From the NCBI GenBank assembly GCA_035696245.1, contig DASRQW010000273.1, positions 1 through 51,827 on the forward strand: a stretch of DNA of 51,827 nt, written 5' to 3'. Both the position numbers and the translations under genes were made by a program. Positions 1-51,827 of this stretch are shown in pieces. The DNA is from Longimicrobiaceae bacterium (GTDB lineage Bacteria; Gemmatimonadota; Gemmatimonadetes; Longimicrobiales; Longimicrobiaceae). Within the stretch, counting starts at the first letter, position 1. Each line of letters starts with the position of its first letter. The notes beneath the pieces are model-generated. The model did no database searches. It saw only the letters and a program-made list of their open reading frames with translations, and had not been told where the DNA came from.

Positions 1-177
1 GACGGCTTCTACGTGCGCTATTACCCGGCGGCGTACTACTCCACGCACGTGCAGATCTGGGTGCCGCAGGGCAGCCCCGCCGTGGGCCGCGAGTTCGACC
101 CGTCCACGATGGTGGCGACCCCGGCCAACACCGCCAAGCAGCGCCTGGTGCAGTCCGCTCGGCCGCGGACGAGTTGA
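1..177 (+). CDS. 3' end of an unidentified CDS (partial, 58 codons)
   Basis: Frame 1 is open from the window edge to TGA at 175-177 (...PANTAKQRLVQSARPRTS*). Third codon positions are G/C-rich. Too short to assign a family. Confidence 0.45.
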   Translation, partial: DGFYVRYYPAAYYSTHVQIWVPQGSPAVGREFDPSTMVATPANTAKQRLVQSARPRTS

Positions 178-201
178 AGCCGAACAGGTCGAGGGGATGA
201 C

Positions 202-237
202 GAACGGCGCGCCTCGAGAGATCGGGGCGCGCCGTTC
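202..237 (+). terminator. GC-rich hairpin downstream of the partial CDS
   Basis: Perfect 12-bp inverted repeat GAACGGCGCGCC (202-213) / GGCGCGCCGTTC (226-237) with a 12-nt loop, 25 nt after the stop. Only a weak T run follows. Confidence 0.45.
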
Positions 238-1456
238 TTGCCCTCACCCGGCTCGTAAAACTCGCCTGCCCTGAAAAGAAAGTGATCTTCGCGAATTCGC
301 CGAAGTGGCGATGTAGCAACACTTTCATCCGCTAGGGTGAGCGAAGCTCGTGGACGACTCATCCGCAAGCGGGGGAAGGCACGGCTTCCACCTAGGCGGC
401 GGGTTCCAGGCTCTTCGGCGGGCCTCCTTGCCACCGCACTGCTGGCGACTCGCGCTGCGCGCTGCGGGGGCAGGGACGAGCGGCATTGCTTCGGTCTTCA
501 GGTGCCGACACACCTCCGGCACCGTGCGATCCGAGGTCAGAAGCGCCTCCCCTTCCCGGAGCACCCCACGATCTGTGTTGCGCTCTGCTGCGTCTTCTTC
601 ATCCGGAAGTCTCCTCACCTCAAAGGCTCTGGGTAGACTCCAATTCTACCTGGTCCAGTTTCCGGGGGGGGGGCAGGCCACTTCTGGAAGGAGCGTCCGT
701 GCGGTTGGCGCCGCGGAGGTTAGGCCGTCCCGACCTTTGACGCTCCCGTCATGTGCAGATCTACGTCGTCCACCCTCGTCTCGCCGGTTGCGCGACAAGC
801 CACCAGTATGCTGTTGCGCCGATAAATCCAGAAATCAGAATCGCGGCACCCCACAATCCTTTTCGCCTGCCGGTGTAGTGCCGCCCCCAATGGAACAGGG
901 CCAGCAACCAAGTGGGAAACACAGATATTGCCGTTGATGGCCATGAAGATATTAAAGCCAACCACAACACCGGAGTGTTCCCGGAGCGCATCGCGGAGTG
1001 TTCCATTCATTAGGAGGAGCATCCGACCCGATGCCCAAACAGGCCAGAACACTCGTAAACCGTCCGAAACGAATCATCGACAGCGCATCCCAGGGTTAAC
1101 ACTTGGTTTTGCGAATCCGGCAGATGTCACCGCGAATCCGGCTAGGGATCCTACGGAATCCGCCGAACAGCAGTTGCGTCGGCAGGAGCCGGATTGGTTA
1201 TCTGCCGTGGGCCAGCGGTGAAGATGTCCTTCACCTAAGCGACCGCAGCGGGCGTGTGGAGTTCGATAGCTGGGGTGATCAGGACCGCAGCAAGCTTGGC
1301 ACGTGAGATCCCAGTTCTGCGAGTTCCTTCACTGTGACTCCGCTCAACTGCATGCGGGGTTTCGCCCTTGGGGAGTGCACCATTTGTCGAGCATGTAGCC
1401 ATGCAGATCACATTTGACACCACCTTGCACCCCGAGTGGTCCTCGTACCCCGGCCT

Positions 1457-4400
1457 CTACTGATAGCTGCATCGGCGTTCAAATAGCTCACCGTAGGGAT
1501 CTGCGTGGTTTACTTCGATTCCGACTGTCGGCCCCACCTGTGCGTTCATATACACGCCTACGCCCCCGACTGTGATCTCTTCACCTACGCGTACACCAAC
1601 TTCTAGCTTAAATGTTAGAAGATCTGCAACGGAACATCCTGTCCAATGATCCGCTTCAGTACAGAGCCCATACGGATCAGAATAGCTGACGGGATCCCCG
1701 TCCGCGAACCCATACGCATTGAGTCCACCCGCGATGCCCATTGGATCGGGCTGGGTGAAGGTGCCGGAGACGGGGTTGTAGTAGCGGTTGCGCATGTACT
1801 TCAACCCGCTGCCGTCGACCTTCTCGTCGGTGAGGCTGCCGAACCAGATCTGCTTGTCCACCGTCTCGGTAGCGGCGTGGTACGGGTCCAGGCTGGAGCC
1901 GGGCCAGATCGTCTTGCCGCAGAGATAGGCCGTCTGCACGCAGGGCACCCGCATCCCGGTCGCCGTCGTGGCACCCTCGAAGCTTCCGTTCCAGGCGGCG
2001 TAGGGCACGACCGGGTAGGGGCCGTTCCAGGCGTCCAGTCCGAAGCTCGCACTCACGGCGGGCGTGTAGCCCATCCGTGTGATCTCGAGCGGCTGGTCGA
2101 TGCCCCCGCCGTGCGTGTATGCCACTCGGCCGTACTGCGCACCCTGCGCGTTGTCATCCTCCAGGTCGGAATCGGACACGTTGCCGCCCGGCGCGCGAAC
2201 CTCATAGAGGATCTGGTCGCCGTTCCACACGAAGCGGGTGATCGTGCTCGCGCAACTGGTACTCGTGCACGCCTTGTCTCGCCGGGTCCGAGCCAGCACT
2301 CTGCGTCCCAGCGCATCGTACCGGTACCACTCGAACGCGCCCGACGTGCCGTTGTTCAGCGCATACGAAGCTGTGCAGGCGAACCGGTTGGGACCGCTGC
2401 CGGACACCTCCTTCACATCACACGACTGCCGGTCGGTCATCCGCAGCTTCTCGTCGCCTCCGTAGAAGCTGCGCGTGTGGTCAATCATGCTCATCATGTT
2501 CTGCTGCGCGTGCACCTCCTCCTGGTTGCCCGCCGCATCGTACCGGAACGACTGCATGGTTCCGGCGCCGGAGCCGTAATAGCTGGTCGCTGGGTGTGAT
2601 CCCGTCATGCGGCCAGACGCCCCGTCGTATTCGTAGTCGGTCGGCGTGCTGTCGCCCACGTGCTGCTCTTGAAGACGGAGCCCCAGCGCGTTTACCACGT
2701 ACCGGGTCGGCCCCAGATCGGCCGGGCTCATCGGGTGGTAGGCGGTGCTGGTGGTCGTCCGCAGGCTTCCCAGCAGCGAGTAGGTGTTGCTCGTAGTGTT
2801 GTTGCCGTCGATGTCGAGCGCCTTCCCACGCTCGTCGTAGGTCCAGGAGACGCGGTCGATGTCGTGCGGGACGCTCCCAACGGTCCCATTCCAGTTCCAC
2901 GCGGCGTCATAGCGCTCCGCCAGCCGGCTGTCCGCGTCGTAGCGGAGCTTCTCGTATCGATTACCCGGATACGAGATGCTGTCGGTGCGCCCTTCCGCAT
3001 CGTAGAAGAACCCGTATTGGGTTCCGAGGACGCCCGTGACCTGGGACAGGGCGCCGCTGCCCGGCTCGTACGCGTACTGCTCCAGGTCGTAGAGCTGCGA
3101 GGTGGTGCCGTTACGTGGCGCGATGGTTGACGGGTGCCGCAGCGTTACGGGGCGGCCGTCCAAGTCGTACGTGTGGGCGATCGCATAGACGTGCTGGTCG
3201 AACTCGCCCGCCGCGCCGGTCACGGTCCAAGTGCGGATGTGCAGCGTATCCGTTTTCAGCTGGCCGTTCGGATAGTAGGTGCGCCGTACCTGCGCGTCCC
3301 GGTTGTCGGCCGCGACCATCGCGCCGGTCAGCGGATCGTAGCGGAACTCGGCCGTGTCACCCGGAATAGTCACGGGGCTCGCCATTATCGCCGGATTCGG
3401 GAATGTAGCGGTGTAGAACGCCTGATTCGTGCTCGCCTCCGAGAGCACGAACGACGTCGCGGCATACGTCTTCGCAGGAACGATGCGCCGGGTGGGGCGG
3501 TCCAGCGCGTCGTACGCGATACGCACGGTGGCCCGCGGGTCGGTCTGCGCGGTGTCATTGCCGGCGAGGTCGAATGCAGACGTGAGCGTCGTGCCATCCT
3601 CGCGCACCTCCTGCCATGCGCGGCCGGCGGGGTCGCGCGTCCAGGAGTTCGTGAGCTTACGGGTCGGAGCCGTGCTGCTCCAGCGCGAGATGGTGGTGGT
3701 CAGGCCACCGGGGTCGCGCACGGTACGCACGTGGAGGTTGCCTTCGGTCGCATCCCCGGAGGTGATTGTGAGCGTGTCCTGATCGGCTGCGTCATACCAG
3801 GCGTGCGCGAGCAGCCGATGTGTGGCGTCGTTGCCCGGGGCGTCGACCAAGGTGTCTCGCCCGAAGCCGTCTTCAAAGGTCTCCGTGTAGAACCCGAGGG
3901 GTGAGGTTACGCGTTTCACGTTGCCCAGCACCGCGTCGTACGTCACGGTCGTGGCAGGCTCACTGCGGTTGATGGCGGCCTGGCTCCGAACGCTCGTGAC
4001 GCGGCCTTCCCCGTCGTACGAGAAGTAGACACGGGTCGAGTCCCCTCGCCCGTCCTGCTGCCACGCCCGGTTACCCGCCGCATCGAATGCGCTGACGGTG
4101 CTGTCCCCCTCAGGATTGACCACGCGTGTGGGGAAGTCCAGCCAGTTAGAGTCGCCGTACTCGTAGCGGGTAGTTGCGTTGCGTCCGTCCCCGTACGGAT
4201 TAAGCCGCGTGACGCTGCGCACGTTTCCGCGCTCATCGTGCTCCGATACCTGGGTGTAGCCGTTCGACCCCACGACCCTGGTCACCAACCCCGGAAACCG
4301 CGGATCGCCGCGCACCACCACCGCCGTCGCGTCCCCACGGGCGTTGACGATCTTGCGCGGCCCGCCCCAGCGGTCCAGCCAGAAGCGGTTGTAGATGGTG

Positions 4401-5020
4401 CTGTCCACGCGCGGCCCGCCCATCAGCGTGTACGTGTCGGTGGTCCACGCGGGCGCGCCCGGCGGCTGGTTCGCAGCGGGAGCCAGCCCACGCGTCTCCT
4501 GCGCCTGGAAGCCCAGCACGATGTCCGAGCCCTGCCCCTGCATCTCCAGGCGCGAGTTCGCCAGCTTCCCGCCCGCGTCGTACCCGTAGCGCGAGACGGT
4601 ACCCCGCGCGTCCGTCTGCGTTGCCACACGGCGCGGGGCGGTGACGACGGTATCGAACGTCATCACCTCCGTCGTCGCGTCCGGGTCGGTGAACTGCGTC
4701 AGCCGGCCCGTGCCGTCCACGCTCATCGTGACGCTGCGCTGGGCCGTGCCTGCCGTCAGCGTCGCCACGCTCAGCTTGCCTGCGTTCGCGTACGTGAAGC
4801 CGTACTGATAGTTGCTGACGCCGTAGAGGTGGATCGTGTTCAGCCGCCGCGTGGTGGTGTCCACGTCGAAGACCGTGCGGTGGCCGAAGCGGTCCTCGCT
4901 CGCCCGCTGTGCTCCCCCGGCGTCGTACCACAGCTTCGCCTTCCCCGGCAGCCTCCCGTACGTAGATGCCGTAGGCCTGCGTGGGCGCGTACTGCCGGAT
5001 CGTGTCGCCGCGCGAGACAA
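1457..5020 (-). CDS. RHS/YD-repeat polymorphic toxin, main body plus C-terminal tip
   Basis: 1187-aa ORF packed with YD repeats (FRYDAAGN, RYDALGR, RYDADSRL, YGYDAGGK). The core ends with the RHS-terminating motif GDPVSYSDPYGL, followed by a 68-aa non-repeat tip. The first ~20 codons of this ORF read as junk; the real entry is by a frame change from the upstream ORF (see 4233..6101). Confidence 0.85.
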   Translation of the reverse strand: MSRAATRSGSTRPRRPTASTYGRLPGKAKLWYDAGGAQRASEDRFGHRTVFDVDTTTRRLNTIHLYGVSNYQYGFTYANAGKLSVATLTAGTAQRSVTMSVDGTGRLTQFTDPDATTEVMTFDTVVTAPRRVATQTDARGTVSRYGYDAGGKLANSRLEMQGQGSDIVLGFQAQETRGLAPAANQPPGAPAWTTDTYTLMGGPRVDSTIYNRFWLDRWGGPRKIVNARGDATAVVVRGDPRFPGLVTRVVGSNGYTQVSEHDERGNVRSVTRLNPYGDGRNATTRYEYGDSNWLDFPTRVVNPEGDSTVSAFDAAGNRAWQQDGRGDSTRVYFSYDGEGRVTSVRSQAAINRSEPATTVTYDAVLGNVKRVTSPLGFYTETFEDGFGRDTLVDAPGNDATHRLLAHAWYDAADQDTLTITSGDATEGNLHVRTVRDPGGLTTTISRWSSTAPTRKLTNSWTRDPAGRAWQEVREDGTTLTSAFDLAGNDTAQTDPRATVRIAYDALDRPTRRIVPAKTYAATSFVLSEASTNQAFYTATFPNPAIMASPVTIPGDTAEFRYDPLTGAMVAADNRDAQVRRTYYPNGQLKTDTLHIRTWTVTGAAGEFDQHVYAIAHTYDLDGRPVTLRHPSTIAPRNGTTSQLYDLEQYAYEPGSGALSQVTGVLGTQYGFFYDAEGRTDSISYPGNRYEKLRYDADSRLAERYDAAWNWNGTVGSVPHDIDRVSWTYDERGKALDIDGNNTTSNTYSLLGSLRTTTSTAYHPMSPADLGPTRYVVNALGLRLQEQHVGDSTPTDYEYDGASGRMTGSHPATSYYGSGAGTMQSFRYDAAGNQEEVHAQQNMMSMIDHTRSFYGGDEKLRMTDRQSCDVKEVSGSGPNRFACTASYALNNGTSGAFEWYRYDALGRRVLARTRRDKACTSTSCASTITRFVWNGDQILYEVRAPGGNVSDSDLEDDNAQGAQYGRVAYTHGGGIDQPLEITRMGYTPAVSASFGLDAWNGPYPVVPYAAWNGSFEGATTATGMRVPCVQTAYLCGKTIWPGSSLDPYHAATETVDKQIWFGSLTDEKVDGSGLKYMRNRYYNPVSGTFTQPDPMGIAGGLNAYGFADGDPVSYSDPYGLCTEADHWTGCSVADLLTFKLEVGVRVGEEITVGGVGVYMNAQVGPTVGIEVNHADPYGELFERRCSYQ

Positions 5021-6101
5021 CGTCGCCGTACCACACGTATGAGGCGGAGCTCGCCGGGTTGTAGACCTGCGTGCTGCCGTCGCCGCCCACCCACAGCAGG
5101 CGGTTGTTCGAGACGGGGATCACTTGCTCGAAGCCCGCCAGCCACCAGCCGGCCCCGAAGGGCGAGGCCGAGCGGTTGACCACCGCCATCTCGCCCGATG
5201 CCGTGTAGCTCGCTACCACCGTGCTGCCCGAGTACGCGGTGACCTGCAGCGTGTACGGGTAGAGGCCGGTGGGCTGCGTAATGTCCCAGTCCCAGCCGAT
5301 GGTGATGCGCCGCGACACGTTCGCACCCCAGCCGGTCCAGCTCCCGGTGTGGGACTGTGACTGCCCGGCGACCGCCACCGTGGCATCCACCCGGTCGGCT
5401 GCGGCGGGCAGCGTCACGTAGGCGCCCACCAGCGGGTGCGGCTGCGCGTGCTGGCTGTTGTACAGAAGCACGGGAGTGCGTGCCTTGCTGCGGATGCGCA
5501 CCGACGGCAGCGCGTGCGCCAGGCGCAGATCCCCGCACTCGTACGCACCGCCCGAGACGGCGATCGTCAGGCACATGCCGCGCATCTGCGTCGCCGATGC
5601 CTGCGCGGGCTCCAGCGACAGGCCCGGCTTCGTGCAGTCCCACACCTGCATGGGGCTGCCCGGCACGCCGCGGTCGCCGAAGCGCGCCGTGTACTCGCTG
5701 CTCGCGGTCAGCGCGTTCATCACCCCTGACCAGTCGCTGCCCACAGGTGCCGAGCTCCACTCCGTGCCTACCGGCTCGCGCGCCATGAGGTGCAGGTAGA
5801 GCTGCTTCGTCACGTCCGCGTTCGTGCGCCCGTTGATGAAGCGCGTCTGGTACTCCACGGAGTAGACGGCCTGCTGGACGATGTAGCGCATGCTCCGCCC
5901 GCTGTCGGCCGGGGCATGCCAGAACGCCACCTCGCCCGGTGTCGCCTCGCGCTCCAGCACCTGGCGGTACACGCCCTGAACGGCCTCCGCGCGGGTTGGG
6001 CTGCACTGGGCGGCAGCGGTGGTGACGTGGGCCAGGAGGAGGGCGACGACGGAAATGACGAGCTTCCACGGGAAGTGGGGCCGCGGGACGGAACGAGGCA
6101 T
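4233..6101 (-). CDS. N-terminal segment of the same RHS protein; only about 4965..6101 looks genuinely coding
   Basis: ATG at 6101 gives MPRSVPRPHFPWKLVISVVALLLAHVTTAAAQ, a signal peptide. Two DUF4214/PBS-linker-like repeats follow (VYRQVLEREATPGEVAFW...; LYLHLMAREPVG...SSEYTARF), then beta-rich sequence up to ...TQAYGIYV. Downstream of ~4965 this frame becomes Arg/Gly/His junk, while the 1457..5020 frame becomes RHS-like (GRLPGKAKLWYDAGG...). Confidence 0.7.
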   Translation of the reverse strand: MPRSVPRPHFPWKLVISVVALLLAHVTTAAAQCSPTRAEAVQGVYRQVLEREATPGEVAFWHAPADSGRSMRYIVQQAVYSVEYQTRFINGRTNADVTKQLYLHLMAREPVGTEWSSAPVGSDWSGVMNALTASSEYTARFGDRGVPGSPMQVWDCTKPGLSLEPAQASATQMRGMCLTIAVSGGAYECGDLRLAHALPSVRIRSKARTPVLLYNSQHAQPHPLVGAYVTLPAAADRVDATVAVAGQSQSHTGSWTGWGANVSRRITIGWDWDITQPTGLYPYTLQVTAYSGSTVVASYTASGEMAVVNRSASPFGAGWWLAGFEQVIPVSNNRLLWVGGDGSTQVYNPASSASYVWYGDVVSRGDTIRQYAPTQAYGIYVREAAGEGEAVVRRRGSTAGERGPLRPPHGLRRGHHHAAAEHDPPLRRQQLSVRLHVRERRQAERGDADGRHGPAQRHDERGRHGPADAVHRPGRDDGGDDVRYRRHRPAPCGNADGRAGYRLALRVRRGREAGELAPGDAGAGLGHRAGLPGAGDAWAGSRCEPAAGRARVDHRHVHADGRAARGQHHLQPLLAGPLGRAAQDRQRPWGRDGGGGARRSAVSGVGDQGRGVERLHPGIGAR

Positions 6102-6297
6102 GAACGAAGGACTTTCGACTGGAAAGGTTGAGGGACAGCAACTACGCACGGGAGAGATCGGACCCGGTGACGAAGCGGCGGAACTGAATGGGGTTCAGGC
6201 GGAGCTTGAGGTGGGAAACGTATGGAGTGGAGCAGGCGACCGCAACCGCCACCCGACGTCGCGTCGCAGACATATCATATCATACCAGATACATGAT

Positions 6298-7005
6298 TTA
6301 ACTATGCATTCCTAAGAGACGGGGGTAACCGTAGTTTGTGAGTGAGGCGAGCGTCTGGGCGGAATAGTCCTGAAGGATTTTACCGGTGGCGCTGGCGAGC
6401 GCATCAAGGCTGGCCGAGAGCTTGTCTCCGAGACGGCGGCGGAGATCGAGCCAGACGCGCTCAGCAGGGTTGAGTTCGGGCGAGTAGGGTGGTAGCCGCG
6501 CGAGGAGGATGTTATCCGGGATGAGGAGCGCCGTTGCTACGTGTGCGGGCGCTCCGTCGAGAACCAGAATGTTCAGGGTATCCGGAAAGGCGAGCGAGAA
6601 CTCGTTGAGAAAAGCTTGAAAGCAGATGGTGTCGAGGGCGGGCAACTCCAGGAAGAAGGAATCACCCGAAGCCGGCTCGACCGCACCGTAGAACCAGAGG
6701 TACTCGTAGCGCGGAAGCATGAGCTGGATCGGCTTGACGCCTGGGGCCGTGATGCGGCGGCCCGTCCCCGACTCATGAAGCCCGATGCGTGTCTCGTCCT
6801 CGAAGAAGCAGCGCACCGGCAGGGGTGAGAAGGCAACTGCCAGATCGACGAGCCGCTTCAGCCACCCGAGGAAGGCGGCGGCGGCGATGGCGTTTTTTTT
6901 ACATGCTGCGGTCTGGCCCTCTTCAGCTTGCTCCCCAGCCGGAAACGTACCAGGCCGTAGACCGTCGTATAGGGGATCTCGAGGCCGAACTCCTGTTCGA
7001 GCCAT
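6298..7005 (-). CDS. IS630 transposase OrfB (DDE_3 catalytic part), reached by -1 frameshift
   Basis: ...FFEDETRIGLH...YLWFYGAVEP...ILVLDGAPAHV...LPPYSPELNPAERVWLDLRR... shows the DDE triad context of IS630. The frame is -1 relative to OrfA and overlaps it at the A8 run. Confidence 0.8.
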   Translation of the reverse strand: MARTGVRPRDPLYDGLRPGTFPAGEQAEEGQTAACKKNAIAAAAFLGWLKRLVDLAVAFSPLPVRCFFEDETRIGLHESGTGRRITAPGVKPIQLMLPRYEYLWFYGAVEPASGDSFFLELPALDTICFQAFLNEFSLAFPDTLNILVLDGAPAHVATALLIPDNILLARLPPYSPELNPAERVWLDLRRRLGDKLSASLDALASATGKILQDYSAQTLASLTNYGYPRLLGMHS

Positions 7006-7346
7006 TGCCGGACCTGCTTGTAGCTACAGAAGCCCTCGCCCTGAAGCTGCTCCTCGAGGGCTTTCAGCACCGCCGGCGCGAGTACCTTCTGCCCTGGCTT
7101 GGCACCCGGCGCCCTGATGTCCAGCAGGGCATCCAACCCGCCGGTTTCGTAGGCTGAGAGCCACTCCCCGACCGTGTTGCGATGAACACCGAGGTGCTTG
7201 GCCGCGGCACCCCGGCTCCGGACCTGGCCCGAGCAGATGAGGACGAGCAGGTGAACCCGCCTCTTCCGCTTCGCATCCTTCGTCTTCGCCAGCCGCTCCT
7301 CGAGGGTCTCCAGCGGCTCATGGATCTCCGGCATGACTCGGCGCAT
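6858..7346 (-). CDS. IS630 transposase OrfA (HTH / DNA-binding part)
   Basis: MRRVMPEIHEPLETLEERLAKTKDAKRKRRVHLLVLICSGQVRSRGAAAKHLGVHRNTVGEWLSAYETGGLDALLD... is a typical IS630 N-terminal helix-turn-helix region. Past the A8 run the frame reads low-complexity PSPPPPSS. Confidence 0.85.
   Translation of the reverse strand: MRRVMPEIHEPLETLEERLAKTKDAKRKRRVHLLVLICSGQVRSRGAAAKHLGVHRNTVGEWLSAYETGGLDALLDIRAPGAKPGQKVLAPAVLKALEEQLQGEGFCSYKQVRQWLEQEFGLEIPYTTVYGLVRFRLGSKLKRARPQHVKKTPSPPPPSSGG
6893..6900 (-). other. A8 slippery run (programmed -1 frameshift or transcriptional slippage site) joining OrfA and OrfB
   Basis: The minus strand reads CAT GTA AAA AAA ACG in OrfA and TGT AAA AAA AAC GCC in OrfB. 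Confidence 0.6.
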
Positions 7347-7518
7347 GGGCTCCTCCCATTGAGGTTAACCCAAGTTACTCGTCAATGCACGAACAAAACA
7401 AGAATCTGGTATCAGAAGAAACAGCTTGCTCGGACGGCTGGACTCGTCCCGACGAAAACATGCTCCCGCCGGGATCCTTCATACCGGGGGGAGCATGGCG
7501 GGTGCGCCCCGCGTTCGC

Positions 7519-9123
7519 TCAGCGCGGAGCCGGCATCGGCTGGACGGGGACGGAGCGGCCGGTGATGGGATCGTACTTCTCCAGCACCTTGCCCACGTCG
7601 CGCGAGCCTTCCTGCACGGCGCGGGCGGCCTCGTCCACGTCGTCGTCGGTGCGCAGGACGTGGGGGGTAAGCAGCAGGAACAGCTCGGTGTTCGCGGTGG
7701 TGTTGCGGGTGGAGCGGAAGAGCCCGCCGAGCAACGGGATGTCCTTCAGCCCGGGGATGCCGGAGCGGGTGGTGGTGTGCTCCTGGCCCATCAGGCCGCC
7801 GATGACCGTCGTGTGCCGGTCCTGTACCAGCAGCACGGTCTCCGCCTCGCGCGTGCTGATGATGGGCGCACCGAACTGGCTCTCGGCAGTCGCCGTGCTC
7901 ACCTCCTGGAGCAGCGTGAGGGTGACGAAGCCGTCCTGGTTGATGGTGGGGCGGATGGTGAGCTGCGTGCCCACGTCGCGGTACTGCACCACCTCGTCGC
8001 GCGCGCCCCCGTCGGTGGGCAGCGAGCGCGAGATCTGCACGAATGGGCGCTGGTCGCCCACCAGGATGCGCGCCTGCTGGTTGTTCTGGGCGATGATGAT
8101 GGGGCGGGAAACGATGGTGGCCTGGCCGGACGAGGCGAGCGCGTGGATGATCACCGTCGCGTCCACGCCGCCCACGTTCATCAGGTTGACGAGGATGTTC
8201 CCCGGCGTGTTGTCGGTGATGTGCCCGCCGATGGTGGTGCCGGTGCGCGGCTCCCGCTGGTTCGGGACGTTCACGTCCAACCCGAGCGACAGGTTCTTGT
8301 CGCGTCGGACCTCCACGATCAAAACCTCGATCATCACCTGCAGCGGCCGCTCGTCGAGCAGCTGCACCGCCTGGGCGATGGTCTGGTAGTCCGATGTGCT
8401 GCTGCGGATGAGCAGCGAGTTGGTGAGCGCGTCGGGCACGATCTGGACGTTGCCGCGCACCTGGCCGGAGAGCACCGTCACGTTCGGCTGCGGCGCGGAC
8501 GCGGCCGAGGCGATGGTGGGGTTCGCGGGGTCGGTCACCGGCGGCACGCGCTGGGACCGCAGCTCGCGAGAGAGGGACGAGGCCGCGTCGCCGAACACGC
8601 CGCTGCTGGGCTGGCGCTGCCCCAACCCGAACAGCTCGCGGAGCGTGCCGGCGACCGCGTCGGCCTGGGCGTGGCGCAGACGGAGGACGAAGAGCTGTGC
8701 ATCTCCCGACTGCGCAGCAGCGCCGCCGCTGAACGTGGGCTGCGGCGTCATCGGCTGCGGAGCTGGCGGCGGGATCGCCTCGATGCGGGTGAGCGAGCCG
8801 TCCTGCACCATGCGGAGGCCGTTCGAGCGCACCACGTTGTCCAGGAATCCGCGTACCTCGGCCCGCGACCGCGGCGTACTGCTGCGGATGGTGACCGGGG
8901 TGGACGGCAGGCTGCCGTACGTCACGTTGACGCCCGCCAGCTCGGCCAGCGCGGTGACGACCACACGCAGGTCGGTGTCGCGGAAGTCGACGGTGTAGCC
9001 GGCGGCGGTGGTGCGCACGCCGGGCGACGGCTGCTGCTGCGCGCCCAGCCGCGGGGCGGCGCCGAGCGTGAAGGCGAGCAGGGCGACGGCGACGGGCGCG
9101 CGCGTGACGTGGAGCTTCCGCAT
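7519..9123 (-). CDS. gspD: Type II secretion system secretin GspD
   Basis: MRKLHVTRAPVAVALLAFTLGAAPRLGAQ is a signal peptide. N-domain repeats follow, then the secretin core (...VMIEVLIVEVRRDKNLSLGLD..., ...IPGLKDIPLLGGLFRSTRNTTANTELFLLLTPHVL). The start was chosen at the first ATG preceding the signal peptide; upstream ORF sequence is Arg-rich junk. Confidence 0.9.
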   Translation of the reverse strand: MRKLHVTRAPVAVALLAFTLGAAPRLGAQQQPSPGVRTTAAGYTVDFRDTDLRVVVTALAELAGVNVTYGSLPSTPVTIRSSTPRSRAEVRGFLDNVVRSNGLRMVQDGSLTRIEAIPPPAPQPMTPQPTFSGGAAAQSGDAQLFVLRLRHAQADAVAGTLRELFGLGQRQPSSGVFGDAASSLSRELRSQRVPPVTDPANPTIASAASAPQPNVTVLSGQVRGNVQIVPDALTNSLLIRSSTSDYQTIAQAVQLLDERPLQVMIEVLIVEVRRDKNLSLGLDVNVPNQREPRTGTTIGGHITDNTPGNILVNLMNVGGVDATVIIHALASSGQATIVSRPIIIAQNNQQARILVGDQRPFVQISRSLPTDGGARDEVVQYRDVGTQLTIRPTINQDGFVTLTLLQEVSTATAESQFGAPIISTREAETVLLVQDRHTTVIGGLMGQEHTTTRSGIPGLKDIPLLGGLFRSTRNTTANTELFLLLTPHVLRTDDDVDEAARAVQEGSRDVGKVLEKYDPITGRSVPVQPMPAPR

Positions 9124-9170
9124 CGGGTACCTTCGGGTATGTGCGTCGCGCGACGGGCGCGAGGGATGTA

Positions 9171-9725
9171 TCACGGGTGCGCAGGGTCGAGACGGACGGT
9201 GGTGACGCCGCCGGCGCCGCGGAACCGGGCGACGCCGCGGGAGACGGCGAGCAGCTTCTGCCCCGCGAACTCCTCGCCGACGTGCATCAGCCGCGTGGCA
9301 CCGTTGATCTCCACCGCGAGCAGGACGCCGCCCGCGCCGTCCGTCGCCATGCCGTGCAGGCGGATGGCGGCCATGAGAGCCGGCGGCGGCGGGGGAGGGG
9401 GAGGCATGGAGCCGGCCGGCGGGGCGGACGCGGCGCGCAGCACCTCTCCCGGCGTGCGATAGCGCCCGGAGGCGCGCGCGCGGTCGCTGCGGAACGGATC
9501 GCGCGCCACCGACGCAAGGACGAGGCGGTCCAGCTCCTCGGCGTCGGAGCGCGCCTCCACTTCGGCGTCGGCGGACGCGGAGGCAGGCGCAGGCGCAGCG
9601 GACGGGGTGCCCGAGAGCGGTGCTGCCGTGGCGCCAGCGGCCATCACGGCCCAGGCGCAGGACATGGCGAGGACGGCGAGCGAGGCCCAGTTGTGCCACG
9701 TCCAGCCGCGGAAGCTCCCGATCAT
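9171..9725 (-). CDS. GspC/PilP-like secretin-associated inner-membrane protein (tentative)
   Basis: N-terminal TM helix (WHNWASLAVLAMSCAWAVMAAG), a Pro-rich linker (PPPPPPPP), and a C-terminal beta domain (IRLHGMATDGAGGVLLAVEINGATRLMHVGEEFAGQKLLAVSRGVARF). Its ATG overlaps the upstream stop (ATGA), and it sits directly before gspD. Confidence 0.5.
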   Translation of the reverse strand: MIGSFRGWTWHNWASLAVLAMSCAWAVMAAGATAAPLSGTPSAAPAPASASADAEVEARSDAEELDRLVLASVARDPFRSDRARASGRYRTPGEVLRAASAPPAGSMPPPPPPPPALMAAIRLHGMATDGAGGVLLAVEINGATRLMHVGEEFAGQKLLAVSRGVARFRGAGGVTTVRLDPAHP

Positions 9726-10366
9726 CGCGGGGCCTCCGCCGAGTCGGCCTGCGCCGCATCTCCCGAGTCGTCCAGCACGAACCCGGTGACCGTGAAGCGG
9801 AACGTGACGGTGACCGGGCCGGCGGCGACCGGGACCACGCCGCCGGGGCCCACGGCGGCCGGATAGCCGGAGGCGGGCGCCTCCTGCGAGCGGAGGTCCA
9901 GGTCGGTCACGTGGAAGAGCGTGGGCCCGCTCTCCAGGTCCGCGAGCAGTGTCAGGAAACCCTCGTAGTCGCTCTCGCCTTCCACGCGCAGGGGGATCGC
10001 GAGCAGGCCGCGTCCGGCCGGTCGCGGCGGGAGCGCCTCGACGCGGGTGAGCGCGGCGGGGGCGATGGTGGCGGACTCGTCCACGCGGCGGGAGAGCGCG
10101 GCCTGCGTCTCGGCCAGGGGGCCGCCCTTCATCAGGCGTGGAACGGTAGCGAGCAGCCGGGCGCCAGCGTGGTCGAACGCCCCCCGGTAGCCGCGTGCCT
10201 CCGCCAGGAGCCGGCGCTCGCGGGCGAGCAGGCCCTGCTCGCGGTCCAGCGTGGCCCGCGCGTCGGCCATCCGGTCCAGGTATGGCACGACCGCGAGGCG
10301 GAAGAGCAGCATCACCGCCAGCGCGGCGGCGCCCCAGCCGATGGCACGCCGGTCCTGCTCGCGCAT
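9722..10366 (-). CDS. gspM: GspM/PilO-like T2SS assembly-platform protein
   Basis: MREQDRRAIGWGAAALAVMLLFRLAVVPYL is a single TM helix, followed by a coiled region and a ferredoxin-like C-terminus (LAIPLRVEGESDYEGFLTLLADLESGPTLFHVTDLDL). It lies between the L-like and C-like genes. Confidence 0.55.
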   Translation of the reverse strand: MREQDRRAIGWGAAALAVMLLFRLAVVPYLDRMADARATLDREQGLLARERRLLAEARGYRGAFDHAGARLLATVPRLMKGGPLAETQAALSRRVDESATIAPAALTRVEALPPRPAGRGLLAIPLRVEGESDYEGFLTLLADLESGPTLFHVTDLDLRSQEAPASGYPAAVGPGGVVPVAAGPVTVTFRFTVTGFVLDDSGDAAQADSAEAPR

Positions 10367-10377
10367 CTCCGCCCACC

Positions 10378-11868
10378 TCACGGCCGGCCTCCGAACGCTG
10401 CGGGGGATGCGGAGCGGGACGAGGACGGGTCGCGCGTGGCAGATGCGCGGCCGGCCGGGACCGCGTATGACGGAAGCAGCGCCGGGGCCCCGAAGCGGAG
10501 CGAGAAGCGCTCGCGCTCGCCCGCGGCGGTCTCCTCGCGCTGGACCGAGGAGGCGAACCGGACGCCGCGCAGGCCGTCCGCGCGCCCGAGTGCGATCACC
10601 ACGCCCGAGGCGCTGCTCGCGGTGCCCTCCACCGCCACCTCGGCGCCGTCGGTGCGCAGCGACTGGAGGCTGGCCTGGCGCGGCAGCGCGTCGGAGAGCG
10701 TGGCGAAGAACGGCACCCAGCGCGGGCGCGCGGCCTCCAGGCTGTCCAGCGCGGCGAGCCGCTGCTGCACGGAGTCGATCTCGGCGCGGGTGCGGAGCAC
10801 GGCGGTCACGGCGGGGCGGAGGGTTGCGCGCTGCCGCTCGATCCGCGCGACCTCGTCCTCGAGGCGCTGGAGCCGCATCCACGCGCCGAACGCGCACGCG
10901 GCGGCGGAGAGACCGAGCAGCACCGCCGTCCTCCGCAGCGCAGCTCGCCGCGCGGGGAGGCGATGCGCGTCCGGCCGCAGGTCGTGCGAGCGCGCGGAGG
11001 CCAGGGTCGCGCCGAACGCCGCCATCTCCTCCGCGGTTTCGAAGCCGGGAACGCGCCGCGCATCCTCCCATCCGGCGACCGCCGCGGCCCGCGCCTCTTC
11101 ATCCGCCGTGGCGCCGGCGAGGAAGATGGAGGCCGCTCCCGCATTTGCCGATCGCGCCAGACTCGCCAGGTGGGCGGATCGCGCATCTCCCGTCCCGTAG
11201 TCCTCGTTGTTCCATGCGAGCGGGAGCGACCGGGCGAGGTGGACGCGACCATCCTCCAGCACCAGGCCGTCCGTGGAGTGGTCGTGGAAGAGGACGAGCA
11301 GGTGCCCGCCCTTCCGCAGCTCGGGCGCGAGGGCGAGCGCGGCGGCAGCCGCGGCGGCGTGGGACGGAGAGATGGAGGCGACCGTGAGCCCCGCTTCCGC
11401 CGCGGCCGCGACGATCGTCTCCACCAGCGCGGCGGAGGCGACGGAGACGAGGGCGCTGGGCTCGTCCGCGTCGGCCGTGTGGGACGGGAGAGGGGCGACG
11501 TATGCGGCGACGGGGCCGGGCGCGAGCGGGAACCAGCGGTCGGCGCCGCGCTCCACCATCAGCCGCAGCCCGGCCGGGCGCAGCGGCGGCAGGCGCAGCG
11601 CCTTGGCGAGCGCGAGGGGCCGCAGGAGCGTGACGTGGACCTCCGCGCGCGGGCCGGCGACGTCCGCGATCTCGTGGAAGGCAGCCGCGAGCGCATCTCC
11701 CCAGCCATCTGCTTCCGGCGCGGGCAGTGCCACCGACAGCCCGCGCCACGGCCGGCCGCGCGCGGCCTCGCACGCCAGCAGCCCGCCGGGGCCGATGGCG
11801 ACACCCACGCGCGTTCCCGCCCACCGTTCGCGGCCCTGCGGCCGTTCCTCCATCCCGCTCTCTGTCAT
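10378..11868 (-). CDS. gspL: GspL-like (PilM/PilN-type fusion) T2SS protein
   Basis: Cytoplasmic actin-like domain, a central TM helix (RRTAVLLGLSAAACAFGAWM), then a coiled-coil/PilN-like periplasmic part. The ATG at 11868 overlaps the gspK stop (TGATG). Confidence 0.6.
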   Translation of the reverse strand: MTESGMEERPQGRERWAGTRVGVAIGPGGLLACEAARGRPWRGLSVALPAPEADGWGDALAAAFHEIADVAGPRAEVHVTLLRPLALAKALRLPPLRPAGLRLMVERGADRWFPLAPGPVAAYVAPLPSHTADADEPSALVSVASAALVETIVAAAAEAGLTVASISPSHAAAAAAALALAPELRKGGHLLVLFHDHSTDGLVLEDGRVHLARSLPLAWNNEDYGTGDARSAHLASLARSANAGAASIFLAGATADEEARAAAVAGWEDARRVPGFETAEEMAAFGATLASARSHDLRPDAHRLPARRAALRRTAVLLGLSAAACAFGAWMRLQRLEDEVARIERQRATLRPAVTAVLRTRAEIDSVQQRLAALDSLEAARPRWVPFFATLSDALPRQASLQSLRTDGAEVAVEGTASSASGVVIALGRADGLRGVRFASSVQREETAAGERERFSLRFGAPALLPSYAVPAGRASATRDPSSSRSASPAAFGGRP

Positions 11869-12851
11869 CACTCCTCGAAGATCCTCACGACCTGCACCTC
11901 CATGCCCGAGCGGGCGACCCGCGCGCGGACGGTCCGCGTGAACGGCAGGCCGCTCACCGCGCCCGTGGACACCACCTCCAGCAGGTTCGAGTCGAACGCC
12001 GCGCGCGACGAGAACTCCGCCATGGCAGCCTGGAGCGTCGTGCGCGAGCGGACGGAAAGCTGCGACTGGAGCTCGAAGACGTCGCGCACCGGCCGGCCAC
12101 CCGCGCGCCGGCCCAGCAGCAGCGCGATGCTCTCGCCGTCCAGCCCCGGAAGGCTGCGCAGCACGGGCTCCGGCGCGGTGTTCACGTTCACGCGCACCGA
12201 GGCCGCGACCGTCAGGTACGGCGCGGCGCGGGCGAACAGGCGCTCCATTCCGCGCACCTGCCGCAGCTCGGCGACGGACTGGAACGGCGCGTTGCGGGGA
12301 TGCACGGGCACGGGCTGATGCCGGTACCAGTCGTCCCACTCGGCCCCTTGCCCGCGGTGCAGCTCGTCCGCGTCGCGCCAGTCGAGCACCGACTGCGCGG
12401 CCACGTCTGCTTCGCGGAAGCCCGCGCCGAGCGCCAGGAAGAGGCGGCGGAGGTCGTCGTCCCCCGCGTCGTTCACCGAGAGGCGCGAGGCGACGTCCTC
12501 CACCGCCACGCCGTAACGGACGCCGGGCGCGAGCGGCACGCTGGCCAGGTCCGCACGAAGCCCTTCGTCCGCCAGCATCATGGTCGCCACGCCGTCGCCG
12601 GCACGGGCCGCGGGCTGGCGGCCAATCATCGCGTCCAGGCGCGAGATGGCGTGCTGCACGCCCGCGGCGGCGGCGGCGCGGGCGCGGACGTCGCCCGCGG
12701 CGTTGGCGGCCTGGCGGTACTCGGTGCGTGCCCGGAGCGCGCGGTCGAGAAGGAAGGCGGTGACCAGCACCACCATCAGCGCCACGAGCAGCAGGGCGAA
12801 GCCGTCTTCCCCCAGCGTGACGGCAGGGCTGGGAGATGCGCGGCGCTCCAC
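11868..12851 (-). CDS. gspK: T2SS minor pseudopilin GspK
   Basis: A GTG start 1 nt after the upstream stop gives VERRASPSPAVTLGEDGFALLLVALMVVLVTAFLL. GspK hallmarks are present: ASRLSVNDAGDDDLRRLF and VNVNTAPEPVLRSLPGLD. Length 327 aa. Confidence 0.75.
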   Translation of the reverse strand: MERRASPSPAVTLGEDGFALLLVALMVVLVTAFLLDRALRARTEYRQAANAAGDVRARAAAAAGVQHAISRLDAMIGRQPAARAGDGVATMMLADEGLRADLASVPLAPGVRYGVAVEDVASRLSVNDAGDDDLRRLFLALGAGFREADVAAQSVLDWRDADELHRGQGAEWDDWYRHQPVPVHPRNAPFQSVAELRQVRGMERLFARAAPYLTVAASVRVNVNTAPEPVLRSLPGLDGESIALLLGRRAGGRPVRDVFELQSQLSVRSRTTLQAAMAEFSSRAAFDSNLLEVVSTGAVSGLPFTRTVRARVARSGMEVQVVRIFEE

Positions 12852-12852
12852 G

Positions 12853-13587
12853 TCAGGAGCCCGAGAGCACGACGACCACCGGCTCCTGCAGGAGAGGCGG
12901 GACGCCAGCGCCACGGATGCGGAGCTCCACCGCGTCCGGGACGCCGGCGGCGGAGAGGAAGCTGGTGACCCACCGCACGTCCCCGCCCGCGCTGATGCGG
13001 TAGCGGACGTCCAGCCCTTCCGCGGCGGGCTCCAGCACCTCCACCCGCTGCGCCGCGCCGGGAGATGCGGAGCGGTCGCCGGCCTCCGGCGACGTGGGCG
13101 CTCCCTCATCTACCGAGGCGACCAGCCCGGCGCCGGGCTCCACCCGCAGGTCCACCGTGGCGGGCGCGCCGCGCGGCCACGCCGACGTCGTGGTGTGGAA
13201 GCGCAGCCTGTCCGAGCCCCGCTGCCCCTCTCCGCGGCTGCCCTCGAAGCTCATCCCCATGGTGAGCGGCTCCACGTACGCGCCCCGCAGCCAGCCCGCG
13301 ATCTCGCGCCGCACGGCGGCGGCGTGGGCGGCCTGCTCCCGGCGGGCGGCGGCGCGAGCCTCCATTGCGCCCAGCTCGCCCAGCCCGCGGTGCAGGAGAA
13401 GCGCGACGATGCCAGCCAGCGTCAGCGACACGAGCACCTCCATCAGCGTGAACCCGCCGCGGCCCCGGACGACACCGGTTGACGAGGGAAACGCAGCGCA
13501 GTCCAAGCGGACGCCGGCACGCGAATCGGCAGACGGAATCCACCGTCTCGCCAACCACGCATCGCCTTGCGGGGCCATCGGTCGCAT
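12853..13587 (-). CDS. gspJ: T2SS minor pseudopilin, GspJ-like
   Basis: Prepilin-type N-terminus GFTLMEVLVSLTLAGIVALLL. The only in-frame start codons (ATG 13587 or 13578) leave an unusually long ~45-aa pre-sequence, so the start is uncertain. Confidence 0.6.
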   Translation of the reverse strand: MRPMAPQGDAWLARRWIPSADSRAGVRLDCAAFPSSTGVVRGRGGFTLMEVLVSLTLAGIVALLLHRGLGELGAMEARAAARREQAAHAAAVRREIAGWLRGAYVEPLTMGMSFEGSRGEGQRGSDRLRFHTTTSAWPRGAPATVDLRVEPGAGLVASVDEGAPTSPEAGDRSASPGAAQRVEVLEPAAEGLDVRYRISAGGDVRWVTSFLSAAGVPDAVELRIRGAGVPPLLQEPVVVVLSGS

Positions 13588-13589
13588 CG

Positions 13590-13988
13590 TCACGGGCCGA
13601 TGCGGAGCGGGATGGTGCGCCGCGGGACGACGCGCGTGTCGGCGGCCACGCTTCCATCGCGCCACAGAACCTGAACGTGGACGTCGAACAGGTCCTCCTC
13701 GCCGGGGACCGGACGCGCGGCGATGCGCCACGAGTAACGGTCCAGCGGAGCGTCGAAATGCCCGTCCGCCGTGTCGGCCCAGAGCGCGAACTGCTCGGGC
13801 GGCGCCAGGTCCGTGCGCGCTATGAGCTCGTCGGCGAGCGAGGACGCTTCCTGGACCGAGGCGGCGCGGCGGCTGGCGCGGACGTCCGCCGCGGCCACGC
13901 CCAGCGCGGCGGCCACGAGCATCCCGGCGAGCGCGAGCGCCACCACGGCCTCGATGAGCGTGAAGCCCCGGCGGTCAGCGGCGCGCAA
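13590..13988 (-). CDS. gspI: T2SS minor pseudopilin, GspI-like
   Basis: A TTG at 13988 gives M-RAADRRGFTLIEAVVALALAGMLVAA, a short basic leader followed by the G-F-T-L-I-E prepilin motif; 132 aa. Alternative ATG at 14039. Confidence 0.6.
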   Translation of the reverse strand: MRAADRRGFTLIEAVVALALAGMLVAAALGVAAADVRASRRAASVQEASSLADELIARTDLAPPEQFALWADTADGHFDAPLDRYSWRIAARPVPGEEDLFDVHVQVLWRDGSVAADTRVVPRRTIPLRIGP

Positions 13989-14538
13989 CGTCCACCCTCC
14001 CCGTCCAGGCGTCCACGCGGATCTCGCCCGCCCGCCCATCTCCCGATTCCCACGCCAGCACCGCGGGCGCCGCACCGCCCAGCGGGTCGAAGCGCGCAAC
14101 GAGCACCGCCCGGCCGTCGGCCGAACGGAACCGCGCGGCAGACCAGTCCGCGACCGCACCCTCCATCAGCAGCGAGTCGTCCGCCTCGGCCGTGCGGCGC
14201 GTCGTCTCACTGAAGCGGCCAGTCTCCAGATCGATCCTCAGCGCGACTTCCGACCCGCTCTGCGTCGCTTTGCCGCGCGCCTGGCCGAGCAGGCGCACGA
14301 CGTCGTCCACTGCCCGGTCGGCGCCCGACTTCGGCCGCGGCAGCGCGGGCACGGCGACGGCGAGCGCGATACCCATCACCACGAGCACGACGGCCAGCTC
14401 GATGAGCGTGAAGCCAGGCGGGCGATGCGGGGCATCCGTTGACCACGCTGCCGACGCCCTGGCGAGAGGCCGTGCATCTCCCGAACGAGGTAAACCCGAG
14501 AGGATCGGCTGATGCGTGGCCCGCACGTCAGAAGCCAT
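13975..14538 (-). CDS. gspH: T2SS minor pseudopilin, GspH-like
   Basis: Prepilin motif PGFTLIELAVVLVVMGIALAV. The only in-frame start is ATG 14538, which overlaps the gspF stop by 11 nt and gives a long 41-aa leader. Confidence 0.6.
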   Translation of the reverse strand: MASDVRATHQPILSGLPRSGDARPLARASAAWSTDAPHRPPGFTLIELAVVLVVMGIALAVAVPALPRPKSGADRAVDDVVRLLGQARGKATQSGSEVALRIDLETGRFSETTRRTAEADDSLLMEGAVADWSAARFRSADGRAVLVARFDPLGGAAPAVLAWESGDGRAGEIRVDAWTGRVDVARR

Positions 14539-15733
14539 CTGCGTGGATGCCGTAGATGGCCTGCAGGAGCGAGAGCGCGACGCCGCCCACGAGCAGGCCG
14601 AAGAGCAGGATCAGCGCGGGCTCCAGCAGGGCGACGAACCGACCCAGCCGGCGCTCCAGCTCCGCCTCCATCTGCGTGGCGGCGCGGAGGAGCAGCGAGT
14701 CCAGCTCGCCCGTCTCCTCGCCCACCTGCACGAGGCGGGTGAAGACGTGGGGAAAGCCCCGCCCCCGCGCCATCGCGGCCGAGAGCGGCTCGCCGCGGCG
14801 CACGGCGGACTGGGCGGCGCGGAGGTCGGCGGCCACGGCCTCGTCCCGCGTGGAGCTCACGGCCACGTCGAGGGCCTGGAGCAGCGGGACGCCGCCCGCG
14901 GTGAGCGTGCCGAGCGTCCGCGCCACCTGGGCGGACGCGTACCGGGCCCGCAGCGCGCCCACGAGCGGCAGGCGCAGCAGCCACGCGTCCGACCTCTCCC
15001 GCCAGGCACCCGGCCGCCGCACCGTGCGCCACGCCGCCACGCACGCCACGATCGACGTGACGAGCACGGGCCAGAAGCGCGTGAACAGCCGTGACGCGCC
15101 GATCAGGATCGCCGTCGACGCGGGCAGGTCCGCGCCCGCATCCGCCAGCAGGTCCACGAACTTGGGCAGCACGTACGCGAGCAGCACCACGACGGCGACG
15201 GTGCCGACGCTCGCGAGCAGCAACGGGTAGGTAAGCGCGGAGACGACGCGGGAGCGCAGGGCGCCCTCGCGCTCCATCTGCTCGGCCAGGCGCGCCATCG
15301 CCTCGGCCAGGTGGCCGCCGCGCTCGGCCGCGCCCAGCAGCCCCGCCGCGACCTCGGGAAAGAGCGTGCCCTGCGCCGCCACTGCTTCCGCGATCCGGCC
15401 GCCGCCGCGCACCGCGCGCCGCACCTCGTCCAGTGCCTTCACCACGTCCGGCCGCCCGGCGCCGCGCGCGGCGACATCCAGGGCGCGCTCCAGCGGCAGG
15501 CCGGCGTCCAGCAGCGCGGCCAGCGTGGCGACCGCCTCCGTCACGTCGGCCCGGCGCGAGACCCAGCCGCCGCCACGCTCCCGGGCCTGGCCGCTCGCGG
15601 CGGGCTGCACCTTCAGCGAGTACAGGCCGCGCCGCGAGAGCGAGCGCTCCAGCGCGCCCTCGCTGGCAGCGTCCTCGGTCCCGCGCACCGTCTGCCCGGT
15701 GCGCGTGGCCGCCTCGTAGCTGAAGGTGGGCAC
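14528..15733 (-). CDS. gspF: T2SS inner-membrane platform protein GspF
   Basis: 401 aa with two GspF/PilC repeats (...LLDAGLPLERALDVAA..., ...LTAGGVPLLQALDVAV...) and three TM segments. The C-terminus ...LLQAIYGIHADGF is typical. Confidence 0.9.
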   Translation of the reverse strand: MPTFSYEAATRTGQTVRGTEDAASEGALERSLSRRGLYSLKVQPAASGQARERGGGWVSRRADVTEAVATLAALLDAGLPLERALDVAARGAGRPDVVKALDEVRRAVRGGGRIAEAVAAQGTLFPEVAAGLLGAAERGGHLAEAMARLAEQMEREGALRSRVVSALTYPLLLASVGTVAVVVLLAYVLPKFVDLLADAGADLPASTAILIGASRLFTRFWPVLVTSIVACVAAWRTVRRPGAWRERSDAWLLRLPLVGALRARYASAQVARTLGTLTAGGVPLLQALDVAVSSTRDEAVAADLRAAQSAVRRGEPLSAAMARGRGFPHVFTRLVQVGEETGELDSLLLRAATQMEAELERRLGRFVALLEPALILLFGLLVGGVALSLLQAIYGIHADGF

Positions 15734-15734
15734 C

Positions 15735-16169
15735 TTACTTCCAGCTCTGCACGTCGGCGTCCTCGCCCTCGCCGCCGGGCCGCCCGTCGCGGCCCAGGCT
15801 CACCACCTCGTATCCCCCATCGCTCTCCGTCCCCGGGCTGCGATACACGTACGGGTTGCCCCAGGGGTCGTTCGGCACGTCCTTGCGCAGGTACGGGCCG
15901 CGCCAGTCGCGCGGGCGCGGCTCGCCCGTGGGCGCGGTGCGCAGGGCGGCCAGCCCCTGCTCGGTGGTGGGATAGACGTCGTTGTCCAGCCGGTACGCGT
16001 CGAGCGCGGCGCCCAGCATCTCCACCTGCGACTTGGCCGTCGTCACCTTCGAGGCGCCGACGTGCCGGAACACGTTGGGCGCCACGAGCGCGGCCAGGGC
16101 GCCCAGGATGATGATGACCACCATGATCTCGATGAGCGTGAAGCCCGCCCGGCGGTTTCGCTGTTCCAT
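15735..16169 (-). CDS. gspG: T2SS major pseudopilin GspG
   Basis: MEQRNRRAGFTLIEIMVVIIILGALAALVAPNVFRHVGASKVTTAKSQVEMLGAALDAYRLDNDVYPTTEQGL...DPWGNPYVY is the canonical GspG sequence; 144 aa. Confidence 0.9.
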   Translation of the reverse strand: MEQRNRRAGFTLIEIMVVIIILGALAALVAPNVFRHVGASKVTTAKSQVEMLGAALDAYRLDNDVYPTTEQGLAALRTAPTGEPRPRDWRGPYLRKDVPNDPWGNPYVYRSPGTESDGGYEVVSLGRDGRPGGEGEDADVQSWK

Positions 16170-16200
16170 GACGCGTGCTGGATGATGAGGGGAGATGCGG

Positions 16201-17634
16201 TCACGCCTGCGCGACCCGCAGCACTTCTTCGGGGGTGGTGACGCCGGCGGCCACCTGCCGCCAGCCGTCGTCGCGCAGCGGCCGCATGCCGCCTTCCACG
16301 GCGGCGCGGCGGATAGACCCCGCGCCCTGGCGGCGCAGCAGCTCGGAGCGCACCGCATCGTCCACGCGAAGCAGCTCGTAGATGCCCGTGCGGCCGCGGT
16401 AGCCGGAGCCGCGGCAGAGCGCGCAGCCCCGCCCGCGGCGGATGCGCGACGCGGGGAAGCCGGCCGCCGCCATCTCCGCCGCGGCCCAGGCGGGCGGCGC
16501 CACCTCTTCCGCGCACTCCGGGCAGACGGTGCGCACCAGGCGCTGGGCGAGCACCCCATCCACCGTGCTGGCCACCAGGTACGGCTCCACGCTCAGGTCC
16601 ACGAGGCGGATCAGCGCGCCAGGGGCGTCGTTGGTGTGCAGGGTGGAGAGGACGAGGTGGCCGGTGAGCGCGGCCTGCACGCAGATCTCCGCCGTCTCGG
16701 CGTCGCGCATCTCGCCCACCAGGATCACGTCCGGGTCCTGGCGCAGGATGGACCGCAGCGCGACGGCGAACGTCACGCCCGCCTTGCGGTTCACGGGCAC
16801 CTGGGCGACGCCGGCCAGCGCGTACTCGACCGGGTCCTCCACCGTGACCACCTTCTCGCGGCCCGTGCGGATCATCTCCAGCGCGGCGTACAGCGTGGTC
16901 GTCTTCCCGCTGCCCGTGGGCCCCGTGGCGAGGATGACCCCGTGCGGGCGCGCCAGCAGCTCGTCGAACTGCTTTCGCGTCGCCGCGTCCATCCCCAGGT
17001 GGGAGAGGTCGTGCTGGCGTCCGCCCTCGTTCTCCAGCAGGCGCAGCACCATGCTCTCGCCGTGCAGCGTGGGCAGCGTGCTGAGGCGCACGTCCACCGC
17101 GCGGCCCTCCACACGGAGGCGGACGCGGCCGTCCTGCGGACGTCTCCGCTCCGCCACGTCCATCTCACCCATCACCTTGAGCCGGCCGATCACGGCGGAC
17201 GCCAGCGCCGGGGGCGGCGACGGCGCGGCGACCAGCACGCCGTCCACGCGGTAGCGGACCTCCAGCCCGCCGCGGCCCGTCTCCAGGTGCACGTCGCTGG
17301 CGCGCGCCTCCAGCGCCTCGCGCAGGATCAGGTTGACCAGGCGGATGACCGGTGCCTCCTGGATCCGCGCCGCCAAGTCTCCCTCCCCGGCATCGTCTCC
17401 CGCGCCGTCGCCCGGCTCGCCGAGCGAGGCGATCAGGTCCGCGGCCGTCTCGTCCGCGCCTTGCTCCAGCCGGGCGAGCGCGTTCGCCAGCTCCTCCGCC
17501 GGGATGCGCTCCACCGTGGGCTCGGCACCAAACGCCCAGCGCAGGTCGTCCATCACCTGCGGGTCCGGCTCCCCCGCCGCCAGCACGCGCACGCACCCCG
17601 CCTCGACGATGGGGATGACGCCCCACTCGACCAT
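16201..17634 (-). CDS. gspE: T2SS ATPase GspE
   Basis: Walker A GPTGSGKTTTLYA, Asp box, Walker B DPDVILVGEMRD, His box LTGHLVLSTLHTN, and a tetracysteine motif CPEC...CALCRGSGYRGRTGIYE. The start was chosen at MVEWGVIPIV; upstream ORF sequence is junk. Confidence 0.9.
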   Translation of the reverse strand: MVEWGVIPIVEAGCVRVLAAGEPDPQVMDDLRWAFGAEPTVERIPAEELANALARLEQGADETAADLIASLGEPGDGAGDDAGEGDLAARIQEAPVIRLVNLILREALEARASDVHLETGRGGLEVRYRVDGVLVAAPSPPPALASAVIGRLKVMGEMDVAERRRPQDGRVRLRVEGRAVDVRLSTLPTLHGESMVLRLLENEGGRQHDLSHLGMDAATRKQFDELLARPHGVILATGPTGSGKTTTLYAALEMIRTGREKVVTVEDPVEYALAGVAQVPVNRKAGVTFAVALRSILRQDPDVILVGEMRDAETAEICVQAALTGHLVLSTLHTNDAPGALIRLVDLSVEPYLVASTVDGVLAQRLVRTVCPECAEEVAPPAWAAAEMAAAGFPASRIRRGRGCALCRGSGYRGRTGIYELLRVDDAVRSELLRRQGAGSIRRAAVEGGMRPLRDDGWRQVAAGVTTPEEVLRVAQA

Positions 17635-18040
17635 GTAGGCAGTGGGCAGGGGAGGGTGCGACGATGCGGACGACACGAAGGTTCGGGAGGCGAGGAGATG
17701 GGGACGCCAGTCCGGCGCGCTGCCAGACGGACGCTGCGAAGTGGACGGCGGTCGCACGGGGAGACCTTCCGCCTGCGGCTCGCACGGCGTGAGGAAAGAC
17801 CGCCAAAGGTATCCAAAGCCGCCGCGGGTGGCAATCGCCGCCCACGCCCACGGCCGCGGTGCTACGCCATGGTACCGCAGCGTGTTAGCACCGCGTGAAC
17901 GGCCTTGCCCACCCCACCCGCGCGAGGACGGCGCCTGCGCGCCGCGGGCTCCCGGAAAACGCGTGGCGCGGGTATTTTCCGACCGACGCCACCGCATTCC
18001 TGCCGGCGGGCTGCTCCCCCCGATCACTGGTCCCACGCGC

Positions 18041-18598
18041 ATGAGAAGAATCCTGGCCGCCCTGCTCCCCCTCGTCCTCTCCGCCTGCGTGCCTCGATAC
18101 CGCGTGGCGGAGTGGCGCGACGACTTCGAGCAGACGGAGACCCGGCAGATGCGCGCCAACGTCCTGGCGGGCGAAGGCACCGGTCACGACTGGCTGGCGC
18201 TGGATGCCGAGTCCTCCCGGACCCGCGGCGACACGGCGCGATACGCGCTGGTGGTCGACTACCGCACCAGCGGCCACCCGCTTCGCGTGCCGGCCGGGGA
18301 GACGCTCGTGTTGCTGGTGGACAGCCAGCGCGTGGCCCTCCGCGGCGCCGGAAGCTCCGGGCACCGCGCCCGGTCGGGCGTGCGCGGCGACCGCGAGCAG
18401 GCGCGGTACCCCGTGTTCCGCACCCTCCTGGAGCGCATCGCCGCCGCGCGGATCGTGCGGGTGCGGCTCGCGGGCCAGCGCTACTACGTCGAGCGTTCCT
18501 TCTCCACTCTCAACCTGCGCCACCTGCGCGAGTTCCTTGCGCCGCCGGCGCCCAAGCCGCCGCGCACCCCCACGCAGGCGACCACCCCGCAGGCGTGA
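18041..18598 (+). CDS. Lipoprotein of unknown function
   Basis: MRRILAALLPLVLSAC carries a lipobox (LSAC). 185 aa with a Pro-rich tail. Divergent from gspE. Confidence 0.7.
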   Translation: MRRILAALLPLVLSACVPRYRVAEWRDDFEQTETRQMRANVLAGEGTGHDWLALDAESSRTRGDTARYALVVDYRTSGHPLRVPAGETLVLLVDSQRVALRGAGSSGHRARSGVRGDREQARYPVFRTLLERIAAARIVRVRLAGQRYYVERSFSTLNLRHLREFLAPPAPKPPRTPTQATTPQA

Positions 18599-18662
18599 AG
18601 GCGTGCCCCCCGGGGAGCCGGGTCAAGTAGGATTAGAGTCCACCGAAACCATTACGGTGAGG

Positions 18663-18703
18663 GGCCCTGCATCGACTCACGGTGCAGGGCCTTCGTCGTT
18701 TTT
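18663..18703 (+). terminator. Intrinsic terminator after the lipoprotein gene
   Basis: GGCCCTGCA (18663-71) / TGCAGGGCC (18683-91) form a stem, followed by TTCGTCGTTTTT. Confidence 0.6.
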
Positions 18704-18896
18704 GCTTCGGATCGATACACCGCGTGCTACATCGTCTCTCTACAGTCCGGCTCTTGGTGCAACCTGCACACAGTGCCGACCCTCTTCAGTAACTCGCGCA
18801 CAGTCGATCTTCGGGGCACCATACTGCGTCGCCCGAGGACGACATTCAAACGCGCCGGGAATGCCATCACTCGGCAAGGGTTTGCAGTGGTGACGC

Positions 18897-19414
18897 TTGC
18901 ACGTGAAAAGCTACGGAAGATGCGGAACCCTGGCGCTGGCGTCTGCCTGCCTGCTGCTCGCCGCGTGCAGCGACGCCACGGCGCCCGCGGCGGACGACGG
19001 GCTCCCGGCAGGCCTGGAAGCCTGCGTGTACCCGCCGTGGAGGTCGCCAGCCAGACGGCATCTGCGGCGCAGGTGGAGCTGTACCTGAAACGGGGTGCCG
19101 TCGGCGCTGTCCATCTCCAGCTACCAGGGCGAGCTGACGTATGACCGGCGGTGCTGACGCTGGACCACACCGACCTGCCCGCGGGCATCATCGCTCCACC
19201 AACGAGGTCTCGGCCGGGCACGTGCGCTTCGCCGGGCCGTCGCTGGGTGTGGGCTGGGCGACGTGCCGGCCTCACCCTGCGGTTCACGCTACGCGGCGCC
19301 ATCGGCCAGCAGTCGTTCGGCGTGAAGGTGGAGGAGCTGGCGGGGCGCGACTTCGCCGACCTCACCGCGCAGGTGGCCGGGCGTGTGCCGTTCTTCCACG
19401 CCACAGGTCGTTGA
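18897..19414 (+). pseudogene. Decayed lipoprotein gene (cohesin-like beta domain) with several frameshifts
   Basis: It starts with ...GTLALASACLLLAACSDATAPAADDGLPAGLEA (lipobox). The sense continues in other frames: AVEVASQTASAAQVELYLKRGAVGAV..., then SYQGELTYD..., then VLTLDHTDLPAGII..., then NEVSAGHVRFAGPSLG..., then GLTLRFTLRGAIGQQSFGVKVEELAGRDFADLTAQVAG. At least four frame changes occur in about 500 bp. Confidence 0.5.
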
Positions 19415-19488
19415 CGCTCTCCGACCGGACGCGCTCCCGCGCACCGCCGTCCGCTCTCGCAGGCCACGTTCCCAACATACGGACCTAC

Positions 19489-19638
19489 ATGCGCGCAACG
19501 AAGCTCGTACTTCCGCTCGCCACACTCTGTCTCGCCCTCGCTGCGCCGTTCATCGCGGCGGCCCAGGAAGCCCGTCCGAGCGTGGACGTCACGGCCGTCA
19601 CGGGATCCCTTATCGCTCGCGCATCTTCCGCTGGATGA
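19489..19638 (+). CDS. Small ORF with a signal peptide (49 aa); possibly a truncated remnant
   Basis: MRATKLVLPLATLCLALAAPFIAAAQEARPSVDV... has a good Sec signal but a very short mature part. Its 3' end overlaps the convergent ORF. Confidence 0.3.
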   Translation: MRATKLVLPLATLCLALAAPFIAAAQEARPSVDVTAVTGSLIARASSAG

Positions 19639-19822
19639 ACTCCACGTAGCTCGGCCCGCCGGGGTCCTCATGCCCCAGGCCCGCTCCCGATGCTTCCGTC
19701 TCGTTGGGCTCGGCGCGAGAAGCCTCGCCGGAGTGTGGAGTGGGTGCGTGCTCCGGATCGGATTCCGGCACGGGCTCGTCCGCAAGCCCTTCGCCATCGT
19801 CGGTGACGGTTCGCTGGTGCAT
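19610..19822 (-). CDS. Small acidic protein (70 aa), unknown function
   Basis: The ATG at 19822 is preceded by AGGGGG 6 nt upstream. Sequence MHQRTVTDDGEGLADEPVPESDPEH...GPSYVEFIQRKMRER has GC3-rich codons. It lies 78 nt downstream of the 291-aa gene. Confidence 0.4.
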   Translation of the reverse strand: MHQRTVTDDGEGLADEPVPESDPEHAPTPHSGEASRAEPNETEASGAGLGHEDPGGPSYVEFIQRKMRER

Positions 19823-19900
19823 GTAAGTCCCCCTGTGAAAGGTCCGGCGCTGCACGGTGGCGAGCCGTGCATCGGGCGTGCCCGGCCCGGCGCCGAGCGC

Positions 19901-20776
19901 CTACGGTTGGTCCTGGCACATCTTGTGGATAATCCCGCGCAGCCGCTCCGCACGCTCCTTGGACGCGTTGTCAGCGAGGTTCGCATCGGCGTGGTGGTCG
20001 CCCGCGAGCCGCACCAGCACCTGGTTGGGGTACCCGGGCTGGGCCTTCTGAGCCTCGAGCCGCGCTGGCTTGCTGAGCGTGTCGATCCAGGCGCGGAGGC
20101 TACCGTGGCTCTGGTCGAAGAAGCCGATGGACACGAACTCCGGCTCGCTGCCGGAGAAGAAGGTCTCCTGGGACCACTCGCCGGTGCCAGTCCGCCAGCT
20201 CAGGTAGCCGCCCGGAAGCACCTGGCGCGGCGCCTCGATGTGTCCCATGAAGTCGTAGCGCGCGGCCGCGTTCCCGGCCTGCTGGGGCGGTTCGAAGAAG
20301 CGCGGGTGGTAGAAGTCGGAGACGCGCACGCCGTTGACCGTGTATCCCAGCGTCGGTGCCTCGCACGGGTCGCACACCTCCAGAAGGAACTCGACGCGGC
20401 CCGGCTTGGACGAATCGGGCGAGTCGCCTGCGACCAGCCGGTTGCCGAACGGGTCCGCCAGCATCTCCAGCGCCTCGTGGCTGGCGGTGACGGTCCAGTC
20501 GGAGGTCACCTCCACCAGCGCGTACGGCTGGTTCTGGTCGTCCAGGTGCACCCCGAGGCCGCCGGGGCACACGTCTCCGACGATGATGGGCCAGTATCCG
20601 ATCGGCACGTCCTCGAGCCGGGTGAAGGCGTCTACGGTCGCGGTGACGCCCCACACGGGGCCGAAGTCGCGGGTGGCCTGCTTCTGGAGCGCGGCTGCCA
20701 CCCGCGTTAGGTCCGACGGCGAGATGGCGTTCGTACCCTCGGTCACCAACGCAATGTTGCGCAGCAGATTGGACAT
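19901..20776 (-). CDS. Hypothetical protein (291 aa)
   Basis: Clean ORF with GGAAAGGA 9 nt before the ATG. The composition is balanced and non-repetitive (MSNLLRNIALVTEGTNAISPSDLTRVAAALQKQATRDFGPVWG...). I do not recognise the family. Confidence 0.75.
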   Translation of the reverse strand: MSNLLRNIALVTEGTNAISPSDLTRVAAALQKQATRDFGPVWGVTATVDAFTRLEDVPIGYWPIIVGDVCPGGLGVHLDDQNQPYALVEVTSDWTVTASHEALEMLADPFGNRLVAGDSPDSSKPGRVEFLLEVCDPCEAPTLGYTVNGVRVSDFYHPRFFEPPQQAGNAAARYDFMGHIEAPRQVLPGGYLSWRTGTGEWSQETFFSGSEPEFVSIGFFDQSHGSLRAWIDTLSKPARLEAQKAQPGYPNQVLVRLAGDHHADANLADNASKERAERLRGIIHKMCQDQP

Positions 20777-20957
20777 GGTGGGGGTCCTTTCCGGAGCCTT
20801 CGTCCGCCGGCGGCGGGGCGGGTTGAGGCGGTTGCAGGTTGGGAAGGCGCCGCCGCGGCAGGTGCGCCTGCGCGTCCGCCGGCGTGTGCCTCCTCCATTG
20901 AGGGGCGGCGGGTCCGGAATTCTCCACGTACTCCGCTCCGCCGACTTGGGTGGACGC

Positions 20958-21002
20958 GGAAAGACCCCGTCCCTGACTCATCATCAGGCGCGGGGTCTTT
21001 CC
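20958..21002. other. Long nested hairpin
   Basis: GGAAAGACCCCG (20958-69) pairs with CGGGGTCTTTCC (20991-21002). The loop contains a second stem, CCTGA...TCAGG. No T tract on either side. Confidence 0.35.
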
Positions 21003-21459
21003 AATGCAGAATAGCGCCGGTTTCGGACTCTCGCCGGACGCCGGCGTTCTATTCCGTCTGCTTTGCCCTTCCGCACGTCCCGCTTCCCGCCGGCGTTCGC
21101 CCACAGCGCGCGCTGGACCATCAAGGGTGTCCAGCAGGCGCCGAGCAGGGCCGCGCGGTCGCGGAGCGCGGATGCGTACCGTGCGAAGTACGCGGGCGTG
21201 AACGCCACGTCGCGAGGCCGGGCACCTGCGCCGCCACCAGCTCGTCGAAAAAGGGGTAGACGTGCGGGCACATATGCGGCTGCCGATGCCGTCGCCGGGC
21301 CGAGGCGGCCAGCTTGGCGAGCGTGGGATCGGGAGCGCAGGGTCGGACACGATGGCGAGGTCGGTGGTGCTGGGGGTTCTGCCAGCAGCTCGCCCGGCCC
21401 GTCGTCCGAACTCTATCCGTCTCACCGAGGGCGGGAGAGGATTGGCGCGATGGGGACAA
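20984..21459 (-). pseudogene. Decayed paralogue of the HhH-motif gene at 23259..23852
   Basis: Two ORF fragments in different frames match the intact copy. ...HVYPFFDELVAAQVPGL matches HAYPFFDELVAAQVPGL, and DVAFTPAYFARYASALRDRAALLGACWTPLMVQRALWANAGGKR matches DVAFTPAYYARYAAALRARADLLGNHWTPVMVERALWAHAGGKR. One C is missing near 21213 relative to the intact copy (GTCGCGAGG versus GTCGCCGAGG). The stop codon is lost. Confidence 0.6.
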
Positions 21460-21474
21460 ATGTTTACAGAACCC

Positions 21475-21502
21475 TTGTCGTACTCTTTTTCAGCCTTATT
21501 TT
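21475..21502 (+). promoter_or_regulatory. Possible sigma70-like promoter for the orphan precursor gene
   Basis: TTGTCG (21475-80), a 16-nt spacer, then TATTTT (21497-502), inside the only AT-rich stretch upstream of 21575. Promoter rules for this lineage are unknown. Confidence 0.25.
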
Positions 21503-21574
21503 TACCACTCCCACCTCATCCCCGCCGGCCCAGTTTGCTCAGCCGGCGGCACACATCCGCAGGAGATCAACCCA

Positions 21575-21799
21575 ATGCAGAAGTTGAAGCTCGAGCTGGA
21601 CGCGCTCGCCGTGGAGTCGTTCATGACCGGTGACGCGACCGGCGGCGACGGCACGGTGCTCGGGCAGATCCAGGCCGAGAAGCCCACCACCAGCATGAAC
21701 GACCAGATGACGTGCGGCCAGAACTCGTGTGCGGGGGTGAGCTGCTACACCTGCAGCATCTGCATGTCGTTCGATTACATGTGCATCAACCCGGACTAG
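21575..21799 (+). CDS. Orphan Cys/Ser/Thr-rich RiPP-type precursor peptide (74 aa)
   Basis: AGGAGA lies 8 nt before the ATG. Sequence: MQKLKLELDALAVESFMTGDATGGDGTVLGQIQAEKPTTSMNDQMTCGQNSCAGVSCYTCSICMSFDYMCINPD. It has an acidic amphipathic leader with an LxLDxLxVESF box and a C-terminal 30 aa with 7 Cys and 6 Ser/Thr. Confidence 0.7.
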   Translation: MQKLKLELDALAVESFMTGDATGGDGTVLGQIQAEKPTTSMNDQMTCGQNSCAGVSCYTCSICMSFDYMCINPD

Positions 21800-21865
21800 T
21801 GGGGCACCACGCGTGATTTGATGTGTATTGCGGGGCTTTCGAAATAGAAGACCGGGAGCCGAGCG

Positions 21866-22321
21866 ATGCGAAAGCTGTACGTGGTGAAGTTGACGGAGTC
21901 CGAGCGTGGCGATCTGCATCGGCTGACACGCCGTGGCAAGGCAGGTGCGCGACAGATCAAGCGGGCGCTGGTGCTTCTGCGGGCCGACGAAGGTGCCACG
22001 GACGAGCAGATCGCCGCCGGAGTTGGCGTGGGCAGCGCAACGGTGGAGCGCATCCGCAAGCGGTTCGTCACCGAAGGGCTGGAGGAAGCGGTGACGGAGA
22101 AGCCTCGCCCGCCACTTCCGCCGAAGCTGGATGGGAAGGGGGAGGCGCTGCTGCTGGCACTGGCTTGCAGCGACGTGCCGGAGGGACATGCGCGCTGGAG
22201 CATGCAGATGCTGGCAGATCGTCTGGTCGCGTTGGGAGCCGTCGACGCCATCTCGGACGAGACGGTGCGGCGGAGTCTCAAAAAAGCAAGACGAAGCCGT
22301 GGCAGCGCCAGCAGTGGCTGA
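21866..22321 (+). CDS. IS630 transposase OrfA (HTH part)
   Basis: MRKLYVVKLTESERGDLHRLTRRGKAGARQIKRALVLLRADEGATDEQIAAGVGVGSATVERIRKRFVTEGLEEAV...ARWSMQMLADRLV... is a typical IS630 N-terminus. Confidence 0.85.
   Translation: MRKLYVVKLTESERGDLHRLTRRGKAGARQIKRALVLLRADEGATDEQIAAGVGVGSATVERIRKRFVTEGLEEAVTEKPRPPLPPKLDGKGEALLLALACSDVPEGHARWSMQMLADRLVALGAVDAISDETVRRSLKKARRSRGSASSG
22280..22286 (+). other. A_AAA_AAG slippery heptamer for -1 frameshifting
   Basis: OrfA reads CTC AAA AAA GCA; OrfB reads TCT CAA AAA AGC AAG ACG AAG CCG TGG, giving the K-x-KPW motif conserved in IS630 fusion transposases. Confidence 0.6.
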
Positions 22322-23244
22322 TCCCGGAGATCACGCCGGAGTTCATCTGGCGCATGGAGGACGTGCTCGACCTCTACGCCGAGGAGAGCGATCCAGAGCG
22401 CCCTCGAGTCTGCTTCGACGAGATGCCGCTGCAACTGGTCTCCGAAGTCCGCACCCCTCTGCCGGCGCGCCCCGGGCAGCCCGAAAGGTACGACTACGAA
22501 TACCGACGCGAAGGCACCTGCAACCTCTTCGTCTTCTTCAGCCCCGACATCGCCTGGCGAGAGGTCAAGGTCACCGACCGGCGCACTGGGGTCGACTTCG
22601 CCGAATGCATGCGGGACCTGGTGGACGTGCACTTCCCCAAGGCCGAGACAATCCGGGTGGTGCTCGACAACCTGAATACGCACACACCGGCCTCACTCTA
22701 CCAGGCGTTCTCGCCTGGGGAGGCGCGGCGAATTGTGAAGCGGCTGGAGTTCCACTACACCCCCAAACACGCGAGCTGGCTGAACATGGCTGAGATCGAG
22801 TTCTCCGTGCTGGGAGGCCAGTGTCTGGACCGTCGCCTGCCGACCCAACACAAGGTCCGCGTCGAGACGGCTGCGTGGTGCCGGGCACGCAACGAGAGCC
22901 GGGCCACCATTCGTTGGCAATTCACGACCGCCAACGCCAGAGAGAGGTTCTCGTCCCGATATCCATCGCCTCGGCCGTGGCGAGCCACTAGGCGCGTGTC
23001 GCCGCCCTGGACGGCAACCCCGCGCTGTAGGCAACGCCTCGGACCGAGCTACGAAAGCACCTCCGCGGCTTCGGGCGCGGAGGTGCTTTTGTTTTACGGT
23101 TGCCTCCGTTCGGTGGCGGGCGGCGGAAGCGATTGTGGTGCACGCCCCGTTAGACGGCAGATGCAGCATGACCTCTGCTTCGTTAATGGACGTCGACGGG
23201 CATCGATTCTCCTCTGTCGATCGTCCCCGCACGGGCCAGCCTAA
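22280..23244 (+). CDS. IS630 transposase OrfB (DDE part) entered by -1 frameshift; no stop inside the element
   Basis: ...KTKPWQRQQWLIPE...VCFDEMPLQL...NLFVFFSPDIAWR...VVLDNLNTHTP...HYTPKHASWLNMAEIEFSVL...IRWQFTTANARERFSSRYPS. Homology ends near 22975, but the frame stays open across the right IS end to 23244. Confidence 0.75.
23056..23095 (+). terminator. Canonical rho-independent terminator
   Basis: AGCACCTCCGCG (23056-67) / CGCGGAGGTGCT (23076-87) form a 12-bp perfect stem with an 8-nt loop, followed by TTTGTTTT. Confidence 0.7.
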
Positions 23245-23258
23245 GCTTGGTCGTTCCG

Positions 23259-23852
23259 CTAGCGCACTCCGCGCTTACCGCCGGCGTGCGCCCACAGCGC
23301 GCGCTCGACCATCACGGGCGTCCAGTGGTTTCCGAGCAGGTCTGCGCGGGCGCGCAGCGCGGCGGCGTAGCGCGCGTAGTACGCGGGGGTGAACGCGACG
23401 TCGCCGAGGCCGGGCACCTGCGCCGCCACCAGCTCGTCGAAGAACGGGTAGGCGTGGGGGGCGTATGCGGCCGCGACCGCGGACGCCGTCGCCGGGCCCA
23501 CGCCGGCCAGCTTCGCGAGCGTGGCGATGGGGCGCGCCGGGTCGGGGACGGCGGCGAGGGCTGCCGTGCTCGCGTCCACCACGGCCCCGGGCGGGTTGCC
23601 GCGGACGAGCGCCAGGTTTCGCGCCCGCCACACTCCGCGCGCCATCTTCCACTCCGTCAGCCGGACCAGCTCCGCGTGCGTGACGTGCGCCGGCTCGCGG
23701 GCCGCGATCGCGCCCGGCAGCTCGCCGCGATACCACGCATCCAGCTCCGGCAGCGGCTTCACGCCCTGCGCATCGACCACAGCGGCATACGCATCCAGCG
23801 CCGTCCGCCACGCTTTCGGCGCGTCGCTCGTCCAAAGGTCATCCATCGTCAT
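23259..23852 (-). CDS. HhH-motif protein of unknown function (197 aa)
   Basis: MTMDDLWTSDAPKAWRTALDAYAAVV...LAKLAGVGPATASAVAAAYAPHAYPFFDELV... contains a helix-hairpin-helix GVGPATAS signature. The start was chosen at the ATG at 23852; upstream ORF sequence is junk. Confidence 0.65.
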   Translation of the reverse strand: MTMDDLWTSDAPKAWRTALDAYAAVVDAQGVKPLPELDAWYRGELPGAIAAREPAHVTHAELVRLTEWKMARGVWRARNLALVRGNPPGAVVDASTAALAAVPDPARPIATLAKLAGVGPATASAVAAAYAPHAYPFFDELVAAQVPGLGDVAFTPAYYARYAAALRARADLLGNHWTPVMVERALWAHAGGKRGVR

Positions 23853-24078
23853 CAGGGGGTCGGAGGAAGTGTCGCCGGCTCGTCGGCTGCCGGGGCGCAC
23901 CGGTCGTGCCCGCACGCTGGCGGTGGCGTGTGGGGGAACGGCTACGCCGCCGGAAAGACGGGCTCGGGATCGAGCCACCTGTAGCCGCAAGGAGTTGCAC
24001 ATATTGGCGCAGAAATGGCTTCCGACATATCTCTACAACCGCGCCTAATGGGCCCTCGGTCGCTGGACCGAGTGGCGA

Positions 24079-24093
24079 CTCTATCGGATAGAG
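24079..24093. promoter_or_regulatory. Perfect palindrome in the divergent intergenic region upstream of the RiPP operon (possible operator)
   Basis: CTCTATC-G-GATAGAG, in the relatively AT-rich 24003-24310 spacer between the HhH gene and the first RiPP gene. Confidence 0.25.
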
Positions 24094-24309
24094 CCGGGCT
24101 TCGGGCACGAGCGCCCGGCTGGCGAGGTTAAACAAACCGAAAACGGTACACGGCAAAGACCTACGCACTGGACGGGGAGTGGCACCCAGCCTGCATACCT
24201 TTAGACGACAGAAAACACAGAAACAGGTGGATGGTCATCCGGCTTGCGCTCTCTCCGCGCGGCTCCCGGCTCCTCTGCCGTCTCTCTCGAACGCATACCT
24301 GGGCACCCG

Positions 24310-25278
24310 ATGCACAGCCCCGACCCCACCGTCACGGCGAACATCTACAGCGCACGCCACCTGGACGAGATCGTCCGCGGCGTGGTCGTGCCGCTCCGGC
24401 ATGGCCTGGCCGAGCGGGGCATGGCGGACCGGTGGTCGCTCTGGACCATGCGCTACCTGCGCCGCGGTCCGCATCTCAAGCTGAGGCTGCACGGGCCCGA
24501 GCAGGAGGCGGGCGCCGTCCGCGAGCTCTTGGAGGAAGCGGCGGAGGCCCACTTCGCCTCGCTGTCGCCGGAGGGCGACGGCCCCATGAAGCACTCCAAG
24601 GCACCCGCCGGCGCGGTGGACCTGGAGGACGAGGGCGAAGGCGAGCGCCCGGACCGCACGCTGCTGTGGACGACGTACCGCCGCAGCGCCGTCTCGTTCG
24701 GCCCAGACACCCAGCTGTTGGCGGACGACCGCTACGTCTCCCTCTTCACCGCCTGCCTGGCTGCCGCGGGCGAGATCGCCGTCACCGCCATCGAGCCGGA
24801 GATCTCCGAGGCGGGGCGGCTCAAGGCCCTGCGCGGCGGCCTGGCTGCCGGCGTCTCCGGCCTGCCTCTGACAGAAACCGAGCGCGACCTCTACCTCGAG
24901 TACCACCGCGACTGGCTGCTCCGCTGGATGATGCCCCACGCCGAGCGCGACGCCGAGATGCTGGCGAAGTTCGACCTGCGGGCGGACGCGAGCGGCGCCG
25001 CGGCGGCGGAGATCCGGCGCATCGCGAGCGAGGGCCCGGCGGTCGGCGCCTTCGCCCGATGGCGCGACGCGCTGGCGGAGCTGGCGGCGTACGTCGCCCG
25101 GTTCCGCGGCGACCCCGCGCACCACGTGGACCCCTTCACGGCCGACCCCGTCTTCCCCGCCCTGTTCAAGGTCTTCCACTCGCTCGCCAACCAGCTCGGC
25201 GTGGACATGCTGAACGAGTCCATGCTGCACCACATCGTGCTGCGCGCGCTGGCCGGCGCCGCGGTGGCGGGAGCGTAG
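24310..25278 (+). CDS. Stand-alone SpaB_C / thiopeptide-type bacteriocin biosynthesis domain protein, paralogue 1 (322 aa)
   Basis: ...ANIYSARHLDEIVRGVVVPLRHGLAERGMADRWSLWTMRYLRRGPHLKLRLHGP... matches the N-terminal signature of LanB C-terminal (elimination) domains (hhhRY..GPHhRhRh). An alternative TTG start is at 24244. Confidence 0.8.
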   Translation: MHSPDPTVTANIYSARHLDEIVRGVVVPLRHGLAERGMADRWSLWTMRYLRRGPHLKLRLHGPEQEAGAVRELLEEAAEAHFASLSPEGDGPMKHSKAPAGAVDLEDEGEGERPDRTLLWTTYRRSAVSFGPDTQLLADDRYVSLFTACLAAAGEIAVTAIEPEISEAGRLKALRGGLAAGVSGLPLTETERDLYLEYHRDWLLRWMMPHAERDAEMLAKFDLRADASGAAAAEIRRIASEGPAVGAFARWRDALAELAAYVARFRGDPAHHVDPFTADPVFPALFKVFHSLANQLGVDMLNESMLHHIVLRALAGAAVAGA

Positions 25279-25281
25279 CGC

Positions 25282-28044
25282 TTGCCGCGTACCGCACGCA
25301 ACCGCGCGCCCGTGATCGGGCGCTTCGGCGGGCTGCCCGCGGAGACGGTGGAGGCGTTCTCCACCGCCCTCTGCGGCGCCGCGGACGCGCTGGCTGCGCT
25401 CGAGTCGGAGCTGGCCGGGTGCCGCGAGGCGCTGGCCGACCGGCTGCACGACGCGGTGCCGGGCGCCGCGCTGGAGCTGCGCCGGCTGCTGCTGGCGGTG
25501 CGCCGCGACTGCCATAACGGGCGCGGCATCGCCCGGCACCGGCGCTCGCCGCAGTGGCCGCTGGTGGCGGACGCGGCGGGTTCGCTCGCCGGGCAGGTGG
25601 GCGAGCTGGAAGACCGCGTGGCGGATGCCTGGGCCGCGTTCCGCAGCGACTACGAAGCGGAGCGCGACCGCCAGAGGGGCGCCCTGCGCGAGCCGCTGCG
25701 GGACCGCGCGTTCATGCGCGGCCTCGCCCTGGCGAGCCCCGACCTGTACGACGCCTGCCGGCAGCTCGCCGCCTCGCCCACCGTCGCGCGGAAGGATGCG
25801 AAGAGCGAGGCGGCCCTGCTCCGCTACGTGGTGCGCGCGGCGCTCAAGACCTCGCCGTTCTCCACCTTCACGCCCGTGTCGGTGGGCGCGGCGGATGGAG
25901 ATGCGGGCGCGGCCGGCCTCCGCATCGCCGGCGGGGAGACGGAGCCGCGGTCGCTGGTGCGGCTCAAGCGCTTCCGCCTGGGCCAGCTCAGCGACGCGCT
26001 CTGTAGGTACGCTCCCTTCCGCGACGGCCTGCGCGTGGTGTTGAACGACTCGGCCGAGGACACGGAGCCGGGGCGCGCACTGCTGCTGCGGCCGGGCTGC
26101 TGGGAGGGAGCGGCCGACCGCGGCACGCTGCGCTACCGCGCCGATGCGCTGGTCCGCGTGGGCATCGCCGCCCCGCTCGTCCGGCGCGCCATGGAGCTCC
26201 TGGCCGAGGGCCGCCACACGTTCGGCGAGCTGGTGGCGCGAATCGAGGGCGAAGGCGCACCGGAAGATGCCGCATCCGCCCCGAGCCAGCTGGAACGGCT
26301 GGCGGAGCTGGGGATGCTGCGGCTGGTGCTGCCGTGGCCGTCGCAGGCCGGGCACCTGGAGGCGCGGATGTGCGACGCCCTCCGCGCGCTTCCGTACGAC
26401 GCCGCGCTGGAGCCGTTCATCTCCCGGCTGGAGCGGCTGGTGGCGCTGGAGGAGGGCTACGCGCAGGCATCCGACCCCGCCGCGTCGCTCCGCGAGATGC
26501 GGCGCCTGGTGGACGAGCTGTGGGGTGCGGCCGCGGCGCTGGGCGGCCGGTCCTTCGCCGGCACCGCCTACCGCGGCACCGCGCGCTACGACCTGTACGA
26601 GGACGTCCTGCTCGTGCCCGGCGGGGCGGAGACCGCGCCGGCCTTCCACCTCTCCGGCGACGCCGCCCGCCGCGCGCTGCGAAGCGCCGAGCCGCTGGCG
26701 GACCTCGCCGCGCTCTGCGACGACCGGCAGGACTTCCGCGCCGCCCTCGCCGCCTTCGCGGCGGAGACGTGGCCGGGACGCGGCGAGGTGGGCGTGCTGG
26801 AGCTGTTCTCGGCCGCGCAGCCGCTGTGGCAGGCGTACCTGGCGTTCCGCGCCGCGGGTTTCCAGGAACGCGACCCCGGACGGACGTGGAACCCGCGCGG
26901 CCTGCCGGAGGTGGAGACGCTCCGGGCCTGCCGCGCCATGGTGATGGACCGCCTGGCGGGGTGCGTGGAGACGCTGCCGGACGGCGACGCGTGCGTGGAC
27001 GAGGACCGGCTGCGGTCGCTGATCGGCGCGGTGCCGTCCGGCCTCACGGACGGCGGCGGCGGCGGGGCGTGCCTCTTTCTCCAGCCCGCCAGCCGCGACG
27101 GCTCGCTCTGGCGGCTGAACGCGGTGCGCGAGGGCACCGGCCGCTGCGGGAGCCGCTACACCCCCGCCATGCCCGCCGCGCTCCGCCGGGAGTACGCCGC
27201 GCACCTCCGCGCCCGCGGCACCGTCACCGTGGACGGCGAGCGGGCGGAGCTGCTGGACCTGTTCGCGGTGCAGGGCGACACGCTGAACGTGCACGCGCCC
27301 CAGACCCCCGCCGTGCTCGCCTTCCCCGGCGAGCGGACGGGGGTAGCGCCGCACCGCCGCGTGCCGCTGGGCGACCTGCGCGTGTGCTTCGACGGTCCCG
27401 CCGGGCGCATCGCGCTGCGCGGTGTGGACGGGCGGAGGTTCGTGCCGGTCCACCTGGGTCTTGCGTACGAGGCGTACATGCCGCCGGTGGTGCGCTTCCT
27501 CATGGCGCTGGGGCCCAGCGAGCGCGGCTCCATCCTTCCGCCCGCTCCCGAGCGCGCGGAAGGGGAGGTGCGGATTCGCGCGCGCACGACGCTGGGCAAC
27601 CTGGTCGTCCACCGCCGCGCGTGGTCCGTCCCCGCCGCCCCGCTCGCCGCCGCGCTGGCCGCGACCGACGACGCACGCGCTTTCGCCGACGCCAACCGGC
27701 TCCGTGCCGGGTGGGGCATCCCGGAGCGCGCCTTCGTCCGCGAGGCCATGACGCACCCCCTGGCCGGCACCGTCCGCAAGCCCCGCTACGTGGACTTCAC
27801 GTCGCCGCTCTTCCTTTCCGTGCTGCGCGAGCTGGCGGCCACGGGCGAGGAGCGCATCACCGTCGAAGAGATGCTTCCCGACCCCGCGATGCTCCCGCGC
27901 GACGCCGCGGGGCGGAGCCGGGCCGTGGAAGTCTTGGTCGACTCGCTGGCCCTGCGCCGGCGCACGCAACGCGCGGAGGCCGCTCCGCTCCGCCGTACCC
28001 GCGCCCGCACTGGGCGCACCCCCGCCGGCACCGCCGCCGGGTGA
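25282..28044 (+). CDS. Stand-alone LanB-type dehydratase N-terminal (glutamylation) protein (920 aa)
   Basis: The TTG start lies 4 nt after the upstream stop. VIGRFGGLPAETV...LRRLLLAVRRDCHNGR...FMRGLALASPDLYDA...EAALLRYVVRAALKTSPFSTFTPVSVG... follows the conserved LanB N-domain pattern (L.RY..R...R.TPFG.F). The size fits split-LanB glutamylation proteins. There is no C-terminal elimination domain. Confidence 0.85.
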   Translation: MPRTARNRAPVIGRFGGLPAETVEAFSTALCGAADALAALESELAGCREALADRLHDAVPGAALELRRLLLAVRRDCHNGRGIARHRRSPQWPLVADAAGSLAGQVGELEDRVADAWAAFRSDYEAERDRQRGALREPLRDRAFMRGLALASPDLYDACRQLAASPTVARKDAKSEAALLRYVVRAALKTSPFSTFTPVSVGAADGDAGAAGLRIAGGETEPRSLVRLKRFRLGQLSDALCRYAPFRDGLRVVLNDSAEDTEPGRALLLRPGCWEGAADRGTLRYRADALVRVGIAAPLVRRAMELLAEGRHTFGELVARIEGEGAPEDAASAPSQLERLAELGMLRLVLPWPSQAGHLEARMCDALRALPYDAALEPFISRLERLVALEEGYAQASDPAASLREMRRLVDELWGAAAALGGRSFAGTAYRGTARYDLYEDVLLVPGGAETAPAFHLSGDAARRALRSAEPLADLAALCDDRQDFRAALAAFAAETWPGRGEVGVLELFSAAQPLWQAYLAFRAAGFQERDPGRTWNPRGLPEVETLRACRAMVMDRLAGCVETLPDGDACVDEDRLRSLIGAVPSGLTDGGGGGACLFLQPASRDGSLWRLNAVREGTGRCGSRYTPAMPAALRREYAAHLRARGTVTVDGERAELLDLFAVQGDTLNVHAPQTPAVLAFPGERTGVAPHRRVPLGDLRVCFDGPAGRIALRGVDGRRFVPVHLGLAYEAYMPPVVRFLMALGPSERGSILPPAPERAEGEVRIRARTTLGNLVVHRRAWSVPAAPLAAALAATDDARAFADANRLRAGWGIPERAFVREAMTHPLAGTVRKPRYVDFTSPLFLSVLRELAATGEERITVEEMLPDPAMLPRDAAGRSRAVEVLVDSLALRRRTQRAEAAPLRRTRARTGRTPAGTAAG

Positions 28045-28094
28045 TCCATCCCGGGCCGTCCGGCCCGGGCCACAACCCCTCCAGGAGGCACACC

Positions 28095-28214
28095 ATGGCT
28101 CAGGACACCAACCAGCAGGACGCCGAGATCCAGCCCCTCTCGGACGAGTCGCTCGAGGAAGTCGCCGGCGGCGTCTGCTCGTGGAGCGGCTGCTCGAACA
28201 GCGCCTCGCTGTAA
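28095..28214 (+). CDS. Precursor peptide P1 (39 aa)
   Basis: AGGAGG lies 6 nt upstream. MAQDTNQQDAEIQPLSDESLEEVAGG|VCSWSGCSNSASL. Confidence 0.85.
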   Translation: MAQDTNQQDAEIQPLSDESLEEVAGGVCSWSGCSNSASL

Positions 28215-28278
28215 GCTCGCACAACGTCTCCAGGCCGGCACCGGCCCGGAACACCCCCTCACCACATGGAGGCACACC

Positions 28279-28392
28279 ATGGCTCAGGACACCAACCAGC
28301 AGGACGCCGACATCCAGCCCCTCTCGGATGAGTCGCTCGAGGAAGTCGCCGGCGGCCTCTGCTCGTGGAGCGGCTGCTCGAACAGCGCCTGA
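28279..28392 (+). CDS. Precursor peptide P2 (37 aa)
   Basis: GGAGG SD. MAQDTNQQDADIQPLSDESLEEVAGG|LCSWSGCSNSA. Confidence 0.85.
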   Translation: MAQDTNQQDADIQPLSDESLEEVAGGLCSWSGCSNSA

Positions 28393-28454
28393 TCTTCGAC
28401 CCCGCCGGGCCGCCCCGGCCCGGACCCCTGAACACCCACTCAAGGAGGCACATC

Positions 28455-28589
28455 ATGGCTCAGGATCCCAACCAGCAGGACGACATCCAGCCCCTCTCGG
28501 ATGAGTCGCTCGAGGAAGTCGCCGGCGGCGTCTGCTCGTGGAGCGGCTGCTCGAACGGCGCCAGCGCGCCCGCACCTACGGTCGACTAA
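28455..28589 (+). CDS. Precursor peptide P3 (44 aa)
   Basis: AGGAGG SD. MAQDPNQQDDIQPLSDESLEEVAGG|VCSWSGCSNGASAPAPTVD. Confidence 0.85.
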   Translation: MAQDPNQQDDIQPLSDESLEEVAGGVCSWSGCSNGASAPAPTVD

Positions 28590-28598
28590 GAGGACGGC

Positions 28599-28712
28599 AA
28601 GGCTCAGCATCTCGACCAGCACGCCGCCGGCATCCAGTCCCTCCCTGACGAGTCGCTGGAGGAAGTGGCCGGCGGAGTGTGCTGGTGGAGCTGCTGCCCG
28701 AACAGCGACTGA
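28599..28712 (+). pseudogene. Decayed precursor copy psi-P4 (start codon ATG changed to AAG; both invariant Ser lost)
   Basis: AAG GCT CAG CAT... aligns with ATG GCT CAG GAT... of its neighbours. It would read KAQHLDQHAAGIQSLPDESLEEVAGG|VCWWSCCPNSD. No alternative start is available and the SD is degraded (AAGAGGAC). Confidence 0.7.
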
Positions 28713-28772
28713 TCTCGTTCCACCGTCCGGGCCCCGACGGCGCGGACCACACTCCAACTGAAGAGGCACACC

Positions 28773-28907
28773 ATGGCACAGGATCCCAACCAGCAGGACG
28801 ACATCCAGCCGCTCTCGGACGAGTCGCTGGAGGAAGTGGCGGGGGGCATCTGCTCGGTCAGCAGCTGCTCGAACACCACCACCAGCACGAAGCCTTCGGG
28901 CAGCTAG
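28773..28907 (+). CDS. Precursor peptide P5 (44 aa)
   Basis: AGAGG SD. MAQDPNQQDDIQPLSDESLEEVAGG|ICSVSSCSNTTTSTKPSGS. Confidence 0.85.
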   Translation: MAQDPNQQDDIQPLSDESLEEVAGGICSVSSCSNTTTSTKPSGS

Positions 28908-28917
28908 GAGGCACACC

Positions 28918-29040
28918 ATGGCCCAAGATCCCAACCAGCAGGATGACATCCAGCCGCTCTCGGACGAATCGCTCGAGGAAGTGGCCGGCGGCATCTGCTC
29001 GTGGAGCGGGTGCTCGAACTCCTCGATCGTGCAGAAGTAG
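28918..29040 (+). CDS. Precursor peptide P6 (40 aa)
   Basis: AGGAGG SD overlapping the P5 stop. MAQDPNQQDDIQPLSDESLEEVAGG|ICSWSGCSNSSIVQK. Confidence 0.85.
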   Translation: MAQDPNQQDDIQPLSDESLEEVAGGICSWSGCSNSSIVQK

Positions 29041-29051
29041 TATCGACCGTG

Positions 29052-29077
29052 CGAGGGGGGGCGGCCTGCCCCCCTCG
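29052..29077 (+). terminator. Strong G/C hairpin closing the first precursor block (attenuator or mRNA-stabilising stem; no T tract)
   Basis: CGAGGGGGG (29052-60) / CCCCCCTCG (29069-77), 8-nt loop, 12 nt after the P6 stop. Confidence 0.45.
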
Positions 29078-29146
29078 CCCGGCACCCCGGCTTTCCTCCA
29101 ACCACGCGGAACCGTGACGCAGACAGCCTCGCCCGAAGCCGCCGCC

Positions 29147-29806
29147 ATGCCCTGGTTCGACCTCGTCTCGCTGTCGGGCGACGAGGGGCGGCGCTGGCGC
29201 GAGCAGTACGGGCGCTTCGACAGCGTGGCGAAGGGGATCATGGGCTCGGTGCCGCTCCTGCGCCGGGGCGAGATCGACACCGGCGCCCGCATGCTGAAGG
29301 ACGCGCGCGAGCAGCTCTCGGCCATGGACGTCGGCGACGAATCGATCCTCTCGGTGATGGAGCGCTGGTACCTGGGCGCGCTGGGGATGTACCACTACCG
29401 CCTCGCCGAGTTCGACGAGGCCGACCGCGTGATGGCGCGTGCCCACGAGCACATGGTGGACGCGGTCACCCGGCGCGGCTTCCTGGTTGTGCTGGCCGAC
29501 GAGGCGGTGGAGCTGCGGCTGCACCGCGCGCGCATCTCGCGCAACCGCCAGCGCTGGGCGGAGATGTGGGACCACATCTCCGCCGCGCGGGCCATGCGGG
29601 CGGGCGGCGAGCCGTTCTACGTGCTGCGCGACGGCAGGAGCGTGTGGCTCTCGGACGTGCGCGAGTTCCTGGAAGCGCTTCCCGCGGCGCCGGAGCAGCG
29701 GCCGGTGAAGCCGAACCTCCAGGATCCCACGCAGTGCCGCCAGGACATAGACCGCTGGATTCGCGACGTGCTGCGCATCCCTGACTCGGTCATCCACGCG
29801 CCCTGA
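29147..29806 (+). CDS. 219-aa protein of unknown function embedded between the two precursor blocks
   Basis: MPWFDLVSLSGDEGRRWREQYGRFDSVAKGIMGSVPLLRRGEIDTGARMLKDAREQL...; predicted all-helical and soluble. No LanC, protease or transporter motifs. An alternative GTG start is at 29114. Confidence 0.7.
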   Translation: MPWFDLVSLSGDEGRRWREQYGRFDSVAKGIMGSVPLLRRGEIDTGARMLKDAREQLSAMDVGDESILSVMERWYLGALGMYHYRLAEFDEADRVMARAHEHMVDAVTRRGFLVVLADEAVELRLHRARISRNRQRWAEMWDHISAARAMRAGGEPFYVLRDGRSVWLSDVREFLEALPAAPEQRPVKPNLQDPTQCRQDIDRWIRDVLRIPDSVIHAP

Positions 29807-29882
29807 TCCCGCACGCGCGCTCGCCCGGACGCCGGGCTCGCTTCCAAGCGGCGACTGGACCACCTTCCATCGAAAGCACGCC

Positions 29883-30017
29883 ATGAATCCCCAGGACCAG
29901 CAGGCCGAGCAGGCGATGGACGACGTGGAGGTCGAGCCGCTCCACGACGACGCGCTGGAGCAGGTCGCGGGCGGCAACATGTGCTCGCTCACCATGTGCT
30001 CGAACGTGTCGGTGTAG
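29883..30017 (+). CDS. Precursor peptide P7 (44 aa)
   Basis: MNPQDQQAEQAMDDVEVEPLHDDALEQVAGG|NMCSLTMCSNVSV. Weak SD. Confidence 0.75.
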   Translation: MNPQDQQAEQAMDDVEVEPLHDDALEQVAGGNMCSLTMCSNVSV

Positions 30018-30089
30018 GCTGCGAACCCGCGCGTCCCTGCCGGACATCCGCCGCGGACGTGGAAACAGCTCACGAAGAGCCGGAAGATC

Positions 30090-30218
30090 ATGTCGAAGCA
30101 AGCGCAGATGGAGCAGCAGCCGGACGAAGTGCTGGTGGACGCGATCACCGACGAGTCGCTGGAGGAGGTCGCGGGCGGCATCTGCTCGATGGTCAACTGC
30201 TCGAACGTCCCGGACTGA
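30090..30218 (+). CDS. Precursor peptide P8 (42 aa)
   Basis: MSKQAQMEQQPDEVLVDAITDESLEEVAGG|ICSMVNCSNVPD. Confidence 0.75.
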   Translation: MSKQAQMEQQPDEVLVDAITDESLEEVAGGICSMVNCSNVPD

Positions 30219-30351
30219 CCGCCGCGATCGGCCCGAGTCCTCGCGGGGCGGGCGATGCGGCCGGCCGTCGATCCCCGCTCAGAATCCACGGCCGCGCAGG
30301 CGACGCCGCCCGGACGCGGACAGGTTCAACCTTGCAGCGAAGGAGGTCGTG

Positions 30352-30477
30352 ATGCCGCCGGAAGAACAGCGCAGCGACGCGTTGGAGGATGCGGAGATCG
30401 AGCCGCTCCACGAAGAAGCGCTCGAAGAGGTGGCGAAGGGGCCCTGTTCCCTGACCTACTGCTCCAACCAGGGCTGA
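30352..30477 (+). CDS. Precursor peptide P9 (41 aa; KG instead of GG)
   Basis: AGGAGG lies 5 nt upstream. MPPEEQRSDALEDAEIEPLHEEALEEVAKG|PCSLTYCSNQG. Confidence 0.75.
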   Translation: MPPEEQRSDALEDAEIEPLHEEALEEVAKGPCSLTYCSNQG

Positions 30478-30603
30478 CCGGTCCGGTGGACGTCACCCGC
30501 CCTTCGATGATCGGACGCGTGCGGTCCATAGCGATTCGGTCCACACCGCGCCGGTTTATACCACCGGCGCGAACCGTTTCCACTCGCAACGAGGCAGGCT
30601 CCA

Positions 30604-30732
30604 GTGCCCCAGAACGACGAACAGCGCTCGGACGCGGTGAACGAGGCGGAGGTCGAGCCGCTCCAGGACGACGCGCTCGAAGAGGTGGCAGGCGGAATGT
30701 GCTCCTGGGCCTACTGCTCGGCGCAGGTGTAG
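30604..30732 (+). CDS. Precursor peptide P10 (42 aa, GTG start)
   Basis: GAGG lies 9 nt before the GTG. (M)PQNDEQRSDAVNEAEVEPLQDDALEEVAGG|MCSWAYCSAQV. No in-frame ATG is available. Confidence 0.7.
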   Translation: MPQNDEQRSDAVNEAEVEPLQDDALEEVAGGMCSWAYCSAQV

Positions 30733-30868
30733 CCGGCCCGATGGGCACGACGCCGCGCCGTCGGATGGTGGCGCGCCGCGCTCCGTGCATCTTCTCGCCG
30801 TCACCGAAATGCTGTGGCTCGCGGGCAGACGCACGCGGGCAGACAATCTCACGGGAGGCAAGACGATC

Positions 30869-31003
30869 ATGTCCCAGGATCCACAGGTGGAGCAGGGCGT
30901 CGCGGACGCCGAGATCGAGCCGCTTCACGACGCGGCGCTGGAAGAGGTCGCCGGTGGCAACGGCTGCTCGATGGCCTACTGCTCGTACGTCGAGCCGGCG
31001 TAG
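30869..31003 (+). CDS. Precursor peptide P11 (44 aa)
   Basis: GGGAGG SD. MSQDPQVEQGVADAEIEPLHDAALEEVAGG|NGCSMAYCSYVEPA. Confidence 0.75.
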   Translation: MSQDPQVEQGVADAEIEPLHDAALEEVAGGNGCSMAYCSYVEPA

Positions 31004-31104
31004 GCCGCGGCCACCGAGCACATCTCGACAGGCCGCACGCCGGCGGCTCCACCGCACGACGAGCCCGGCGCACGGCCGGGAAAACCCACACCGAGGTGAC
31101 CGCC

Positions 31105-31236
31105 ATGTCGCAGGACATGCAGGCCCAGCAGGCGATCGAAGCGGCGGACGTCGAGCCACTCGCTGACGAGTCGCTGGAGGAGGTCGCGGGCGGCATCTGC
31201 TCCCTCACCGCCTGCTCCAACAGCAAGGAGCTGTGA
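31105..31236 (+). CDS. Precursor peptide P12 (43 aa)
   Basis: GAGGTG SD. MSQDMQAQQAIEAADVEPLADESLEEVAGG|ICSLTACSNSKEL. Confidence 0.75.
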   Translation: MSQDMQAQQAIEAADVEPLADESLEEVAGGICSLTACSNSKEL

Positions 31237-31242
31237 CGCTCC

Positions 31243-31275
31243 CGGCACTCCCGGCGTCCGACACCGGGAGTGCCG
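31243..31275 (+). terminator. 12-bp perfect hairpin after the last precursor gene (attenuator-like; no T tract)
   Basis: CGGCACTCCCGG (31243-54) / CCGGGAGTGCCG (31264-75), 9-nt loop, 7 nt after the P12 stop. Confidence 0.5.
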
Positions 31276-31384
31276 CCTCGTGAAGCTCCGGCATGCCACC
31301 GGCTGGGGAAGCGCGCGCGCCCGGAAGCGTGCGATCCCGGCTCACGGCAGCTCGTCCGCGCCGCCCACCACGCACCCTCGCACC

Positions 31385-32296
31385 ATGAAGCATCTCGCTC
31401 TCAACGTCTACCTTCGCGGTCGCGCGGCGCAGGATCGGCTGCTGGCCGAGTGCGTCGGCCCGGCGGTGGAGGAGATGCGGGGCAGCGGCCTCGTCCGCCG
31501 CTTCTGGTTCCAGCCGTTCGACGCGCGCGGCCCGCACGTCGGCGTCGTCCTCGGCGTCGCGGACGACGCGGCGGATGAGGTACGGGCGGAGTTTTCGGCG
31601 CGCCTGGAAGCCTTCCTCGCCACGCATCCCTCCACCGAGCCGCTGAGCGACGAGGAGGTGGCGCGGCGTCACGCCGAGTGCCGCGGCAAGCGGCTCTGCT
31701 CGATCGACGCGGAACCGGGCATCGCCGCGCCCGGCACCTTCGCGTTCGCGGAAGAGGCCGCCCCGCGCTACCCCTTCGGCCCGATGCCGCAGCCCGGGGC
31801 GGACGACCGGGCGGGGGAGATGATGTGCGGCCTGGCGCTGTGGAGCATCGGCCATCTGCGCGCCGGCACGGGCTCGCGCGCGGCCGTGCGATGGGCGGCA
31901 TCCGTGGACCTGGCTCTTCGCGAGAGCGGCGAGGCGGCGGACGACTACTGGCGCCGCCACGCGTCCACTCTGCTCGTGGGGCTGGACGAACGGTACGATG
32001 CCGACCCGGAGGCGATCGTCTCGCGCTTGCGCGAGCTGGTCGGCGACCGCAACCGCGACGCGTTTGCGCGGGCGTGGGCGGAGGTCGAAGCCGACGGGCC
32101 GCCGTGGTCTTCCGCGACCGAGCTCGTGGAGCACGCGCTCCGCGAGGGCGCCCAGTCGCCGCACGGACGATGGGGAGTGCTGCGGGAGGTGAACCACTGC
32201 GTGCTGCTCCAGCTCGGGCAGATGGTGCGGCTGCACGTGCCGCTGGTGCTGTACGCGTGGCTGCGCGGCTCGCCCGTCGCCGCGGTGGCTTCGTGA
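31385..32296 (+). CDS. Stand-alone SpaB_C / TIGR03891-type protein, paralogue 2 (303 aa)
   Basis: MKHLALNVYLRGRAAQDRLLAECVGPAVEEMRGSGLVRRFWFQPFDARGPHVGVVLG... has the same N-terminal architecture as the other two, but the RY..GPH.R.R signature is degenerate (FQPFDARGPHVGVV). Confidence 0.75.
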   Translation: MKHLALNVYLRGRAAQDRLLAECVGPAVEEMRGSGLVRRFWFQPFDARGPHVGVVLGVADDAADEVRAEFSARLEAFLATHPSTEPLSDEEVARRHAECRGKRLCSIDAEPGIAAPGTFAFAEEAAPRYPFGPMPQPGADDRAGEMMCGLALWSIGHLRAGTGSRAAVRWAASVDLALRESGEAADDYWRRHASTLLVGLDERYDADPEAIVSRLRELVGDRNRDAFARAWAEVEADGPPWSSATELVEHALREGAQSPHGRWGVLREVNHCVLLQLGQMVRLHVPLVLYAWLRGSPVAAVAS

Positions 32297-33351
32297 GCGT
32301 AGCGGCGCCGCCGGACGCGGGCCTCGGCTGGCGAGCGTATCACCTCGTCTGCCACGGCGACCGCGACCGGCTCCTCGCGGAGATGGTGCGCCCGCTCGCC
32401 GCGTCGCTGCTGCGCGATGGGGCGATCTCGCGCTTCTTCTTCATCCGCTACGCCGTGGGCGGGCCGCACGTCCGCTTCCGCGTGCTGCCCTGCCCCGGCC
32501 GCGAGCGGGAGGCGAACGAGCGCATCCACGCGGCGGCGTCGGAGTTCTTCGCGCGCCACCCATCCCCCGCCCCGCTGGCGCCGGAGACGATCCGCGAGCG
32601 CAACCGCGGCGTCGCCGCCTCCGATCCCGGCGAGGCGGAGATGGCGGACCTCGTGCTGCCCGGCGACAGCGTCGTCGAGAGCCCGGTGAAGCTCGAGACG
32701 GAGCGGTACGGCGGCCCGGAGCGCCTGGCGGATTCCGTCGCGCTCTTCACCCTCTCCAGCATCGACGCGCTGGCGTGGCTAAACGAAGGCGAGCCCACCG
32801 CCGCGCGCCGTCTGACGGAAGCTTCGCGTTCCCTCCTCCGCCACGCGTGGAGCTTCGCGGCGGACCCGGCCGAGATGGTGCGGCTGATCGGCTGGGCGGC
32901 GGGTGGCGCGGCGGGCCCGCTGGAGCGCTTCGTGAGCGAGGGCGACGCGGCGTTCGACCGGCGTCCGGAGCCACTCATCGCCCGTGTGCGTGGTGAGATG
33001 GAGGCGCTCTCCGGCATCGCCGCATCGACGGAGATCCCGATGCGCTGGGCGGAGGGGCCGCGGGTTCTCGGCGCCACGCTTCGCGACGCGCCGGCAGACG
33101 TGCGGCTGCGCATCGCGTCCAGCCACGCGCACATGAGCGCGAACCGCCTGGGCATCACCGTCGCGGAGGAGGTCTACGTCTCCCGCATGCTCTGGCGCGC
33201 CGCCCGTGCCCTGGCTGACGCGGAGCCGGCGTTCTGGCGCGACGCTGCGGAACGCCTCGCATCTCCCGAACCGCCGGACGCGTCGCTGGACGACCTCGTC
33301 CGCATCTCCCTGCAACGGTTCACGGGGGATGTGATCGCATCCACCCGTTAA
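32293..33351 (+). CDS. Stand-alone SpaB_C / TIGR03891-type protein, paralogue 3 (352 aa)
   Basis: The GTG start overlaps the upstream TGA (GTGA). ...WRAYHLVCHGDRDRLLAEMVRPLAASLLRDGAISRFFFIRYAVGGPHVRFRVLPCPG...SEFFARHPSP... is the closest of the three to the canonical LanB elimination-domain signature. Confidence 0.85.
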   Translation: MSVAAPPDAGLGWRAYHLVCHGDRDRLLAEMVRPLAASLLRDGAISRFFFIRYAVGGPHVRFRVLPCPGREREANERIHAAASEFFARHPSPAPLAPETIRERNRGVAASDPGEAEMADLVLPGDSVVESPVKLETERYGGPERLADSVALFTLSSIDALAWLNEGEPTAARRLTEASRSLLRHAWSFAADPAEMVRLIGWAAGGAAGPLERFVSEGDAAFDRRPEPLIARVRGEMEALSGIAASTEIPMRWAEGPRVLGATLRDAPADVRLRIASSHAHMSANRLGITVAEEVYVSRMLWRAARALADAEPAFWRDAAERLASPEPPDASLDDLVRISLQRFTGDVIASTR

Positions 33352-33380
33352 TCGAAATTCCGCGGTTGCAATGACATCGG

Positions 33381-33418
33381 AACGGCCCCGCACCAGCCAC
33401 CTCGCTGATGCGGGGCCG
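33381..33418 (+). terminator. Hairpin ending the RiPP operon
   Basis: ACGGCCCCGCA (33381-91) / TGCGGGGCCGT (33408-18), an 11-bp perfect stem 30 nt after the stop. Weak T content afterwards. A 330-bp lower-GC spacer follows before the NRPS gene. Confidence 0.5.
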
Positions 33419-33681
33419 TCTGCTTCACGCCCTCCGGCGGGGTGACGGAAAGGATAGAGAGTACGCGGAAACGGATGGGCCGCGACGACTTGCGTAACGC
33501 CGTGGGATGGCGTTTCGCGGGGTGGACTAAACCGGCGGCAAGTGCGAGATTTCCGGGCTGAGCGCCGCCCTTTCCGGCGGCCGAAAAGGTTCGTCCGTGG
33601 CCGTGCGGCGGGTGTGGACGCCACACGGCCGGCCGCGCAGGCGGCGCGAACCCGCTCTCCTGCAATCTTCCAGTCCAGTCG

Positions 33682-51827
<18,146 letters not shown>

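Follow-up and report, generated by a model that had tools for sequence, protein, structure and literature searches.

The small Cys-rich gene analysed here is genuine: it encodes a lanthipeptide-type precursor conserved in soil Longimicrobiaceae. It lies in a 51,827-nucleotide stretch of a Longimicrobiaceae assembly (contig DASRQW010000273.1; the whole stretch is referred to as the window). The gene is probably a class I lanthipeptide precursor (LanA-like) that is modified in trans, has been truncated, and belongs to a large Longimicrobiaceae family with a pinensin-like leader. Feature coordinates are collected in Table 1.

Table 1. Features of the precursor unit and its surroundings, in window positions.
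Feature	Position	Strand	Details
Promoter-like element	21475..21502	+	TTGTCG (-35-like, 21475-80), 16-nt spacer, TATTTT (-10-like, 21497-502); read from sequence
Probable 5' UTR	21508..21574	+	CTCCCACCTCA box 21508-18; GC hairpin CCGCCGG/CCGGCGG 21522-28/21543-49; SD GGAG 21562-65
Precursor ORF (present-day)	21575..21799	+	74 aa; ends at premature TAG 21797-99; from translation
Precursor leader	residues ~1-30		MQKLKLELDALAVESF..GTVLG
Precursor conserved core			PTTSMNDQMTCGQNSCAGVSCYTCSICMSFDYMC; 6 Cys
TA target duplication, left copy	21797..21798		target CTAG; from sequence
IS630-family insertion sequence	21799..22988	+	1190 bp; oriented like the peptide gene
TA target duplication, right copy	22989..22990		from sequence
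Orphaned 3' end of ancestral ORF	22991..23030	+	last TAG base, GCG..CTG = ARVAALDGNPAL, ancestral stop TAG 23028-30; from virtual excision
Intrinsic terminator	23054..23095	+	stem AAAGCACCTCCGCG/CGCGGAGGTGCTTT, then TGTTTT; 23 nt past ancestral stop
Degenerate gene fragment	21072..21371	-	82% identity with indels to 3' end of gene 23259-24002; blastn 309 bp, E 2e-81
Window LanB cluster	24244..33351		Lant_dehydr_C 24244-25278; Lant_dehydr_N 25282-28044; two more Lant_dehydr_C paralogues 31280-33351

Precursor peptide and leader family

The 74-aa peptide was recovered with the translation quoted in the preliminary description, which had counted 7 Cys and 6 Ser/Thr in its core. By translation there are 6 Cys; the 6 Ser/Thr were found in the quoted segment as described, and 10 were counted from residue 38 on. 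The peptide has the Ser/Thr donors and Cys acceptors expected of a LanA core.

With 63–65 bits on the Longimicrobiaceae leader profile, the peptide clearly belongs to the local Longimicrobiaceae leader family. Its match to NCBIfam NF038180 (leader_pinensin) reached 20.5 bits (E 3.3e-4) and is sub-threshold (cutoff 24). The same match, likewise sub-threshold, was obtained with 9 of 10 family members tested and was the sole recurrent NCBIfam match. Together with the location of the family beside LanB/LanC, this supports the LanB-type leader box proposed earlier, and the peptide is described as a probable RiPP precursor with a class I lanthipeptide leader. A weak heterocycloanthracin/sonorensin match (13.9 bits, cutoff 35; E 0.063) was discarded, as it was put down to the Cys-rich composition of the peptide.

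The leader consensus of the family is MxKLKLxLDxLAVESFxT..GTVxG. This very large family falls into at least 616 clusters at a 50% identity threshold; its cores are hypervariable, with a high content of Cys, Thr and Ser. The leader profile search retrieved 148 small Longimicrobiaceae peptides; P0250 (2099 aa, 22 repeats), returned by the exhaustive search, was set aside as a spurious repeat-protein match. Cys made up 14%, Thr 12% and Ser 6.6% of the cores of 208 unique family peptides (window plus fetched loci), and the core medians were 6 Cys and 9 Ser+Thr.

Family members co-locate with LanB and LanC. At six fetched loci (L022, L017, L019 and L085-L087; probably four distinct clusters) arrays of leader-family peptides stood beside a pinensin-like class I set of a split LanB, a ~680-aa LanC and ABC/HlyD; contigs that extend far enough also show an S8 protease. 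L022 carried Lant_dehydr_N (7e-44), LANC_like (1.8e-47) and 14 precursors, followed by ABC and HlyD; L017 carried Lant_dehydr_C (1.2e-45), LANC_like (1.4e-52) and 4 precursors; L019 carried LanC. The gene order in L085-L087 was Lant_dehydr_N, Lant_dehydr_C, LANC_like, six peptides (all six matched by the leader HMM), ABC, HlyD and Peptidase_S8. Precursor arrays held up to 23 genes, and many family genes were solitary. LanC of this type is widespread in Longimicrobium (340 matches, the best 120 of which are at least 54% identical). For Longimicrobium terrae (JABDTL000000000), three lanthipeptide regions called by antiSMASH are on record (PMC7291104).

Close homologues as stand-alone units

Close homologues of the 74-aa peptide (seven, P0002-P0008, plus L011) were 63–76% identical to it and had an invariant core. 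They were found in at least four unrelated contexts (housekeeping loci), with one leader match each. Like the window gene they are stand-alone units, each with its own putative promoter and its own terminator. The preliminary description had suggested a check for LanB genes adjoining homologous precursors; at the homologous loci fetched, none of the close homologues lay within 6–10 kb of any LanB. With no RiPP enzyme near the close homologues of this core, its modification is deduced only from the shared leader. Scanning of metagenomes with core-motif patterns gave no confirmed relatives; the leader pattern did find relatives.

A TTGnC...TAtTTT block was kept upstream of the homologous peptide genes despite their unrelated contexts. 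The promoter-like element of the window was not called in a strict sigma-70 scan, so its promoter function is proposed from conservation only. The CTCCCACCTCA box and the GCCG...CGGC stem were conserved across 8-sequence alignments; transcription is proposed to begin close to this box. In these alignments only the 4-bp invariant GCCG/CGGC stem was present, with no compensatory changes, and an Rfam search of 21000-24300 gave no match; a regulatory role of the 5' UTR would accordingly be speculative, and an RNA element is not claimed.

Downstream, the hairpin (23054-23089) with its TTTTGTTTT run was folded with dG -39.8 kcal/mol (z -7.0). It starts 65 nt past the right IS end, as described earlier. 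GC-rich, followed by a T-run and placed closely 3' of the ancestral stop, it is a Rho-independent terminator. Homologous peptide genes had a GC hairpin ~20–80 nt past their stops. The -35/-10-like box was common to 7 IS-free homologous units (8 including the window), and each IS-free unit had a terminator hairpin, in agreement with the compact promoter-precursor-terminator unit envisaged in the preliminary description.

IS630-family insertion and loss of the 3' end

The inserted element is an IS630-family IS by its HTH plus DDE_3 transposase, TA duplication and terminal inverted repeats. Pfam matches were HTH_32 (5.4e-17) and HTH_23 in OrfA (21866-22321) and DDE_3 (2.9e-28) in OrfB, with HTH_29 as a further N-terminal HTH match. 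From an A6G run near 22279-22285 onward, the DDE part is read in the -1 frame. Within the IS the transposase frame meets no stop, and it continues to 23244. The terminal inverted repeats are imperfect (12/20 match; GTGGGGCACCACG / GTGGCTCGCCACG). For IS630, TA duplication and a CTAG preference are documented in PMC2170065 and the reference cited there.

An identical IS/peptide junction was present in a JGI contig (L001/L084) and in a Logan contig (L002). Further copies of the IS or its transposase were found neither in the window (blastn/tblastn) nor, for the IS, in 84 fetched loci or by exact OrfA look-up; the earlier designation of the element as a second copy was not supported by the window searches. 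An empty-site joint at 21400-23200 was not found in contigs (as distinct from reads) of four soil runs, where the junctions were covered only by the IS-bearing contig.

In the present TAG, the first base of the IS follows the TA of the target. Without the element the site would read GAC TAG GCG, so that the stop is kept with or without the IS, as had been proposed. The accompanying claim of an insertion exactly at the stop codon holds only for the present sequence. It does not hold evolutionarily: all homologues (8–9, including P0002-P0008 and L011) extend 5–16 aa beyond the end of the 74-aa peptide. To the right of the IS, 36 nt encode ARVAALDGNPAL in frame, followed by TAG; no other frame yields this tail. 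The tail is homologous to that of P0007 (QNVAELDGNPAL) with a BLOSUM62 score of 44, reached by 0 of 5000 shuffles, and also to that of P0002, the differences being mostly synonymous. Of the last 10 codons, 5 were the same as in P0007, 4 differed synonymously and 1 non-synonymously. Virtual excision of the IS restored a frame and length equal to P0007.

The in-frame homologous tail identifies 23028-23030 as the ancestral stop, and with the greater length of the homologues it places the IS inside the ancestral ORF and makes the TAG at 21797-99 a premature stop. The element thus interrupts the ancestral frame 13 codons ahead of the true stop. The unit has been damaged twice: an in-frame TAG would first have replaced codon 75 of an ORF of ~87 codons and created a CTAG site, into whose TA the IS630-family element would then have inserted. 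The ORF is now 13 codons short, having kept the whole conserved Cys core and lost a variable acidic tail, and the IS puts 1.2 kb between the truncated ORF and its terminator. Judged by its sequence, the precursor was probably truncated recently, and a truncated product may still be made.

Alternative explanations

The peptide gene lies 2.5 kb upstream of the window LanB cluster, and the preliminary description had taken the peptide for a second substrate class dehydrated by these enzymes and now uncoupled from them by the IS. Besides proximity, the LanB type of the window enzymes would fit, as Cys/Ser/Thr-rich cores suit LanB chemistry and a LanB glutamylation domain could in principle take more than one leader. 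However, the ~12 precursors of the cluster itself have a different leader, LSDESLEEVAGG (LEEVAGG), and scored -1.9 to -2.6 bits on the VESF-leader HMM against 65 bits for the peptide. The 51.8-kb window contained neither LanC nor a pinensin-type LanB, and the window LanB_N is distant (89–93 bits) from the LanB that accompanies the VESF leader. Neither a shared leader nor co-transcription was indicated, given the negative HMM scores, the peptide gene's own terminator (and putative promoter) and an intervening opposite-strand gene (23259-24002). LanB genes were also missing within 6–10 kb at the fetched homologous loci. We therefore consider modification by the adjacent cluster very improbable; the adjacency is probably coincidental, and the peptide probably does not depend on the LanB enzymes next to it. 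The degenerate fragment upstream (21072-21371) and its counterpart within the opposite-strand gene (23263-23570) bracket the peptide unit.

Two other readings concern the peptide itself. It might be a Cys-rich peptide (bacteriocin or signal) that is secreted either unmodified or with disulfide bonds, its conserved N-terminus serving only ABC/HlyD export and cleavage. This would agree with stand-alone genes without enzymes nearby, an even number of Cys (6), the ABC/HlyD exporters of the associated clusters and a strongly conserved core that is odd for a combinatorial RiPP library. It is nevertheless improbable, since every array peptide directly behind LanB/LanC in the six loci bears the same leader, this leader resembles that of the lanthipeptide pinensin, and Thr and Ser, besides Cys, are abundant in the cores of the family, as lanthionine formation predicts. 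Less easily dismissed, yet still unlikely, is that the gene is a dead relic, an unexpressed pseudogene at a locus without function. The premature TAG and the IS insertion point in this direction, the gene here may simply be decaying, and the degenerate neighbour-gene fragment just upstream suggests a rearranged region; a search for RNA runs returned none. On the other hand, the promoter-like box, the SD and the leader are undamaged, as is every invariant residue of the core, and the loss is limited to the tail. Homologues differ in how long this tail is and in its sequence, and the distant members P0010 and P0249 lack it or have a different one. The DNA of the tail still looks selected (synonymous changes outnumber the single non-synonymous one), which argues for recent damage.

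The trans-modified, truncated class I precursor is the preferred reading. A conserved set of split LanB dehydratase, ~680-aa LanC cyclase, ABC/HlyD exporter and S8 protease adjoins some precursor arrays, and many other precursors, including the conserved-core subfamily, are scattered through the genome as self-contained promoter-UTR-ORF-terminator units. These would presumably be modified in trans by Ser/Thr dehydration and formation of thioether rings to the six Cys, with leader removal after GTVxG; for the present precursor we infer both the trans modification and the ring chemistry.

More tentatively, class I machinery may underlie a combinatorial system of the prochlorosin kind in Longimicrobiaceae, in which one enzyme set serves hundreds of scattered precursors with hypervariable cores, and the unusually conserved, solitary PTTSMNDQMTCGQNxCAGxSCYTCSIC subfamily may have a physiological role. 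That genes of this subfamily are always solitary, with a conserved core and with a putative promoter and 5' UTR that are conserved as well, would suggest a role such as that of a signal or morphogen over a purely antibiotic one.

The annotation of the locus is corrected accordingly: the insertion did not leave the gene whole, a 13-codon tail having been severed, and the true unit reaches to the stop at 23028-30 and the terminator. The case also advises caution in pairing a precursor with the nearest LanB, as the leader, rather than proximity, points to the likely enzyme set. A large uncharacterised class I lanthipeptide precursor family is exposed in a poorly studied soil phylum.

Comparison with known systems

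The inserted element resembles IS630/ISY100 (IS630-Tc1-mariner family) in its size of ~1.2 kb, HTH and DDE_3 domains, short imperfect inverted repeats and insertion at a TA that is duplicated and lies within CTAG. It differs in its transposase: a -1 frame change at the A6G run (programmed or a lesion) divides it, and its frame does not reach a stop before the end of the element.

The window LanB cluster shares the split LanB, the extra Lant_dehydr_C paralogues and the absence of LanC with thiopeptide/pyritide systems (TbtD/PbtD); its TbtD_PbtD match is weak (2e-12; 47 bits, far under the cutoff of 325 bits). The leader of the 74-aa peptide does not match the precursors of this cluster.

Like pinensin (Chitinophaga pinensis, class I), the peptide has an L-x-L-x(3-5)-L-x-V-E-S-F-type box in its leader (sub-threshold for NF038180), and the family has cores rich in Cys, Ser and Thr. 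Its associated clusters have a LanB split into Lant_dehydr_N and Lant_dehydr_C, plus LanC, an arrangement described for pinensin (Walker et al. 2020). Unlike pinensin, the family belongs to another phylum (Gemmatimonadota), all its leader_pinensin matches fall under the cutoff of 24 bits, its leader has an extra conserved GTVxG motif, its LanC (~680 aa) is longer than the LANC_like domain, and the 74-aa peptide gene and its close homologues stand outside any cluster.

Prochlorosins (ProcA/ProcM, class II) of marine picocyanobacteria comprise many precursors with a conserved leader and hypervariable cores, partly scattered from the enzyme set. By analogy only, the Longimicrobiaceae family resembles them in its size and in its combination of arrays and solitary genes. 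In contrast, its machinery is class I (LanB and LanC) instead of the bifunctional LanM, its leader is unrelated, the core of the subfamily described here is conserved rather than variable, and modification in trans is putative. If trans modification is true, the family would be to class I what the prochlorosin system is to class II, and new thioether scaffolds could be drawn from it.

The precursor ORF and the insertion at its 3' end

Translation of the window peptide, the 74-aa product of the precursor gene, gives six Cys rather than the seven of the preliminary description. Beyond its end, every homologue (seven close homologues and one from a Gemmatimonadetes MAG) runs 5–16 residues longer. 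Virtual excision of the IS and one TA yielded ...MCINPD-TAG-ARVAALDGNPAL-TAG, in which the 12 codons that follow the first TAG stay in frame and resemble the tail of homologue P0007 (QNVAELDGNPAL). The reconstructed tail scored 44 (BLOSUM62) against the P0007 tail, a value reached by 0 of 5000 shuffles. Counted from the Ile that follows the last Cys, the excised ORF reaches its stop after as many codons as P0007, and the last ten codons of the tail are identical (5), synonymous (4) or non-synonymous (1) to those of P0007. No likeness to the homologue tail was found in the remaining two frames 3' of the IS. The in-frame homology and the mostly synonymous differences indicate that until recently the tail was translated and subject to selection.

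The ancestral stop is thus TAG 23028-30, 23 nt ahead of the terminator stem, which places the IS within the ancestral ORF and not, as previously described, exactly at its stop codon. With a canonical TA duplication, the empty site must have read GAC-TAG-GCG, and a TAG is indeed kept upon excision, as had been claimed. Most economically, a point mutation first produced the TAG, and with it the CTAG site, and the IS inserted afterwards. Insertion into TA-C with later mutation of the right flank likewise needs one substitution, but leaves the choice of insertion site without a reason. Since the window peptide retains its leader and all invariant residues of the core and has lost the variable tail alone, it could still be a substrate.

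The downstream frame of the IS matches DDE_3 (E 2.9e-28), identifying an IS630-family transposase. The IS ends carry imperfect inverted repeats (GTGGGGCACCACG / GTGGCTCGCCACG, 12/20 positions matching), and both are flanked by TA in the context C-TA-G. These flanks agree with the known target choice of IS630/ISY100, by which TA is targeted exclusively with a 2-bp duplication (PMC2170065); a CTAG preference of IS630 is reported in the same source with reference to Tenzen & Ohtsubo 1991. The element had been counted as a second copy; the window holds a single copy of IS and transposase, and no further copies were detected in the window, the other fetched loci or an exact-protein look-up. The identical junction is also present in one JGI and one Logan contig. 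Among contigs from four soil runs, the junctions were spanned by the IS-bearing form alone, at a level where IS-free alleles would not show. The event itself is real and mostly ordinary, an IS630 insertion at the 3' end of a small gene. The transposase shifts to the -1 frame at the CTCAAAAAAG run (22279-22285), by programmed slippage or through a lesion. Its DDE frame (22354-23244) has no stop within the IS and continues for ~85 codons in the flank, across the former peptide tail and the terminator, as far as 23244.

Features of the window and of related loci (L numbers, fetched loci; P0132, a LanC protein)
Feature	Position	Strand	Remarks
Precursor ORF	21575-21799	+	MQKLKLELDALAVESFMTGDATGGDGTVLGQIQAEKPTTSMNDQMTCGQNSCAGVSCYTCSICMSFDYMCINPD, 74 aa
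IS630-family element	21799-22988		1190 bp; co-oriented with peptide gene; starts directly 3' of TA 21797-98
OrfA of IS	21866-22321		HTH_32, HTH_23, HTH_29
Terminator hairpin	23054-23089		followed by TTTTGTTTT; fold -39.8 kcal/mol, z -7.0
Conserved upstream block	21475-21574		window
Conserved upstream block	9439-9594		L003
Conserved upstream block	9851-10006		L004
Conserved upstream block	6278-6433		L005
Conserved upstream block	467-622		L007
Conserved upstream block	6379-6534		L008
Conserved upstream block	2777-2932		L009
Conserved upstream block	9851-10006		L011
Lant_dehydr_C	24244-25278		neighbouring cluster
Lant_dehydr_N	25282-28044		neighbouring cluster
Two further Lant_dehydr_C paralogues	31280-33351		neighbouring cluster
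Giant NRPS	33562 to window end		C, A, PP domains; directly after LanB cluster
Homologue context 1			polyphosphate kinase...peptide...FRG/thiolase; L003, L004, L011
Homologue context 2			DUF3224-peptide-DAO; L005
Homologue context 3			sucCD-ndk-peptide; L008, L009
L022, gene order			Lant_dehydr_N (1077 aa, 7e-44), Lant_dehydr_C homologue, LANC_like (1.8e-47), 14 leader-family peptides, ABC transporter, HlyD
L017			Lant_dehydr_C (1.2e-45), LANC_like (1.4e-52), 4 leader-family peptides
L019			LanC beside leader family
P0132 locus			Lant_dehydr_N (1085 aa), Lant_dehydr_C (346), LANC_like (683), six small genes, ABC, HlyD-like, Peptidase_S8

Predicted transcription unit and surroundings

All eight close-family genes have an upstream TTGnC - ~16 nt - TAtTTT block (window 21475-21502), then an CTCCCACCTCA-like box, a GC hairpin (closed by GCCG/CGGC) and the SD. 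The conserved upstream block is common to solitary peptide genes that stand in unrelated genomic contexts. A putative promoter was placed at the TTGnC...TAtTTT block from its conservation; a strict promoter scan did not call it. No covariation was seen in the 5' UTR, and Rfam gave no match. The 5'-end CUCC of the upstream block could pair with the GGAG SD. Each IS-free homologue has a GC hairpin downstream, roughly 20–80 nt past the stop, and together with the conserved upstream features this supports the earlier view of a compact promoter-precursor-terminator unit. Transcripts from the peptide promoter would now have to enter the co-oriented IS and finish at the old terminator.

A 309-bp direct repeat (82% identity with indels) occupies 21072-21371 and 23263-23570. 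The 3' end of the opposite-strand gene 23259-24002 recurs, in degenerate and fragmentary form, as the upstream copy. A copy of that gene end thus stands on either side of the peptide unit; this may record the arrival of the unit or a decayed paralogue. Further upstream, 1460-5119 (minus strand) encodes an RHS-repeat protein (about 1200 aa), and roughly 11500-18200 a gene set resembling type II secretion / type IV pilus systems (T2SSE, T2SSF, T2SSG, T2SSK, N_methyl pilins).

Leader family

The seven homologues (63–76% identity) all come from Longimicrobium/Longimicrobiaceae metagenome bins or soil contigs, with one more from a Gemmatimonadetes MAG. The sole curated family match of the window peptide was NCBIfam leader_pinensin ('pinensin family lanthipeptide'), at 20.5 bits (cutoff 24); 9/10 relatives tested also matched below threshold. 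Searching with a profile built on the first ~40 residues brought up 148 small proteins (30–76 aa among the matches listed), the named ones all from Longimicrobium/Longimicrobiaceae or Gemmatimonadetes, with a common MxKLxLxLDxLxVESFxT...GTVxG and unrelated Cys-rich C-terminal halves. Run exhaustively with HMMER against 1.84 billion cluster representatives, the full-length profile of the eight close homologues matched 616 clusters at E ≤ 1e-3 and, at E ≤ 1e-30, a single cluster, the close family itself. The distant members P0249 and P0010 keep PTTSxNxQxTCG...SCxSCSxC and have different C-termini.

A leader-pattern scan of metagenome contigs added 67 loci. The combined set of these, the earlier loci and the window contains 232 leader hits (208 unique peptides), whose cores have 14% Cys, 12% Thr and 6.6% Ser (median 6 Cys, 9 Ser+Thr). 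The largest array (L027, 2390-9689) packs about 22 genes (23 leader hits) into ~7.3 kb of a 10.5-kb locus. Other dense arrays are found in L014 (4045-7255 and 9717-10516, 15 hits) and L022 (9152-13348, 14 hits); cores differ widely, and several L022 members share the ending ...C(A/P)(S/T)GxxxCCA.

Candidate modification enzymes

The neighbouring cluster contains about 12 tandem short precursors with the leader ..LSDESLEEVAGG and the core xCSxxxCSN (also xCSxxxCS[NA/Y]), and may be a RiPP-NRPS hybrid or else resemble pyritide or thiopeptide systems. One extra Lant_dehydr_C paralogue has a weak TbtD/PbtD pyridine-synthase match, and the cluster (24244-33351) also includes an uncharacterised ~200-aa ORF. 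The JGI contig L001, otherwise 99.9% identical to the window, lacks at 17183-17301 one ~173-bp precursor repeat unit of window 28585-28875, by copy-number variation or assembly collapse.

The window peptide had been proposed as a second substrate class of this cluster, which we regard as unlikely. Its precursors are negative with the HMM of the VESF leader, whereas the window peptide scores 65 bits; no LanC was found in the window by phmmer with the L022 and L017 LanC proteins, and the window LanB_N matches that of L022 at only 89–93 bits. The peptide's own terminator and the opposite-strand ORF 23259-24002 lie in between. Close homologues occur in at least three contexts besides that of the window, each with a single leader-family gene, and no RiPP enzymes were found within 6–10 kb of them (L003, L004, L005, L008, L009, L011). 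Other members of the leader family are often far from enzymes too (L013, L014, L016). What the proposal itself named as contrary evidence, homologues associated with a different enzyme family, was thus seen in part: the leader family accompanies a LanB/LanC set different from the adjacent one, and the close homologues lack LanB neighbours. Modification of the window peptide in trans, as a LanB/LanC-type precursor, appears somewhat more probable than not.

The P0132 locus was reached from the LanC side, and 6/6 of its small genes match the leader HMM. In Longimicrobium the ~680-aa LanC occurs widely and shows good conservation (340 hits at E ≤ 1e-20, the best 120 of 340 being ≥ 54% identical). 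The main interest lies in this context, a very large precursor library in Longimicrobiaceae that is partly scattered through the genome and in which the subfamily of the window peptide stands out as conserved and always solitary. A split LanB arrangement has been described for pinensin (Walker et al. 2020) and is likewise present in loci of the Longimicrobiaceae leader family. Because of this likeness and the co-location with LanB/LanC, the family is best read as class I lanthipeptide precursors. The window gene belongs to a recognisable though uncharacterised kind and is probably a precursor of a class I lanthipeptide, with a pinensin-like leader.

Follow-up and report, generated by a model that had tools for sequence, protein, structure and literature searches.

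A conserved locus family with a split LanB, three stand-alone SpaB_C paralogues and Cys-Ser precursor peptides in Gemmatimonadota and Acidobacteriota

The plus-strand block studied here, probably from a Longimicrobiaceae host (Gemmatimonadota), is one operon-like biosynthetic locus for ribosomal peptides in which the motif Cys-Ser…Cys-Ser is fixed. Its family is conserved among soil bacteria of the Gemmatimonadota and Acidobacteriota. We propose, with a probability of about 45%, that it makes a LanB-dependent RiPP in which Ser dehydration would be followed by a cyclisation that depends on C2 and U, cleavage of the leader after a double glycine, and C39 export. The extra enzymes of the family probably close a ring by a route new to the literature; no published description of the C1-N-precursors-U-C2-C3 family was found.

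Locus layout, precursors and related loci

The features of the block are shown in Table 1. In the window (the whole 51.8-kb stretch that was analyzed), C1, N, five intact precursors and a decayed one, U, six precursors, C2, and C3 follow each other on the plus strand. The genes named in an earlier note on this DNA were all found in place on that strand. Its count of six plus six precursors held for the second group, but P4 in the first is a decayed copy: its ATG has become AAG, its RBS is weakened, and both motif Ser are gone, with a leader still matched by the leader HMM (E 9e-7). The GTGA overlap of C2 and C3 is present in the sequence, and the C1/N junction, described as TAG-4 nt-TTG, has a gap of 3 nt (TAG-cgc-TTG). 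Hairpins do follow both precursor groups and C3, and they are GC-rich, but they have no T-tract and a terminator scan called none. The one beyond C3 sets the block apart from an NRPS gene starting at 33683. The flanks contain a T2SS operon, an RHS ORF, IS630 transposase fragments, and the NRPS.

Table 1. Features of the locus, with positions in the window
Feature	Position	Strand	Details
C1, divergent stand-alone SpaB_C (Lant_dehydr_C) protein	24310..25278	+	322 aa; PF14028 E 5.7e-13
N, split-LanB glutamylation-type protein, TbtB lineage	25282..28044	+	920 aa; PF04738 E 4e-23
Precursor P1	28095..28214	+	leader ...PLSDESLEEVAGG, core VCSWSGCSNSASL; GGAGG RBS upstream
Precursor P2	28279..28392	+	core LCSWSGCSNSA
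Precursor P3	28455..28589	+	core VCSWSGCSNGASAPAPTVD
P4, decayed precursor copy (pseudogene)	28590..28712	+	start codon absent; core CWWSCCPNSD
Precursor P5	28773..28907	+	core ICSVSSCSNTTTSTKPSGS
Precursor P6	28918..29040	+	core ICSWSGCSNSSIVQK
GC-rich hairpin after first precursor block (P6)	29047..29082	+	inverted repeat, 14-nt arms, 93% complementary
U, TPR-like helical protein, specific to the C1-N-U-C2-C3 locus family	29147..29806	+	219 aa
Precursor P7	29883..30017	+	core NMCSLTMCSNVSV
Precursor P8	30090..30218	+	core ICSMVNCSNVPD
Precursor P9	30349..30477	+	leader end AKG, core PCSLTYCSNQG
Precursor P10	30604..30732	+	core MCSWAYCSAQV
Precursor P11	30869..31003	+	core NGCSMAYCSYVEPA
Precursor P12	31105..31236	+	core ICSLTACSNSKEL
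GC-rich hairpin after second precursor block (P12)	31243..31275	+	inverted repeat, 16-nt arms, 94% complementary
C2, pyridine-synthase-like SpaB_C paralogue	31385..32296	+	303 aa; PF14028 E 6e-8
C3, canonical stand-alone glutamate-elimination protein	32293..33351	+	352 aa; PF14028 E 1e-32
Hairpin after C3	33384..33417	+	sequence reading: GGCCCCGCA...TGCGGGGCC

The 11 intact precursors all contain C-S-x3-C-S (11/11) behind a double-glycine-type leader (...IEPLSDESLEEVAGG) that ends in EEVAGG, or once in AKG. Their cores are short and built around C-S-x3-C-S(-N).

A phmmer search of the whole window with seeds for LanC, LanM, C39, HlyD, OEP, and MacB gave zero matches, and tblastn revealed no LanC remnant there. 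The reported lack of LanC, protease, and transporter is thus borne out across 51.8 kb, and the adjacent LanC and transporter that the note had set against its own reading are absent from it. No YcaO was seen in the block, as judged by the assignment of all block ORFs. Outside these 52 kb, the genome may still encode LanC or a PCAT.

About 60 related loci were fetched, mostly from Longimicrobiaceae and Acidobacteriota MAGs. They have in common the cassette [LanC]-C1-N-precursors-U-C2-C3 as well as cores with C-S-x3-C-S, so the layout, which had been taken as an oddity matching no textbook arrangement, is a recurrent one. The absence of LanC and transporter is true of the window's subclade but not of the family: LanC is usual in the relatives, most of which have its gene directly upstream of C1, and PCAT or MacB exporters lie near the cassette in many of them (a PCAT adjoins it or lies within ~4 kb in eight loci and is contiguous in L035). 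LanC is missing throughout the subclade (the window, L002, L067, L068, and L069) and from the unrelated L029; the upstream neighbours differ in each, and no LanC remnants were found in the LanC-less loci. Cores have exactly two Cys in five LanC-less loci (20 cores) and three to five in 13 loci with LanC or LanM (26 cores), a correlation that rests on about two independent events, since all but one of the five LanC-less loci fall in the same subclade. Because two-Cys cores occur where LanC is absent, processing of the C-S-x3-C-S unit seems not to need LanC. In the LanC-containing relatives, Ser/Thr-rich core stretches of up to ~20 residues precede the motif. In three loci (L017, L033, and L048), a motif Ser is replaced by Thr.

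These distributions bear on a simpler explanation, which we consider unlikely: loss of the cyclase from an otherwise ordinary class I lanthipeptide locus with a split LanB, in a family whose product is made by LanC. In the window, the LanC gene would have been lost or displaced through an IS630 rearrangement, and either its activity would come from elsewhere or the rings would close spontaneously. As in coi/Lph clusters, C1 and C2 would be extra or site-specific glutamate lyases, or else paralogues that bind the leader and have no catalytic role. LanC does lie directly upstream of C1 in ~17 related loci, and in the window an IS630 transposase is found in this same region, ~1-2.4 kb upstream of C1 with an unrelated gene between. 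However, the absence of LanC from the whole subclade and from L029, with differing neighbours and no remnants, indicates something other than a local IS accident, and it coincides exactly with two-Cys cores.

Four LanB-type proteins and U

Membership in the LanB_N/SpaB_C families was confirmed for the four proteins, with PF04738 matching N and PF14028 matching C1, C2, and C3. The N family profile matched TbtB (6EC7) at 1e-59 and the goadsporin protein (9JHQ) at 1e-31, and left NisB and MibB unmatched at E<0.01. The 35 homologues of N are 41-59% identical to it, and those named are from Longimicrobium. By sequence, N is predicted to be active in glutamylation, with PEARL-type amino-acid ligation as a formal alternative.

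It had been suggested that one paralogue is the eliminase, and C3 fits this role. It scores 89.6 bits with TIGR03891, above the cutoff, and its profile matches TbtD, MadB, MibB, and NisB. Its invariant motifs R-x-R, E-x-x-R-Y-G-G, and H-M-x-x-N-R correspond to R784/R786, E823/R826, and H961 of NisB, the glutamate-lyase residues whose roles have been described (PMC9486935), and all of them are kept.

C1 scores only 24 bits with TIGR03891, below the cutoff, and aligns with the C3 family at 99% probability (hhalign). It keeps the Tyr and the His base of the lyase, has K-x-R replacing R-x-R, and has Ser at the equivalents of E823 and R826. In most of the related loci, C1 directly precedes N, and the minimal loci L002 and L068 have C1, N, U, and C2, with C3 missing within 10 kb. 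The earlier note left two of the three paralogues without a role; the residues of C1 suggest that it is probably a second, divergent and non-canonical glutamate lyase and the partner of N.

The signature of C2 is degenerate, as had been noticed: its PF14028 match is limited to the N-terminal ~80 residues. Its sole NCBIfam match is NF045556 (TbtD_PbtD_pyrid; 47.5 bits vs. a cutoff of 325), and its PDB profile matches are PbtD and TbtD only. Foldseek with the AF2 model (pLDDT 90.9) placed TbtD/PbtD at the top (E 6e-8 to 1.5e-6, TM 0.52-0.65) and MadB, TsrL, MibB, and NisB in lower ranks (E 4.5e-4 to 5e-3). The glutamate-binding arginines of R-x-R and E-x-x-R are lost and the His is retained; a rough, weak alignment gave no Tyr matching TbtD Y319, which is needed for aromatisation. 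C2 is unlikely to be a lyase because the two Arg for binding the glutamate carboxylate are missing from it. Its presence tracks the motif across related loci: C[ST]-x3-C[ST] was found in 15 of the 17 non-redundant loci with C2 and detected precursors, the other two having a 5-residue spacer, and where N and C3 stand alone, the cores are of the ordinary Ser/Thr...Cys kind. Sequence and model thus make C2 a candidate for the class-defining cyclase.

U had no match in Pfam or NCBIfam. Its AF2 model (pLDDT 94) is all alpha-helical, and the best Foldseek matches were TPR peptide-binding domains, none at E<=1e-3. U is found alongside C1 and C2 in related loci; judging from the model, it probably serves them as a partner that binds peptide or as a scaffold.

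The residue patterns also bear on the loss of a cyclase from an ordinary lanthipeptide locus. C1 retains several lyase residues, and the extra PF14028 proteins of class I clusters, which have a TPR-like protein alongside, are known alternative (syn) glutamate lyases. The signature of these, Lys for Tyr and no His (PMC9486935), is in neither C1 nor C2, and the missing Arg pair of C2 also stands against this explanation.

Proposed pathway and nearest known systems

In the pathway that we favour, N would act as a TbtB-like glutamyl-tRNA-dependent transferase on the Ser of each Cys-Ser, and perhaps on other Ser/Thr. Elimination of glutamate to dehydroalanine (Dha) would be done by C3 as the canonical lyase and probably by C1, tightly coupled to N, which would suffice alone in the minimal loci. 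C2 and U would then join the two motif halves without LanC. Cleavage of the leader after GG and export of the product would fall to a C39-peptidase ABC transporter; its gene adjoins the cassette in several relatives and would lie elsewhere in the genome here. We infer the chemistry of every step; gene content, conservation, residue patterns, fold similarities, and co-occurrence are observed.

Both products considered earlier, a pyritide-like ring and LanC-independent thioethers, are kept. Slightly favoured is a pair of thioethers that takes up both Cys and both Dha while the leader stays on; alternatively, the two Dha would be joined in a pyritide-like six-membered N-heterocycle, which would close a 14-membered ring. 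The proximity of C2 to TbtD/PbtD and of N to TbtB, the Ser at i/i+5, and the dispensability of LanC with two-Cys cores bear on both. Retention of the leader is supported by the GG-type leader, the PCAT neighbours, and the Ser/Thr-rich N-terminal core stretches of LanC-containing relatives, and the same three features speak against a pyridine whose formation ejects the leader. To our knowledge, no SpaB_C-fold enzyme catalyses a thia-Michael addition. Dha and Cys are able to cyclise spontaneously, so C2 and U might instead serve in site-specific elimination, leader binding, or chaperoning.

A fully pyritide-like route seems rather unlikely. N with C3 and/or C1 would make two Dha, which C2 would join by aza-[4+2] into a trisubstituted pyridine within a 14-membered macrocycle, ejecting the leader as a carboxamide together with the first Cys; the Cys would serve only in recognition by the TbtB-like dehydratase, as a remnant of the 'thiazole-Ser' recognition of thiopeptides. 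N, C3, and C2 parallel TbtB/TbtC/TbtD and MroB/MroC/MroD, and by profile and fold C2 is closest to TbtD and PbtD, as N is to TbtB. The pyritide system of Micromonospora rosaria (MroA/MroB/MroC/MroD; PMC9247985) likewise has a split LanB glutamyl-transferase, a stand-alone eliminase, and a further SpaB_C-fold paralogue nearest pyridine synthases, without YcaO, which was not seen here either, and LanC is dispensable. The i/i+5 spacing of the Ser equals that of Ser1/Ser6 in MroA1, which leads to the 14-membered pyritide A1, the smallest ring made by MroD (PMC9247985). However, a double-Gly leader and PCAT exporters imply a leader still attached at export; up to ~20 Ser/Thr-rich core residues of LanC-containing relatives, and the Cys needed by LanC, would be discarded; the invariant Cys before each motif Ser is unneeded; and Thr replaces Ser in some loci. 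The leader and core are unlike those of all 13 catalogued pyritide precursors, which have LDLD-type leaders and a C-terminal S-W-[LV]-[IV] recognition tripeptide that is missing here. C2 is far below the TbtD/PbtD model cutoff and apparently lacks the Tyr. The window also has two extra conserved proteins, C1 and U, many of its relatives carry LanC and PCAT or MacB exporters, and pyritides occur in Actinomycetota, unlike this family.

It is highly improbable that C2 performs a non-aromatising aza-[4+2] that turns the two Dha into a ring of the (dehydro)piperidine type, like that of series a/b thiopeptides, with the N-terminal peptide staying on and the leader removed later at GG. This would reconcile the aza-cyclase similarity of C2 with leader retention and PCAT export, and it is compatible with the apparent absence of the aromatisation Tyr (from a weak alignment) and with TsrL among the fold matches. 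However, the azole context is absent and the invariance of the Cys is not accounted for.

The favoured pathway shares parts with other systems. The thiopeptide enzymes TbtB/TbtC/TbtD (thiomuracin) and PbtD (GE2270) include the best solved relatives of N (TbtB) and C2 (TbtD/PbtD), and the cores of relatives (CCSCSxCS) resemble Cys/Ser-rich thiopeptide cores. The window cores, however, are much shorter with a GG-type leader, and YcaO, azoline dehydrogenase, and Ocin-ThiF-like partners were seen neither in the block nor among the genes called in the surveyed relatives. The coi/'lanthiphage' LphB-C-D-E-F class I clusters have LanB chemistry, an extra PF14028 protein (SptBb and CoiSA(ED) being syn-glutamyl lyases), a TPR-like protein of initially unassigned function, and LanC, which most window relatives also have. 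The window differs in its split, TbtB-type LanB, its core motif, the lack of a PCMT methyltransferase and of the syn-lyase signature in C1 and C2, and a LanC that is dispensable in its subclade; compared by length, U (219-250 aa) is shorter than CoiH, the coi sulfoxide-forming enzyme (>332 aa). The C1-U-C2 module and C-S-x3-C-S are in neither the pinensin nor the goadsporin system, which have a single eliminase with LanC (pinensin) or azole enzymes (goadsporin). Both the split-LanB pinensins and goadsporin (GodF/GodG) do place glutamylation and elimination on separate polypeptides, and the goadsporin glutamylation protein is the second-best solved relative of N.

Gene content of the locus and its surroundings

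The gene inventory was built from a six-frame ORF listing, GC3 screening, and searches with Pfam and NCBIfam profiles (table below). The ORF listing and both profile collections recovered the plus-strand block at 24310-33351 as the earlier note had described it, with all of its genes present. PF04738 (for N, the LanB glutamylation-type protein) and PF14028 (for C1, C2, and C3, the three stand-alone SpaB_C paralogues) assigned the four proteins to the LanB/SpaB_C families. C2 and C3 do overlap at GTGA, as claimed; C1 and N are separated by 3 nt instead of the claimed 4 nt. Hairpins are present after the precursor genes P6 and P12 and after C3, and they are GC-rich and have no T-tracts. A sigma-70/terminator scan was uninformative in the GC-rich DNA of the window.

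Features of the locus and its surroundings in the window
Feature	Position	Strand	Description
RHS-repeat ORF	1460-5119	-	
Second IS630-type remnant	6861-7364	-	HTH only
Type II secretion operon	7522-18183	-	secretin GspD, GspK, GspF, GspE ATPase
IS630-type transposase remnant	21866-23241	+	HTH_32 (21866-22318) and DDE_3 (22420-23241) in different frames
C1	24310-25278	+	322 aa; PF14028 5.7e-13; TIGR03891 below cutoff
N	25282-28044	+	920 aa; PF04738 E 4e-23
First precursor block		+	P1-P3, P5, P6 intact
P4	28590-28712	+	decayed precursor copy
P5	28773-28907	+	precursor
U	29147-29806	+	219 aa; no family match
Second precursor block		+	P7-P12
C2	31385-32296	+	303 aa; PF14028 6e-8, limited to first ~80 residues
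C3	32293-33351	+	352 aa; PF14028 1e-32; TIGR03891 above cutoff
NRPS ORF	33683-51825	+	>6,000 aa; repeated C-A-T modules; runs off window end
ORF			257 aa; no family match

Five of the six precursor genes claimed for the first block are intact. The sixth, P4, lies between P3 and P5 and is decayed: its start has changed from ATG to AAG, its ribosome-binding site is weakened, and neither motif Ser is left in its core (CWWSCCPNSD). Such a copy indicates that precursor genes are still being gained and lost in the tandem array. All 11 intact precursors read ...EEVAGG(x0-2)-C-S-x3-C-S-..., usually with Asn next, so that the leaders end in EEVAGG, and the core tails after C-S-N are variable. Each intact core holds two Cys and at least two Ser, enough Ser/Thr and Cys for (Me)Lan. 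Across the 11 natural cores of the operon, the three ring positions would be freely variable, which makes the array attractive for peptide-library engineering. After the motif, a tail N-T-T-[IV]-V-[IV]-K-P recurs in related loci from other genomes and metagenomes (L067:9840-10467, L007:3746-3985, L053:12694-12909), and P5 carries a T-T-T-S-T-K-P version of it; this tail may serve as another site of recognition or modification.

The giant NRPS gene starts 330 bp after C3. With a hairpin between the two and no NRPS gene in any related locus, it probably belongs to an independent cluster; the same observations, together with the 330-bp gap, led us to reject a hybrid cluster of the PEARL-NRPS kind. 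The larger IS630 remnant precedes C1 by 1-2.4 kb; it is in this region that LanC is found in relatives. The absence of LanC, protease, and transporter genes, noted earlier from the sequence, extends to the whole 51.8-kb window, which contains no homologue of LanC, LanM, C39, HlyD, OEP, or MacB; phmmer and tblastn searches of the window for LanC and LanM likewise gave no match.

Related loci, LanC distribution, and export

Close homologues of N number 35, share 41-59% identity with it, and are all metagenomic; those with a name belong to Longimicrobium. Although the GC content had suggested Streptomyces as the source, this origin was rejected, as every named homologue is from Longimicrobium or an Acidobacteriota MAG. 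Scans of genome and metagenome collections and contig look-ups revealed about 60 further loci in Longimicrobiaceae, Thermoanaerobaculia, Terriglobia, Holophagales, other Acidobacteriota, and one Polyangiaceae MAG. Seed and family HMMs were used to classify every ORF in them, and the arrangement that recurs is the cassette [LanC]-C1-N-precursors-U-C2-C3. A variant layout, U-C1-(U)-C2-N-C3-JmjC-MacB-LanM, occurs in L005 (8151-22392), L017, L018 (without U), L025, and L027; a reduced one, LanC-N-C3(-JmjC), lacks C1, U, and C2; and the minimal C1-N-precursor-U-C2 of L002 and L068 lacks C3. In the JmjC-variant loci, the detected cores read C-S-V-W-C-C-S/T. Many Acidobacteriota loci have the JmjC_2 gene, for a JmjC/cupin hydroxylase, in tight linkage with N-C3. 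Some loci carry two or three copies of U, in tandem in L014:12741-15215 and L016:13591-15018 and flanking C1 in L025:6285-8901 and L027:6360-8922.

LanC is encoded in about 17 related loci and in none of the window's subclade. Neither LanC nor LanM was found in the fetched flanks of five loci; four of them belong to one subclade (the window, L002, L067, and L068), and the fifth, L029, is unrelated. A fifth subclade member, L069, likewise has no LanC upstream. The 20 cores of the five LanC-less loci contain exactly two Cys each, and the 26 cores of thirteen LanC/LanM loci contain 3-5 Cys, typically as C-C-S-C-S-x-C-S after a Ser/Thr-rich stretch. Upstream neighbours differ from one LanC-less locus to the next, and a search of these loci for LanC remnants found none. 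The absence of LanC in the window is therefore a property of the whole subclade, and not damage caused by the nearby IS630 element.

The precursors have double-glycine leaders. In eight loci, genes for a C39-peptidase ABC exporter (PCAT) with HlyD/OEP partners adjoin the cassette or lie within about 4 kb of it; in L035 the PCAT gene is contiguous with C3, and other loci have MacB-type exporters. L002:14626-18192 and L068:12072-17634 also encode, directly downstream of C2, a 104-aa NHLP/Nif11-like peptide ending in ...LDVVLGG followed by S(A/S)FPPA..., and after it OEP, HlyD, and C39-ABC genes. Possibly the same exporter takes this peptide as a second substrate.

C2 forms a discrete family of 143 clusters (50% identity) at E<=1e-30 among 1.84 billion representatives, and it tracks the motif. 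C[ST]-x3-C[ST] was present in 15 of the 17 non-redundant loci with C2 and detectable precursors, and the remaining two had a 5-residue spacer; loci with N and C3 alone have ordinary Ser/Thr...Cys cores.

Predicted functions of N, the SpaB_C paralogues, and U

Single-sequence searches of the PDB with C1, C2, and C3 gave nothing useful, and family profiles alone worked. The N profile matched the thiomuracin glutamyl-transferase TbtB (1e-59) and a goadsporin protein (1e-31) among solved structures, and had no match to NisB or MibB at E<0.01. Judged by these profile matches, N, the predicted dehydratase, therefore falls in the split-LanB lineage of thiopeptides and goadsporin.

The suggestion that one paralogue is the eliminase is borne out for C3, in which R-x-R, E-x-x-R-Y-G-G, and H-M-x-x-N-R are invariant across 25 homologues and align with the corresponding segments of MibB, NisB, and MadB. 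In NisB, R784 and R786 bind the glutamate carboxylate, R826 (with E823) activates the alpha-proton, and H961 is the base (PMC9486935). From these residues, C3 is predicted to be a canonical anti-glutamate lyase.

The C1 profile detected no solved relative by sequence. In a profile-profile comparison with the C3 family, C1 keeps the Tyr and the His (F-H-G-x-A-N-Q-L-G), shows K-x-R where the C3 family has R-x-R, and has Ser at the positions of E823 and R826. C1, closely coupled to N, stands directly before it in most loci, and it is the sole candidate lyase in L002 and L068. We infer that C1 is a divergent lyase. Syn-glutamyl lyases (SptBb/CoiSA(ED)) lack the catalytic His, carry Lys where anti-lyases have Tyr, and have a hydrophobic residue at the R826 position (PMC9486935). 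This signature is absent from C1, which keeps Tyr and His and has Ser as its R826 equivalent, and also from C2, in which the Tyr is replaced by Phe and the Arg pair is lost, although the His is retained.

The degenerate signature reported earlier for C2 was evident from its short PF14028 match; R-x-R and E-x-x-R are lost, and His is the only one kept. Several results place C2 putatively closest to the pyridine synthases TbtD and PbtD. Its sole NCBIfam match is NF045556 (TbtD/PbtD pyridine synthase), restricted to the N-terminal 84 residues and, at 47.5 bits, far below the cutoff of 325. In the PDB, the C2 profile matched only PbtD and TbtD, over up to 183 residues. The AF2 model (pLDDT 90.9) matched TbtD/PbtD at E 6e-8 to 1.5e-6 (TM 0.52-0.65), and the elimination domains of MadB, MibB, and NisB as well as TsrL at E 4.5e-4 to 5e-3. 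The U model is all-helical and TPR-like (pLDDT 94); profile and model searches with U found weak similarity to peptide-binding TPR domains and no functional lead.

It has been remarked that homologues of the elimination domain that stand alone in class I clusters might have a function besides elimination (Walker et al., 2020). A rival reading, that the locus has no new cyclase, that C1 and C2 are extra lyases or binders, and that rings arise spontaneously or through a distant LanC, seems to us improbable.

Comparison with described RiPP systems and a possible modification route

The locus is a genuine, conserved LanB-dependent RiPP variant with a pyridine-synthase-like paralogue, and apparently it is undescribed so far: full-text literature searches on the motif, the architecture, and the phyla found no description of the C1-N-U-C2-C3 family. 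The earlier observation stands with small corrections, and the earlier interpretation is partly supported. By enzyme homology, the closest described systems are the thiopeptide Tbt/Pbt enzymes and the pyritides; split-LanB lanthipeptides are also among the closest. With class I lanthipeptides, the window shares the glutamylation domain (N) and a predicted catalytic eliminase (C3), but it lacks the LanC (PF05147) that defines their clusters. Thiopeptides use a YcaO cyclodehydratase and an azoline dehydrogenase to make thiazoles, whereas no YcaO was seen among the ORFs of the block, where every ORF in 24.3-33.4 kb was otherwise assigned; none is listed among the called genes with precomputed Pfam matches around L002, L003, L005, L067, and L068. 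The coi or "lanthiphage" clusters (class I with an extra PF14028 protein and a TPR-like protein; syn-lyases and the CoiH sulfoxide enzyme) follow a similar architectural logic. However, they combine a full-length LanB, LanC, a PF14028 protein often fused to PCMT, and LphF/CoiH, whereas the window has a split LanB and neither PCMT nor LanC. The syn-lyase signature of coi-type clusters is absent from C1 and C2, and CoiH and U, compared by length alone, differ.

We propose, with a probability of about 0.45, that dehydration is followed by a C2/U-dependent cyclization that does not require LanC. By homology, N would glutamylate the Ser of the Cys-Ser dipeptides, C3 and/or C1 would eliminate glutamate to give dehydroalanine (Dha), and a PCAT would cut the leader at GG during export. 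The cyclization assigned to C2 and U would come between elimination and export. Within this model we favour a LanC-independent pair of thioethers that takes up the two Cys and the two Dha; Dha2-Cys6 together with Cys1-Dha7 would be one such pattern. It would account for the invariant residues, the tolerance of Thr, the retention of the leader, and the relation between LanC and Cys count. To our knowledge, thioether formation would be an unprecedented activity for the SpaB_C/aza-cyclase fold. Our tentative view, held at somewhat less than even odds, is that C2 (with U, and perhaps C1) is a new functional branch of this fold, making a LanC-independent cross-link on C-S-x3-C-S, either as a nested or adjacent thioether pair closed by a non-LanC cyclase or as a non-aromatized aza-[4+2] ring in a peptide that keeps its leader.

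A route that ejects the leader, as in pyritides, with C2 catalysing an aza-[4+2] cycloaddition between two Dha, is in our estimate unlikely, even though aza-cyclases are the nearest relatives of C2 and N, C3, and C2 parallel TbtB/C/D and MroB/C/D, N plus C3 matching the split LanB pair MroB/MroC. Pyritides need two Ser for a ring of at least 14 members, and the i/i+5 spacing of the motif Ser equals that of Ser1/Ser6 of MroA1, the precursor of pyritide A1, the smallest ring that MroD forms. However, ejection of the leader as a carboxamide is hard to square with GG leaders and PCAT export, and in LanC-containing relatives it would discard what precedes the first motif Ser, both the Ser/Thr-rich segment and the Cys. 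It gives no chemical role to the two invariant Cys, and a motif Ser is occasionally replaced by Thr. Pyritide precursors have a conserved leader and a C-terminal W-[LV]-[IV] recognized by MroB/MroD, whereas the window precursors are unlike all 13 catalogued ones. In a weak alignment, C2 also appears to lack the Tyr equivalent to TbtD Y319, the aromatization residue. A [4+2] reaction that stops before aromatization is, as an explanation by itself, very improbable.

If C2 and U do cyclize the motif, anti/syn elimination and pyridine synthesis would be joined by a third or fourth activity of the elimination-domain fold, and C1, N, U, and C2 would be a compact, leader-directed minimal set able to close very small rings (5-7 residues). 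Such a cross-link would then mark out a new class of RiPPs with a wide distribution among the uncultured Gemmatimonadota and Acidobacteriota of soils, and one that is combined with LanC rings in relatives. The locus opens a RiPP family from almost uncultured phyla (Longimicrobiaceae, Thermoanaerobaculia), and its relatives with and without LanC, or with and without C3, offer a natural experiment on how thiopeptide and lanthipeptide machineries recombine.

In several loci the cassette adjoins a radical-SAM enzyme with its own short, Cys-containing GG-leader peptide, as in L003:16515-21386 and L005:5079-6738 (both on the minus strand); this pair appears to be a separate RiPP system.

Follow-up and report, generated by a model that had tools for sequence, protein, structure and literature searches.

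The window analysed here, a 51,827-nucleotide stretch of DNA from a Longimicrobiaceae bacterium, contains between positions 28095 and 31236 an array of 11 intact small precursor genes and one dead copy, embedded among genes for LanB-like proteins. The features are as follows, all on the + strand.

24244..25278, +: CA, a LanB C-terminal (SpaB_C)-like paralogue (Pfam Lant_dehydr_C, 50 bits)
25282..28044, +: BN, a predicted LanB N-terminal-type glutamylation enzyme of 920 aa (Pfam Lant_dehydr_N, 81.8 bits)
28095..28214, +: P1 precursor, core VCSWSGCSNSASL; GGAGG 7 nt upstream
28279..28392, +: P2 precursor, core LCSWSGCSNSA
28455..28589, +: P3 precursor, core VCSWSGCSNGASAPAPTVD
28590..28712, +: P4, dead copy without a start codon, core VCWWSCCPNSD
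28773..28907, +: P5 precursor, core ICSVSSCSNTTTSTKPSGS
28918..29040, +: P6 precursor, core ICSWSGCSNSSIVQK
29147..29806, +: U219, a conserved, all-helical, TPR-like protein of 219 aa within the array (AF2 pLDDT 93)
29883..30017, +: P7 precursor, core NMCSLTMCSNVSV
30090..30218, +: P8 precursor, core ICSMVNCSNVPD
30349..30477, +: P9 precursor, GTG start, core PCSLTYCSNQG, leader ending in A-K-G
30604..30732, +: P10 precursor, GTG start, core MCSWAYCSAQV
30869..31003, +: P11 precursor, core NGCSMAYCSYVEPA
31105..31236, +: P12 precursor, core ICSLTACSNSKEL
31385..32296, +: CB, a motif-specific SpaB_C paralogue of 303 aa, its nearest known relatives being the pyridine synthases TbtD and PbtD
32293..33351, +: CC, an apparently bona fide glutamate-elimination enzyme of 352 aa (Pfam Lant_dehydr_C, 115 bits)

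Re-examination of the window bore out all 11 open reading frames and core sequences of the preliminary description. Cys-Ser-x3-Cys-Ser follows a double-glycine-type leader in 11 of 11 intact precursors, and Asn stands directly after the motif in 9 of 11, both as had been noted. A six-frame translation of the array region gave 11 matches to C-S-x3-C-S, compared with 0.05 expected by chance (the mean of 500 dinucleotide-preserving shuffles, the highest of which gave 2 matches), and the remaining 48.7 kb of the window held just 2 more. In most units, the start codon is closely preceded by a Shine–Dalgarno box of the GGAGG/GAGG type. The dead copy reads ...LEEVAGGVCWWSCCPNSD, so that both Ser are gone from P4. 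The statement that P7–P12 all keep the (E/Q)PL...VAGG leader end was slightly overstated, as it fails for P9, with A-K-G, and for P8, which has no (E/Q)PL element and reads VDAITDESLEEVAGG there. Comparison of substitutions, which the preliminary description had proposed, separated leader from core: the last 16 leader codons of P1–P6 (pS 0.29, pN/pS 0.04) are under purifying selection, whereas the three variable core codons (pN/pS ~2) are diversifying. The small genes of the array are thus real and under selection.

The five enzyme and accessory genes (CA, BN, U219, CB and CC) are all intact. CA, whose gene call of 322 aa in an identical Logan contig places its start near 24310, aligns with CC over its full length (hhalign probability 98.4%) and retains counterparts of NisB R786 and H961, but not the ERYGG motif, which has been replaced; a sequence search of the PDB returned no match for it. 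BN has 35 homologues (41–97% identity), solely from metagenomes or Longimicrobium metagenome-assembled genomes (MAGs), and 30 related genomic loci. CC scores 89.6 bits against TIGR03891, exceeding its cut-off, and keeps the equivalents of NisB R786, R826 and H961, as expected of a true elimination enzyme. U219 has 18 homologues, is syntenic in relatives and matches nothing in Pfam, NCBIfam or the PDB by sequence; its model weakly matches TPR-type folds (E ~0.1), and it is probably a peptide-binding scaffold or chaperone.

The module order CA–BN–precursors–U219–CB–CC, with CA likewise directly 5′ of BN, was found again in ~20 MAG and metagenome loci of Gemmatimonadota and Acidobacteriota, a split-LanB RiPP pathway of this type being characteristic of Longimicrobiaceae and Acidobacteriota. 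The host of the window is itself a diderm soil bacterium of the Longimicrobiaceae (Gemmatimonadota) and not an actinomycete. Peptides retrieved by the peptide profile alone again adjoin LanB-type genes, and the motif, which persists once homologues are aligned, contributes the sole invariant core residues, two Cys and two Ser. C[ST]x3C[ST] is carried by 36 of 38 peptides where the locus has CB and by 0 of 13 where it does not, counted over loci that share phylogeny and are not independent; a CB-lacking example has Pro at the second Ser position (CTCSNCP). Position 7 is Thr in place of Ser in the CB-containing locus L016 (CSVWCCT) and in P0138, which fits (Me)Lan chemistry; we know of no natural case in which a pyridine-forming position is Thr.

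Complete relatives carry LanC, in most cases directly 5′ of CA, and a C39-peptidase ABC exporter, fused to CC in one case. In the window, LanC is absent even at E<5, no GG-peptidase is encoded, as the preliminary description stated, and the DNA after CC holds a hairpin and an NRPS gene, in that order, rather than an exporter; the window may therefore lack part of the pathway. An IS630-type transposase occupies the exact LanC site of relatives and is flanked by a duplicated gene fragment. The pairing of LanB-type enzymes with a double-glycine leader, earlier called unusual, is the rule within the family and has a published precedent in the Gram-negative class I lanthipeptide viridisin (PMC9680876). 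Across the family, eight CB-containing loci have no LanC within 10 kb on each side, and exactly these have minimal two-Cys (or three-Cys) cores: the LanC-less loci (8 of 8, including this window) have a bare xCSxxxCS with a short or absent spacer, and the assessable LanC-containing CB loci (8 of 8) have CCSCxxCS, with an extra Cys, and a longer, mostly Ser/Thr-rich spacer. Because LanC presence follows the extra Cys, processing of the minimal CS...CS unit seems not to require LanC, and that unit still keeps both Cys.

Together, these results support the earlier reading of the genes as RiPP precursors with a double-glycine-type leader, tied to LanB-type enzymes and forming a library on a fixed seven-residue scaffold. 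Very probably, the array supplies a split-LanB pathway with a library of precursors whose shared motif is the substrate of CB. As to the product, we tentatively propose, at somewhat less than even chance, that two dehydroalanines and two Cys form a compact, CB-dependent bis-thioether knot. The acidic leader (...EPLSDExLEEVAGG) would dock the peptide on BN and perhaps also on the TPR-like U219; BN, judged by homology, would glutamylate Ser2 and Ser7 of C1-S2-x3-C6-S7 using Glu-tRNA; and CC, whose catalytic residues are conserved, would eliminate glutamate to give two Dha. Both invariant Cys would then add to both Dha without LanC, Dha2 and Cys6 closing a ring of five residues comparable to nisin or mutacin 1140 ring A, and Cys1 and Dha7 a second ring enclosing the first. 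The Ser(i)-Cys(i+4) spacing, in a ring that reads S-W-S-x-C, is that of ring A in nisin-type lantibiotics; a Cys N-terminal of its Dha (1 to 7), in a bridge nested around the 2–6 ring, is unusual. CB would be the likely catalyst or template of the thioether step, but its nearest characterised relatives are all [4+2] aza-cyclases, and to our knowledge thioether-forming catalysis has no precedent in any SpaB_C-fold protein; the thioethers could also form spontaneously, CB then having no role. The hypervariable x3 and tail would yield 11 different products, and, judging from relatives, the leader would be retained until a C39-peptidase ABC transporter encoded beyond the window cuts after GG on export.

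The relatives of CB suggest a different chemistry. Its profile matched only PbtD (E 2.4e-5) and TbtD (8e-5) among 177,635 PDB sequences, and its AF2 model (pLDDT 92) retrieved TbtD/PbtD as the top 12 Foldseek hits (E 3e-8 to 1e-6, TM 0.53–0.66), orders of magnitude better than LanB elimination domains (E 1e-3 or weaker). CB shares WFxRxxxRGPH with PbtD and lacks both catalytic Arg, the eliminating Arg being missing as in pyridine synthases. In a pyritide- or thiopeptide-like route, the main rival, which we consider somewhat unlikely, CB would perform a formal aza-[4+2] between Dha2 and Dha7, made by BN and CC, so that a six-membered N-heterocycle closes a 14-membered macrocycle and the Cys stay thiols, pair as a disulfide or enter further links. 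The S-x4-S spacing is that of the pyritide precursor MroA1 (SGWLGS; PMC9247985), the second Ser is present strictly where CB is, and the 7–8 LanC-less CB clusters agree with such a route. Against it, identity to TbtD and PbtD is 17–20% with the modest TM scores above, CB scores 47 bits with the NCBIfam pyridine-synthase equivalog, whose cut-off is 325, and the best PDB sequence match of CC is also TbtD, so the likeness is partly generic to stand-alone SpaB_C proteins. The invariant Cys pair would be left without a role, as free thiols competing beside Dha; L016 has Thr at position 7; and the C-terminal W-x-I recognition tripeptide and a YcaO are missing. The canonical variant, with aromatisation to pyridine and loss of the leader, is improbable: the position of TbtD Tyr319, required for aromatisation (PMC12018205) and located two residues ahead of a conserved His, is variable in CB and Val in this window, and the conserved GG and in-cluster C39 exporter speak for leader removal by proteolysis and against leader ejection. 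The pyridine idea of the preliminary description therefore stands in the closeness of CB to TbtD/PbtD and not in the canonical pyritide route. A non-aromatised variant, with a dehydropiperidine-type ring and a leader that stays on until it is cut at GG, is unlikely.

That the products are ordinary class I lanthipeptides, their rings formed spontaneously or by a LanC elsewhere in the genome and CA, CB and U219 being non-catalytic accessory, leader-binding or specificity factors of a split dehydratase, we regard as decidedly unlikely. It would suit the LanC immediately preceding CA in most relatives, the continuum between the family and simple LanC+BN+CC clusters whose Thr/Cys cores are typical, and the antiSMASH label 'lanthipeptide' for such Longimicrobium loci (PMC7291104), but 51.8 kb contain no LanC, the eight CB loci without one are exactly those with minimal cores, the motif strictly follows CB, and the invariant polar residues of CB (D46, R48, H51, R267 and H271) suggest an active site. 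Very doubtful, too, is a decaying or orphaned cluster in which IS-mediated rearrangement took LanC and the exporter and no mature product is now secreted. The transposase at the LanC site, the dead P4, the K-G for G-G of P9 and the missing exporter after CC are what decay might leave; strong purifying selection on the leaders despite synonymous divergence, intact Shine–Dalgarno boxes, five intact enzyme and accessory genes and 7–8 further loci that combine this minimal core type with a lack of LanC argue against it, and C39 exporters are able to work in trans.

The family has parallels in several known systems. The pyritides of Micromonospora rosaria (MroA1/A2, MroB, MroC, MroD) likewise combine a split LanB, with glutamylation and elimination on separate proteins, and a third SpaB_C-fold paralogue, without YcaO, with two Ser five positions apart (SGWLGS in MroA1, S-x3-C-S here) and a short macrocycle of variable interior. 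Unlike them, the present family has an invariant Cys before each Ser, a double-glycine leader and C39 exporter rather than leader ejection, a CB in which the position aligned with the aromatising Tyr is occupied by another residue, no C-terminal W-x-I, an additional paralogue CA and TPR-like protein, LanC in many members, and hosts in Gemmatimonadota and Acidobacteriota rather than actinomycetes. Thiopeptide machinery (TbtB/TbtC/TbtD, PbtD) includes the solved structures nearest CB, and the Cys-Ser dipeptide at the second site of cyclisation is reminiscent of their thiazole-Dha; in contrast, neither YcaO nor azoline dehydrogenase was found in the window or five annotated relatives, the ring here has five residues, and CB falls far below the equivalog cut-off. 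Gram-negative class I lanthipeptides with a split LanB or double-glycine leaders (pinensin; viridisin VdsA1-3 with VdsB/VdsC) share LanB-type dehydration and multiple precursors with a conserved GG leader (PMC9680876, PMC7268733), and most relatives of the array studied here also encode LanC and a C39 exporter. They differ from a window without LanC, a family with CA, CB and U219, and a fixed CS-x3-CS bound to CB rather than LanC. Prochlorosins (ProcM, ~30 ProcA) are also a natural combinatorial library, one enzyme set serving many precursors in which a double-glycine leader is conserved and the cores are hypervariable, but they use class II LanM and Nif11 leaders and no fixed ring scaffold, as opposed to LanB-type enzymes and an invariant seven-residue scaffold. 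Ring A of nisin, epidermin and mutacin 1140 shares the Ser(i)-Cys(i+4) spacing, and we take the S-W-S-G-C ring here to resemble S-W-S-L-C of mutacin 1140; no ring B (T-P-G-C) follows, however, and the flanking extra Cys and Ser are invariant here. Lipid II binding by the array products would be pure speculation. The array and its enzymes represent a previously undescribed pathway by which uncultured soil bacteria modify peptides in a lanthipeptide/pyritide-like manner.

GC3-based gene calling, combined with Pfam and NCBIfam scans, resolved the window (G+C content 71.5%) into the following features:

1457-5020, reverse strand: RHS-repeat protein, a 1,187-aa ORF, possibly a polymorphic toxin
6298-7346, reverse strand: IS630-like element, split into an HTH ORF and a DDE_3 ORF (frameshift or programmed overlap)
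7519-18180, reverse strand: complete type II secretion operon (GspD secretin, M/N-like, K, pseudopilins, F, G and E)
About 18.2-21.8 kb: ORFs without a Pfam match
21823-23244, forward strand: IS630-type DDE_3 transposase
23259-24002, reverse strand: U247, a 247-aa gene of no assigned function
24244-25278, forward strand: CA, Lant_dehydr_C-like protein (50 bits)
25282-28044, forward strand: BN, the LanB glutamylation enzyme, Lant_dehydr_N (PF04738, 81.8 bits against a cut-off of 28)
28095-29040, forward strand: precursor-peptide genes P1-P6
28590-28712: P4, a dead unit directly after the P3 stop codon, with the core VCWWSCCPNSD, in which both Ser are lost, and no ATG, GTG or TTG start ahead of the core
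29147-29806, forward strand: U219, no family match
29883-31236, forward strand: precursor-peptide genes P7-P12
31385-32296, forward strand: CB, weak Lant_dehydr_C match
32293-33351, forward strand: CC, the elimination enzyme, Lant_dehydr_C (PF14028, 115 bits; TIGR03891, 89.6 bits)
After 33351: hairpin and a 330-nt gap
33682 to the window end and open beyond it, forward strand: NRPS ORF of >6,000 codons, condensation domain first, with C-A-T modules

The secretin of the type II secretion operon shows a diderm host. An actinomycete origin was rejected on this ground and because the close homologues all belong to MAGs of Longimicrobium, Longimicrobiaceae or Acidobacteriota. A link between the RiPP cluster and the adjacent giant NRPS was considered and rejected, given the hairpin and gap between them and the lack of an NRPS neighbour in relatives; the NRPS at 33682-51827 is probably an independent lipopeptide-type cluster. 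For the L. terrae type strain, an antiSMASH region of the type 'lanthipeptide, NRPS' has been listed (PMC7291104).

The precursor array (28095-31236, forward strand) contains 11 intact ORFs of 37-44 codons, and the core and leader translations listed in the preliminary description were all reproduced exactly. Each ORF encodes an acidic leader ending in ...LEEVAGG, one or two further residues, the core motif C-S-x3-C-S and a variable tail. The leader-end motif L-x-x-E-L-x-x-V-x-G-G is present, terminating in GG in 10 of the 11 and in KG in P9, and the S-x4-S spacing of the core Ser residues holds in 11/11. The claim that the P7-P12 leaders all keep an (E/Q)PL...VAGG element stood for most of these units; P9 ends in AKG, and P8 is without the EPL element. 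P9 (30349-30477) has a GTG start and Lys-Gly where all others have Gly-Gly, and a C39 peptidase may be unable to cleave its leader. Six-frame translation of the array region gave 11 CS...CS matches, whereas 500 dinucleotide-preserving shuffles averaged 0.05 and never exceeded 2; elsewhere in the window the pattern occurs only twice, both times in wrong frames of the NRPS gene. Most units are preceded by a Shine-Dalgarno box of the GGAGG/GAGG type. When substitutions in leader and core were compared, the 16 cleavage-proximal leader codons of P1-P6 yielded a pS of 0.29 and a pN/pS of 0.04, and the three variable core codons a pN/pS of ~2 across the whole array. Because of the Shine-Dalgarno boxes and this pN/pS pattern, we regard the ORFs as real, selected coding sequences with a diversifying core interior. 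A tandem repeat with a 318-nt period (2.3 copies), corresponding to a two-gene unit, runs over P2-P6, indicating that the array grew by tandem duplication. Pfam and NCBIfam scans of four precursors returned no curated model at cut-off; since the matches to Bacteriocin_IIc, Nif11, NHLP and CTB models were all sub-threshold, the precursors fall outside these curated families.

BN has 35 homologues of 41-97% identity, all from metagenomes or Longimicrobium MAGs, and the score falls from 553 to 143 bits at the next match. The window itself belongs to the 124-kb contig Ga0372948_0000028 of JGI metagenome 3300035678. Scanning the BN alignment over 185,579 species genomes identified 30 family loci, all in MAGs of Longimicrobium/Longimicrobiaceae (Gemmatimonadota) or of Thermoanaerobaculia, Holophagales or Ca. 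Angelobacter (Acidobacteriota). By tblastn with five window proteins, the module CA-BN-precursor(s)-U219-CB-CC is conserved in about 20 loci; more distant loci have BN and CC only, with or without LanC. The full cluster on one long contig (L042) comprises MacB, LanC, CA, BN, precursors, a glycosyltransferase, U219, CB, CC and a C39-peptidase ABC exporter. A second long contig, L043, from an Acidobacteriota or Gemmatimonadota metagenome, has the same gene set but with CC fused to the exporter (10864-14223; 1,119 aa, CC plus Peptidase_C39-ABC transporter), so that a single gene joins dehydration to leader cleavage and export. In L002, OEP-HlyD-C39 genes lie downstream of the cluster. A C39-peptidase ABC transporter is encoded <=10 kb from the LanB gene in L002, L017, L019, L020, L028, L042 and L043; the exporter is in-cluster in L002, L042 and L043 and within 10 kb in L028. 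In a subgroup with CSVWCC[ST] cores (L005, L016, L018, L031, L035), a JmjC-type (cupin) hydroxylase and a MacB-type exporter downstream of CC replace LanC and the C39 exporter, and in L042 the glycosyltransferase stands within the precursor array; such features suggest tailoring variants within the family.

Conservation of the motif was compared between related loci with and without CB. The leader ...EIEPLSDEALEEVAGG is kept throughout the relatives. C[ST]-x3-C[ST] occurs in 36/38 peptides of CB-containing loci (for example, SCCSCSSCSR, CCSCQNCSN, CSGSFCSH, CSVWCCS and CSWDDCSN) and in 0/13 peptides of CB-lacking loci, which have cores such as CTCSNCPTFTCP, CPTTYTCP... and GCSCDNTTSSCTG, the loci counted being phylogenetically non-independent. 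What the CB-less CTCSNCP type lacks is exactly the second Ser. When 1.84 billion representative proteins were searched with a profile built from the 11 window peptides, 92 clusters were retrieved (E<=1e-3; 50% identity), 81 of them with the motif, a share that is a biased and non-independent test in that the query profile itself contains the motif. The search shows that the family, though unnamed, is large. For two of the retrieved peptides the contigs were located; both peptides lie inside the same module, and one contig has BN, CB and CC. The preliminary description had allowed that the motif might vanish among further homologues or that these might have neighbours unrelated to LanB; instead, the motif persists and the traced peptides sit in the module. 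Comparative genomics shows the motif to be the presumptive business end of CB.

Two loci bear on CB specificity in their own right. L014 (1960-18742) consists of two adjacent sub-clusters, a CB-less one with CTCSNCPTFTCP cores and a CB-bearing one with a CCSCKGCS core, and L015 (2254-4420) has eight precursor genes, one with the degenerate motif CRSMADCS; together they form a natural experiment.

LanC lies directly upstream of CA in the CB-type loci L003, L009, L011, L013, L014, L028, L032, L042 and L043; it adjoins CA in >10 related loci and is also present in most CB-less loci. In the window, its exact place is occupied by the IS630-type transposase (21823-23244), which is flanked on one side by U247 and on the other by a 62%-identical copy of the last 80 residues of U247 (21071-21304, reverse strand), an arrangement that suggests local rearrangement. 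LanC, C39 domain, HlyD and OEP sequences of relatives, used as tblastn queries, gave no match in the window even at E<5, in agreement with the earlier observation that no GG-peptidase is encoded there; LanC was also not found by Pfam scan of the cluster ORFs. Neither YcaO nor an azoline dehydrogenase was detected among the window ORFs scanned or in the Pfam tables of L002, L003, L005, L042 and L043. The core differs with LanC: all 8 assessable LanC-containing loci with the standard motif have C-C-S-C-x-x-C-S, with two extra Cys, and a spacer of 5-21 residues after GG that is mostly Ser/Thr-rich, whereas in all 8 LanC-less loci (the window, L002, L005, L016, L018, L031, L033 and L035) only one Cys precedes Ser2 and the spacer is nearly absent. 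Because LanC tracks the extended core form, it would serve the extra Cys and the spacer Ser/Thr. We infer from these sequences that no LanC takes part in processing the minimal C1-S2...C6-S7 unit, in which both Cys are nevertheless kept.

Every residue that NisB is known to require for glutamate elimination has its counterpart in CC, namely R786 within H-x-R-x-R, R826 within E-x-E-R-Y-G-G and H961 within H-x-x-x-N-R-L-G, and CC is the predicted elimination partner of BN. CA aligns full-length with CC (hhalign probability 98.4%) and keeps the R786 and H961 equivalents, with W-T-x-Y-R-R-S in place of ERYGG. Sequence search of the PDB gave no match for CA or U219, and no curated Pfam or NCBIfam model matched U219. 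The AF2 model of U219 is all-helical and confident (pLDDT 93.3), and a fold search returned only weak TPR-type matches (E ~0.1; PcrH, kinesin light chain, Rap and NprR), which are peptide-binding chaperones and receptors. Our guess from the model is that U219 may be a peptide-binding scaffold.

CB is without both Arg equivalents of NisB (R786 and R826). Its profile matched, among all PDB sequences, only the thiopeptide pyridine synthases PbtD (E 2.4e-5) and TbtD (E 8e-5); the match to PbtD covers about 180 aligned residues, with WFxRxxxRGPH and L-x-AHPS in common. With the AF2 model of CB (pLDDT 91.9), the 12 best Foldseek hits were to TbtD and PbtD (E 3e-8 to 1e-6, TM 0.53-0.66), and LanB elimination domains came after (E ~1e-3). 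Identity to TbtD/PbtD is 17-20%, and CB reaches 47 bits where the pyridine-synthase equivalog NF045556 requires 325. Because CC also has TbtD as its top PDB sequence match, part of this signal is generic to stand-alone SpaB_C proteins. The catalytic Tyr of aromatisation and leader loss is Y319 in TbtD and Y293 in PbtD. TbtD Tyr319 is required for aromatisation (PMC12018205). It lies two residues ahead of a conserved His, and the aligned CB position is variable among 46 sequences and Val in the window, a placement of moderate weight that comes from motif alignment only (Y-L-H...RLG in TbtD versus x-N-H...QLG in CB). The invariant polar residues of CB (D46, R48, H51, W231, R267 and H271) would be as expected of an enzyme. 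A Zn site in CB for LanC-like thiol activation was considered and found unsupported, the candidate Cys residues C99 and C105 being conserved in only 38/46 sequences.

The system works like a class I lanthipeptide/pyritide hybrid, although in the window defining traits of each family are missing (LanC, YcaO, the aromatising Tyr and a C39 exporter). With class I lanthipeptide clusters it shares the LanB glutamylation domain (BN) and an elimination domain with Arg/Arg/His (CC), but the window is without LanC; an ordinary lanthipeptide, with LanC acting in trans, is in our view quite unlikely. That the cluster was orphaned by an IS630 insertion, to which the transposase sitting where LanC should be would point, we consider very unlikely. 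Double-glycine leaders with LanB/LanC have Gram-negative precedents in viridisin and Ped15 (PMC9680876), and the leader-end motif is that of PCAT-processed leaders; the window has no C39 exporter. Homology points to Ser dehydration by BN and CC, and comparative genomics indicates, indirectly, that in the family a C39 exporter removes the leader at GG. For the cross-link itself, our tentative first choice, at somewhat less than an even chance, is a pair of thioethers, Dha2-Cys6 with nisin ring-A spacing and Cys1-Dha7. We favour two thioethers because no residues other than the two Cys and two Ser are invariant, because both Cys are retained where LanC is absent, because Thr is tolerated at position 7 in the CB-containing L016 and because the leader evidently stays attached until export.

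Aza-[4+2] cyclisation of Dha2 and Dha7 by CB, which its nearest relatives and the S-x4-S spacing shared by 11/11 precursors with the pyritide precursor MroA1 would support, is possible but doubtful: the aromatising Tyr of pyritide and thiopeptide synthases is missing at the aligned position of CB, and the invariant Cys would be left unexplained. Moreover, in pyritides the cycloaddition itself removes the leader, whereas here, as indirect evidence to the contrary, the GG site is conserved and C39 exporters lie in or near the cluster in relatives; unlike thiopeptide clusters, the window also lacks a YcaO cyclodehydratase and an azoline dehydrogenase. Were this cyclisation to occur, a non-aromatised ring with the leader retained would be more likely than a pyritide proper. 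Whether by thioethers or by aza-cyclisation, CB could be a new functional branch of the LanB-C-terminal/pyridine-synthase fold that installs a LanC-independent cross-link on C-S-x3-C-S, a proposal that we put forward with some reserve, as not quite evenly balanced. It would be either the first thioether cyclase of the fold, with a nested bis-lanthionine knot as its product, or an aza-cyclase that acts on a thiol-bearing substrate without aromatisation, and either would define a new RiPP subclass.

A large survey (PMC7268733) recorded class I clusters with extra LanB-C-terminal paralogues of unassigned function, and an antiSMASH list calls Longimicrobium loci of this type 'lanthipeptide', with no known homologues (PMC7291104). 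Beyond that list, a literature search returned no description of the five-gene module, the CS-x3-CS family or Longimicrobiaceae RiPP chemistry. As a genome-mining lead the cluster is well defined and open to testing, and it stands a fair chance of revealing new enzyme chemistry. Should the product be an ordinary lanthipeptide, the result would be routine genome mining. If CB cross-links CS-x3-CS without LanC, this would be new enzyme chemistry on a well-studied fold, and the motif would be a tiny genetically encoded, leader-directed macrocyclisation tag, 7 residues long, in which three positions and the tail are free, already used as a library by nature and of interest for peptide engineering and display libraries. 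The module gives access to the RiPP chemistry of two soil phyla that have been little studied, and the new subclass, if real, would occur widely among uncultured Gemmatimonadota and Acidobacteriota, a single cluster holding a naturally diversified library of as many as 11 precursors.
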